DNA of 59,660 bases, the filler included, from Sphacelaria rigidula (taxonomy: Eukaryota), in assembly GCA_964200075.2 (NCBI GenBank). It is 8 parts of 8 records of this genome, joined end to end, with 100 filler letters (N's around TTAATTAATTAA, not from the genome) between each part and the next. Parts side by side here need not be neighbours in the genome. Positions count along the whole stretch, not along the records: positions 44,823 to 52,191 come from CAXNAA020015221.1; 7 more parts are not named here. One strand, given 5' to 3'. Position numbers and translations under genes: made by a program. Positions 1-59,660 of the stretch are shown here, piece after piece. The notes beneath the pieces are model-generated. The model was not told where the DNA came from. It saw only the letters and a program-made list of their open reading frames with translations, and did no database searches. Numbering within the stretch: the stretch's first letter is position 1; every line of letters starts with the position of its first letter.

Positions 1-3000
1 ACGTCAGGCGCTGTGTGACCATTTTCTTCGTGACAGTTTTGGGCGGGTTATGGGGGAAGGCTATCGCCGAAAGTATCGCCAGGGTTAACGGGTAAGGTGA
101 GACCCCGGGTTCGGTATGTCCACCTGAATGTTTGCTTCGTGTCGGAGGCAGTTGAATACCCCTCTTCCCGCTTCACTCTCGCCTTACAAGCCACTCACTG
201 TGCGAAGTAGCAAACTCAACCTCTCCCCGACTGTCGCCCGCAATCGTCAAATAACCACCAACAGAAGGATCTCCTGCGAGGAAGACACCGGCGGTACGGG
301 GTATGCCGAAGAGGAGGAGGAAGAAGAGGTGCCGCAAGAAGAAGAGGAAGAAGAATCGTCATCCGACGTCATCTCCGACCAGAGTGACAGGCGAGTCGGA
401 GAACACAGCGGTAGCCTCGCGGTTTAGCAGGCCGAGCCCTGACACAGCGAACTCTGGTCGGATGGGAGGGCACACCGACCCCGCTGATAGAGTATTTCGT
501 AACGTGTAGAATGGGGAAAGAACCTTCTTGACACCGTAGGATGACGTTTGGGATATAGCTTTGTTCGAATCCGAGGATGTGCGGTAAGGGAATCAAACGC
601 GACATGACTCCAACGCTTATTCATCCCAGTTGGACGATAGTAGCGGACATGCCCTTCGCGAGCTCATCGGCTCGGCCCCCAGCTTGAACGGTAAGAAGAG
701 ACCCCTAACAAGTTCGAGGTCGTAGAGCGCAATATAGTGCATCAGAGGTTGAGTTGGTGACTCAACGTCCGCAAGAGTCTCTTTGCGATAGCTCCTTCCT
801 CCCAGAAACAGGGATCGGTTTGGGTAGGCACATTCTGCACGTCAGCCGAAATGGAAAAAGAAACGCCGAGAGCAAGTCAATCAATCTTCATATTCCTTGA
901 TTCGTTGTGGTACAGTCACTGATCCCGTACGCATCGAGTCATGGGTCACAAGACAGACATGCGGAAGGTAGGTATACGGACACACCACTCTACGGGTAAC
1001 GCTCAAATGGGAGGAGGCTGACAAGGAGCGACAAGCAACAAGATATATATATTGGGAGGAAAGAAAGGGAATGAGAGGAACAACAGAGAGAAACAGGTAG
1101 AGCTCGTGAGGGTACGGTTTACAGAAACATAGTTCCTGAAAGAAATCGGACGAAAACGCAGCGCTGTTGTTGGGTCTGTCCACTACCCTACCACAGCCAA
1201 AATGCTTTCGAGTGTCGAAGACGTCAGAAAAGGGCCCAAAACTTTCTCCAAATCGTAGGACGGAATCATCAGCGCTATTCATACCATACCAGAACGCGGA
1301 AGTAAAGGCCCATCGCGTACAGGATCCCACAACAGAACGCGCACAGGTCTCCAGATAGCCTACCTACCACCCCTGGTAGACAAGGTGCCACGATCGAGTG
1401 CCTCTGAATCCGTGTCGTGCAAACACCAGCGATGTCAAACAATGTGTTTGTCTCCTTGCCGCCCCAAGCTTCACAAATCGGGCACCCGTCATGCTATGCG
1501 GTTGTGCAAAAACACTCCATATTGCGCCTGGATTTCTTGACGGAAGGAAGTCACGACAGAGACCTCACAAGTGCTCCAGGAACGGCTTTCGCGAGGGTGT
1601 TCAAGGTAGTTTTGGAGGGCAGTGCATTTTTTCTTGTTTAGTGTACGATTCCCTTGGACTAGCCGGTTCTTCAGCTGTTGGTGGTCATGGGCCTATATCC
1701 CATACACTATACATCCCAGGAGTGCCTTCGCTGCGGGTGCCAGACCGGACCCAGCCATAACATCGAGAATCGACCTGGATGTCGAGGTAGATTTCGACTT
1801 TTCTTTTCCTCTCATGCCTTGGGGGGCCTGCTGCAAAGGCATGGCGACAAGCTCACGGCACTACCTCGACGGCGATAATCAATCGCAAATCGAAATCACA
1901 TAACCATTTGGGGCTGCTATTGGCCGGCGGCCTTGAATCGCATCTAACTGATTGATTGACTTGGTTGATTGTCGCACTTTAACTGACACCCAGGGGTCCA
2001 GCCGTGGTCGCATGATAGGTGTTATCTGAATAAACTGAATCTCGATTTTCATTATCTTGTGAATGGTAAATCCCCGCACTTGCCTCAAACCAAAAAGCTT
2101 GACACCGTTTATCGACTGTCTCTGTCCCGCAACTATACGAAGTATTTTCGATTTTTCAAGCCCTATGGAAAAAAAGATTCTGGCAATTGCTAAGAGTCGA
2201 AAAGATTAATGCGATATATTGAGGGGCGGCACCAAAAGCACAGGGGCAGAAAAGATACAGATGTCGATCGATAGATGTGATCGTAGGTATCAGTTGACAC
2301 TTTGGAGACTGACACGATCTACAAGATCATGTATATATACATAAGGATAGCCATGGTATCTCCACACCACCAGCGCGGGAGTAACATGGATGAGTACACG
2401 AGTGCCGACGCGATCAGGCATAAGTGCTTGACAGGCGACCTTTGATTGTGTCGAAAATATCGCAGGTCTGCAGTTCTGAAGAGAACTGTTTCACCACCCC
2501 CCCCATGAAGATGCCATTATGTATGGCATCATGTTCCTGCTCTTTGCGTTCGTACACGCGGCACACGCTAGACACACACACATTTATATATATATATATA
2601 TATGTGTGTGCTAGTTTTCGGGGACTCTACGACGTAAATGCCCATTTCCAGGGCTCCCGCGAAATTCATCCCCGCAAGAAAAAAAATCGCGAAATCACCC
2701 GACACTGGAGCAGCACTCCGAAACATGAGAACGAATCCTGCATTCATGGGGGAGAACTTCCACTTCTACCGAAAAGACAGTCCTCGCAAGATGCCGTTCA
2801 GACTTGACACCATATGTGGGAGACAGATCTACAGCGATCGTGTCATGAAAACAATTCTCATGTAAACACGAAGGAACTTCCATCAAGAGTACATATCTCG
2901 GTTTCTAGGCCGCGCTTTTGGCCTCACAGTACGGCCAGGCGCATGGTGTCACTTCCGAATGACTTTCTTCACTGTCTGAGTTTTTGCATAGTGCGCGTAG

Positions 3001-4285
3001 TATGACACTGTGCCGGAAGTACACAAAAGCGTACAGATCTCCCTGATTCCCGAGTGTGCGCGTTCCCAGAAGAGCGCTGCCCGTGTATGACAATCGGAAG
3101 TGGCTGTCCTTATTCCTCCGATTCGATCTATCTTCCACTTCCGACCCTAAGCCAGACCGAGCGAATCTTGGACCGTCAAAATGTGCCGCGATCCTTCCAG
3201 ACAGTAGAGCGAACCATTCGTGTGTGGTATTTCTCATCTGGCCGAGCGACGCGAAAGCCGCCGTCGGCGGATCAAAACATGCACGTACGCATGATCGAAA
3301 TGATTTTTGTTTTGGAGTGAGTAGAGGTGCGGTCTAGCTTCCGGGAATCCTGATCATGCGTGTTTCACCGGGAACGAGTCATTGCATGCTCTTCATGCAT
3401 AGACGGACCTCAAAATGCGAGGTATACATGAAATTGAAACTTGAGCGACGGCGACAGGCAAGAATTGTAGGTGGGGTCATATTTGTTTGCCATATGAGGT
3501 GGTCTGCTTCCAAAGCATCAGCGCACATATTGTTTACTGTAATCTCTTGCAGATATACGAGCCCATAGATAATGGACTTATATATTTGAACAACTAAGAG
3601 CTGCAACACATTTACGAGTATACATGTTTGAGGATTCTAGCCTTTCCAAACGGAGTTTTTGACCCGGCCATTCGGTTTTCGTACCCTCATTTTGTTGAGA
3701 CATGTGCAGTCGGCTGGTAGAAAGGAGGACAGCAGATAATGTGTCCGATGTTTCTGGAAGTCCAGGTATGGTGCTCGTGCACATAAATGCGCTCACGGTT
3801 AGAAACGAACGGACGAACGGACGTGAGTAGCAAAGAATCACTGAGATCCGACGCAGTGTGGGAGTAGCACTAGTAGTGTTGATTCCATACACGATACTTA
3901 AACGTCAGGCATGTACCGGCGGGGGGGGGGATAGGATCCTCCCTTGGGAGTACAGACCTGTCCCGAGGATTGAAAGGGGTCAAAGTACGAGGGAAAACAC
4001 GAAACTCATCATTCAGCTTGCCGTCCCGGACTCCGATTTGCTGATGCCAGTTGACACTTGAACGTATTTGCATATCCCAAGACTCGAGAGGTACCTGTGA
4101 CACACACGCAAACATACACAACTTGCGTACGGTTCGGTGCCATTTGAGATCGGTACGTGTGGGACCGAGACGACGAGCTGGCAAAAGGTGTGTCCTCTAA
4201 CATAGTTTCAGCTGGGGTGAAGAAGCGTCGAAATGCACTCTCGCTCGCTTCGCAGGGTTGGTCTGAGCGATTTTGCAAGATTCTG

Positions 4286-4617
4286 CTAGTGCTTTTCCGA
4301 TTTTCCGTGCGCCCGGCTTTACTTTGGGCCGGATTCCTGTTTTTTTTTGCCATTTCCAGAAGTCTTCGACATGTAGGAAGAGTGTTCGTTCTTTCTCCGA
4401 GAACTCGAACATTTTTGAAGCCATCGAAAAATCCGGAATCCAGCCGACAGTGAAACTGGGCGCACGAAAGATCGGGAAATTGCTCTAGAATTCTCTTGGA
4501 ATGCACGGCAAACGTTTCAGCGGAGGTCCTACCCGCGAAGGCCTGTATCCTGCCGAAAATATGCAAGGACACGGTCAAGAAGGGTGTATTTCCGACAGCC
4601 CGTTTTCCGACTATAGG
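4286..4617. repeat. Dispersed repeat with internal hairpin (second copy at 53329-53590)
   Basis: CTAGTGCTTTTCCGATTTTCCGTGCGCCCGG...AAACTGGGCGCACGAAAGATCGGGAAATTGCTCTAG hairpin. A colinear homolog lies in contig 8. Confidence 0.75.
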
Positions 4618-4877
4618 TTTCGTCGGCTGAACTCTCCATCTGCTTGTGCATACCTGGCTGATGGTTCAGCGAGATCACTAGTGGCCGAGGATGCTACGGG
4701 CAACGGTAGTGCCTCGGGCGTGGGGTGGTGTAAATACTCTGCGGGTACTGGAATCACGTGCCAAACCATGGCAGATAATTATACCCCATGCCCATCTGGA
4801 ATTCTCATGTCAGTCCTTCCGGGCGATGGTCCCGCGGCGTCGGTAGAAGCCCTGTTCTCAACTGCTGGAGCTCCTTG

Positions 4878-5262
4878 AAGCTTTTCACGAGGTCCTATGC
4901 TGTACTTGCAAAACAAAAGTACCGCGAACATCCGACATCGAGTTATGATCTTTTACTGGAATTCCCCCTCATGGGCTGCGGGATCACACACATTGGTGTA
5001 CGCCTCGAGTACTCCAGAGCGGTATGAGTTGATATGAGGGTGGCCAATGTCAAGTCGATTCTAGAGTGGGTTGAAGCTTCGCACGAGGTACTCTGTTGTA
5101 CTTGCAATACAAAAGCACCACAAATACCCGACATTGAAATATGAGCTTTTACTTGAAACACTTCCCTTGCGCTGCGGGATCACACAAGTTGGTGTACGCC
5201 TCAAGTACTCGACAGCGGTATGAGTTGATATGAGGGTGGCGACAACTGTAATCTAGAGTGGT
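4878..5262 (+). repeat. Tandem duplication, 2 x ~195 bp
   Basis: 4878-5070 and 5074-5262 share GAAGCTT..CACGAGGT...GCTGCGGGATCACACA...TTGGTGTACGCCTC...AGCGGTATGAGTTGATATGAGGGTGGC. Confidence 0.85.
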
Positions 5263-7371
5263 CAACAACCAACGACTGTCCTTCTCTGGTATTGACTATA
5301 CTCTCCTTGACCTTGTACGCCCTAGAAGTATTTGATTTTGGTACGATCACGACTCGCTTGGTGTTGGAATCTTAGTCGGAAAACGTTTTGCGGTTAGTAC
5401 GGCCGAATAATTCGGCTGACTGTACGATGCTGTCTACGAACTATTTGTTGTGGTGGCTGACCCCCCGCCCCCGTTTCCCCCCTGCGCAGCTCCGATGACG
5501 AACCTCTAGACTCATGAAAGGGGTGGCGCCTCGCCTGCGTTCTGCCGGATCCCTCGGTTGCGCATTGGATACTTGTAGGTGCTTGAAAGTATGGTCAGAC
5601 CCGACCGTGAAAAACGAGCGAAAATGCATCCCGACGCGTATTCACCCGAGATGGACTTTGTTAGAGGACACACCCTTGGCGAGCTCAACGTCTCGGCCAC
5701 CAGCTTGAACGTTAACAAGAGACAACCAACAAATACGAGGACGCAGAGTTCCTGATGATAGTATTTCGCGCCCGTTCTGGGGTTGGTCACCTAACCTCCA
5801 CCACTTCTTAAACTTGCGAGGTCGATGGTCTGATGACTATGGCATGCATGATCATGAGTACACCTCTTGAACTTTTGAAAGTCTTCAGCCATCCGACCAC
5901 AGCATCCACAAATCAGTGGCCGAACAGGTGGAATATTGTACAAGGGTTGTGACTATGATATCTAGCGCAGCACTACTTTGGCGGGATGTTTCACATGCTC
6001 GGCAAGCTCTCGTCTTGTGAAAAATGTAGTCAGGCAGAACTCCCGTGATCACCTTCAAAACTAGTCGGCAAGAAAAATTTCAAATGGCCGGCCGTCTTTG
6101 TAGTTCCGTACGAAATCTCTGGGCCGGTTCAGGAGCATGGGTGTTTTGTCTACCTTAGGTATGTTCCTATTGTGACCACAGCAATGTCACTCGGCGACAG
6201 ATCAATGAGAGGCTCAAAACTTTCCGTACCGGTGAGAACGCAAAATTTGCTGATTCGACTGTGCCCTCATGCCTACAAAATGTGTCAAACAAAATTCAAG
6301 GTTACGTGCGCATTTTCGAAACTCGAACCATATGACAGCTGCAAAGTCGATCTTTTCACCGTTACGATCAAGACATGTGAAACCTTGACCCTGTCGGGAC
6401 AATATTATATTCTGTACCTCGTATCCTATTTTCGGCTCTCATCTCGATATGACTAGCAACAAAGGGAAAACCAACACGTGAGGAAATCGACTTTTGCTTT
6501 TCTTTCTCTCCTTGGTATAACGCCAAAGTAGTTCAAGTTGAGGTAATGATTGTACGATAGGGAGCGGGGGAGGAGGGGGGTATTCTGGGTCGCTTCTTGC
6601 ACGAAATTCCACGTCGAATCGTCGCTGGAAGCAGCAACGGTTGTTCGGACGAGCTTGTCATAGATCAATGACGCTCATTCGTTCTGCTTGGCACCGCGGG
6701 TTACCAGATACAAGCGCACCGCGAGTGTGGCAGGTCGTCTGACACACCTATGAGCCTCCATCTTCGTGCAATCAAATATCATCCCTCCCTATCGTAAGAT
6801 GACTCGAGAGACGAGCGGAAATAAGGCACACAAGTTCAACAGTTGTTCTGAAATAGCTGGTTCTTCTCGAAAATTCTATTCCCAACGGTAGTCGCCGCGC
6901 CACGGTGGTGCAATGGTCAAACTGTCCCCAGTAGGGTGGAGAGAACGAGGGTTTGACTCCCAATGCGTTGGGTGTTTGAAACATTTACGGTGTTGTTGCC
7001 ACTCGACGCCAACCCAAGATTCTAGAGGTGAGGGAGATCCAACGTGGTGGGGGGAGGGGATGAAGGGCTTGTGCGGGACTCGCAAGAACACCTCAGAAAC
7101 TAAGGCGATATTTTACTTATCTCTGTGTGTGTGCGCGCGCGTGTATTGTGTGTGTGTGTTGTGGGGCGGTCCCCGTAAACCTCAGAGATAACCAGAACAC
7201 TCTGTATTTGTTTTGCCGGAGCGGAGTGGATCGTCCAGAAACAAATCATCGTGGAGAATGGGAACGATATCATTTTTCATCGGAACGAACTGAGGTCACA
7301 ATTGTATTCTACACTGCGACTGGCAGTCGTGAAAGGTTGCATTCAGTTTGTTCCCATAAAAGATGCCGTTT

Positions 7372-7471
7372 NNNNNNNNNNNNNNNNNNNNNNNNNNNNN
7401 NNNNNNNNNNNNNNNTTAATTAATTAANNNNNNNNNNNNNNNNNNNNNNNNNNNNNNNNNNNNNNNNNNNN
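7372..7471. other. Artificial contig linker (44N-TTAATTAATTAA-44N), 1 of 7
   Basis: 100-bp spacer with stops in all six frames. Identical copies at 14843-14942, 22313-22412, 29783-29882, 37253-37352, 44723-44822 and 52192-52291. The flanking segments are 7371-7369 bp in descending size order. Confidence 0.98.
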
Positions 7472-7499
7472 AGATATCGGAACGGTTTTCAATGTGAAG

Positions 7500-7539
<40 letters not shown>

Positions 7540-7759
7540 GGGAGGGCGGTTCTCTAGCTAGCACGTTTTGGTGTGCACATCTGGTGCGAATGTATACTAT
7601 AATGTAAATGTCAGAGACCAGTTGTCGCGGAGTAGCCAAATATTGTCATAGACACGTGTCGGGAGTCTACCGTTCGTACTCAAGAGAGAAGGGGGAGAGG
7701 GGGGGTGTACTCATGATCATGCGTGCCATCGTCATAAGACCAGGGAGGGGGGGGGGGGG

Positions 7760-8060
7760 GGGGGGGGAGCGATGCCTTCGGCAACCTGGGTCCAAGAGCA
7801 GGGCAATCAATGCCAGGGGACCCGCTTACACTCCACCCACCAGACCCTTTCTCCAAAACCCCCCCCCNNNNNNNNNNAGGGAGTGGGCAGGCTACGGAGA
7901 CAGGGTCGACGGAGGGCCGGCGGAGGGGGGTGGGCAGGAACGGTGGAGGGGAGGGGGGGAGCGATGCCTTCGGCAACCTGGGTCCAAGAGCAGTGCAATC
8001 AATGCCAGGGGTACCGCTTACACTGCACCCATCAGACACTTTCTACGATACCCCCCTCCC
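7760..8060 (+). repeat. Direct repeat, 2 x ~105 bp, flanked by G/C tracts and spanning a 10-N gap
   Basis: GAGCGATGCCTTCGGCAACCTGGGTCCAAGAGCAG...CGCTTACAC at ~7767 and ~7959. Confidence 0.85.
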
Positions 8061-9024
8061 AAAACGTACCTGGTTTGGGGAGGCAAAATCTTCACGTAAA
8101 TCTAAATGCAAAAAGCCGAGCGCAACGAGAAGCTGGGGATTCGCACGCTTGGGTTCGTTCTCGTCAATGTCCCCCCCCCACATGAGGAGCTCCACGCAGC
8201 CTGAACACAAACATCAGGCGCTGTATGACCATTTTTTTCGTGACATTTTTGAGCTGGTTTGAGGGGGGGGGCTATTGTAGGAAGTGTCATCATATACATA
8301 TAGTCGGAGTACTGCGCCGTGCAGAAGGGAGGTTTGCGCTCTCTGAATATAGCTTAAAGCTGCAGCAGACATTAACGAAACTTTCAGGTCAAGGGTGAGA
8401 GATCAAATTTCCATAGGTATAACTCTACCTCAAAGCGAAAAAAGTCTCTCTGGGCCGTTTCTGGTAGGCACATTTTCGTGCAAGTCTTGGGCAATTGTCG
8501 AATGCAGTAGGCAAATGTCAAATATCATGCGAATACCATGGTCAGGCCTCCTTCACTTTTGCATCCCCCCAAAGGCCCAAGGAATTCAAACACGGAGGGC
8601 AACGCCAAATGTCTATAATTAGATGTAGACGCTCTGCCCGCTTCCGTCAATAATGCGAGTGCAATGTAGAATTGCGTTTGTGGGTGTCGGTGAGAGCACA
8701 CACCAACTATGCTGCTGTTCAAAAGCATAGCTGTCGTAGCGGGAAAACGTGTTTGTACGACTTGCGATATCTTGTGCGTAGTCAAGTGCGGACTCGGTGT
8801 GTCTTTGTCGGCCTGGATGAATGGGTAGTCTTTCGTGGATCTAACGCACCCATGCCCACTACACTTCACCCGCCGGGTGAGAGCGCGCAAGATCGAGAGG
8901 TGCCACGGTAGCGTTGCATAGAAGGTTACTCAGGTTCGAATCGGTGAGCCCTTCACCTCGTCCAATGCACGATTTATTAATATGAAGCACATGAGAGCAA
9001 GCCAAAATTCGAAATATGTGAGAG

Positions 9025-9395
9025 TGTTGCGTGTTGTGTTGTCGTCCCTTCTACTCTGGACACCGGTCTATACCTTAGGGGTATACGTGGGCGCACCAGC
9101 CGGGGTCACACAGGAGGAAGGTCAACACAGGAGCTTCCAATGTTTTATTTGTTTTCAGCGTCCCACCTTCCTTCTGCGGGGCTTGCCTTTATTTTTTATC
9201 GCGAGAGGGTTCCAGCAGTAAGTACCTTTCCCTTGTCGACTTTTAAGTTGAATATTGTGTACCCACTACACAGCAGTCGCTCTCCACCGTTGGGCATGGT
9301 GTGAGAAAAAATCCCAGATGACTCCGAGATTTGAACCCACGACCCAACCGTCGGAAGGTTTCGAGCTTACCAACTGAGCAACCAGGGTGACCGGC
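9025..9395 (-). mobile_element. tRNA-derived SINE, full-length copy
   Basis: Minus-strand head GCCGGTCACCCTGGTTGCTCAGTTGG (A box) ... GGTTCAAATC (B box). The body shares GGGCGCACCAGCCGGGGTCACACAGGAGGAAGGTCAACACAGGAG with other copies. CA-rich tail. Confidence 0.8.
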
Positions 9396-9837
9396 ACGCG
9401 TGGGAGTACGCCAGGATTACCACTCTAATGTGCTAGGGATACCTCAAATGAATTTGCAAACGGGGATGCCCTGAACCATATTCTTGTGCATCTAGGATCC
9501 TTAGGAGCCCCTCGACCAGACAAGATTTGGCGCAAAAAGTGCACCTCTACCGTAGCATTGCTCGCCCCCAAGAAGCCCGTTCATTTCCGCTGTAGCTTCA
9601 AGCGGTGCAACGCAAACATCCCTCCCAGAATGACCGTGGTGCGTTTGGGGCGCGGAATTATCGGCGCAACGCCCCCTTTGGTAATGGGTACAGCGCACGC
9701 GACAGCTCCGGCGCGGATGGAAGAGGTTTGTAGGGCTCGGGGTCCTGAGCCCATCTGTGTTTTCCTGGGTCTCGTGGACAAACATTTGACCTTTAGCAAG
9801 GGTGCCCGTAAACTGGAATTAGACACACATAGAGTAG

Positions 9838-10760
9838 TTTCCAGCTGAAATAGGAATTTTTTGTGTTTGTTTCGTACCCGACGATTTTCAACAGTGTTTT
9901 CGCGTGCCGCCGCTCATCCCAGTAAACGTTTGACCCCGAAGTTTGGGGATCGGAAGATACTAGGCGTCCGAATTGAAGCACCTCTGCACTCAATACTAAA
10001 CGACTTACGGGCTGACCGGTTTAGGGGGGTCCCGCGAGTACCCAGTCCCATGTTCTGACCCTTAGGTATATTTGCTCAGTTTTTCACTCGCGATCGTTCT
10101 CGACACCAAATATATAGGAATTCGCTTTCTATTCTTTACCTCTTCATCGCGCTAGAGCCGAAACGCTGTGTTTTTTTGCCTAGTGACGGTCGATAACACC
10201 CCCTGACAAACGAGGTACTTACTCCGTATCACCTCTACAACACCAATTAAGGGTTGTATCCTAAACACGACCTGCTTCTTTTTCCAAAATCTGGCGACGC
10301 TAGAACTCAAGAGTGCTAAGTAAAAACACTGTACGAGAATTTTTTCAAAAGTACCAAACTACGAAAATTGCCCACCTGAGCTCCCGACAGCACAAGTGAA
10401 ATATGCCCACCCGAGCTCTGCATAGCACAGGTGTGCGTGAGACTTTCCTGATCGCTCTCATGAGTTATCTTACAAACCCTTATTTTTCATCTTCACCAAT
10501 TTATTACGCTAGAGCCGAAAAGAACTGTGGCTTGGACCAAAACCCATCAGTAGCGCCTCCGGTCAACTCAGCCCGCAAGTCGTTCAATATTGAGCGCAGA
10601 GATGTTTTTTTCTTCGGAATGTGGAGCGGATGCCTAATATCTCCCGATCTTCAAACTTCGGGATCAAACGTTCAATGGGATGAGCGATTGCACGCGAGAA
10701 GATTGTTGAAAATCGCAGATTGTAAAAGAAGTGCAGCAATCCCCTGTTTCAGCAGAAAAT
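9838..10760. mobile_element. Old fold-back/MITE-like element with diverged ~180-bp inverted ends
   Basis: 9838-10019 is a diverged inverted match of 10559-10760 (CGATTTTCAACA...CGCTCATCCCA...AACGTTTGA.CCCGAAGTTTG). Short internal direct repeats at 10370-10432. Confidence 0.7.
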
Positions 10761-11088
10761 ACGAATCGACTTCCCCCTTCCCCCTGCGCCCGCCCCCCCG
10801 CCCCCTCGGGGGTATACTCGTGATCATGCATGCCAAAGTCATAAGGCCATTGACCTCGCCCACCCGGGGGGGGAATAAACTCGTGGGCGTTCAAGTGCTG
10901 ATGTCTTGAAGGAATGCACAAATCGGTATCTCAATTGACGATGTGCGAGTCACGTCTCCTCGCAGAGTACCGTACGCCCTATTCTTCCATTTCTTGACAC
11001 CAGGTGCCCTTTCTGATCTAATACCGTGTCGATACTTTCAGTGGATTATGACATGCGAAGTGGACAAGGGTACGGATAAGTATTTAAA

Positions 11089-11358
11089 TGATCGTGTTGA
11101 TCAGATGATGGTGCAGCAACAACAGCCCCGTGCTATGTGCCCAAATAGATCACAGTCACCTTGGAGTAGGTCAGGAGATAAAGAAGATGCGTTTCAAGTA
11201 TTTACCATCATCACTGTCAAGAGAGTAATAGCGGTGACAAGACACCTCGAAACACATCTTCTTCATCTTCTTCTGACTTACTGTACGAGGGCTGGGATCT
11301 GTTTGGGCACATAGCACGGGGCTATTGTTGCTGCACCATCATCTGATCAACACGATCA
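11089..11358. repeat. 270-bp TG...CA element (putative Copia LTR or MITE) with ~68-bp terminal inverted repeats
   Basis: 11089-11157 (TGATCGTGTTGATCAGATGATGGTGCAGCAACAACAGCCCCGTGCTATGTGCCCAAATAGATC) is the near-exact reverse complement of 11290-11358. It lies ~50 bp upstream of the gag-like start. Confidence 0.8.
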
Positions 11359-14300
11359 ATTGGGTACGTTAACGGGTTAGTTCGCACTTAAATCGTCACT
11401 CTGAGATGGCTGATCAAGACAGTACGGTTGGAGAATTAAAGGCGCTGCCTGAGGCACAGACGAGGATCTTGAATTAAAGCCTGTCGTGCACCGAGACTAC
11501 TCAGGAGAAAACAAGCGGACAAATACAAGGATATGTCGGTGGAGACCAGCCATCATATCTTGATGGTGCTGGGACCTGGGAGTGGGCAAGGTCCGCTTCC
11601 GGTCGTAGAGGTGGGGTCGTCATCGATAACCTGTTGCCAGCTGTCCGTGAGGTTCGGACTGCAGGAGGTAGCAATCTTGCAATAGCATCTAGGGAAATAA
11701 GCAGCATCAAAACTGCTGTCCCCGAGCTAGGAAGTACTATTGAGTTCCCGTTATGGAAAAGACGCTTCGAGAGTTTTGCTTCATCCAATGATTGTACGCA
11801 GGCTTTGATGACAGAGGTTATTGGCATGCACGTAGGTGACCCCTCGGTTACTTCCCGGTTTTTGCTCGACCAAGGTTTTCGTGAGACAAGCATGAGACGA
11901 GCACGTATGGCTGGGACGTGTTTGACTGACAACATCACGGACCGTCAAATATCAAGTAGGGTATTTGACACAAGCTCTCCGAGTGCAGGTTGGCGTTTCC
12001 CTTGTAATTGGTTTCTATCGAGAACCCTCTCCAGAACGTCGAAGCGCAAACGCCTTTTCAACGGATTGCGGATGGAGAAGAAGGAAGATCCGACTGAGTT
12101 TTTCACTCGCGTAGACAAGATTGCAGGTGTACTAGTACCATTAGGGGTACATATATATATATATATGCCATTTTTTGTCGCACTTTGAACCCCTCCCCTT
12201 CCTCGTGACGAGTTCGCGGGCTCAAGGGATCATCCCATCTCTCCCCCGGTACCTGTAGAAGATGTTAACCTGAAGATAGTAGAGGAACTCCCAACCGACT
12301 ACGGGTACGAGTAGGGTACAGTCTTGCAAAGAGAGAACATCACCCGAGTAAAGATAGAGACGAGTGTAAGATAGAGATACACGCTCATGTCTAGGAATGG
12401 TGCGAAGAACCGTAACGTAGGCCAAGCTCTCGTTACGAGCAAGCCCACCCGCCGAAGTCGCGGCCGGCCGAGATGGCGCTAAAGGTGGTAAGAGTGTTTC
12501 CAGAGGTACTATAGCGGGCAAGCACAACCAAAATATTGATACGAAAAACGAACGAAAGAAGTACGACGACATGCAAAATAAGCGTCACCGCTGCTTATGG
12601 CCAGGGCGTCGATGGTTCGGCTGTACCGCACACGCCATCATCCCAGTCGCGAAGAACTCACAGGGCGGTCCCAGTGATGTGACAGCGTGTTTGTCGATTG
12701 GTACGTGAAGTAACAAGAATATGGTGAGAGAGCGCGATAAAAGTAAGGATAGTACTGAAATGTGGATGGCTGATAGTGGTGCGACGTTTTATATGGCTTA
12801 ATCAGCTGACTTGCTCCGCGACGTGCAACAACCAGAGGATAAGGTTAACATCGGCAATAACACCTTCATCAACGTTGATGGTTATGGGTCGTTGACTGTA
12901 GTTTTCCCCTACAAGGCAGGGGGGATAACAATAAGGCTTGATAAGGTGGCATGCGTACCCGATTTGGCTTTCAACCGTTTTTCATTAGTGGCTGCGCACA
13001 GACGAGGAGTACGTTTCACAGCTCATGACTCGGATATGAGAGTGACTCTGCTGGATGAATGTCTTAGGTTTTGGCGTGGTGGATCTGAATGCGCAATCTA
13101 CGGTAAAAGGATTGACCCTGATGATGATTTCATCCCCTCTCCCTTGTTGGCTCCCGAGCCTGTCGAGAATTTACTGCAACCTGACCACCCTGTTCCCCTG
13201 GCGTCCTCTGTGATAGCCCACGGTAGTGCTGACTCACGTGAGACTAGCATCAACATTTTCCACTGCGTGCGGGGACATGCCAGTGAGTTTCTGTCAAGAG
13301 AGACAGCCAAATCGCTAGGTACAGAGTTACTGGGTGACTTGAGACCGTGTACAGGATGTTCTATGACGAAGGGGTACCGGACGCCGATCGCAGACAGCAC
13401 GAAATCTCGTGCTTCGCAAAAGCCAGGAAGAGTCTTTGCTGATCTTAGTAGTCCTACGAGAACTCCTTCATTGCTAGGGGAGAAATACGTGATGATGGCG
13501 TAGGACGACGTCACCCGGTACGCACGGGTATACTTTCTCAAGCACAAGTCTGTAACAGCATATTGAAGAAATTTTTGGCTGATGTACGTGCGGATGGTGT
13601 ACCTTCGGACGTAATAGTAGTTAGGTCTGATGACGGAGGAGAGTTTTTGCCATAATTATGAAGACGTGTGTAGGCACTACTGTATGAAGCAGGAATTCAC
13701 CTGCGCGAAGTGTCCGGAATTGAACGGCGTCGCCGATTGAGCTCTAGGTATCATTTACAACGCCGCACTTGTCGCTCGCATCCAAACCCCCATCCTATTT
13801 TCACATGTCGATCTGCTACCATCGGAAACACTCTAGACTGGGGTAATATATTGGGCGTGTGACGCCCTGAATCACACCGCGACGACGTCCAACCCAGGTA
13901 ACAAGTCACCGTACGATATGTGGCACGGTAAGACAGCACCTGCATCACCACACCCGTTTCTTCGTCCGAGCTATTGTCGCTGGAATCGACCGTCAAAGTC
14001 GTCCCCCAATTGCGAGAGTAACTTTTTCTACCTTGGATCCGGCATCGAGCACCACCGCGATTCATTGCGGATGCTGACGCAGGCGAACAATGTAGTGGGG
14101 ATGAGGAGCATCACCTGGGAGGCACCTCCGGTCATGGTGGTGCTGCCGGTACAACTGCAGCAGCCAGCTTCGCCGAAGCTGGCAGGGACGTCGGAGCTGG
14201 GAGGGACGTGATAGCCGAGAGGAAAGCCACCGCCGAGAGTGATGTCGGAACTGGGACAGACTCCAGAGCCGGGGGGGTCTAGTTGACTTCGATTCTGCCC

Positions 14301-14770
14301 CACCGACTCCATTACCGCTACTGGGGAGACAAATCCCCCATCAGCGTGGAGTGATATCTCGGACGAAGAGTACAGACGATGGTGGTGAAGGTGGGGGGGG
14401 TTCTCTTGGCAATGAAAACTAGCCAGCCCTCGATAGCACAACTGTTTCTTCAGGTGTGTACTTGCCATCGGTGAGTAGTGAGCCGTCTGCCGACGGTGAC
14501 CTCTCAGTCCAGGTGAGCGATTCGTCTTCATCGGACAAAAGTGTTCCACTTCCAACGGCAGCGCGGACTGCGGCGCACCAACTGGAGTGACGTCTGGTTG
14601 GATCTGGAAATGGCGAGGAGCTTGGTCGAACCGGAGCGCAAACGCGAGCGCTCAGTCAAGGAGTAGCTAGTCGTGTGACTATGTGAGGACCCGATGGGGA
14701 AATATAACCCATAGGCTGCTGGCGGTACAGGAGGTTACCCGTAAGCCAGGAGAGCTATCTAGAGAGTCAT
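11089..14770 (+). mobile_element. Decayed Ty1/Copia LTR retrotransposon (putative 5' LTR, gag, protease, integrase; RT not present)
   Basis: gag-like FPLWKRRFESFASSND (ORF 11634-12188); aspartic protease WMADSGATFYM (~12763-12795); pre-integrase H..H/CTGC and integrase core RVFADLSSP, DDVTRYARVYFLKHKS, VRSDDGGEF, PELNGVA (13250-13740) with stops and frameshifts. The PR-IN order is Copia-type. TG...CA-bounded segment at 11089-11358. Confidence 0.9.
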
Positions 14771-14942
14771 CCTACGATAGGGGGTGTATTGATGATCATG
14801 CATGCCATAGTCATAAGACCATTGACCTCGCATCCCTACAAANNNNNNNNNNNNNNNNNNNNNNNNNNNNNNNNNNNNNNNNNNNNTTAATTAATTAANN
14901 NNNNNNNNNNNNNNNNNNNNNNNNNNNNNNNNNNNNNNNNNN

Positions 14943-17467
14943 TGTCGCGTCCTTCTGCTCTGTCGTTCTTCTGTTGGGGTGTATTTTGTCTGGTGGGGGG
15001 GGTTATGGGTAAGCGTACATGCCACAATGTGGTCGTTTTCATGAGGCACTAAACCCAGCTGGGCCGTGGAAGGAAAGAAGGAGCTATCGTCATCCGTTGC
15101 GCCCATCCTGCCTTTCAGAACACCGTAAAAAATTATGTAGTAGCCGGGGACGAAGAAGCAATGTATATGCAGCTGGTCTCGGTAGCTGCGAACTGTCCAG
15201 GACGTACAAGGGAGTAGGTAGCGGCCGCTGCTGCTGCAGTCGGAGAGGCGTACTGCACTGCACTGCACTGCATGTATGTGCGCCGTGACGCCCACCCTCC
15301 GAAGAGAATTTTCCGCTTGCAACAAAGAGGGAAATCGCGGCCCACCCCGACCACGAAGGGCTGTGCGGCGAATTGATGGGGACGGTATTATCATCCGAAG
15401 CCACAAGTGGCGGATGGCCCGCCGGTCGCCACATCCTGTTGAAAGCTCTCTACGGCGACCCATAATGCTTGTTACATCAGATGTACATGACCTAATGCGC
15501 ACCCCACCCGAGTTACAGTTTGTACCTGTGTTGTGTGCGTGTTGTCGTTCTATCTATTCTGGACGACGATCTACACCTTTCGGTATATGTTAGCGCACCA
15601 GCCAGGGTCACGCAGGAGGAGGGCCAGCACAGGAGTTTCTTTCTTGGGTTATGGCCTAGAAAAGGTATACCTTCTCGTTTTTTGCCCAAGAGCGGTACGA
15701 AAAATCGCCATAAACGCGATAACAGCAAAACACGCCATTTAGACCGTTTTCGCTCCGAATTGTTCACGCACAGCAATCGGGAGGGCCCTTGACACCCGGG
15801 CCTCGAAAAAAATAACGGAAGTATAAACATGTTATTCGCGATATATGGCCACGCGAAAACGTACGTCTCGACTCCAGAAACCGCTTCCCCTTTCTAGGCC
15901 AAACATTCACTTGGTTTACCTGATTCAGGAATCACTTTTCAGTCGTACCTCATCTGGGTCACCGATCGGCCGAGAACGTACCTCTGCTAGACCATCTCTT
16001 TCTACACTGTACCTGATGCGGCACAGCGCACACAAGGGAGTTTCACGCCGACTCCAACCATGGCGCCCACACGTTCGACTCTTTTCCCACTCATTTGCAG
16101 TTCACGGATGCTACAAGGACCACGCCCCTTCCTCCCCGAAAATGGTCCCTGAGTCTCCCCGCGTCGGTCATTTGTGATGCGGGGGGTTGTAAACACCGTA
16201 CTGCTGCGATCTCGGGGCTGGTGTCAGGGTCAAGCTAGGCTCTTCTGTCACAAACCGGCGGTTGTCGCATCAAACATCGATGCTTGGTTCAAGCAACGGA
16301 TACAGTACTGGCCGTCACGCATATAGAAATAGGGACAGAATAGTGGTAGCGTTCAGCACTGCAGCGCAGAGTGCGCTCAGCGCAAGAACACTCGCGGAAC
16401 ACATCCATCGCGTCTATCGGGTCCGTGCATAGCAATCACCAACGGCCAGTGAGAAATTCGGATTTCGTCCGCGAAAGATACTGTAGTGCTGAACGCACTC
16501 AACAGTGGATCCTGGAAAATGGCGTCGATCTCAAAAATGAGGTTCAAGTGGCATATCTGTTTTGTAGGGATGACGAGAAATAGTTACACAGAACGAAGCC
16601 ATATTTCCCCCCAAAACTCTGCAGCAGTGAATCAGTTGTGGCTTGGTGCACCGAACGAATGCGGTGTACACGCGTGTCGATGACGATATCACCAGAGAGA
16701 GAAGCAACGACAGAGAGGAAGCTCTTCGCCCGTGTCCTTTGTGTGTCCTCGCTCGGCGATTACCAACCGCTCGAGAGACTGGCATGATGCATGTTATCAG
16801 CATGTACCCAATTTCTTATGTGCCAGTAGGCATGTTATTATGTTGGTGCCCACAGCCGCCCAGAGAACATCGAGCTGCGGAGAGGTTTCGTCTCTTCTTG
16901 TCTGTGGAGCTCACCAATGCGAAGATCGATTTCTCTCTGCCTCTAATTTTGGACAGGACGCGCCTCTGTGCGCTGAAAAACATGTTGAAAAACAGGGCAA
17001 TGTTCCCGTCACCGCTACTACTGTTGTCTGTCACATACATGCCAGCAAGGACGGTGCGCTGCGGCAATAATAACAGATCCAGCTTGAGCTTGGGGGGTGT
17101 TATTCATCGTTGACTTTACCCGACATGACATAGGTGACTATCCAGGTGCCCGCGCACAAGAGCCTGCTACAGGCCGGTTGGGGTGTGTATGTGTGAGAGA
17201 TCAAACACTTGTGGAGATCTTCTTGACATGCGGAGTGAAAAGAGATACCAATGGTGGTGATCTAACTGTCGCTATCGTGGTGCAGAGGGGTGCGACAATG
17301 CTGCGAGCTGGAGCTTTCGTTGCTCTACTCGACTGACTCCCGTCTGGAGAGAGGCCACCCACCGTAACAACATGTTACGTGCCGAAGTTTGGAACAGCTA
17401 TAGAAACGAAACAGTTCAATTTTCTAAACTGCGTCCACATGATTGAAATGCCTCTTCTTACCTGAGG
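14943..17467 (+). repeat. Left arm of 2525-bp inverted repeat spanning contig 3
   Basis: Reverse complement of 19788-22312 (paired coordinates sum to 37255; all ORFs are mirrored). One mismatch seen, at 17261/19994. Confidence 0.97.
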
Positions 17468-17472
17468 AAGTG

Positions 17473-19510
17473 TTATGGGCGCGCCTGACCCCCTTAAATG
17501 AGCCCAGAAAGTGTCACCGACCAAAAGCACGAACAGACCGGAGATGACGTTCATCCTCTGAAAATGCACGCCGCAAAATCTCTCAAAGTACTTGTGATTC
17601 GAGTAGGGTTTCCTTTCCACTATTGATAAGTTTTCTTGTTCCGGAGGACGAACCACGGCGTGGCTCGGCTACTCACCGGTATGTATTTGTCCTAGCTACA
17701 ATTGCACGGGTTTGTTTTACCCAAGACCTTACGGTAATCGAGAAAATCGCAAAAAACCTATGTTTTTTTCACAAAATTTGTTATAAAACTCGCATCCTGA
17801 TGAAATAAAAAAATCCAACCGGTATAATTGTAGCTGTCGTCTTGGCGCAGATGATGCAAAAAGTGGCATCCCAATCGTTGGCCGTGGCGATGAGTATTCT
17901 CATAGACAGATTGGGCTGTGATCGTAAACACGCACCCCCAACCCTCGCCGGTCTCCACAAAACGCGAAACCCTCACCCCTTTGTAACGGCCTCGGAATAG
18001 ATGACACCCATGAATGACTCGTGATAGTGCAGATGGTTGATACATCGGATACAGTATGTGCATGTTGCAGAATTTCAACCTTCGATCAAGCCCCCAGGAG
18101 CAAGAATTATCTTCGCGACCTCGCAGCAGCGGGGAGAACAAATTATAACACTGCGAAGGCATACCGAGAACCATCGGGCAAGGCGGGTGCAACGTGCTTC
18201 GTAGGCGAAGGGTGCGTTGCCAGACCTCGAATCGGCGCCCCAGGCGCCAATTCAAACAAGAACACGTTCAGGGACGCTAGTAGGATGCCAGGAGCACAGC
18301 TCCCATGAAAGATCCGGATTTCGGTTTCTACACCAAGATCAAGATTGACCGACTCACGCTCCCGAATGGGAAAGTATACTGCGCCAAGACGACACAAAGT
18401 CGTTGGCTCACTTTCGCTGACGCCGCATGGCACCGAAGCCCCAATCATGTCTTTCAGAGGACCCACCCATCTTAAGACACGCATCTGTTGTATCGGCAAT
18501 GTTGGGTGACGGACGGCCGTTTGTTTTCATTCCGTCTTGCAAAACAACATCTTTGGAGTCCGATGAGCCCCTAGACCGCGAGGGTAGTCCATCTGGACCA
18601 TGCATACTTTTTTCAAGTGGAAAATGATGCCGATTCAGCAGACCAAACCGTCGCGGTCAAAGAGCTAATGAATAATATATTCATCAAATGAAAAGCCATG
18701 CCCACGGAAGAACAAACACACTTCGAAACGCGAGTCATTCGTCCGACAAAGGTCGTGGAATCATGGCAGCCGATAAATCAAGCTCCTCAGACCATGACGA
18801 GGTGGTGGATCAACACCCGCCCAGCCCACATTACACACCCGGTGACTATTTGTGCCCCACTCGTCCGTGTTAGGGCCGGCCTCGCTGAAGTTCATCAGTA
18901 CATCTGGCTTTGTCGCATGTTGAGCACATCATGTTCCCCCAACTTTGATCCGCCCAAAAATGGTTCAGCGTCCTGGTTTCACTTACCGGCGTTGGGCTAC
19001 AAATGTTCACGGTTGATATTACGTGATTTGAGTGCGTACAACGAGAATTGGAATTTTAGTAGGGCTGACGATCACGTGTACTCCTCGGGTGCGCACAACG
19101 TGTTTTTGTTGAAATCTGCACCACAGAAGCCGATTTGGGGTCTACCACAGCCTCACTGTTTTCAGGGAATGTATGTACCGCCCTTTCCGAGTGTTCTCGG
19201 TGTGCGTTGGGTTGATTCAACCCAATCAGCCTCCTTGCATGCCAGGGTATCGCAAGCGTCGACGAAAGGTGACGCAGTGGCATGTAATATATGAAGACAA
19301 CGGAAATAACGGTAGGGTTCTGGTTTTAGACGGCAGTCCACTTTTTTTCGATATGAATTTTGGATCCATGCCATTCTCTTCCGATGACGTGAGGCGCATT
19401 GTACTCCACGAGCCTGGAAAAGCCCCAGAAGTCGGTTTGTTCGTGTCTGTTCGTGCTTTTGGTCGGTGACACTTTTTGGGCTCATTTTGGGGGGTCAGGC
19501 GCGCCCATAA
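17473..19510. mobile_element. Candidate TIR-bounded element inside the palindrome spacer
   Basis: 17473-17538 and 19445-19510 are 66-bp inverted repeats (63/66 identical) enclosing decayed coding-like frames. Confidence 0.4.
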
Positions 19511-19787
19511 ATGTGGCATCCCCGTTCCCCCGCCAGTTAAGACAGAACAACGACAGAGTTTTTGCGAGTGCATGTAAAATCCACGACGGAGCAGGGAGTT
19601 TCTCTTGTATGAAAATCCCGGTTTTCCTACCTGCAAACCGTTTTATGTCCGTTGCTTTTTGGAAGAACATTTAACTGTCGTTTTCTGTTCGGTTCTGCAC
19701 TGATTGGGGTATGTCAATGGAAGCAAAGTTTGATTCTGCTGTTCACCTATATTATGACCGTTGGCCTGACCCGAAGCGGCGACTTTC

Positions 19788-22312
19788 CCTCAGGTAAGAA
19801 GAGGCATTTCAATCATGTGGACGCAGTTTAGAAAATTGAACTGTTTCGTTTCTATAGCTGTTCCAAACTTCGGCACGTAACATGTTGTTACGGTGGGTGG
19901 CCTCTCTCCAGACGGGAGTCAGTCGAGTAGAGCAACGAAAGCTCCAGCTCGCAGCATTGTCGCACCCCTCTGCACCACGATAGCGACAGTTAGGTCACCA
20001 CCATTGGTATCTCTTTTCACTCCGCATGTCAAGAAGATCTCCACAAGTGTTTGATCTCTCACACATACACACCCCAACCGGCCTGTAGCAGGCTCTTGTG
20101 CGCGGGCACCTGGATAGTCACCTATGTCATGTCGGGTAAAGTCAACGATGAATAACACCCCCCAAGCTCAAGCTGGATCTGTTATTATTGCCGCAGCGCA
20201 CCGTCCTTGCTGGCATGTATGTGACAGACAACAGTAGTAGCGGTGACGGGAACATTGCCCTGTTTTTCAACATGTTTTTCAGCGCACAGAGGCGCGTCCT
20301 GTCCAAAATTAGAGGCAGAGAGAAATCGATCTTCGCATTGGTGAGCTCCACAGACAAGAAGAGACGAAACCTCTCCGCAGCTCGATGTTCTCTGGGCGGC
20401 TGTGGGCACCAACATAATAACATGCCTACTGGCACATAAGAAATTGGGTACATGCTGATAACATGCATCATGCCAGTCTCTCGAGCGGTTGGTAATCGCC
20501 GAGCGAGGACACACAAAGGACACGGGCGAAGAGCTTCCTCTCTGTCGTTGCTTCTCTCTCTGGTGATATCGTCATCGACACGCGTGTACACCGCATTCGT
20601 TCGGTGCACCAAGCCACAACTGATTCACTGCTGCAGAGTTTTGGGGGGAAATATGGCTTCGTTCTGTGTAACTATTTCTCGTCATCCCTACAAAACAGAT
20701 ATGCCACTTGAACCTCATTTTTGAGATCGACGCCATTTTCCAGGATCCACTGTTGAGTGCGTTCAGCACTACAGTATCTTTCGCGGACGAAATCCGAATT
20801 TCTCACTGGCCGTTGGTGATTGCTATGCACGGACCCGATAGACGCGATGGATGTGTTCCGCGAGTGTTCTTGCGCTGAGCGCACTCTGCGCTGCAGTGCT
20901 GAACGCTACCACTATTCTGTCCCTATTTCTATATGCGTGACGGCCAGTACTGTATCCGTTGCTTGAACCAAGCATCGATGTTTGATGCGACAACCGCCGG
21001 TTTGTGACAGAAGAGCCTAGCTTGACCCTGACACCAGCCCCGAGATCGCAGCAGTACGGTGTTTACAACCCCCCGCATCACAAATGACCGACGCGGGGAG
21101 ACTCAGGGACCATTTTCGGGGAGGAAGGGGCGTGGTCCTTGTAGCATCCGTGAACTGCAAATGAGTGGGAAAAGAGTCGAACGTGTGGGCGCCATGGTTG
21201 GAGTCGGCGTGAAACTCCCTTGTGTGCGCTGTGCCGCATCAGGTACAGTGTAGAAAGAGATGGTCTAGCAGAGGTACGTTCTCGGCCGATCGGTGACCCA
21301 GATGAGGTACGACTGAAAAGTGATTCCTGAATCAGGTAAACCAAGTGAATGTTTGGCCTAGAAAGGGGAAGCGGTTTCTGGAGTCGAGACGTACGTTTTC
21401 GCGTGGCCATATATCGCGAATAACATGTTTATACTTCCGTTATTTTTTTCGAGGCCCGGGTGTCAAGGGCCCTCCCGATTGCTGTGCGTGAACAATTCGG
21501 AGCGAAAACGGTCTAAATGGCGTGTTTTGCTGTTATCGCGTTTATGGCGATTTTTCGTACCGCTCTTGGGCAAAAAACGAGAAGGTATACCTTTTCTAGG
21601 CCATAACCCAAGAAAGAAACTCCTGTGCTGGCCCTCCTCCTGCGTGACCCTGGCTGGTGCGCTAACATATACCGAAAGGTGTAGATCGTCGTCCAGAATA
21701 GATAGAACGACAACACGCACACAACACAGGTACAAACTGTAACTCGGGTGGGGTGCGCATTAGGTCATGTACATCTGATGTAACAAGCATTATGGGTCGC
21801 CGTAGAGAGCTTTCAACAGGATGTGGCGACCGGCGGGCCATCCGCCACTTGTGGCTTCGGATGATAATACCGTCCCCATCAATTCGCCGCACAGCCCTTC
21901 GTGGTCGGGGTGGGCCGCGATTTCCCTCTTTGTTGCAAGCGGAAAATTCTCTTCGGAGGGTGGGCGTCACGGCGCACATACATGCAGTGCAGTGCAGTGC
22001 AGTACGCCTCTCCGACTGCAGCAGCAGCGGCCGCTACCTACTCCCTTGTACGTCCTGGACAGTTCGCAGCTACCGAGACCAGCTGCATATACATTGCTTC
22101 TTCGTCCCCGGCTACTACATAATTTTTTACGGTGTTCTGAAAGGCAGGATGGGCGCAACGGATGACGATAGCTCCTTCTTTCCTTCCACGGCCCAGCTGG
22201 GTTTAGTGCCTCATGAAAACGACCACATTGTGGCATGTACGCTTACCCATAACCCCCCCCACCAGACAAAATACACCCCAACAGAAGAACGACAGAGCAG
22301 AAGGACGCGACA
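19788..22312 (-). repeat. Right arm of 2525-bp inverted repeat spanning contig 3
   Basis: Mirror of 14943-17467. Confidence 0.97.
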
Positions 22313-23573
22313 NNNNNNNNNNNNNNNNNNNNNNNNNNNNNNNNNNNNNNNNNNNNTTAATTAATTAANNNNNNNNNNNNNNNNNNNNNNNNNNNNNNNN
22401 NNNNNNNNNNNNAATGGTTAAATGACTAAGGCAAGCAAAAAATGAGGACGCCCCCCCCCCCCCCGTCATTTAGGGTTGGCGTCGGTTGGCAACGACGCTG
22501 TAAAGTACGTCAACTCACGGCGTGAGGTGGACAACCATGTCACCGGTCTTCTCGCGGTAATCATGATGGTGGTCGAGCTAGATCATGTTGTGCAGGGGTG
22601 GGAGAACCTCAATTCCGCGCAAAAGGAATCATCATCCCACGTGGTGTTTATATGGTGAGACACCCATGAGGCAGTGTATAACCCGTGGCGGTCTATGGAA
22701 GCGGCGACACCAGAAAATGAAGCAACTAATTGAAGGCTGTCATCCATATGCAAGATAATCAGTACACTTCGAGTCGAACAATTTTAGCAGGATGCAGCTG
22801 ATCTTTCATGCGACTCGCTGAGCACACAAAGGCGCTCCGCGCTCGGTGTTTGATTGTGAGTCTGGTCCGGCGAAAACCCGATGTACTCCGTCCTGGCTTT
22901 GTAGGGATGCGAAGTCAATGATCGTATGGCTACGGTGTGCAAGATCATGAGTACACAAACCTCGAGGACTCAGTGCTCGAGCGCCGTTAAACAGCCTCCC
23001 CACGGATCTTGAATCGTTGTTGTAAGATCAAAGTCATACTGGGCTGCTTTTATTCAAGATTTCACGCATATGTCGAGGAGTGCGCGCCCGCTCCCTAGGA
23101 GATAAAACAGGACGATTCTACATCATTTCAGGGTGGCTCGTACCCATAACCCTCAGGAAGCGTAGACCACAACCCCGTTTGGTCCGACACGGGGACGTGG
23201 GGAGAGAAGGGAGATGCTACGTAGATCAGTGTTATCATTCACCATATTGCAGATAGTAAGTTATTATCCCAAAAAAAACTACCCGAGCTGTCGGCACGAC
23301 CTGGGCTGTTGAGCAACCGCAAGGCATATCGGTATAACAAACTCAAGTCAATGGCACGCAACAAATATCGGGGCGCTCCGCGGACAGAAATCAAGCAAGC
23401 AAGCAGTAATGATGATCACTCAATCAATCAATGTCCTCCTCGTAATTTTAATAAACCTTCGTACCTTTGCTCTTTGGTGTTTTGTGATTTTGCCGTATTT
23501 CCTGAAACCTTGTATCAGCTTATCGTCTAAAAGCTTTTTTTTTTTTTCTCTTATTTTTTCTCGTTTTCATCAG

Positions 23574-26475
23574 ATGTCCTCTTTTTCCATTGACGGGGCG
23601 GACGAGGATGACTTCGCCCAACTGAGACAAACCAAGACATCGAGCACCTCGGGTAGGGACGGAAGGGTGACCAAGTTGGGGGCCGTACCGTTGAAGTCAT
23701 CATCAGGGCCGGCCACAGGCGGTGAGTGAATATCTGCATAATTGTAATTGTCGCCTGCGTTGAAAAAAAAACATACACACACTGCTCCCGCCGTTTTCAA
23801 CATTTTGATGCCGAATTATACGGCTATTCTTCAGGCCGCTCCTTAAAACAGACAAGAATAATAATCTGGAAAAGGTCCTTTTTGGAGCTTTCGCGTCGTT
23901 ATATGCCCCAAAAGAGAGCTGGGCGGAGTTTGACACCTTGGAATGACTTGCTCTACTAGTTGAGGCGGTTCCAGGACATCTTCCCGTTCTCCGTTGGCCG
24001 CAGTTCTTATTTTGGCCAGACAAGAATTTTTGTCCAAAACCGGTCAAATACAGTCAAATAAAAAAAAAACGCCGCTTTTCTCTGGACTTGACTGTTTTTT
24101 ACCGTTCTTGAAAAAAAAATTGTGTGGCCAATATAAAAACTGCGGCCACCGGAAACCGGAAAGATGTCCTGGAACCGCCTCAACTAGTAGAGCAAGTCAT
24201 TCCAAGGTGTCAAACCCCGCCAGGCTCTCTTTTGGGGCGTATAACGACGTTAAAGCTCTAAAAAGGCCCTTTTCCAGATTATTATTTCTGTCTGTTATAA
24301 GGAGCGGGCTCAGTCCATTTATGTACGCCAATCGGAGTGATGCCGCGGTAGGGATTGCACGTTTTTAGCAAAAAAGTTTCTCGGGCTACTCGGGGTGTTG
24401 GATGAATTATTTTGTGGATTTGACATTATTTTTACTTCAAAAATACTGAAAAAATGATGGCGATTCACGAAAAGGCCCCTGCGTGCAAGCACCATGTTTC
24501 TGGGAATTCAGTCCCCGGGGATTTGGGTTGCACAGTCAGACCCATATATTTGTGCTCCTACAGAAAAGAGACTTAGAAACAAAAGGTGCAACCCTTACCG
24601 TAGCATTGCTTATCGCTTGATCTTAACGTGGGAATATTTCTGCGGTGAGGATCCCGAAATCGGCTCAGTCGAAGGCGTTTAGCTTGGCTTGGATCACTGA
24701 CGTTGTTAGGCATCACGATGAAGAGCGCCGTAGACAAATTAGCGGGAGGGCAGGAGGATCAAGCGAGTATTTGTCTCTGAGGATGCGTCGAAATGATAAA
24801 CATCTGCGGTGGGACCGGCGATCTTTTGCTTCGCGATGTACGGGGGGTGGTATCTTGTTACTCGCGCAAAGACGACACCTGGTCCAGCAGGATGTCCAGG
24901 TTATGGTCAGTTTAATGCGTGTACGAGCTAACGTGACGAACAAAATAAAAGTAATGGTGAATAACGTCAGATATATTGGGGGTACGTTCCAAATGCCGCA
25001 TGCATATCTGACCACCGGTCCGACCAATCGGACGAATGCGAGTACGTGCTTACGAAATAGCTGCTCCTGTTTCAACCCTTTTGAGCTGCGAAGATGTCAA
25101 GTGGGACATCGCGCAGACATTTTGCTGCTATTTGGTCGAGAAATGAAATACCGTAGCGCCTGTCAGAGAACAGGGGTGTGGCACGAATTTTTAATCTTCG
25201 TCATGAATTTCTCGTGCCCCAAGCCTCCACCGGACCACATAGTGACGGAGATTGTCATGAGCGGTGATCGCGCTAGCTGTGTTTGCACGCTAAACCCATG
25301 TATGTCACGTATGGAGGTGACTTTCCTGGGGTTCCGTAATTCCGGTTGTCCCGTAAACGTTTCGCGGGAGATCATCTCCCACGATTACCACCTTGCCCGC
25401 TGCCTGGTGCCCAAAAGGAGGCGTACGCTCTCTTTACCCCTTAGACTGGCACCTGCGTGTGCTCCGCACAACGTTCGCTAACCCAGATTGCACAAATCGA
25501 GCACCAAAATGGCGCCTGCAATAGCCAGTTGTGTTTGTAGAGAACACTGAAAGTGTCAGATGAACGAATGATTCGTCTGGAAATTACTTGATTTTTGGTG
25601 TAATTGATTCGTACCGTACGCATAAATTTTCAAGCTTTGTTTTCAGCATCGCAACCCAGGTACGCGCGGCTCAGGGACGTGGAATGGTGCGAAAATTGCG
25701 GGGAGACCTACCTTTGTGACCAGTGGTGATTTTTTTTTTCTCTCTTTCGAGCAATCACGCCTGAAAAATCGTAGATTTAGTGATCGTGATTCGTCCGAAC
25801 CGTGGGATATTGTGCCCTGACGTGGCGTCGACGGTAATTGGCAGCATGGTTTTCCCTGCATTCCCGTCGTTGTGCGTAGCCTCACACAGGGTGGGCGCCG
25901 ATTCCGGAGCAGCTGATGACGATTATTGGTCACACAATACCCGCCGCCTGGCAGTCCCTGTGTCTCGCAAATATAGATCTTACAGCTAGTCGTAGATGGC
26001 TTCATTGCTTTTGATTGAAAATGTTCGAATCCCTATCACTTTTTCTTTTTTTTCTTTGCTGGTCACGTGATCTTTTGGATGTCGATCATAATGAGCTGCT
26101 GTCAAGATTTCAGCCTCCAACTCCTAATTTTACGCTGTGCGTCGCCTGAGCGAGAAAACCACCCACTGCTCTGGCCCAGCTCGTATGACTACGGCACGCA
26201 AGATCATGAGTACACCCCTCCTTCCCTTCACGCGGCTCCCTGGTTCCCAAACATATGCGATTACTCCTGTGCTCTATGGCCGTATTTGTTTTTGCCACGA
26301 CACCAGCAGCAGCAGCAGAATCAACCAAGCCTGGTGCTGTAGATGACGATCTGGATGACTTTTTGAACAGCCTTGAGGGGGAAGTAGGGACGTCGAGCTC
26401 CGCCGCAGGCGCTAGTGCGTCAACAGGGGCGAAGGCAGGGAATAGCACCGATGACGATCTCGACTCGTTCTTGGC
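23574..26475 (+). CDS. Hypothetical small acidic, low-complexity protein (at least 2 exons)
   Basis: Exon 23574-23721 (MSSFSIDGADEDDFAQLRQTK...GPATG; poly-T tract plus CAG acceptor, G|GTGAG donor, phase 1) joins in frame to exon 26307-26475 (AAAAESTKPGAVDDDLDDFLNSLEG...STDDDLDSFLA; GTAAG donor). A possible terminal exon lies near 26963. Confidence 0.6.
23832..24311. mobile_element. Fold-back/MITE element with ~225-bp arms and ~30-bp loop, in an intron
   Basis: 23832-24058 is an imperfect reverse complement of ~24089-24311, e.g. GACACCTTGGAATGACTTGCTCTACTAGTTGAGGCGGTTCCAGGACATCTT versus its complement. Confidence 0.85.
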
Positions 26476-27239
26476 GTAAGGCATGACGTGGGGGCGGAGG
26501 GGAGGGGGGGGAGGGGGGGGGGTAGCGCCCAAGAGAGAACATCTGTCGCCTTCTCTCTGCGAGTGTTTCCTTGTTGAAAGGGTGGATGATTTGGTGGGGT
26601 GTACGATTGCTGTAGTTTGTGTATTCGTTGGGAATGTACAGTAGCGTCATTGTACAACAGCATAATCATCAGCTGGGAGGGAGAAGAGCAACCAAGGCGC
26701 TGGGGGAAGTAGTTCTCACTTTGGTCCTTTCTATATTTCGCTGATCAGGAGCAGATGTTGGACAATTTTCCGTTCTCAGTGTATTCTCGTTTCGTTTCGT
26801 TTTCTTTCTTTCATTCTTGTCTTTTGTCTTCCCCGTTCAATTCTTTGTAGAACATGACGTATTAATCCAAACGAGTGCTTCAAACGTTTCACCGCCAATT
26901 CCACAGTCGGCTCACATGACCTCGACCGGCGCACCGTGTCTTCTATGCTCTCCGTCCACCAGAAGCCACTCGCGGTGATGGGGAACCCAGTTCGAGGTTA
27001 GCCATATCGTACCGTCATATTGTTACCGCGTCAGCAACAGCCTTGATATCAGTTCGGCAGCACCTTTGCAACGCATTACACCCAAGCGGCATTTTTGGGT
27101 GTGTCGGGTGAAGGGGGTGCCAAGGGTGGCTCGGGTAGGGCACCATACCTCGGGTACCCTGTATTTGCAACGTGTCATATATACCCTACCCAAGCCGAAG
27201 ATCATGAGTACTTCAGGGTACCTGAGGGATCAACCGACG

Positions 27240-27540
27240 AAAAAAGACCCGAGTATTCCAGAGTTCCTGGAATACTGAGAAGTACCCGTGTCTTTGCCGT
27301 ACACCTTAACCACCTTCAGGAAGGGTACGAGGGTACACACGGCGTATAGTCCCAGGCAGATACTCCGGACACTGGGGATCTTGCGCGACGAAAAAGTACC
27401 CGAGTAACCCCGAGTACATGAAGCACTGAGCAGTACCCGTACCCTTACCGTACACCCTAACCACCTTCAAAGGGTACGAGGGTACATGCGGTGAATAGTC
27501 CCAGGTAAATACTCTGAGACGCTGAGCGGGATTCTTGCGC
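27240..27540 (+). repeat. Tandem repeat, 2 x ~150 bp
   Basis: ACTGAG.AGTACCCGT...CCGTACACC.TAACCACCTTCA..AAGGGTACGAGGGTACA...ATAGTCCCAGG occurs twice. Confidence 0.8.
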
Positions 27541-30500
27541 TTTATCGTTGCTGCTGTGTGTGGTAGTGCGATGATGATCAGGGTGGCGTTGTTTTTGTGG
27601 CAGTACTGTACGTAGCAATGTTTTCGTGAGATCGATAGTGAAAAACAGTCAACTAGTTATTGAATCGTTTTAGTTCCGAAATGCCCCTCCACGAGGCTGG
27701 CTCGGTATGCTTTCCGTAGTAGCTTGCCATTGAGGCCCTTGATATCCCTGAGGAGGATATCGACGTTTAGCTGTAAGCACACGCCAGTGATGAAAGACGA
27801 AGAAAAGCACAAACGAAATGAAAAATTGGCCAAGTTTAAGTGAATGATCATAGCTACTCTCAATCAGCGCTCTACTCTCACTCTCACGAATACGTTCTCA
27901 CGTGTGGCGATTGCGACCGGGTGTATTGTACAACAACAAAAATGTAGGATCTCGTTGTGCGGTACACCTACAGTACAGTTGACTTGAAAAACGAGCCATG
28001 TGACTTGGGTGCAGTTGTCCTTTCCCATTTTCACTTGTTGGTTTCGTTCTGTGATGAGATTTGTCAAGAAGGAACTCTTCGTGTTCGTAACGGAGGGCGA
28101 ATGGAAAAAAACAGGAAAAATTGTGAAGAGCAAAAAGAAAAAAACTTTCCGCGCGCGCACAGACAGCAGCTGTGAAATGTTCTTGTTTTCATCAGGGTGT
28201 GGTCCACCAAAGCGCGACTGAAAGACTGGGGGGGAAGCGCGTGTGACGTCCTCGTATTGGCCGTTTTAGTACCCTCGGCCTGTTGCGGGCCCTGACAGTC
28301 TCGTGGAGGATGTCGATCTTGTAAACGAGAAGGACCTGGCAGGACGTCCGGACGCTGAAACAGTTCACGTCCCGTCCTCCCCGACGAATATTATCACAGC
28401 AGGCTGACATGATTTGAGCAGCCAAGATGGGGTTACGTTGAAATATATATAGCTTGTGTTATACGACGCTTACAGCGAGCAGGATGGCTGCGCCGTGTCC
28501 TGTTGACGTTGCCGCTGGTACTTACAACAGCGCGGAGACGCACACAATCGCCATTGCAGAGCAGCTACTGCTGGTAATAACGCAAGCATTACTGGGAGAG
28601 GGCACGAGCCATGTGCAAGGCATAGTCGAACAGGTCCGGACCCCCTTGGTTACACGAAGGCGCTGTCTCTTCCGCCCACACAACGATTCCAAACCCCCTG
28701 CGAAGGAATAAAAAAAGGATCCTGCAGGCTCATGGGGGCCACAGGGGTTAACGCTGACATGCGCACACGGCCGTTTGGCTGCCGATCACTGCAGTCACGG
28801 ATTCTCTGTCGGAGGTGCCCTTTGCAAGACTAGCTGATGTAGCTGCACCTTGGCTTGTCGGGCTTCGCGGGGCGCAACCCGAGTACATCCACCACTCATC
28901 AATGTCCCCAGGTTGTTGCTTACTCTCACGAACACCAAAACAGCAGGGGAATGAATCACTGAAAGGAAGAAGGAAAAAAACGCGCCCACAAGACAGCAAA
29001 ACGACACCTGAATGGATTAGTGAAAAATACTGTAATGCAAGGACAATATATCGCTGACGCAGGCACCCATCCGAATGCTGTTGATCCAAAGCGCAAGAAG
29101 CTACTACACCACCGGAACTGACTGCCGTATACCGCACACATACACCATCGAGTGGAAAGACAAGAACCACACACTCCCGCTATTATCGTGAATCAGCGTA
29201 CTCTATATCGAGAGTGGGGCGGGGGATAACGCCCTGGCGTCTATCCGCACACCACAAGCAAGTATATGTGCCCAGGGAATGCTGACGACCAGTAAATCAG
29301 GGTCCTCACATAACTTCACGTCTACATACATACGCATCTGCTCGGGTCGGGGCGACCGAAGTCCCCTGAGCGTGTTGTGACACAGGGGCAACTTCTTTCT
29401 TCTTCATACGCATAGTTCTTGATACTGTTGATCATGAAAAAATGTATGGTGACGTGACATCCAAACCTTCCCGACAGGCTTCCTTGTGTCGTGATGAAGA
29501 TCGACAATATCCTAACCCTCATGAACAACCCAGTATCCAGATGAGTTCGTTGCGGAGCCAGTGCCTGCACACGGCCGTCCACGTTCATGGAAACCCTTGG
29601 CCATAAATTTTACGAACACCCGGCTACCGTAAACCGATCCTCCTTGCTTGCACTATGATCTCGAGGCTCTCATCCATGTGCAAGATAATCAGTAGGCCTC
29701 GGGCCGAACAGTCTTAGCAGGATGCGGCTCACCCGTCATGCGACTCGCTGAACACACCACGGCGCTTCGCACTTGGTGATTGNNNNNNNNNNNNNNNNNN
29801 NNNNNNNNNNNNNNNNNNNNNNNNNNTTAATTAATTAANNNNNNNNNNNNNNNNNNNNNNNNNNNNNNNNNNNNNNNNNNNNCCCGGTAGATCACAGACT
29901 GGGATTCAGTACTGAGCCTGGGTGAAGAGGGAGAGAACCACCCCCCCTATGACCCCCCCCCCCCCCTCTGCCGTATCTCCTTGTGCACACGAAGATATGA
30001 AAGTGGTTTGCGTTTTTTCGTCCCGAGGGTACAGGGTCGGACTTGTACTGTGTCATTGGTTCAGCTATTGGCGTTCTCAAATCCTCAAAGGCTGTTATGT
30101 CGTTCTGGGGCGTGTCTCCGCGAAGCTCCTCATTGAAAATGAGTATATAGTTCGAATTCCGATTTCTCGATGTTGCGCCCGGGTACGGTACCGGCGAAGA
30201 CATGGTACTTCCAAGGTTGCGTGCCGTGGGGTATACCCGCTGAAATTCGGGTAGTTGCAGGACTATGAAAAATATATTTTATCGGCAAATGAATACCCTT
30301 CTGACCCATATCGAAGTGTTCGAAACAGGGTTCGACACCCTGTCGATCTATACCGGGATGTTCGATCCACATGTCGGTATGGTTGAGTATGCCACCCAAA
30401 ACTCCCACGTCGGGGTATACCCTATATAACACAATCTTTGGTAAGTGACGTTCGGGATCATGACAACGAACAGCTGCGAAACGCTAATCGATCCAAGCAG

Positions 30501-33282
30501 TTCAAACGCTGACCAAAGAGAGTCAGTCGCTCTGTCACCACAAACATGGCTTGGTAGTCAGTCCTCACCGTACCGCTTCCCTCGACCGCATCTGATGTGA
30601 TGATGCTTCGGCTTGGATTCCATGAGGTCGTCATGACCGATTTCGCAAAACTTCGTGGCGTAAATGCTGCCAAGGGCCGAGGCTGCGTTGCTTTGGGGCG
30701 AATTGACACAAGAATTTCAAGGGTGCGTGGGGTAGGGCATATACCCGGGTACTTTCTCCCCGAATATTGCGTTGCCATGGTTCGATCTGCAAACTCTACC
30801 CGATATTGGGCAAATGTAGGTACGATCGCATTACTGTAACCAATATGGGGGGTTGTTGTTGAGTACGACCTCAATACTCTAGCCCAAGTTTTGGGTGCTT
30901 AGAAGGTACGATTTTCAAAATACCCAACGGTAGGAAATACCCTACCCAACAGACCCTTGAAGAATTTTGCAAACACCACTGACGCTATTCCCAACGTCGA
31001 ACCAAGCGATGCTTTCCCCAGTGTGGGACCATTCGCATTCGATCAAGGGCACCTTATGTGCTCGTGAAAGGTGCGTTTACTCCAGTTTGTAGCCTCAAAT
31101 CCATGGTTGACACATTTTTCAAGCAACCCTGTCCATATCCCAGTTCCTAACCTGAACCCTAACCCTAACTCCAACCAAGGCATGCCGAGAACCCTCGAGC
31201 AAGAGGGGTACACAGTATATCCGAGACAAGTTGTGCGTTCGTAGACCTCAAATCGGTGCCACAGGCGCCGGTTTGAACATGAGCGCGTTACACGCACGCC
31301 GAGACGAGCACTCGGGACGGGCAGCCCCACTGTAAATATCCGGATATCAGTATTCACACTCAAATCAAGTTCTGTTCAACCGTGGATTTGGGGCGAAGAA
31401 CTGGGGTGAACTCTACGGGTTGGTGGAGTCCGGCTACCCAGTGACTCGTGTGTGCGTTCCATCATGGGTGTCTGTAGGCGATGCTGCATATGCCCTGGAA
31501 TGTTGGGCATAACGCTTGTATATCCCAGTGACTGATGACCATTATGAAGCCCATCACACCACGTTTTCGATCATAGGGACTCATCTTGTCGAGTAAAGGC
31601 AAGAGTTAGGGCTTGTCTAGGGCTTGGAAAATCGGAAGCAGGTTGGTTACGGTCCAGCGAGGCGGGTCGATGAAAGCGCCCTACTTTTTCTTGATAGCGA
31701 ATATATATATATATATATATATACATACAAGCCGTACGGTCCCGTCCGTCTCTTTCGAGGGTCTCGGTATTCTTGCCTTGCCAAGCCCTCGTGAGAATAG
31801 ATCCTCTCTCGAAATGTTCATGCCCGCCGGAAACATTGCAAGACCACTGCAATCGCGCGTCCGTTCGAACGGTCGCGAACGCATGTGTACCCCCTCACAG
31901 CCCCCTCACAGAGTAAAGTACGAATCCGCTAACCGGACCCCTAGCATTGGCATTGGCCCGAACAGTCATCTCCTGGGGCTAGGGCGGGTGCGGAGGAGCT
32001 TGCACACTAAAATCATCATTGAATCCAGTGGACGTCTCGTTACAAAGTATGCTTGACGCTCGTAAGTTCGAAATATTCTCTCTCTATATATACGTATATA
32101 TGTATTATATCCTCTCAAGATGTGCCCTGAGGTCCGACCTCTGTCAAAGCTTCAAGCGTCTGGATTCGGGGACAAACGGCTCGATCAGCCCTTTTTTTTC
32201 TTTCTTTGCGCATTTTCGACCCCTCCCCTAACTCTTGACAAAGCCGTAGTCTCAAGGGATCAACCCATATCTAACCAGGTACACACCTTCCACTTTGGTA
32301 TCGCGGATGGAGTATGACCATACTCCCGCACCGTGTCGACTCTATTCCACTAGTTTTTTTTCTGCTACTCACGCTTTCACACGTTTTCAACGATGCAAAT
32401 TAAATACTCTTCTGAAGTATATTATATATATATATATATGCACCTTCCCGGAATCGAACCCACGTTTCCCCCGCCCTAGTGGTATTCGTTGTAACATCAG
32501 ACCACTGGGGTTGGCGGCAAGCTCTAGTGCCCTGAAACGTGTGGGCCAAGAAACAGATCCGAAACTCAGTATATTCGGCCCAATACTCATCCACCGTTTT
32601 GCGGTAAGAAGCGTCCCAGTTGTACGTAGGTCAGCCTTTTCTGTCCTAACATGTGCCTGAACGCCAGCGTTTCACTGTGTTCAACAATACGCTGGGTTCG
32701 GGCCATTCGCACGAACGGCAGATTGCCAGGTTGTGTTTTGTAGCGTTCGGATGTGTCGTGCAAGAGTTTTTACAGAGCATACAGAACTATCGGATATCGT
32801 TGTGGAAGTCTCACAGGACTTACAAAACCCGTCGGGAACAGCACGGAGGTTGTACAGAAACCCTTACCCCCAACCGGGTGTGTCTACAAGGGTATACCCG
32901 TTCCCGGGATAAGCGTAAATATTCGGTGCAGATCCTACAGGAGTGTCGAACTCTAGTATGGCAGGCTTCTATAGCTTCACAGAACCTGTTACCCGGGTAA
33001 CTACCCTGGGTATATAATAATCCGTGCCCGACATAGCACAACCGTGGCAGATTGCACTCCCCCCTTCATTTATGCCAGCGGATCCAAACTTCACAACCTT
33101 AAAGCCTAACCGGAGCCGGAGCCGGAACTCCCTAGCTTACGTTCGTAGAGAACAGTCTGAGCATTCTGATTTTGCAAAATCCCAACTCAATGGCGCCAGC
33201 AGCGGTGATGCGTTTGGGTTGGTAGAGCATGCGTACGGCATGGCGGCGTTGGTTATACGCCGCCCTTCCAAGATCGCTTACT

Positions 33283-33495
33283 AGAGAAAATTCGGCTTCA
33301 AGGTCGACGAGGGAAAGGGACTGTTGAACCCCTCTCGTGATAAAAAATAAAGGCAAGTACCGGAGAAGGAAGGTGGAAAACCAAAACAGACAAAAACGAA
33401 AAAGCTCCTGTGTTGACCTTCCTTCTGTGTGACCCCGGTTGGTGCGCCCACATATACCGAAAGGTGTAGACCGGCGTCCAAAATCATGGGATGAC

Positions 33496-33530
<35 letters not shown>
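33283..33530 (+). mobile_element. 5'-truncated copy of the same SINE with a (CA)n tail
   Basis: Reverse-complement match to the SINE body (CTCCTGTGTTGACCTTCCTTCTGTGTGACCCCGGTTGGTGCGCCCAC), ending in ~17 CA repeats. Shorter 3' fragments at 15528-15635 and its mirror 21620-21727. Confidence 0.8.
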
Positions 33531-33535
<5 letters not shown>

Positions 33536-33849
33536 CTGGGTTTGGCTTCACGATTTCGCAGGCACAAGCCGACCGCGTCTCTCCCCCCTAATCTCTGGTT
33601 TGACTGTGCTCCACTGTGTAAATTGGCAGCCCCACCGAACTTTTTTCGAGAGACGAAAATAATTCCAAACGAAACACCGATTCGGGGACGTGTACGCTAC
33701 AATTGTGTGCTATCAGGAGTCTTGCGCCGCTAAAGGGTGCCCTCGTCCTTGCTGAAATTGAAATCATCTCACCCGAGCCGCTACGCCGCTACCCCTTCCC
33801 CCCATGCTACAGCAGCCTCCTTTCCCGAGTGCCAGGCTGGGTAAGGTAC

Positions 33850-34320
33850 ACACCCTGGCACTAAACCTCGTCTCGAAGTCCGTGTTTGCATCGTACTCCA
33901 CGTTGAACACATGGCTTGGCGAAGGCGATGAAGGCATCTTGAGTACCTGCCGCACTTACTGTCCTGGAAGCGCCATTCGTTGATTGCGAAGCCGAAGTTG
34001 TCGTGAATGTTTCGCAACAACCCCACCGCGTTCCTGTGCCCCATTCTTCATGCCCACCAAACCTCATGTTTTTGTCCGATCTGGTCAGTTTGGACTCGTC
34101 CACCCCCTCCCCTGTCGGTTACGCTAGAAGATAGATGGTGGCCACAGACGGCGAAACAGGACGGGGATACGACATGCGAACGGTTTTTGTGCAATGCTTG
34201 GAAGAAACGTAATGAGCGCCGGAAAGTTGAAGGTGTCTCTATTAGGAGTAGGAACGGTGCTCCGTCTCGAAAGGGGTGCGTGGTCAATGGTCAAGCGATC
34301 AAGGCAAGCAACAAATGAGT
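33850..34320 (+). mobile_element. Probable LINE 3'-end fragment
   Basis: Degenerate intronless coding-like stretch ending TLEDRWWPQTAKQDGDTTCERFLCNAWKKRNERRKVEGVSIRSRNGAPSRKGCVVNGQAIKASNK*; the IWxxRN-type C-terminus is typical of LINE ORF2. Assignment is by pattern recognition only. Confidence 0.5.
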
Positions 34321-34679
34321 ACGCCCCCCTCCCCTCCCGCTCCGTGTGCAGGGGCACCCGCCTCAACAGTGTACTGAATATGACAAAAGCTCAATCACCT
34401 TCGTGCAAATACCTGAGTTACGACGAAGAGTAAACAGTGTCACCGGCATACCAATACGGGAATACTTTCGCCCGAGACCTGTAGCTGAACGTTGGCATCT
34501 CTCTGGGGTTGAGAGCGATATATTCCACCTGTTCGGTGAAATGCGTGTGCACGAAAACCATTTCTGGAAGTCTCGCACCAAGAGCAGATCCGCCGTCCTC
34601 TGTCCTCTCGACCCTGAGCTGCATGCCTGCCCGAACAAGACATGGTGTACACACACATGGCATTAGTTCGTTCGATCAG

Positions 34680-36521
34680 ACGGGGAACCAGTGCATGCCA
34701 TTTTTTTCCGAAGAACTCGGGAAGGTGAGTTCGCTGTGTTTTCCAAATCGGTCACTGTATAGGACACAGGAAGGTGCGGGGCAGTTTCTGTGTATTAGTT
34801 TGTGAATACGGTGTGTTGTTCTGTGACCAGAGTGGTGTTTAACCGACGTCGCTATGGTCCTCCAACGCCCTCGCTGCCGCCGTTTGTTGTGTCGTTGAAG
34901 AGGATGCGCGAGCTGTGGTCGAAGGAGATGGCTAAAGATGAGCCCAATTTGGACATCAAATTCCAGTACGCGCTGCTGCTCATCAAGAACCGATCGCACG
35001 ACCGCAACCGCGAGGGAATGGCTCTCTTGCAAGGTGAGGAAGCTCACCACCGACTAACCCAGTCCCCGATGTCCCTGCAATAACGACAAGGAGATCACCT
35101 GATGTCGATTCACGGGAATGTGTTTTGTGTGTTCTCACCACGCGATAGGTACAGACGAATTGGCAGAGACGGCGTAGATTGTCGTCGCCCTTTGCACAGG
35201 ATGCACGAAGTTGGGTGGTTGCTGTTTTTTCGGCCTTTGAATATACTAGAGGTGACTCTGCCTAACGCACCCCCCGATATCAGCCGTCGGCCCTTTGATT
35301 AGTCTTACCGCGACAACACACATATTCCGCCCCTTTTGTGTTTAGTACGGCGGCGTCATTCCTGCCTTTACTCGTGACGGCACACAAACATTGCACAGCG
35401 TCATTGGTGGACCAACTACTCTCCTACAGTAGCGCGGCAGTTGTACACGCGAGCGGGGAGGGCAGGGCATTGAAATACGGGCACCGTAAATGACACCTGT
35501 TGCCTCGTCTGACCCACCGGTGTTTGTCTCGTGGATGACTGATCTTTGATTGTGGTACGGTTTATTGGCGGCGAGGCAGGCAAGCAAGTGCAGTGAAAAG
35601 AAATAGCTAAAGCACTCTTGCAGCGATATGCGATCTCAGCCGAGTTGGTGGGGAGCGGAAAACCCAGTGCAGACTGTTGCTGAAAAGAGGGCTGGGAGTG
35701 CAGGTAGACAGTGGACGTTGGGATACCTTTTGCACGAGAGCGAGCTGACAGATATCGGAATGGGGGGCGTAACACACTGTTTTTACTGGCACCATTCCAT
35801 TGTTGCATATGCTGTTTTGCTCTGGTTTGTTTTCTTGTGCTCGTGCGTGTACAGATCTGGCGGACTGCAGCTACCACGTCGAGGAGTGCTACTACAGCTT
35901 GGCGCTTGCTTTGTATCGGTGAGGCATCTCGTCATGGTCCGGCATGGCGGCAGAAATGTTGACATCAATTGGTTGCCCTGTACGTTGTTCGGGAGACGTC
36001 GGTGGCGGAGCACGATTTCAATTGAACGTGTGGGTGGTGTCTGTGTCTCCGCTTTCGTGTGTCTATATTTTGCTTTTGTAGTCACGCGGTAATCCGTCGG
36101 TTGTTGTGCTTCTGGCTTTGTTTTCGATCCGCCACCTTCCCCCTTCCTCTTGTCAACAACTGCTGAAGATGATGATATATCGGAAGTAGCGTAATTTTTA
36201 TTTTCGAATTTTCAGGCGTAAAAATTCAGAAGCATTGAAGGAAAAAACAGTACATGTACATATAGGTTGGCCGAATTGATGCAGTACCTCAAAAACAGCC
36301 TTCTGCATCCTTCACGAGCCAGATGCTTAGTACTCGTAGCGGGATCATTTTGTTCCTGCTCATTTTCATTTTTTTTTTTTATTATTGGACGTGTCAATTT
36401 CCCAGGATGACGCGATACCAGGAATGTCGGGAGATGGTGGAATTGGTGCTCAGAATGGACCCAGATATGCCGACCGCACAAACTTTGCATAAGGCTGTGC
36501 TGGAGGCTGCCGAACGGAGGA
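34680..36521 (+). CDS. FIS1: Mitochondrial/peroxisomal fission protein Fis1 (partial; the C-terminal transmembrane exon is not seen)
   Basis: Exons ~34680-34724 (MPFFSEELGK; ATG at 34695, less certain), 34901-35033 (RMRELWSKEMAKDEPNLDIKFQYALLLIKNRSHDRNREGMALLQ), 35855-35918 (DLADCSYHVEECYYSLALALYR), 36406-36521 (MTRYQECREMVELVLRMDPDMPTAQTLHKAVLEAAERR). Matches the Fis1 TPR-like pattern FxYAxxL..R..GxxLL / CxYYLA..xY / LxxxP. Confidence 0.88.
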
Positions 36522-36602
36522 GTAAGTTTTTGTTCCGTTTTTTCGAACTAGCGAGTGCCATCCCTCGATGTATGGTGCGAGGTGTATCACAGTCGGTTGT
36601 TT

Positions 36603-36807
36603 CAAGGGCAGGTCGAGTAGAGTATACTCAATCGCGGGGTATTTTGAAAGTCGTACTCAAAATACACAAAGTGGGGGTAGGGTTTTGGGGATCACTTTCC
36701 AGTTATTTTTTGGGTACGACTCCTAACACTCTACCCTAATTTGAGTACTTCAAGTACGCCTTTCAAAATACCCCGCAATTGAGTATACTCTACTTGACCT
36801 ACCCTTG
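36603..36807. mobile_element. MITE with long TIRs in the intron after Fis1 exon 4
   Basis: CAAGGGCAGGTCGAGTAGAGTATACTCAATCGCGGGGTATTTTGAAAG ... CTTTCAAAATACCCCGCAATTGAGTATACTCTACTTGACCTACCCTTG. Related fragments at ~30860-30947 and ~52676-53308. Confidence 0.85.
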
Positions 36808-37476
36808 TTTTTTTTCCAGCTGACACTTTTTTCAAGAGTTGGGGAAGATTTCATCCCTTGATGGTTTTATGTACGTGCATGAAGCGTATGGTTCACCAAA
36901 TAAGTTTCGTTTTGGTTTTTACGTACCTGTACGAAGTCCGGACGTTGTAGTATTCAGTCGTATTCTAATAATGTGTAAGGAGGTGTGGTTTTGCTACAAT
37001 GTGGACTTGGAGGAGGTGAGAAAAGCTTGATATTGGTTTCATCACCCCGAGCTCTCTGAACGTTGCGTCAAGGGAGTGGAACAAAACTCGCGTTCTTGGT
37101 GTCACGGTTAGAACGAATCATCACGACTAAGAATCATCAAATCCACGATTCCTTGGGCCTGATTGCCCAAAAGGGATGAAAAAGTTGATCGCTGGTCAAA
37201 GGGGTATCTACGCAACTTTTGCGCCACTCCACGTGTCTGGGCTGCGTGTACCNNNNNNNNNNNNNNNNNNNNNNNNNNNNNNNNNNNNNNNNNNNNTTAA
37301 TTAATTAANNNNNNNNNNNNNNNNNNNNNNNNNNNNNNNNNNNNNNNNNNNNCCCACTGTCCCGACAACAGGGGCAACCACGCTAAGGCGAGCCCCCCCC
37401 CCCTCCCCCCCCCCCCAAATAAAAATGAAAACAGGTGCTGGGAGCCCTTGCGACAACGAGATCGCTGCTTTGTAAG

Positions 37477-40400
37477 GACCCGGACCAGTAGGGAATCGTT
37501 TGGCCTCAACGGTCCGCAGTTTTTTGGAATCGGGTTCGATGCCGTCCGCACCGTGACGGAGTCTTGGCTGGATACTGTCGGCGCCGCTGTCACGCCCGAA
37601 AACGATCCCGAGAGGTACGAAAAAGTTCGGTTGAAATCGACGTCGTTGCATTCAACCGCGAGCGTAGTCGTTACGCTGGCTGGTCATGGAAACCATGCGC
37701 CTAGAATGGCCTACGCGTAGGCCTTGATTGCTTGATCCGGCTGGCCGTGACGGCCGCTATCTCGCTTGCATCTGGGGCCTTTCGCTGTCTGTTTGTTGCT
37801 GGATGTTCCTTGCCTATATGCTGCGCGATGATGTGGCTGAAACACGACGATCTGTCGCTACTACTTTTTTCACCGATCGGGTTGTCTCAATTTCGGTGGG
37901 TGTTATTCCTTCCGCTCCTGCCCCGCCGACGTATTTGCCCTATTCGAAAACGTACAGTGATGTTCTGCGGCAAGAAGACGACCTTACATATCGTATACGT
38001 ACCCTTACTGCCGACGCTGAGTTTTCCCCTCTCCCCCCCACCTACCGCTTTTGCCCCCGCCTCCGCTCAACTGGATAGTCAATACCGTTTCGTGATGAAC
38101 TTGCCCTCGGAGGACGCAGTGGTGGCATGGCAGCGGCGGCAAGCGGCTAAGAAGGCCGTCGTAAAGGTAATGAGAAAGTAGTACACGTACACTGTGAAGG
38201 AAGTGGCCATCAAGCAGTATGTGCGATGGCGTATTTATGTGCCATGTGCGACAAGCGCAAACGCTTGTATGCAAAAAAGTTCTCAAGCACGAACTGAGAT
38301 ACCAAAAGAGCACAAATGTGGTAACCACCAGATAGAAGGGACAAAGTCCCACAAGCGCCCGTCAAGGACTCACCTTTTCACAGTGGCGGCACCATGAGAT
38401 AGCTCGTACGCTTCACGAACGGAAGGTCCGGGGTTCAAATCCCGGAACCCACCAAAATGGTGGGAGCAGAAGAAATATGGACACACGCTGTAGCAGAGAA
38501 TAGAAACGCACGGAAAATCTCCTGCGGCGATTCTTAGGTCGGTGGCCCGACACACGTACGAGATGAGCGAAATATAACGCAAGATTCCAACCGCTAGCCG
38601 GCGCAAAAGGTTACTCCTACAAAAGCGCCATGAGGTTCATGAACGGGAGGGGTGATATGGGAACTGCCACATAAAATGGACAGCTTCCTGTCCGTCAAGG
38701 ATTCATCTTTGACACACACAAGCGAAGGTTCTCCTCGGAGGGCTGAGTTGATGGAAGCGCGCAGGAGAGTATCTTTCGTTCTCGAACAGACCGGCAAGGA
38801 CTTGTGGAGTGCAGTCACTGTTCCAGAAAACAACATCCGTGACCCCGCCCCCGAAGCGTTCATATGCGAGGCCGATGACCTCATGACTACGGCATGCAAG
38901 AACATGAGTACTCGCCCCCCCCCCCCCGCGCGCGCGATGTATCCAGTTAACAATACCATCAACGTGTGCAACGTGGACAGCGCATCCCTCACGTTGTTGG
39001 GGCCCCGCGACCTCGGCCCCCCAAACAGCTTCCACGCAAGTTTTCCCGCGTCATCAGGCAAACTTGCGAGCTAGCTCACCTGGTTTCCACAAGACACCAC
39101 CCTCCATACTATTTATTATATGTTGTGCTCCGCACCTCATCCACGAATAAATAGCCGTCTCGTCGGCTTTTCCCCCGTCAGTAGGCAGCTTGCCAGCTTA
39201 GCTCACTTGGTCTCCACAAGATAACACTTTTCATTCTTACTAATCTTCCGGAGGAGCCTACCGTCCTCACCAGTCTTGAATGAAACGCCGGAGTTACCCT
39301 CCCTCTCCTGGCCCCACCTGCACGCTCCCGTCCGTTTGCCCGAAATAATTCTAGGCGAATCCGAGTGGTTGTGCCCGAGCTGAGGCCCTGTCGGAGTCAT
39401 CCACTACTGCAAGAACCGGCCGGATCACGAGAACGCTTGTGAGGGCCGCTGAAAAGCTGGGTGTAGGGGAGGACGGAGGCGGTGGAGCGGGGGGCAGATC
39501 GGGAAGCGTAGGCGCAGCTTCGCAGCAGACCCAGCAGGTTTGTGATGTTTTTTGCACGCTAGCTGGCGTTGGAGGAGTCCGCTCCACGACAGGAAATCCA
39601 CTTATTGCTGCATTTGATTTTTCATCGTTGTGTACCCTTACCGAATTTCGTCGCTGAATAATGCGTGAAACGCCATATTTTGTGTACTTCATTCACTCTG
39701 TTGTGTGTCCAGACGTCAAATTTCATAGGGGGGCTGTAGAGTAAGAAGCAGTGTAGCTGCAGGTGAACCACGGAATTTTTTAATCGGAGAGGAAATGGGA
39801 TGTTACGTGCATGTTATAGATGGGTGGGCACTGTTCCTTCGCTTCTTTTTATGCTATAAAATCGATCGATTGTTGGATTGGGTGGTTGGCTGATTTGTCT
39901 CGTGTGAACTGGTTCGTGCGGAACCTGGGATATTGTCAACTCACATGTGCTCGACCCTAAGGCGTCTTGCGTGATCGAGGCGTATGCTATTTTTCTTGCA
40001 TTTACCGTCGTCCGTCCCCTGTCCCCTCTCTTCTCGTTTTTTTTATTTCCTCTCTCCGCATTGACGTTGTCAGGCACAATACCGCCAGCTCAAGCACTTC
40101 CCTACCGGGCACGGGCTTCGCGTGAGGCGGTCACATATCCATGGCTGGGGACTGTTTGCAGAGGAGGAATTCCCGAAAGGTAGAGTGCTGGCTGATTATC
40201 CTGCAGTCTGCATTGTAGACCCCTCCTGGAGTCAGATCAAGGTCACAAGACTGCTACAAGGGCTTCCTCCCTTACTAGAGCTTGGAGACTTCAAGGCAGA
40301 TGTTGTTCACAAACACGCAGTCTCTGTTTTCGGAAATGATCTGTTGCACCTCCGTGGACACATCTAATGTCAAGCAGTCATAGTCATACTCCAGAGAACA

Positions 40401-42262
40401 TCTCATGGCCTACTATCATGATGTAAACTTCATATCCAAATCTCCTGCATGAACCTGCAGCTTATCATGCATCTGCACGTGTACTAGAGGTGGACTACCC
40501 CACGAGTCTCCAGTTTGTGTCAGGGTAAACCAAGGTGGGCAGCACACGACTTTCTTGTGGCTACTCGTGAAGGCTGCTGTTGTGGCTTCAAACACACGCT
40601 GTTGTGCTGTTCCGGCTCGATAGACGTAGAATCGTCTCCGAGAGCAGTTAATCGCACAGTTGCGTCCCAATGTTGTCTTCGTGTGCTTGTGTTGTCATTT
40701 TGTCTGGTTCTGTAGGTTCGCGTTCCTAAATATATTTTTCTAGTGTCACACACACCACCACGCCCACGCATACCGCTAGTACTTGGTAGGTACACCCTGC
40801 TCTTTTCTCGTCTCGAGGACGTCTTCCACAATGTGCACTAATTGGTTCAATTGGCAGTTGATACCACACGAAACGCGCATTTGGGTGACCATTCCACTTG
40901 CTTTCTCATGGAAACTTGCAAATATTCAAAACAGACGCAATGCTGGTGGAGTACATGGGGGAGGTTGTGCGGCAATGCATCGCGGATCTCCGCGAGGTGA
41001 AGTACGAGGAGATGGGAGTGGGCAGCTGCTATCTCTTCCGAGCGGATGCCGATGCCATCGTGGACGCCACCAGGAAGGGAAATCTCGCTCGCTTCATCAA
41101 CCATTGCTGCGATGTGAGAATTATTTTTCGTGTTCCTATGTAACTTCTTATTCCTTGTTTGTGTCATGATCGTTTCATCTTGTGTGCGTGTGCGTGTGCG
41201 TGTGCGTGTGTGTGCTTCGCTTCGTTTTGCAAATGTTTCATTTTTAGCCTTGGTTATGGGTATTGGGTGATATTTTTAGTGGCGGCAATGGGCGAAGGGT
41301 TCGTTGGTCGAGGTGGTGGTGGTCTCTCTATGGGTTCGCGCACAGTAAGTCCTTCTTTGTCGGTTGCGACATTGAAGTCGCCCAGAGCGTGTTCAAAACA
41401 AGCTTCTGGCGACGGGTCGGCATGCACATGTCTATCGCAATAAAACCACGGCTGTAGGTAGTCTTGCTCGTTGTTGTATCGTCGGCGTTGTGTGTTGGAC
41501 TAGATCGCTAGCTGTGCGTAACGTTGGTCCCTCTCGTGCCATGTTTTCCCCTCTGTCCGACTGTGCTATGCTTGCGCGTTCCTGGTCTGCGCGACAGCCG
41601 AACGCCATTGCGCGGATCGTGAACATCGACAGCGGTACGAAGAAGATCATTATCGTGGCTAAGAGGCACATCAAGCCCGGAGAGGAGGTACATTTTGTTG
41701 TGTGTGTGTTTTGATGTTTCGAGTTGAATTTTGCTTTGTTTGTCTCATCTCCTTTTTCGCGAAAATATCTCTTTCATTCCCGCCGTTTTCATCTCTCACA
41801 TACAGCACTGTACCTTTTCCTTTTGATTTTTCCATGGCTTCAAGCAGCTATTCGCGTTTTTTTTTCTTCTATTTCTCATCCCCTCCTTCCCGAGGTCAAT
41901 GGTCTTATTATGACTATGGCATGCATGATCATGAGTATACCCCCCTTAACCCCGAAAATTCTGCCACCAGTATTTTTCACTTTCTGAGATCGCCTCGAAA
42001 CACCGCATCCATTCCTGTGTCCCACGTCCCCAATGGAGAACGTTCTCTCATCCCTCTTCTCGACCGTTTCTTACTCCATTGCTCTGTGGAGTACGGACGT
42101 CCTGGGTTTTTCACCTTGTCGTTAGCTCACTTTTTTTTTTCTTCAATTGTTGCCCATGTGCGCGTGTTCAAAAAGGTGACCTACGATTACAAATTCGAGA
42201 GAGAAGATGGACAGCTGTCATGCCACTGCGGTGCGGCGTGCTGCCAAGGATCGATGAACTGA
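37477..42262 (+). CDS. 3' part of Trithorax/KMT2 (MLL/ATX-like) histone H3K4 methyltransferase: FYRC, Win motif, SET, post-SET
   Basis: Phase-consistent GT-AG exons: 37477-37614 ([26 protein letters not shown]), 38079-38166 (QYRFV...), 39355-39537 ([10 protein letters not shown], Win motif), 40074-40179 ([18 protein letters not shown]), 40935-41113 ([10 protein letters not shown]...GSCYLFR...[18 protein letters not shown]), 41598-41687 (PNAIARIV...[16 protein letters not shown]), 42176-42262 (VTYDYKF...[13 protein letters not shown]). Confidence 0.93.
41891..41945 (+). repeat. Copy of dispersed short element CGAGGTCAATGGTCTTATGACTATGGCATGCATGATCATGAGTACACCCC
   Basis: Other copies: 5817-5866(+), 7699-7741(-), 10808-10858(-), 14780-14842(-), 22898-22957(+), 26181-26220(+), 38867-38920(+), 44823-44861(+). 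Confidence 0.9.
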
Positions 42263-43636
42263 GGGATGATATTATGCCGTAGTCATACCCCGCAAAATGG
42301 AAACGTCGGTTCGACTTCGTTCGCTTTTTTTTCTTGTCTTATCGCTGGAAAAGTACGCGAAGCTCCACACTCATGATGTAATTTGGGACACGAGGGGAAA
42401 CAAGTCAGGCATAGTACGTGTGGGAGACGAACTTTATGGATTTGGAATAGGGGGTGTTAGCGACTGGAGGATACTAGGTTACGAGAGGGGATCAGGAAAC
42501 GGCACAGCCGATTGGAGCCTTGGCGATGCTCACGTGCAAAAGTTGAGCGCTATCACAAAGCAAAGGGGCCATCAATACGTGAACCAAGAGCAAAATTATG
42601 GTCATGCGTGGAGGGAGGTTCAGCGTGAGTGCGGGCGACGGCCGGCGATTCACGCTGAACGTCCAGCGTTGGGAGGAGGATTGTTGATAAAAGGAGCCGT
42701 CTGTTTATCGGGTTATGACATGTGTTCCATGTGCAATTTGTGCTCCTGATGCTGTGCGAGTCGGGGGCGATGTGAACTCAGCAGAAAGAAGCGCAAACCG
42801 GAGGCAAGCGGGGGGCGTCTTTACTACCGGTGTAGAGTTTCCAGACGCGAGCGTTTGTGCGTGATCTGACCACGTTGTTCGCTCTTGTATTTGCTAGGTC
42901 TGAGAACAAGTTGGGATTCTGGGATATCTTTGTATATGCCGCAAGAAGAAAGGCAACCCGAAGAGTATGAAGCGATTTTTGTGCGAGATACCTCGGGCTT
43001 ATAGAGCCTTGTTGTTGGCGCCTTTAGAAAGAAATATAGCCCTGTTGTTCGCAAAGTCAAGATTGAATGGGTCGGGCAACCTTACGGGGGGATCAATCGA
43101 TTTTGCGTGAGAATTACACGGGGGAAGGAGAAGTGCCGTGCGGGGTGTGTTGTTTTTTGGTTTTTGTTGGGGAGGGGGAGGGGGGGGTGACGAGAGGGAA
43201 ATAGCTGTGTCGTTAAGATAGGCTAAAGTGGAGATAGTGATTAATGGCATTCCGCAATCGGTGCCGTGGTTTAATCATATTTGAGGGACGGACCCATACG
43301 TTGACCTTGAACGCGTTTCCTGTAAATTATCATTTCTTTCGTGTGAAAATCTGTCACTTTCCTTTTTAAATAGGACCGGGAGGTATTGGTTTTGGGCTGT
43401 AGGCTGTTGTGGAGAACGGTGGTTTGTTGTGCCTATTTTGTCAAATGATGGTTCAACGTGGCGTTCGCGCTACTCTGGAGCCTCTGCTGTATGAAATTGT
43501 TTCATGTGCTGTACTTCTAATATACATTGTAGGTGATCGCTCCGTCTGTTCTGCTGCGTTTTGCTGCCATCGTTTGTTCGATGATGCGCGGCATTTACGA
43601 ATAACCATGTGTGCAGCCGATGACAGTCGGTCTGCT

Positions 43637-43690
43637 TCGCTGCTGTTGCGCTGCTGTTGCGCTGCTGTTTCGCTGCTGTTTCGCTGCTGT
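43637..43690 (+). repeat. 11-bp minisatellite (CGCTGCTGTT[T/G]) x5
   Basis: Directly visible tandem array. Confidence 0.9.
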
Positions 43691-43759
43691 ATCTCTGTTG
43701 CCTGAAGTGACTCGGAGTTTTTATGATACCGCAGCGTGCACTTTCAACTTTTCAATGTC

Positions 43760-44040
43760 TGAGCGATGAAGGGAACCGCTTGATATCACCCTTTCCTGTG
43801 AATGTGCACATAAAATTCCTTACCAAAACCCCGTACATCTTCGTGACAAGAAATCTCGAAGTCGTCGCCGGCCTTGCAAAAGTACATCCTGGCTATCCTC
43901 CGCGAAGCAAATAGAGCTATCTCGCTCCCGCAGCGAGCATGTGCATCCATGATGAGCTCAGCACATAGGGCAGTCCTCAAACTCCGATAGGAGATTGGGT
44001 CACTGTCGGCGAAAGTAGAAGAGGTGTGTCTTCTTTTTGA
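43760..44040 (-). pseudogene. Possible hAT transposase C-terminal dimerisation-domain remnant
   Basis: Minus strand DPISYRS...RRIARMYF/ARPATT (frameshifted)...RDF, weakly resembling DPLxYW...LARxYLxxPATS..ERxFS. Confidence 0.3.
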
Positions 44041-44584
44041 CATGGGTTAGCTCTTGATCGATTGAGTCTCAATCCTGAATTGAACCTAATCCTGATACGG
44101 CCACTCCTATACAGATTTCAGCCAGCGCGAACTTCGGTCTACTCGATGCATCTCTGTGTAGGCAAGATGTGCGTATGAGCTCCCTCATGTCTTTCGAGCA
44201 GCTATCGTCTCCTCCGGCATGCGAAATTGACATTAACCAGGGCTGTGAACTGGACCAGTTGATTAAACTGGAACTGGTGGTGAGGACTGCGGTTTATCCA
44301 GTTTATTTGAGGTTTGCTGTTACGGGCTATGTTTTCACCAATTTTGGTATAGTGGTTATATAACAAAGATACATTATTACGAACAAAATGGCATCAGAAT
44401 TGGGGCCTGCACCTGATCGCAATACAAGTACAGACAGTACTCGTGGTACGAGCTGGGCCAGCCTAGAAACGCATTGTAAGTTTGTAGGCCCATTCGCAAT
44501 TTAATACTTGGGGTTGGACTCTAAATGTGATATGGACAATCAATAGGGTATAATAAAGAAAAATTATGCATGGACCATTTTTTT

Positions 44585-44722
44585 TGTGCAACTCCTTGTA
44601 AGATTTCGAAGTATTTCGATATTTCCCCGTCCAGCATCATGGCACTTTTGGCACATTCTGTCATCTTCACCATTCTCCACATCTTTCCTCTGATCTCAGC
44701 TTCCCACAATTTCTTCCACAAC
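44585..44722 (-). mobile_element. LINE reverse-transcriptase fragment at the contig end
   Basis: LWKKLWEAEIRGKMWRMVKMTECAKSAMMLDGEISKYFEILQGVAQ, the RT segment leading into the GVxQG motif. Confidence 0.8.
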
Positions 44723-44879
44723 NNNNNNNNNNNNNNNNNNNNNNNNNNNNNNNNNNNNNNNNNNNNTTAATTAATTAANNNNNNNNNNNNNNNNNNNNNN
44801 NNNNNNNNNNNNNNNNNNNNNNCTGATGACTATGGCATGCATGATCATGAGTACACCCCCCTCCCCTCTCACCTTCATC

Positions 44880-46320
44880 GCTAGCCAGGAGCAAAGCGGG
44901 CCTTTCTCTCGACAATTTTGATGTTGAACTCCTCGCGAGCTGTTGTCATGGCTACTGTCCCATCGCTGGGGGCTCTCAAAATTGCGGCTGTCAATGCAAC
45001 AACACTTTGCCCATGACGTAGGTCGATTTGGCTTAGGTACTCGCATTGCCACGCCTCCTTGAACTCCGCCGCTCCATCCTCGACCCCCAGATGCCATTTA
45101 CCCACGTTCTTAGCGGCAGTGACTCAGCGTTGCGAGTCTTTCACCTGCACACGGCGAACAAATCACTTTCTTAGGCCTCCCTCGTGCGGGATAGCCCCTG
45201 CGGCATGTAGGTTCTCCTGGAGGCAGTCCCCTCAGTGTTTCAAAGGCGGTCAAGCTCATCGGACCCTTATGTGGCCAGCCGTCCGAAGATAATTCGCTAC
45301 GGGAGATGTGCTTCGCCCTGTACGATAAGGGCCTCCGCGAACCAAAATCGACGCTTGCGAATGGTCTTTTCGAAAGGTTCGCCTTTGGTCATCTCGAGCG
45401 CGGCCCTGTACGAAAGATTATTTTGTCCAGTGCTACCCTTCCTGCGGAAGCCAACTGCTCGCAGTAAAAGCTCGTAGTGGCCAGTGCGCAGGCTTTTGAG
45501 CCCTCTGGGCGCCACGTCTACGTAGCACATCCGAACAGCTTAGCTCATACCACTTGCACTTCGAGCAACCAGATTCTGAGAGTTTGTTGGGCATTGGGTC
45601 GATCGTACAGGCCATACTTCCGGACGCGCGCCCACGTGGAGCTGATGCAGTGCTTGATTTCGACAAAAATACAATATTCGCGTCTTCACTGACAGCACCA
45701 TGATTGAAAAACTCTGCCGTCTGTTTGTACCGTTTGCCTGCCATGTTGATGACCACCGGTCTCTGGGGAACTAGGTACTGACCACATGCACATGACCTCT
45801 GTCTTGTTCTCCGACACCGTGAGTCCCACAATCCTGGCAGACCACCACTGTCACGGCCATTGTCCTAGCAAGCCCGTCCGGGAACCTCAAGGCTGTGCTT
45901 GTATCATCCCCGTACGGCATTCCCCACACCGTGCGTCACATCCTCTCCAACGAGGCTTGTTCTGTGTGGTTTCCCATCCCCCAATATTTGGCTCATCACC
46001 TCGATGTGTTTTTGCTCCCCCCAAATCCCTGTTTGGTTCACGTTACTCATCGCCGCATTCGATGCCTCTCTATCGTTTATGCCAAATAATCATTCACAGG
46101 TGTTAGTGGGACTGCCCGACAACACCTATCATGATATTGCGGAAAGGTGAGGAAAATTCCTTCACAACCTGGAACGTGTCCAAATCGCTGTGGGCGACAG
46201 CATTAAGCGTGTCGCATACTTGAAGGCATCTACTTACTACCCTGGGTAACAAGTAAGTCTTTCAGAGATAGATTTTATCCTCCGTCGGCGAAGGTTGCGC
46301 GGCCGAAAGCTGTGCCTCTA
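44880..46320 (-). mobile_element. Decayed non-LTR retrotransposon (LINE, RTE-like) RT and C-terminal region; may extend to ~47300 (endonuclease remnant)
   Basis: Minus strand: HSFRPRN (xGFRP motif, ~46300), VWGMPYGDDT (degenerate YADD, ~45901-45929), PVVINMAGKRYKQTAEFF, GHYELLLRAVGFRRK...LSYRAALEMTKGEPFEKTIRKRRFWFAEAL, KWHLGVEDGAAEFKEAW. Many stops and frameshifts. Confidence 0.85.
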
Positions 46321-47307
46321 CACGGCGTCATCGAGATCGATGAACGGAAGCGGAAGCGATGGGTAAGTTCAGAGATTGGACGCCCGAAAGGGCACAGCTA
46401 AAACGCAAAACAAAATACCACGTGGCTCATTGACCACCTTTTCTCCGTCATTCCAGGCCGGCGGGCGTACTCATTTGTTGCTTGCCTTAGTCGTTTGACC
46501 ATTGACCACGCATCCCTATCTCTTTCGAGACGGAGCGGGGGGGGGGCATGAACAACCGGAAGCTTGATTTAAACGGGAGGCTGAATTAATCTTGCTGTGC
46601 AGCACATGACTCCGCAGCTCAGACATGTGCGTCAGACAGCGAAGTTTCTTTGTCGAATTGCCTGCTTCATCATAACAGCTGCACGTGGAAAGGTTAATCA
46701 TTGCGCCTGGCAGCGCAGAATTTCATTTCTCGTGGACTAGCTTTGTAACTTTATTGGCCGTTTTGCTCTCTGGAAAAAATGACAGAATGACGGAGAGGGA
46801 GCTACAGCACGGTGACGTGTTGGTCGAAGAGGGACAACCAATGCCGGCGGTTTTCCTGTAAGGACAAGACCAACTTGCAAGTACATGGCGAAGTTTCAAC
46901 CGTTTCTCCGCTGTCACAGGATAAGACGATCGCTGAGTGTTTAGCTATCCCGTACTGTAGAGAGACGGTTGGGGGGGATTTCTTCATATGCCGGGAGCTA
47001 GCCTGCGTTTTAGTTCCGTCTTTTGTGGCGAGGTTGCAGTGATGGTGCAAACGGGCCGTGCCCCGTAAGTGTTCTCGCCTTGCTTGTGCTCACCCTCGAC
47101 GGTCTCCGCGCTGTCCAGATACCAGAACGTGTGTTTGGACCATACGTACCACGCAGGTAGCAAGCAATCATGTGTATAGATTGTTGACAGGAGACGTGCA
47201 GCAAGCACAACCGAAAATACTGATACAGTCCACCGACGTGGTAGTTGGGTTTTTTCATGGACAAATCACCAGTATCCCGCGCACTATTTGCCATCACCAG
47301 TAAGTCG

Positions 47308-47345
<38 letters not shown>

Positions 47346-47353
47346 CGTGCTAG

Positions 47354-48103
47354 GGTGGAATCCGGCGTGCTAAAGCGCGTCAAGCATCACCGGGAGGGTC
47401 CCGGAGAATTTTTGGTGGATTGTAAGGAGGCGGGATCGGTAACCGGCTTGCTTCACGTCCTTACCCCCGGAGACTCGGATGCGGCCTTCGCCACTGTGAA
47501 AGCGGAGGGTGATGCCAAGGCGAGATAAATATATATATATATATATACAAGTACATACTTGAAGGAGTTTGAAAATAGGTGGCGTGACAAGGCAGGGGTA
47601 ACAGCCAGTATGACATTATTCTCCAAAATAATACAAACGCGAGATAGCTGACGTTCGAGTACCAACACGGCAACAGCAGTTTTGACGATGTGACTAGTGC
47701 AAAAATCACAGGGTAAATACTCCCGCTTGTTGTTGCATTTTGGAAGCTTTGTTGTTTTTACACATCGTGTATTCATCGGTCCCATGTACCATCTGAAGAT
47801 TTCCTTTCGGGTTGAAGAATTGAGCAGGTTTGGACGAACTGTGTTGCGGGCACTGCACGATAGCAAATATTTTTACATCGCCGTGCTTGTCCCTCAAGAG
47901 GCGGCAAAACACGTGGGGGTGTTGTCAGTGGGGATGGAAAAAACAAAGGACTGTATCGCCCCCCTCCCCCCCCCTCTAATGCCCTTCACCAGATGTGGGT
48001 TTCAGACGCTTTAATGAACTCATCCGACGCTTTTGTTTTTAGAAAGTTGAGCTACCCTGACGCGTTTTTATCGACCGTGCGCTATGTATGCATTTCTTTT
48101 GTA

Positions 48104-48146
<43 letters not shown>

Positions 48147-51100
48147 GCTCAACCCACGGCAAACGGTAAAACTACGTCACGAAAGGTGTGGTCTCTAGCG
48201 ACTGATGACCTGCTCCAGCTGCTCAAAACCACCCCAGACTTTGCTATCGCGGCGCTCGCCTCTCTGGCCAAGGATTTACGCAACCAAGCAAAGGCAAGGG
48301 AAAATAAAGCGTGTTGGTGCGAATTCCTCTCTGCATTGTTGTGGTGATATATCGTCTCATCAGGAGGGCTGAATTTGGCAGTGGGATGGAAATACTCGTG
48401 GTGTGGCGTGTATGCGCGAAAATCGATCAATCGGTCGACCAATCGCGAGCGACGCATTGAAACGTTTTGCCTTTTATGGAGTCCATGTGCTTTTTGGCTG
48501 TATGTGTTCAAACACACGTGCAGCCCCCCTCCCCCCCCCTATGTGGGTTTTGTTAAAAGTAGATGTTGCTTAACCTTGTCGGCCTCTTTCTTGTCGCGTC
48601 TTGCTGTCCAATTTAGCGTTTCAGGACTTCATCGCGAATTACCACGTGGTTCCACATTTCCCCGCGCGTCTGCCCCCCTCATAAAGTCTAGTGGCGGTTT
48701 CATTATCCACATTTCGCTTTACAGTTAGCTAAAAAAAATATCGCGCTGGCCCCTCCCCCAGACGTTGTCTGTGCTCACGAAGATGGCCGGAAAGAAAGGC
48801 GGAGACAGCTTCGAGGGCGTGAAAGTCATGTGCTACGACTCCACCGGTTGGGTGCGGGAGAACTTCCAGGCCAAGGCCGAGGAGCACAACAAGGTGTGAC
48901 GCACAAATATGTTTGCACTCTGGTTGTGTATGTGTATGCTTGTCTGTACCGTAAGCCGTATCCTACGACGCGCACCTTTGATGATACAGTGGGCGAGCAC
49001 GACGTGTTTGGGAGACCATGGAGTGTAACTGGTGGGGTGTTTTGCACACATCTACCCCCCCCTCCCCCAAGTGTAGCCAGTAGATCTTACGTATTCGTGG
49101 TTGAAACGGTCGGTTGAATGATTTTATAGTGAACACCCATGCTCGGATCTTTAGAGAGGCTGGCAGTCGCCAGTGCTCCTAGCTTGCCCAGAAGGCGCTA
49201 TCGTCCACGTCGACGCTGCAGACGTCATTTTGAGGGTCTGCCAAGGCACACGCCATATTTTATAGAGCATCCTTAGAACCTCCCTTCCCCGAGGCTTCTC
49301 GTATGCCTGGGGTTGGGGTTGGGATTCGGGTTGGCGTTACTTCGAAATCGGTAAATTTCCGATAGCGTTCTGTCAACCATTTTCTCAACAAACGAGCAAA
49401 CACGACTCAATATAACAATGTAGTACGCAAGTGATGACCGAACAATACAAGCAGCTGGCGATGATGGCTTCGCACCTCACAAATTGTGTCCGCAGTAGCT
49501 GAAACTCTCGCAATCTCCTGAAGAAACAGCAAGCATGCGTGTTCTCCACCGGGTTTCGTATCGTGAGGTCATTCGCGATATGCTCGATCGGTGCGCAGGT
49601 TGTTCGTTTCGCTCCCTCGTATGTTATTTGTACAATTTTCTCCCTTCCCTGCCCCCATTTCTTTCTTGCCAGAACGCGAGCCCGAAGGAACAGATAATTG
49701 TGGAGTACACGTCGGACACGCTTAGCATCTCCTCCATTTCATTGGCAGTCGGGTGAGAGGCAGAAAAAGTTGAGATGCAAGCGAGGACTTGGGAACGTAA
49801 AAACTGATACACACAATGGCGACGCAACGACGGTAGACTTCTGCGCGTCCCCGACTGGACGAAAACATTTTCCGACGAAACATTGTGCGTGCAGAAGGAT
49901 CTCGTGCGGTGTACGGACAAGTTCCTTGGATCGATTACCTGCGTTCCAAGCCATGGCCCTACGGACGTCACGCAGCCGCTGATGTCCAAGATTGAATGAG
50001 CACGGCACACCGTGAGATGCAAGCTTTCACCTATCTGTATGTTTGAGTCTACTACTGTACTCTACAGTCATTGGTCTGTGAATGTTGAACCCGTCCTCCG
50101 GTGTCCTTGTGCTGGATGAAAGGTATGACGTGGTGTGCTTGTTTGTCAACGACGAGGCGGACGGAGAGATCCTCAAGTCGCTTGGGGTCTTCGGAGTCGG
50201 CATGGTGGCTCTCAGGTGAGCAAACCCTGTTGCACCCGTGCACGAGCCGTCCCACAGCAGGGGTGAGAGCCAATTTGTTGTCCGAAGCCAGGAGATCCAT
50301 GGGTGTGATGTACAACGACAATTTGTTTTTTTGTTTTTTTGCCACACTTCGAACCTCTCCCTCTCCTCGGGAATAATCCGTAGCCTCCAGGGGTGAACCT
50401 ACTTTCCTGCCGGCACGAGTCTTGCATGTAGATATCGCCGATGGGAGAGGCTCTCTCGCGCTTCGTCGAATATCGTCGAATAAAGTCGCTTGCGACCCAA
50501 GTCCTCCCCTTGTTAACGATGGAAATGAGATACATGTCAGAATAGAAACACACAACTGCACCTGCCGGAAATTGAAGCCGTATCCTGCCGATTAAGCTTG
50601 GTCCAGCTGAACCTAATTGGACCGTCGGAGCGCGGCCTCTGTACGCGCATTTTCGCGGGGTATTCTGTCGTCAAAGAAATTTCGACATTTCGCTGAACGT
50701 CGATGTGAAGATCACTTGAAGTACTGTTTACTGCGTTGAGCAACGCCGCTCAGTTTTTTTAGTTCGAGCGACACCCGTGGCCGATCCCCCTTCCCTCCGA
50801 CCTTGGGGTGGCTTCTGTGACCATCCTCCGATCGTGAGTTCCGAACTAGGAGGCGTGGGCGTCGTGGTTGGGTAGGTCGGTGCAGTAGCTGGTCGGGGGC
50901 GAAGTTGTGGCCCGAGTGAACACTCGGGAAAACAAGGCAATGGGTTGTTTGTTCTGCTCGCGTATCTCGCAAAACGGTCACGGGTTTTGAGCGCACAGTA
51001 GCGTTGGAGCATGTGCGTGCTGTGCGAAGGGCCAAGTGTATGTGAGGAGATGAGGATGTAGTTCCGAATCGACGCATTTCGAGATTTATTTAATCTGTGG

Positions 51101-51338
51101 CACTTGGGTGGAAGCACGGTGTGAAGCGCAGGAGTCGAGATCAGCAGCATCAAGTCAAGAACTACGCGTGGAAGAATGGCATGAGACAGTGTGATTCGTG
51201 GCACGGTGCTATATGCATGGTATGACAAAACGTGCCGTATGACCACGACGTTGTTCTCAGGTGTGCCGGATTCGACAAAGTGAACGTCCCTGCCGCGCAG
51301 GCCTTGGGCTTGACTGTAGCCCGGGTACCAGCCTACAG
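47354..51338 (+). CDS. ldhA: Partial spliced gene: cNMP-binding domain fused to NAD-dependent D-lactate dehydrogenase (D-2-hydroxyacid dehydrogenase, LdhA-like)
   Basis: Six phase-consistent exons: 47354-47519 (VESGVLKRVKHHREGPGEFLVDCKEAGSVTGLLHVLTPGDSDAAFATVKAEGDAK), 48186-48293 (VWSLATDDLLQLLKTTPDFAIAALASLAKDLRNQAK), 48762-48893 (TLSVLTKMAGKKGGDSFEGVKVMCYDSTGWVRENFQAKAEEHNK), 49673-49752 (NASPKEQIIVEYTSDTLSISSISLAVG), 50123-50215 (YDVVCLFVNDEADGEILKSLGVFGVGMVALR), 51261-51338 (CAGFDKVNVPAAQALGLTVARVPAY). The motifs VCxFVND, ALRCAGF and VxRVPAY are diagnostic of LdhA-type enzymes. Exons 1-2 match the CNB beta-roll plus hinge/C-helix. The 5' and 3' ends were not found in the contig. Confidence 0.9.
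48105..48143 (+). repeat. (CT)n microsatellite; others include (GTT)n at 47306-47345 and (TA)n at 2586-2603, 31701-31722 and 47529-47546
   Basis: Directly visible. Confidence 0.95.
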
Positions 51339-52806
51339 GTGCGGTCTCACCGTAACTCCCGAAAACTAGGCAAAAACAAGAGTCAATGCTCTCAATAGGT
51401 GTCGTTATATTCATGGTGAGCTTTCAATTTAGTTGGAGTAAGTACCGCTTCTTGTCCAGCTTTTCGTGCACTACCTGCCACAGACAGCCATATATGTATC
51501 CTAAGGCTTATTGCTGCCGCCGCGAACTAACCCACAGGTATGCCATCTTGTCTCAGTGCACGACAACGCCAACCGTCGTTGCCTCTGCTCGTGTGGGGCA
51601 TGTGTACGTAATCGGAACCGAAGCTGGGTTTTTTTTTCGGAGTCGCGTTCAAGATTCTCATGACAACGGCTTGCTTGAACATTATGAGGCGAGACACCAT
51701 TTGTGAATAGATCACCCTGTGAAACACTGACCGACACGGTATCTGCAGATCACCTTCTATCAGTTTGCGATCCCGACTTTGTCTTTCGGTCGTCAGGCCT
51801 AACTTCGACTACATACATCTCGTGCACGCATGCATAGAGCCGAGATCACTGTGTGGGGAGGTAAAGTGGAAGGTTGACGCAAAGAATAATGATAATATCC
51901 GAATCGAAACGTAGCTCTGATACGCACGGATCCGTTGTTAAACGGATAAAAATGTATATGCACCCGAGAAAACTGGCGATGCTTAAAGCTATTTACGAAC
52001 TGCCGAGACGTGGACAGGTAACGAGAATACACACGGGAACCTTGGATGAGAGAAAAAAAAAAGCCTAAACGCGACGTACACATCCCGACACAACAACACA
52101 CCCAACACTCAGGACCAAGTCGAGCCACTTCCCCCCCCCCCAGCCGCCACACTCTCCGATGCCCGGTAGCACAATGCTGTTTGAATTTCATNNNNNNNNN
52201 NNNNNNNNNNNNNNNNNNNNNNNNNNNNNNNNNNNTTAATTAATTAANNNNNNNNNNNNNNNNNNNNNNNNNNNNNNNNNNNNNNNNNNNNCTCCGGGTT
52301 CTCATCCTCAATGAAAAGCACCATCCTCAACATAGATGATCGGCTGTTGTGAGTAGGAACCGACGATCAATACAGAACAGGCTGCGTCTGGGGCTAATAT
52401 ATCACTTTTACTTGGCAGTCCAGTGTTGTCCTTGATTCATTGATTGATTATCACACATTTGCCTCACAAAGGAAAGAAGAAAGGAAGCAGCGAAAACAAC
52501 AAAAACAACAGCACCACCACCACCAACAACAACAAAAAACAACAAAAACGAGAACAAACAAAAACAGCAATAATAACAACAAAATGACAACAAACATAAC
52601 GCCTATTGACTAAAATATCGAGTAGCATGCACCCTCCGTGATACTTCTGATGAGTACAGCTTCTAGAGCTTCACTTGGGTATGACCTCAATACTCTACTC
52701 AAATTTTGAGTAGATCGAGTATGATCTCAGATGCTCCAGTCAAATATGGAGGAAGAACTGTCAGTAATCTTGTCAGTAATACCTGAGTATAGACTATTAC
52801 TTGAGT

Positions 52807-53170
52807 GTGTGTGAGTTATCGCCCCATTTATTCTGGGCGTCAGTCTAACCCTTTCGGGATATGTGGGCGCATCAGCCGGGGCCACACGGGAGGAAGGTCA
52901 ACACGGGAGCTTTTTCTTTTTTATCTGCCTTGAGTACCCCACCACCTTCCTTCTGCGGTGTTTGCCTTTTTCTTTTTTTATCGCGAGAGGGGCCCAGCAG
53001 TTCCTCTCCCTCGTCGACCGTTAAGTCGAACTTTCTGTACCCACGATAAAGTCGCTCTCCCTGTTGGGCATGGTGTAAGACAAAATCCCAGATCGCTCCG
53101 GGAATCGAACCCCACAACTCAACCGTCAGAGGGTTACGAGGTTACCAGCTGAGCCACCGGGGCGACCGGC
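52807..53170 (-). mobile_element. tRNA-derived SINE, full-length copy inserted in a MITE-like element
   Basis: Head GCCGGTCGCCCCGGTGGCTCAGCTGG...GGTTCGATTCCC; same body as 9025-9395. Candidate target-site duplication TTGAGT at 52801-52806 and 53172-53177. Confidence 0.8.
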
Positions 53171-56100
53171 TTTGAGTATGATGACCTCAATACTCTAATC
53201 AAATTTCAAGTAGATTGAGTACGACCTCAAATACTGTACTCTACTAAAAAAAATAAGTCGTAAAATAATATTAAATAAGTAGAGTATACTCTACTCGACC
53301 TGCCGTTGAATGATCCTACAACAGTATCGCACTTTCCCGATCATCCGTGCGCCGAGTTTTTTTTCAGCCGGATTCCCCATGTTATGGGCTGCGGACGAAA
53401 TCGGAAATGGATCCGGAAAAAGGTAAAACTGGGCGCACAAAAGATCGGAAAAGTGCACTAGAACCCGCTTGGGAAGCATATGACATCTTTCAGGGGGGGC
53501 TCAATCCGCCAAGGACCGTATTCCGCCTGAAATCCGTGAGGAAATGCTCAGAAAGAGCATTTCCCCGAGTCTCCGTTTCTCGAGTGTAGGAGAAGCGGCC
53601 GAAGCTACCGCCTCTACCATTGTTTCGGAATCGCTTTGGGGCCACTGTACTCAAAGGATACGACAGCATAGCCCCTAGATACTAGATACCACCTGACGAT
53701 ACTCGTGGAACGGGAAATTCCCATCGACTTTGCGGCCATGAATGTAAGGCTCATTTGTTCTGAACGAATATATCCAAAATGGACATTCAATAAAATATAC
53801 TGATTCTATATCTCACTACAGGAACTTGTGCACAAACCGAATGAAACAAGAATAATCCCTGAATTCAGGAAAAGGCCTCAAAATGAACGATTCGATCTCC
53901 TTCATTCTAAATATGAAATTTTGTTTTTGTTTTTGTCCCACACTCCGCTTATGTGGCATTTTAATACTAGACGACGCTGCATGCACAACTATAAGGTACA
54001 CGGGCAGGAGCGTCTTATCACACAAAACAGCGAGCGATTGGACTGCGACGCCGAGCACTTGAGGCGCTCGACAGTTGCAGAGGAGAGAGCAGCCACGGCA
54101 ATCTCATCAGTTCGAGCAACAATCAAGTCCTCGATAGGCGTCTGTTTGGTCGGCAGCAATCACCCGCGAGGAATCGGCGGAAAAACTCTACCGTCTGGCT
54201 GCATTGCCGATCTGCCGTCAGCTGGTGGGTCAGTTTTTTTGTGCCGCGACAACCTTTCAAAGCTAGGCGGGAGATCGGAAGGCACAGGCTTCTGACGAAC
54301 GGTGAGCAAAACATTCCCCCTATGTTGCGATGTTCGGCGGGTAGCCGAGTGATTATTCTGTTTTCGTTCGGGGATCGATATATTCCGTTTTCCCTGTAGA
54401 TCTACATCACACCGTATCATGAGCGGGGTTCCGCTTGTGCGTTCAAGATCAACTTGTACGATGGTGCTACGCATACCAACCCCATTCAAATCCAGGAAGG
54501 CAGTTCGAGCCGTCTCACCCATGTGATACACTGAACTCAGTAGCCAATGGAAAGTGTGAAACATGATGGTTCTACAGCAATATCCCTCTTACCATGAACT
54601 CTCTGCTCTCGTTCCGCCAGCTGTAACGTGACGTCTGCTGTGCAACGGAGTGATCATTTGCCACTAGGGCCGCAAGATATTGACAAAACTCACAAGACGC
54701 CGTCAAAATTATATTCTCGGTCAGAGACGTCGCCGACTCTTCTGTACAGCTGTGATGTGGCCTTCCCTGTTTTCCCGCACTTGTCTGAATGCAAGACCAC
54801 GTGATTGTTTTGCAAAACCGTTTGGTCAAAACCGTTTGATTTTGTTATGTGCACATGAGACTGATTCCCTAGATGGGTGGATACCTGTTGCTCGAAGGAT
54901 GGCGCGCGCGATCGGGTAAATGCACCCTACCTCGCAGTGTTCATCACTCCGATACAACGTGGTGGCAGCTGAAGACAAGCTTACTCGCAGCACATCAGAA
55001 GCTGAGACTTTGCTCTCAATCTCCGGCACGCTGTAAGTTGAATCCTCGTGAGAAGGCGTGAAAATTACCCCACCCCCTCAGACGTCCGAAAAACTCAAGT
55101 GCTGTATGTACACAGGTGTTTGTTTGTTTGCACGTGCACAAGAATCTTGTAACTCCACAACATGCGAGGTTTCATTCAGTAGAGGTGTCTCAAACTCGAC
55201 TTTCCCCATATTGTTTCAGAGTAATTTAGTAAACCGGGAACCCCGAGTTTGAGATACTTCTACTGGCCACGTATATATCTTTCTGTTTTCAAGGTACAAC
55301 TCACATGCATCATGTCACTAATCAATAACGAAGGCATGGGCAGAGGATCGATGTCAGCGCGCCCAATTTGCTTCCATACAGAGGCCAGTGCGTGTAAGCG
55401 TTGCATTGAAAAGATAAACACACCACCACGGATAGCATCAAGATTGAAGGTTCGCAGTACTCCCGTACTGTTGTACTGTCACTGTGGCCTGAGCCTGACA
55501 CCATGCAGCAGGAGTCAAGCTTATGCCTTGATGCGTTGGATTGTGATGCCGTCATTGGACCGCAGCGTGCTACGGCTTGGTGCCCGCCACCGGTCAGGTG
55601 ATGACATCTCTGATGTACTACATGTACACTGGCTGTAGAGCGTGTCAATATTTGCCCTTCGATTGTGACTGAGTCAGCAACGCCTTGCTCCGGAAGCCGC
55701 CTCCGAGTGCTGGATGATGTGTTGTAGAAGTCAATCCAATCCTGTGGTCGTTGTCGGTACCCCCTCTGGTGCATGGTTGTTTCTTTCACACGATACCACC
55801 AAAACCGGATTTTGAGCTGGGTATCCCTTCTCGGCTAGTCTTCACCACAGCTCTGAAACGCATTTCGTCTGTAGGAAGCACATACCATCGGGGAGTACTG
55901 CCGTACACACAGTACGGCAGGCGGAGTACACGGTACTCGAGGAGTACGAGCCCTTATAGTTCTTCAGTTCTTCCAAAACCCCGCTACCGGTAATGGAGCG
56001 ACGATCATCTAGACGGAACATAATCACAGCAAAGGTGTAGCCGTGGCACTATTGCCTTTCAAATGAAACAGCGAAATGATTGACGATCGAGTTACGTGAG

Positions 56101-58014
56101 AATCGCAACCCGTGAATTCGTCGATGTTTTCACTACGGCTCATCGGGACGCATGAGATGCCCTCCCCCGAAACAAGATTGTTCAAGGAGACTTGCAAGTC
56201 TCCCACCCGCCCCGGCTTTTTCTGATGCAAATTTGACTTCCCACGAGTAGGCGTCCTTGATTATGCTGAAATCTCTCACATCGCAGATAAGTACTTTTAT
56301 ACGGAAAGTAGCTGCAGCGTTTTGCTGTCTGAAGTGCCGTCGGTGATAATCGCAGCACGGAGGGGATGTGTCCGACAGTGAAGGAAGCCAAGCTGCTACA
56401 TCATACCTCAGTCGCTGCTTCGTGTAGCCGGTGCACGGTTACAGACAATGTGATCGTGACAATGGGGGATGAGGGGACAGATGAAAAATGAATTTCTCGG
56501 GCTCCGGCAAGGCTTCGGTACAAAAAACAATAGATGAATGTTGTCGGGATCTCATGACTTATCACTCGGGGGTAGTACAGCACGCCAAAAACATGCGACG
56601 CCAAACCTTGCTTTTGTGTTCCTCATGTGAGCATGAACCCGCGATACCTCTTCGCATTACGGCGCATGAAGTGTCTATGTCGTTTTGCGGCAGTAGCTGT
56701 GTTTGATATCCAGCACCTCGATGAATCACACTTGGAGCGCGGGCCCAGTAAGGTGTCGTGTCACACCATCATCCGGCAGTCAATCCAATCCTACAAGATT
56801 TGGTAGGCTCTTGCATGTAGACGGACCTACCGGGTTTTCTGTTTTGCTCGGTGGCCATTCCAACAACTTCAAAGAGCCAGTTTTTGAACCCAAACCCTGC
56901 GAGGGAACGGTAGGTGGGCAATTATGGGTGGAGATGGACTGCTGTGCTTTCTCGGTTGTACTCTCTATTGTCTGTTGTACAATACTGAGCTGAACGTGAG
57001 TACAACACAAGTGATAGAAGTTGAACGTGAGTACGACCGTATACACTTTTCGTGCTACACTGTTGGCGTTCAACCTAATGTGCACGTATACTCGAGTTAA
57101 TTATCGCTGTGTTTCACCACTTTTTGCTTCTAGCGAGCGCCACCTTCGATGTGCTCCTTGAGATTTTTCTCATGATCGGGCCCTCGTGCAGATCTGAGCG
57201 GCCGTGAGTAACCGCCAGGACCGTTGGGAACTTCGAGTTCGGGCAACAGAGTGTATACCGTCTAGTGTTTCAGTGCATTACCCGATATTTCGTGTCCGAT
57301 GATCGGGAATTCGTAGGTCATCACCGTGTACAGACCCATGCACGATCTACCTTTCAATCCGCGTGACAGAAAGAAAGTACCGACACTGAGTGCAGCACAG
57401 CAGACACCAAACGAGGCAATCGAGGCTTGGTGTAGACATGTGAAAGACGCTTGTTCTGTGTGGTCGTTGCAGCCGCCGCTGAAAGGTACGCCAGGATGGT
57501 CTTGAGCTCTGCAGAAGATGAGCGGTCCCTGACTTACCTCAATCGACACAAATGACAACTGCGGCGTTTTCGTTACTTGCCTGGGTCACGGACCGGTGGC
57601 TTGAACGGAAAACGTTGATCATAAGCGAAGCAACCCCAGGAATAGACTATCGAATCTCAGCCTGGCCTCAGCATCCACAACTGTATCGCTACAGACGCTG
57701 CGGTGCAGCAGACTCATGGGGCAAAGCATGATCGATGGATGTGTAGCGGAAAATCTTTTCGCAGACTTCAAGAGTTTTACTGGAAGGAACAGACGTGTAT
57801 TGTGCTGTAGAAGTGCAACCAAGGTTCGTGCACGAACCGTCAACCGCAGATGGGGTATTGGCATCAAAGTGCGCTCGAAACAGACTGTATGGCGATAAGA
57901 TGGGTTTTAATCAGCGGCCCAAAGTTTCTGCGACATGGAATGCAGTGTGCCATACTTCTGCTGAAGCCTCCCCTCTGAGGAGCACCGCAGTCTAGAGATA
58001 TGATGGCACCTCCT

Positions 58015-58015
<1 letters not shown>

Positions 58016-58045
<30 letters not shown>

Positions 58046-58240
58046 CTTCACATCAAAAATCGTTCCGATATCTACGCAGTACATTCATACTGGGCATCTG
58101 ATGCGGACACCTTCCGTGGTCACCTCCTCTTAGAAACGCAATACAGTCAGTTGGATTGGCTCATGACCTACCTCCAAGTAGGGATGGCACCAGAATCGGA
58201 CCGTGTGATGTAGAACCCCGCGATAGCCGAGGTGTTGGAA
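58016..58240 (-). mobile_element. Retroposon 3' end with (CAA)n tail
   Basis: Minus strand ends AGATATCGGAACGATTTTTGATGTGAAGAC(AAC)n, nearly identical to the start of contig 2 at 7472-7538 (AGATATCGGAACGGTTTTCAATGTGAAGAC(AAC)n). The upstream boundary is approximate. Confidence 0.65.
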
Positions 58241-59660
58241 ATTGTACTCATTTGTATCGAACTACGGACCATGGGGAGACCGCGTCTTACAGCGTTGACA
58301 CTACTGTCACCTAAGACGATGAAGAGTTTCGGAAAACGCTCGTGTCATTTCAGAGGCCAAATATCTCATAGTCAGAGAGAATGTAACGAAAAATTATTTC
58401 ACCATCCGTCAAACGTGGCATCCCCTCGACTTTTTTTCGATGAGGTACTTTTTCTTATTCTGCATGATGATTCTGAGATATTTGCCCTCTGAAATAACGA
58501 AGAAAGCGTTTCCCGAAATTCTCTATTATTGTCTCATTAGTGTTCGTATGGCAACACTATGAGTGCACTCCGTTCTGTTGTTCGTGGGGCGTAAGTATAC
58601 GGCGTCCAAAGTATTTGTTGGGCTTGGTTCGTGGTCTGGAAACTGATTGTAAAGTACAAGCTACGATGTACAAGCTCGGGATCGGAGGCAGAGGAAACGA
58701 GACCAAGACGGAGCAAATAGTACATTTACTGTGATTGTTGTGCAACCTACCACAGAATTAGCACTATATGGTCCGCCGGAACATAATCGAGACCAATGCC
58801 CGTATGGCTACCCCACACTTGTAGCCGCAACAGATTGTTGGGCGCATATTTCGGTTGGGCATCACTGTACTGTAATCCTGCCAGTGCAATGCTTCATCTG
58901 TGATCGCGAGTTGCACCTGACCAAACATACCCGGGCGCTCATCACCAGTCACTCATGCGTTCACACGGGAAATACCAGAACGACTCGAACAAGAACAGTA
59001 GCCGGAGAAGAAACGGGGGACTAGCGTATGATTGTCAACCATTTCATGTTTCTTATTTTTATTCCTAGGGGTACATGTACAGGTACGGGTAGCGCTTGTG
59101 GCTGTTCAACCTCTCAAACGCGACTCATGTGAAAAAAGAAGTAAAAAGTAGATATCATATCCCCCGGGCCCCTGGTTGATGCGTTTTCGGCGTTTGCATC
59201 TTATTTTGGGACATATGACGGTTGTGTCAAGTTGCACGGTTCTGTTGTCGGTACCGTAGCATTATATCCCTTCCCTAATTTCCATCCCCGGTGGTGATTT
59301 TCTGACCCGGCAGAGACTCGTTACCCAAGTGCCGTCTTAACGACATCGTCATTTTACTGCACTGCAATCTACTTCGCGATGCTGGATGCACGTACTCGGA
59401 GCGCTCGGCCGGTATTGGGATATCTTGCTAGATACTACAGGCTGGGCGAGCCTACAAGCGGATTTGTACTTCGCAGGCGAATTCGCATTTTTTTTCTTGG
59501 AGTTCGAAAGTCAAATTTGGAATGGACAATCAGCAGGGCATGAAGAAAAGCTATCTGTGAGGTCCCACCGATTTTTTCATTTTTTTCGTGAGTCAACCCT
59601 TAGACAGCGAGATTAGTCTTTCTGGGTCAGAGATACGATTTTTCACTTGAAATTGATGCC

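Follow-up and report, generated by a model that had tools for sequence, protein, structure and literature searches.

The gene and its exons

The window analyzed here, a stretch of 59,660 nucleotides from Sphacelaria rigidula, is a series of eight blocks of approximately 7.37 kb each, with spacers between them. In the block at 44823-52191 lies the middle of a nuclear gene that is expressed, has multiple exons and comes from a brown-alga-like stramenopile. The gene product, approximately 500 residues long, has two domains, one like the cyclic nucleotide-binding (CNB) domains and one from a D-lactate dehydrogenase (D-LDH). The features of this block are as follows.

44723..44822, no strand: spacer (44 N, TTAATTAATTAA, 44 N), start of the gene-bearing 7.37-kb block
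46100..46146, plus strand: exon encoding VLVGLPDNTYHDIAE(R), start of the CNB-like domain; joint 46146/46786 in X1-X3
46786..46857, plus strand: exon encoding (R)MTERELQHGDVLVEEGQPMPAVF(L), first CNB-like beta strands; from homolog tblastn, RNA-like contigs and alignment of the spliced product
47354..47519, plus strand: exon A, CNB beta-roll with altered cassette; from tblastn, RNA-like contig depth ~1000
48186..48293, plus strand: exon B, CNB helices B and C (VWSL...LAKDLRNQAK); from tblastn, joint 48293/48762
48762..48893, plus strand: exon C, linker (TLSVLTKMAGKKGGDSFEG) and first strand of the D-LDH catalytic domain (VKVMCYDS...); from tblastn, RNA-like contigs
49673..49752, plus strand: exon D, D-LDH catalytic domain; from tblastn, RNA-like contigs
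50123..50215, plus strand: exon E, D-LDH catalytic domain (YDVVCLFVND...); from tblastn, RNA-like contigs
51261..51338, plus strand: exon F, D-LDH catalytic domain (CAGFDKV...VARVPAY), last in the window; PF00389 at E 2.3e-5 from this exon alone (24.5 bits, cut-off 24.6)
52192..52291, no strand: spacer, block end

Within exon A, GLLH is encoded at 47445-47456, and the Ala that replaces the cassette Arg at 47484-47486. Every acceptor is AG. The donors are GT except at 47520 and 48294, where they are GC; the intron between the CNB and LDH exons (joint 48293/48762) is of the GC-AG kind. A GT donor at 47508/47509 was rejected, as joining it to the only acceptor (48185) brings a stop after six codons. 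Nor does the gene model call for an apparent CNB-like open reading frame at 46961-47068, which falls inside the intron 46858-47353 and is spliced out with it.

The gene is incomplete at both ends of its block; the start exon and the exons for the NAD-binding domain lie outside. At least one further 5' exon is placed outside the window by an RNA contig whose loose end, ahead of 46098, gives the in-frame translation ..KLLKDSK, resembling the N-terminus of the Ectocarpus protein; a 25-mer from this end has no match in the window. At the other end, an RNA contig extends approximately 255 nucleotides beyond 51338 and encodes (S)PYAVAEHAV, as in the orthologs; this loose-end sequence is likewise without a match in the window. 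Exon F ends 853 nucleotides before the block does.

A sequence-only reading of this DNA had joined the six exons A to F in one frame. That frame is borne out, with slightly corrected ends, by colinear tblastn matches and by the blastp match of the product (below). The earlier reading missed the two upstream exons and the extension of the gene beyond both block ends. Elsewhere in the window, a Pfam scan of 13 long open reading frames returned only a retroelement Pol_BBD fragment, and ARAGORN found no tRNAs.

One spliced message

The CNB-type and LdhA-type parts share one spliced mRNA. The evidence comes from Logan contigs in runs X1-X3, which belong to one study. The RNA label on X1-X4 is a guess, since none is recorded as RNA; X1-X3 are treated as RNA here because their depth contrasts between exons (hundreds to thousands) and introns (0-14), and because the spliced joints are missing from the DNA-like run X5. 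Five joints are seen directly in X1-X3 contigs, at depths of 675-2294: 46146/46786, 48293/48762, 48893/49673, 49752/50123 and 50215/51261. None of these five appears in X5. The joint that matters most, of course, is 48293/48762, which connects the two domains and is found at depths of 675-1768; it shows that junction directly and supports the fusion on a single mRNA that the sequence-only reading had proposed.

The joints 46857/47354 and 47519/48186 are absent from the joint listing because microsatellites at both places were skipped. Here, the evidence is a contig of 303 nucleotides, with exon A at its positions 33-192 and depths of 1010 (X2) and 857 (X3). Its length is the sum of 29, 166 and 108 nucleotides, for the tail of the upstream exon, exon A and exon B respectively, and so fits both unlisted joints. 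Thus, of the two junctions singled out earlier for an RNA check, 48293/48762 is observed, while 47519/48186 is supported by this fit of length.

Orthologs of the fusion

Each exon is matched colinearly by four full-length homologs in tblastn searches (per-exon E values of 1e-4 to 1e-16). The spliced product of 258 amino acids matches P0001 in blastp with E 5e-113, far beyond chance, and aligns over its full extent, at 59-64% identity, with P0001, P0003, P0004 and P0005 (64% for P0001). These four (Ectocarpus, Pylaiella and two EukProt entries) are 510-565 amino acids long and carry PF00027, PF00389 and PF02826. The Sphacelaria protein, only part of which lies in the window, stands further from these brown-algal entries than the four do from each other (79-86% identity among them). 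Identity to ten more distant fusions is 32-38%, and to P0164 from the diatom Fistulifera solaris it is 35%.

In P0001, PF00027 scores 42.1 bits (cut-off 27.5), PF00389 84.6 bits and PF02826 156 bits; PF00027 scores 48.2 and 50.0 bits against the same cut-off in two other fusions, P0022 and P0029. Both families that the earlier reading expected, PF00027 and PF00389, are thus found in the orthologs. Among 36 representatives that were scanned, nine have a 2-Hacid_dh domain, and six of those nine also have PF00027 at E <= 1e-4. Named members of the fusion family include Ectocarpus, Pylaiella, Fistulifera solaris and an intron-free Trinity transcript labelled Sappinia pedata; a Logan contig of 1594 nucleotides encodes another, of 492 amino acids. 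The fusions of Fistulifera and of the Sappinia-labelled transcript are among the more distant ones. The fusion is conserved in brown algae and in at least one diatom.

The architecture is already present in databases, as had been suspected for stramenopile proteomes, under plain names: "2-hydroxyacid dehydrogenase" for P0004 (Ectocarpus siliculosus), "unnamed protein product" for P0005 (Pylaiella littoralis) and "D-lactate dehydrogenase" for P0164. All three have the two-domain architecture and the cassette signature of the gene in the window. The earlier reading knew of no characterization of this architecture, and the literature search, whose scope ended short of subscription journals and supplements (including Fig. 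S15 of PMC12512433, with domain predictions for LDHA of P. tricornutum), agrees in having found no paper on a CNB-D-LDH fusion.

The dehydrogenase

Exons C to F, which cover the catalytic domain's first half, are colinear with P0001 residues 168-285. The NAD-binding Rossmann domain, PF02826, is present in all orthologs, and an RNA contig enters its start; in the whole window, neither a match to it nor a tblastn match to P0001 residues 286-518 (the NAD-binding part) is found on either strand. The catalytic Arg, Glu and His (R420, E449 and H481) are outside the window as well; they are invariant in all 13 full-length fusions.

By similarity, the dehydrogenase part is LdhA-type (LDHD subfamily), as the sequence-only reading had it. 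The top 13 matches of P0001 in the PDB are all named as D-LDH, putative D-LDH or 2-hydroxyacid dehydrogenase specific for the D-isomer, with E values from 3e-87 to 4e-50; the best solved relatives are the D-LDHs 4cuk, 3wx0 and 5z20 (E about 1e-87), and phosphoglycerate and glyoxylate enzymes appear only at 1e-39 or weaker. Over their whole length, the orthologs' catalytic and NAD domains align with LdhA-type D-LDHs (3wx0, 4cuk, 5z20, 5z21). The solved D-LDHs, however, stand alone, with approximately 330 amino acids, whereas the fusions have approximately 170 additional N-terminal residues, for the CNB-fold domain and a linker.

The CNB-like domain

The N-terminal domain is predicted to have the CNB fold, an eight-stranded beta-roll with a short cassette helix and long B and C helices of the CRP type. 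Single exons do not by themselves reveal this; seven of the eight pieces give no Pfam family, which is no argument against the domains because the pieces are too short for detection. The PF00027 assignment comes instead from the orthologs, to which the window product is tied by its identity to P0001. An AlphaFold model of the P0001 N-domain alone (pLDDT 82, pTM 0.72) places strands and helices in CNB order, and Foldseek matches that model to CRP, GlxR and 2pqq (TM 0.72-0.80, probability 1.00). A profile built from the N-domains of the fusions matches PKG, PKA and CRP chains at E values of 1e-7 to 1e-20. Thus, the domain has its fold and Pfam family in common with the CNB domains of PKA and PKG regulatory subunits and with the CRP-family regulators. 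A search of the ESM Atlas with the N-domain brought up nothing but generic clusters of bacterial CNB proteins (score 0.95), none of them a fusion cluster.

The earlier view that exons A and B constitute a CNB module therefore stands as to family and fold in the orthologs, but not as to extent, as the module begins upstream of 47354. The full-length model is weaker (pTM only 0.59); its linker, residues 155-171, has low confidence, and it shows no fixed contact between the CNB and LDH domains.

An altered cassette

In the phosphate-binding cassette of CNB domains, a Glu contacts the ribose 2'-OH and an Arg contacts the cyclic phosphate. Twenty fusion sequences, the window's included, were aligned; these are mutually related, and some are partial or near-duplicate. 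The cassette Glu is found in 0 of the 20 and the cassette Arg in 0 of the 20, while G-x-x-H is found in all. HMMER alignments with PKA regulatory subunits set Leu (or Gly), His, Ala and Phe of the fusions opposite the Glu, Ala, Arg and Ala of PKA; with a CNB protein from Toxoplasma, too, Leu or Gly takes the place of Glu, and Ala that of Arg. Brown-algal cassettes are longer as well, by 3-4 residues. As judged from these alignments, the residues that make the canonical cNMP contacts have been lost in the fusion family. The regulation by cAMP or cGMP that the sequence-only reading suggested is not supported, because both residues are replaced throughout.

Only nine columns of the CNB-like domain are invariant, among sequences 25-33% identical to P0001, and these are concentrated in the segment equivalent to the cassette (G, L, H, A, T) and in the C-helix (R). 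This pattern (G-x-x-H ... A-[FY]-A-T, with two invariant Arg) points to a family-specific pocket, putatively for another small molecule.

A precedent exists for a CNB fold whose ligand has changed. In PMC10959531, A202 and R209 of PKA RI-alpha are described as setting ligand specificity, with R209 neutralizing the cyclic phosphate; both are altered in kinetoplastid PKA regulatory subunits, giving a nucleoside site. The same two positions are changed in the fusions, where an invariant His takes the place of Ala 202 (in the numbering of that paper). The parallel is incomplete, however. In the kinetoplastid proteins, as far as that account goes, Ala became Glu and the ribose contacts were kept, whereas in the fusions the canonical Glu is lost and Ala is His. 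Because of this, even a nucleoside ligand is uncertain for the fusions.

How the protein may work

The reading that we prefer, with a probability of roughly 60%, is that the gene encodes a D-LDH of the LdhA type bearing a conserved domain of CNB fold, regulatory or dimerizing, and that any ligand of this domain is something other than a canonical cyclic nucleotide. A short flexible linker would join this N-terminal domain to a complete, NAD-dependent dehydrogenase that presumably uses NADH to reduce pyruvate to D-lactate. The CNB-like domain would serve as a regulatory module, a dimerizing module, or both, working by way of its conserved C-helix and of the linker, and would not bind cAMP or cGMP in the canonical way. 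Its mode of action might resemble that of the CNB domain in cAMP-regulated enzymes or of the ACT domain in SerA. SerA (D-3-phosphoglycerate dehydrogenase) belongs to the same superfamily and has a fused small-molecule-binding domain through which its velocity is controlled allosterically (PMC6303947), although that domain is C-terminal, has the ACT fold and binds serine, while the domain in the fusions is N-terminal and has the CNB fold. A more specific proposal, and a tentative one, is that the CNB-like domain senses a metabolite other than a cyclic nucleotide (examples would be organic acids, 2-oxoacids and other small anionic molecules), held by the cassette His and the invariant R70 and R152 of P0001.

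Two alternatives dispute the gene model itself, and both are very improbable. One might imagine two genes, or a mis-joined model, with one small protein for the CNB part and, after it, a separate LDH whose first residue is the exon C Met (48783). Exon C does contain this in-frame ATG, reading past the donor at 48294 meets a stop 18 codons later, and contigs that retain the intron exist at depths of 9-14. The spliced joint is, however, approximately 100 times deeper than the retained intron, the exon C Met is not conserved (the linkers of P0001 and P0004 have no Met whatsoever), and the fusion recurs in the Trinity transcript and in the 1594-nucleotide contig. A separate mRNA for the LDH is disfavored on these grounds; because contigs cannot reveal where transcripts start, there may still be a minor LDH-only isoform beginning at that Met. 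The absence of the NAD-binding part from both strands of the window might instead be attributed to a truncated pseudogene. Here, expression is high and the frame intact, the RNA contig carries on past 51338 with ortholog-like coding sequence, and the window is made of spacer-joined blocks, this one ending soon after exon F.

The other alternatives accept the fusion but differ over what its N-terminal domain does. A canonical second-messenger switch, in which cAMP or cGMP turns pyruvate reduction on or off, would be attractive for a true PF00027 member with the CNB fold. Further, PMC12512433 describes a GPCR, pkA and ldhA in tandem in Phaeodactylum and speculates on a link between lactate and cAMP, though that paper makes no mention of a CNB domain in LDHA. 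The loss of both cassette residues in all fusions, one of them the Arg that in PKA neutralizes the phosphate, and the longer brown-algal cassette make this improbable. Somewhat easier to entertain, though still unlikely, is a degenerate CNB-like fold that binds no ligand and is kept only for dimerization, stability or localization of the D-LDH. It would account for the lost cNMP contacts, for a long C-helix like the dimerization helix of the CRP family, and for so few invariant columns in the domain. Those columns, however, are not scattered; they cluster in the cassette-equivalent segment and at the C-helix Arg, and therefore look like a conserved pocket rather than a scaffold only.

Implications

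Among marine primary producers, brown algae and diatoms hold a major place, and little is known of their fermentative and overflow metabolism. If the preferred reading is correct, a D-LDH with its own sensor domain would be a direct, post-translational point of control over the fate of pyruvate and NADH. The "ldhA" genes of diatoms, at present the subject of over-expression and silencing (PMC12512433), may carry an N-terminal CNB-like domain that has gone unnoticed. The altered cassette would be, beside the nucleoside-binding kinetoplastid PKA, an example from nature of a CNB fold turned to another ligand. Should the domain indeed sense a metabolite other than a cyclic nucleotide, brown algae and diatoms would have an ancient family of heterotropically gated D-LDHs, and the CNB domains of eukaryotes a new class of ligand.

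The fusion and its orthologues

The gene joins a CNB-like domain to a D-lactate dehydrogenase (D-LDH) of the LdhA type, and the probability of this two-domain architecture is put at about 0.95. Searching with the 55-aa translation of one exon (47354-47519) returned P0001, a 518-aa EukProt protein with the Pfam domains PF00027, PF00389 and PF02826. The N-terminal 175 residues of P0001, in turn, returned three more proteins with the same three domains.

P0003, EukProt
P0004, Ectocarpus siliculosus, named "2-hydroxyacid dehydrogenase"
P0005, Pylaiella littoralis

A Pfam scan of P0001 places cNMP_binding at residues 42-135 (42.1 bits, cut-off 27.5), together with 2-Hacid_dh and 2-Hacid_dh_C. The 258 residues encoded in the window align end to end with all four orthologues (59-64% identity, E 1e-103 to 1e-113). 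Identity to P0001 within the four is 79-86%; thus, the source of the Sphacelaria rigidula protein lies outside this close group, yet stands nearer to it than to any other relative found.

Run exhaustively with the 148-aa N-domain of P0001, HMMER matched 407 representatives at E <= 0.001 and listed 150 of them. From those listed, 36 were picked for Pfam scanning by length and match position; nine of the 36 carry 2-Hacid_dh, a count to be read as a lower bound for the fusion, and six of these nine have PF00027 too (E <= 1e-4). The rest of the 36 have other CNB architectures (for example, patatin, histidine kinase, GGDEF). The fusion-carrying representatives are metagenomic, except for P0022, a Trinity transcript from a EukProt set labelled Sappinia pedata, and P0029, a 492-aa ORF that lies on a single 1594-nt Logan contig and is therefore without introns. 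A search with the related protein P0158 delivered seven relatives of 377-576 aa, among them "D-lactate dehydrogenase [Fistulifera solaris]" from a diatom, and also P0061, a partial form in P0158's own cluster; of these eight rows, only P0035 has the CNB part in the precomputed Pfam list.

Brown algae and one diatom or more thus share the fusion as a conserved feature, and its spread probably reaches past both. The sequence-only reading had supposed that the architecture might already sit unannotated in stramenopile proteomes. It does, in public entries under plain dehydrogenase names.

The dehydrogenase part

The closest solved relatives of P0001 are the LdhA-type D-LDHs 4cuk/4cuj, 5z1z/3wx0, 5z20 and 5z21 (E 3e-87 to 6e-76). 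Lactobacillus D-LDHs rank next (E about 1e-51), and phosphoglycerate, glyoxylate and formate enzymes match much more weakly. The best NCBIfam matches are D-lactate dehydrogenase models, under their equivalog cut-offs. All 13 of 13 full-length fusions share an unchanged glycine-rich loop and the catalytic residues R420 (Arg), E449 (Glu) and H481 (His). The LdhA-type identity first read from the sequence is upheld by these relatives and residues of the orthologues; of the dehydrogenase, no more than the first ~120 residues are encoded in the window.

The CNB-like part and its altered ligand site

The CNB fold of the orthologues' N-domains is not in doubt, and the CNB-type module first proposed from motifs is confirmed in them by several routes. 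Their Pfam scores exceed the cut-off. PKG, PKA and CRP chains are matched by a profile built from nine N-domains (E 4e-20 to 1e-6). The N-domain as modelled by AlphaFold (pLDDT 82, pTM 0.72) has the CNB strand order, with a short helix in the cassette and a long one at the C-terminus, and superposes on 2pqq, GlxR, M. tuberculosis CRP and CAP with TM 0.72-0.80.

The pocket is conserved and non-canonical. In canonical CNB domains, the phosphate-binding cassette offers a Glu to the ribose and an Arg to the cyclic phosphate. HMMER alignments set G-E-L-A...P-R-A-A-T-V of PKA over G-L-L-H...P-A-F-A-T-V of the fusion family; in a single-sequence alignment, the first motif sits one residue off, and the Glu and Arg are likewise missing. 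Twenty fusion sequences were aligned, including the window product; they are mutually related, some are partial, P0167 and P0168 are near-duplicates, and P0061 was excluded as identical to the start of P0158. G-x-x-H is present in 20/20. Directly behind the cassette Gly stands L, F, I, M or V, and Glu in 0/20. The Arg position holds Ala in 18, Cys in one and Ser in one, and the residue following it is Phe or Tyr in all 20. Across nine aligned N-domains, invariance is limited to nine columns. The cassette holds five of these (G, L, H, A, T), and two glycines plus R70 and R152 of P0001 (R50 and R132 of the aligned segment) make up the rest.

Ligand specificity of PKA RI-alpha is described as hinging on A202 and R209, with the Arg neutralizing the cyclic phosphate; in kinetoplastid PKAR, both positions are changed, and nucleosides are bound in place of cAMP (PMC10959531). 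The fusion family has altered the same two positions and, unlike kinetoplastid PKAR, has also lost the Glu. These changes together make canonical cAMP or cGMP binding unlikely.

Gene structure

Seven identical 100-nt spacers (44 N + TTAATTAATTAA + 44 N) lie at 7372-7471, 14843-14942, 22313-22412, 29783-29882, 37253-37352, 44723-44822 and 52192-52291. These N runs recur with a period of ~7470 bases; the window is therefore eight joined blocks of ~7.37 kb, not contiguous sequence. Adjacent blocks need not be genomic neighbors, and features crossing a spacer should not be read as contiguous.

The gene occupies the plus strand of block 44823-52191, in a eukaryotic, intron-rich region. Six exons had been proposed in a single continuous frame, and they hold with their ends corrected. 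The first of them begins in codon phase 2, and so needs an upstream exon.

46100-46146, plus strand, upstream exon
46786-46857, plus strand, upstream exon
47354-47519, plus strand, exon
48186-48293, plus strand, exon
48762-48893, plus strand, exon
49673-49752, plus strand, exon
50123-50215, plus strand, exon
51261-51338, plus strand, exon

The spliced product, including the two upstream exons, has 258 residues and starts with VLVGLPDNTYHDIAERMTERELQHGDVLV. All exons have AG acceptors. Two of the seven introns lying entirely inside the block have GC donors, at 47520 (AAG/GCGAGA) and 48294 (AAG/GCAAGG), the latter confirmed by RNA contigs; the remaining donors are GT.

The gene extends past both ends of its block. 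P0001 residues 1-22 and 286-518 have zero matches on either strand of the entire window, and the transcript continuations past the first and last in-block exons are absent from its sequence. The missing NAD-binding domain is thus a product of how the window was constructed, and a truncated gene without that domain was rejected.

Microsatellites abut both splice sites of exon 47354-47519, and another precedes exon 48186-48293. (GTT)13 at 47307-47345 ends 8 nt before the acceptor of exon 47354-47519, a TA run (47520-47558) begins immediately past its GC donor, and (CT)19-19.5 at 48106-48144 lies 41 nt upstream of the acceptor of exon 48186-48293.

Transcript evidence

Transcript data are Logan contigs of one study (runs X1-X4), whose RNA status is a guess, none being recorded as RNA; in runs X5-X8 of a second study, 60-99% of sampled words are present. 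X1, X2, X3 and X5 were compared with the block for depth and joints. Depth in X1-X3 runs from hundreds to about 1000 in exon-containing bins, versus 0-14 in intron-only bins; in X5 it is flat, about 20-40 across the block. These are the profiles expected of RNA and DNA, respectively. Five splice joints are seen in X1-X3, and X5 has none of them.

Splice joints in the RNA-like contigs (depth X1/X2/X3)
46146/46786, GT..AG, 2294/855/1031
48293/48762, GC..AG after a 2-base ambiguity is taken, 1768/920/675
48893/49673, GT..AG, 1768/775/675
49752/50123, GT..AG, 1239/775/675
50215/51261, GT..AG, 987/775/675

The joint that carries the CNB-like part into the dehydrogenase, 48293/48762, is present in X1-X3, as predicted, and a single mRNA encodes both domains; a contig retaining intron 48294-48761 has a depth of only 9-14. 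The joint listing leaves out the microsatellites flanking exon 47354-47519, hence the two joints of that exon, including the predicted 47519/48186, are not covered by it. They have indirect support. A 303-nt contig (depth 1010 in X2, 857 in X3) contains the exon at contig positions 33-192, and its length is exactly 29 (tail of exon 46786-46857) + 166 (47354-47519) + 108 (48186-48293). Intron-retaining contigs start at 46829 and 48264, the expected graph branch points.

Loose ends carry the transcript beyond the block. Past 51338, ~255 nt more read in frame (S)PYAVAEHAV, as in the orthologues after VPAY; before 46098, the contigs read ..NVAKLLKDSK, resembling the Ectocarpus N-terminus RLLKDSK.

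Repeats and other reading frames

Two short segments, 44823-44866 and 46463-46517, reach word depths of 10^4 to 10^6 in RNA-like and DNA-like runs; many variable joints and G-/C-rich loose ends attach to them, and they look like a very high-copy repeat between homopolymer-like tracts. The C-rich motif CCCCCCTCCCCC (<=1 mismatch) occurs 38 times in the window (0.22 expected). Exact copies lie in three successive introns of the fusion gene (47959-47970, 48524-48535, 49057-49068), with 35 more places; ATGTGGGTTT follows within ~35 bases at two of the three.

12802-13500, plus strand, ORF with a weak PF22936 match (retroelement Pol polyprotein beta-barrel; E 9e-6, slightly under cut-off), probably a retrotransposon remnant
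14891-15553 (minus) and 21702-22364 (plus), equal-length ORF pair
16631-17113 (plus) and 20142-20624 (minus), equal-length ORF pair
15928-16011 (minus) and 21244-21327 (plus), opposite-strand pair
50052-51423, minus strand, three long stop-free frames (152-231 aa) inside the 1045-nt intron of the fusion gene

The opposite-strand pairs sit in one block and include one translated segment identical on both strands, which suggests a big inverted duplication centered near 18.6 kb; three ORFs scanned from them had zero Pfam matches. With no Pfam match to the longest minus-strand frame in 50052-51423 and an RNA depth of 0-4 at that place, these frames are probably not genes.

How the fusion might work

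The dehydrogenase part would use NADH to reduce pyruvate to D-lactate. An effect of the N-domain on this enzyme might pass by way of the conserved C-helix (E-[LM]-R-x-x-[ST]-K) and a linker that is short and flexible (residues 155-171 have low pLDDT in the full-length model, pTM 0.59). It might consist in autoinhibition or activation that depends on a ligand, or in CRP-like dimerization atop the LDH dimer. SerA is comparable in design, being a 2HADH to which a regulatory domain, there an ACT domain, is fused.

That the N-domain is regulatory and responds to a ligand other than a cyclic nucleotide is put at even odds. The sequence-only reading proposed a ligand-gated switch tied to second-messenger or metabolite signalling. 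Its fusion is real, and that observation is extended here; gating by cyclic nucleotides is unlikely, with neither cassette Glu nor Arg in any of the 20 fusion sequences. Canonical cNMP control of the D-LDH accordingly has a slim chance, the CNB fold itself speaking for it. An N-domain that is a scaffold without ligand is doubtful, though better placed than cNMP control. A minor LDH-only isoform may exist beside the fused transcript, since transcript starts are not visible in the contigs. The window product has a linker Met (TKMAGKK), which is not conserved; as any Met is lacking from the linkers of P0001 and P0004, a start of the LDH part at that point is impossible in those species.

Meaning

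No description of a CNB-D-LDH fusion was found in the literature searched, and the words "cyclic", "cNMP" and "fused" appear nowhere in the text of a 2018 classification of D-2-hydroxyacid dehydrogenases. A 2025 study that over-expresses and silences Phaeodactylum ldhA reports GPCR, pkA and ldhA in tandem (PMC12512433); "cyclic" is absent from its text. The architecture is visible in databases, and the window gene is thus a newly added member of an unstudied family. Though already in databases, the CNB-D-LDH fusion is a clean lead that biochemistry can test, in algae that matter ecologically.
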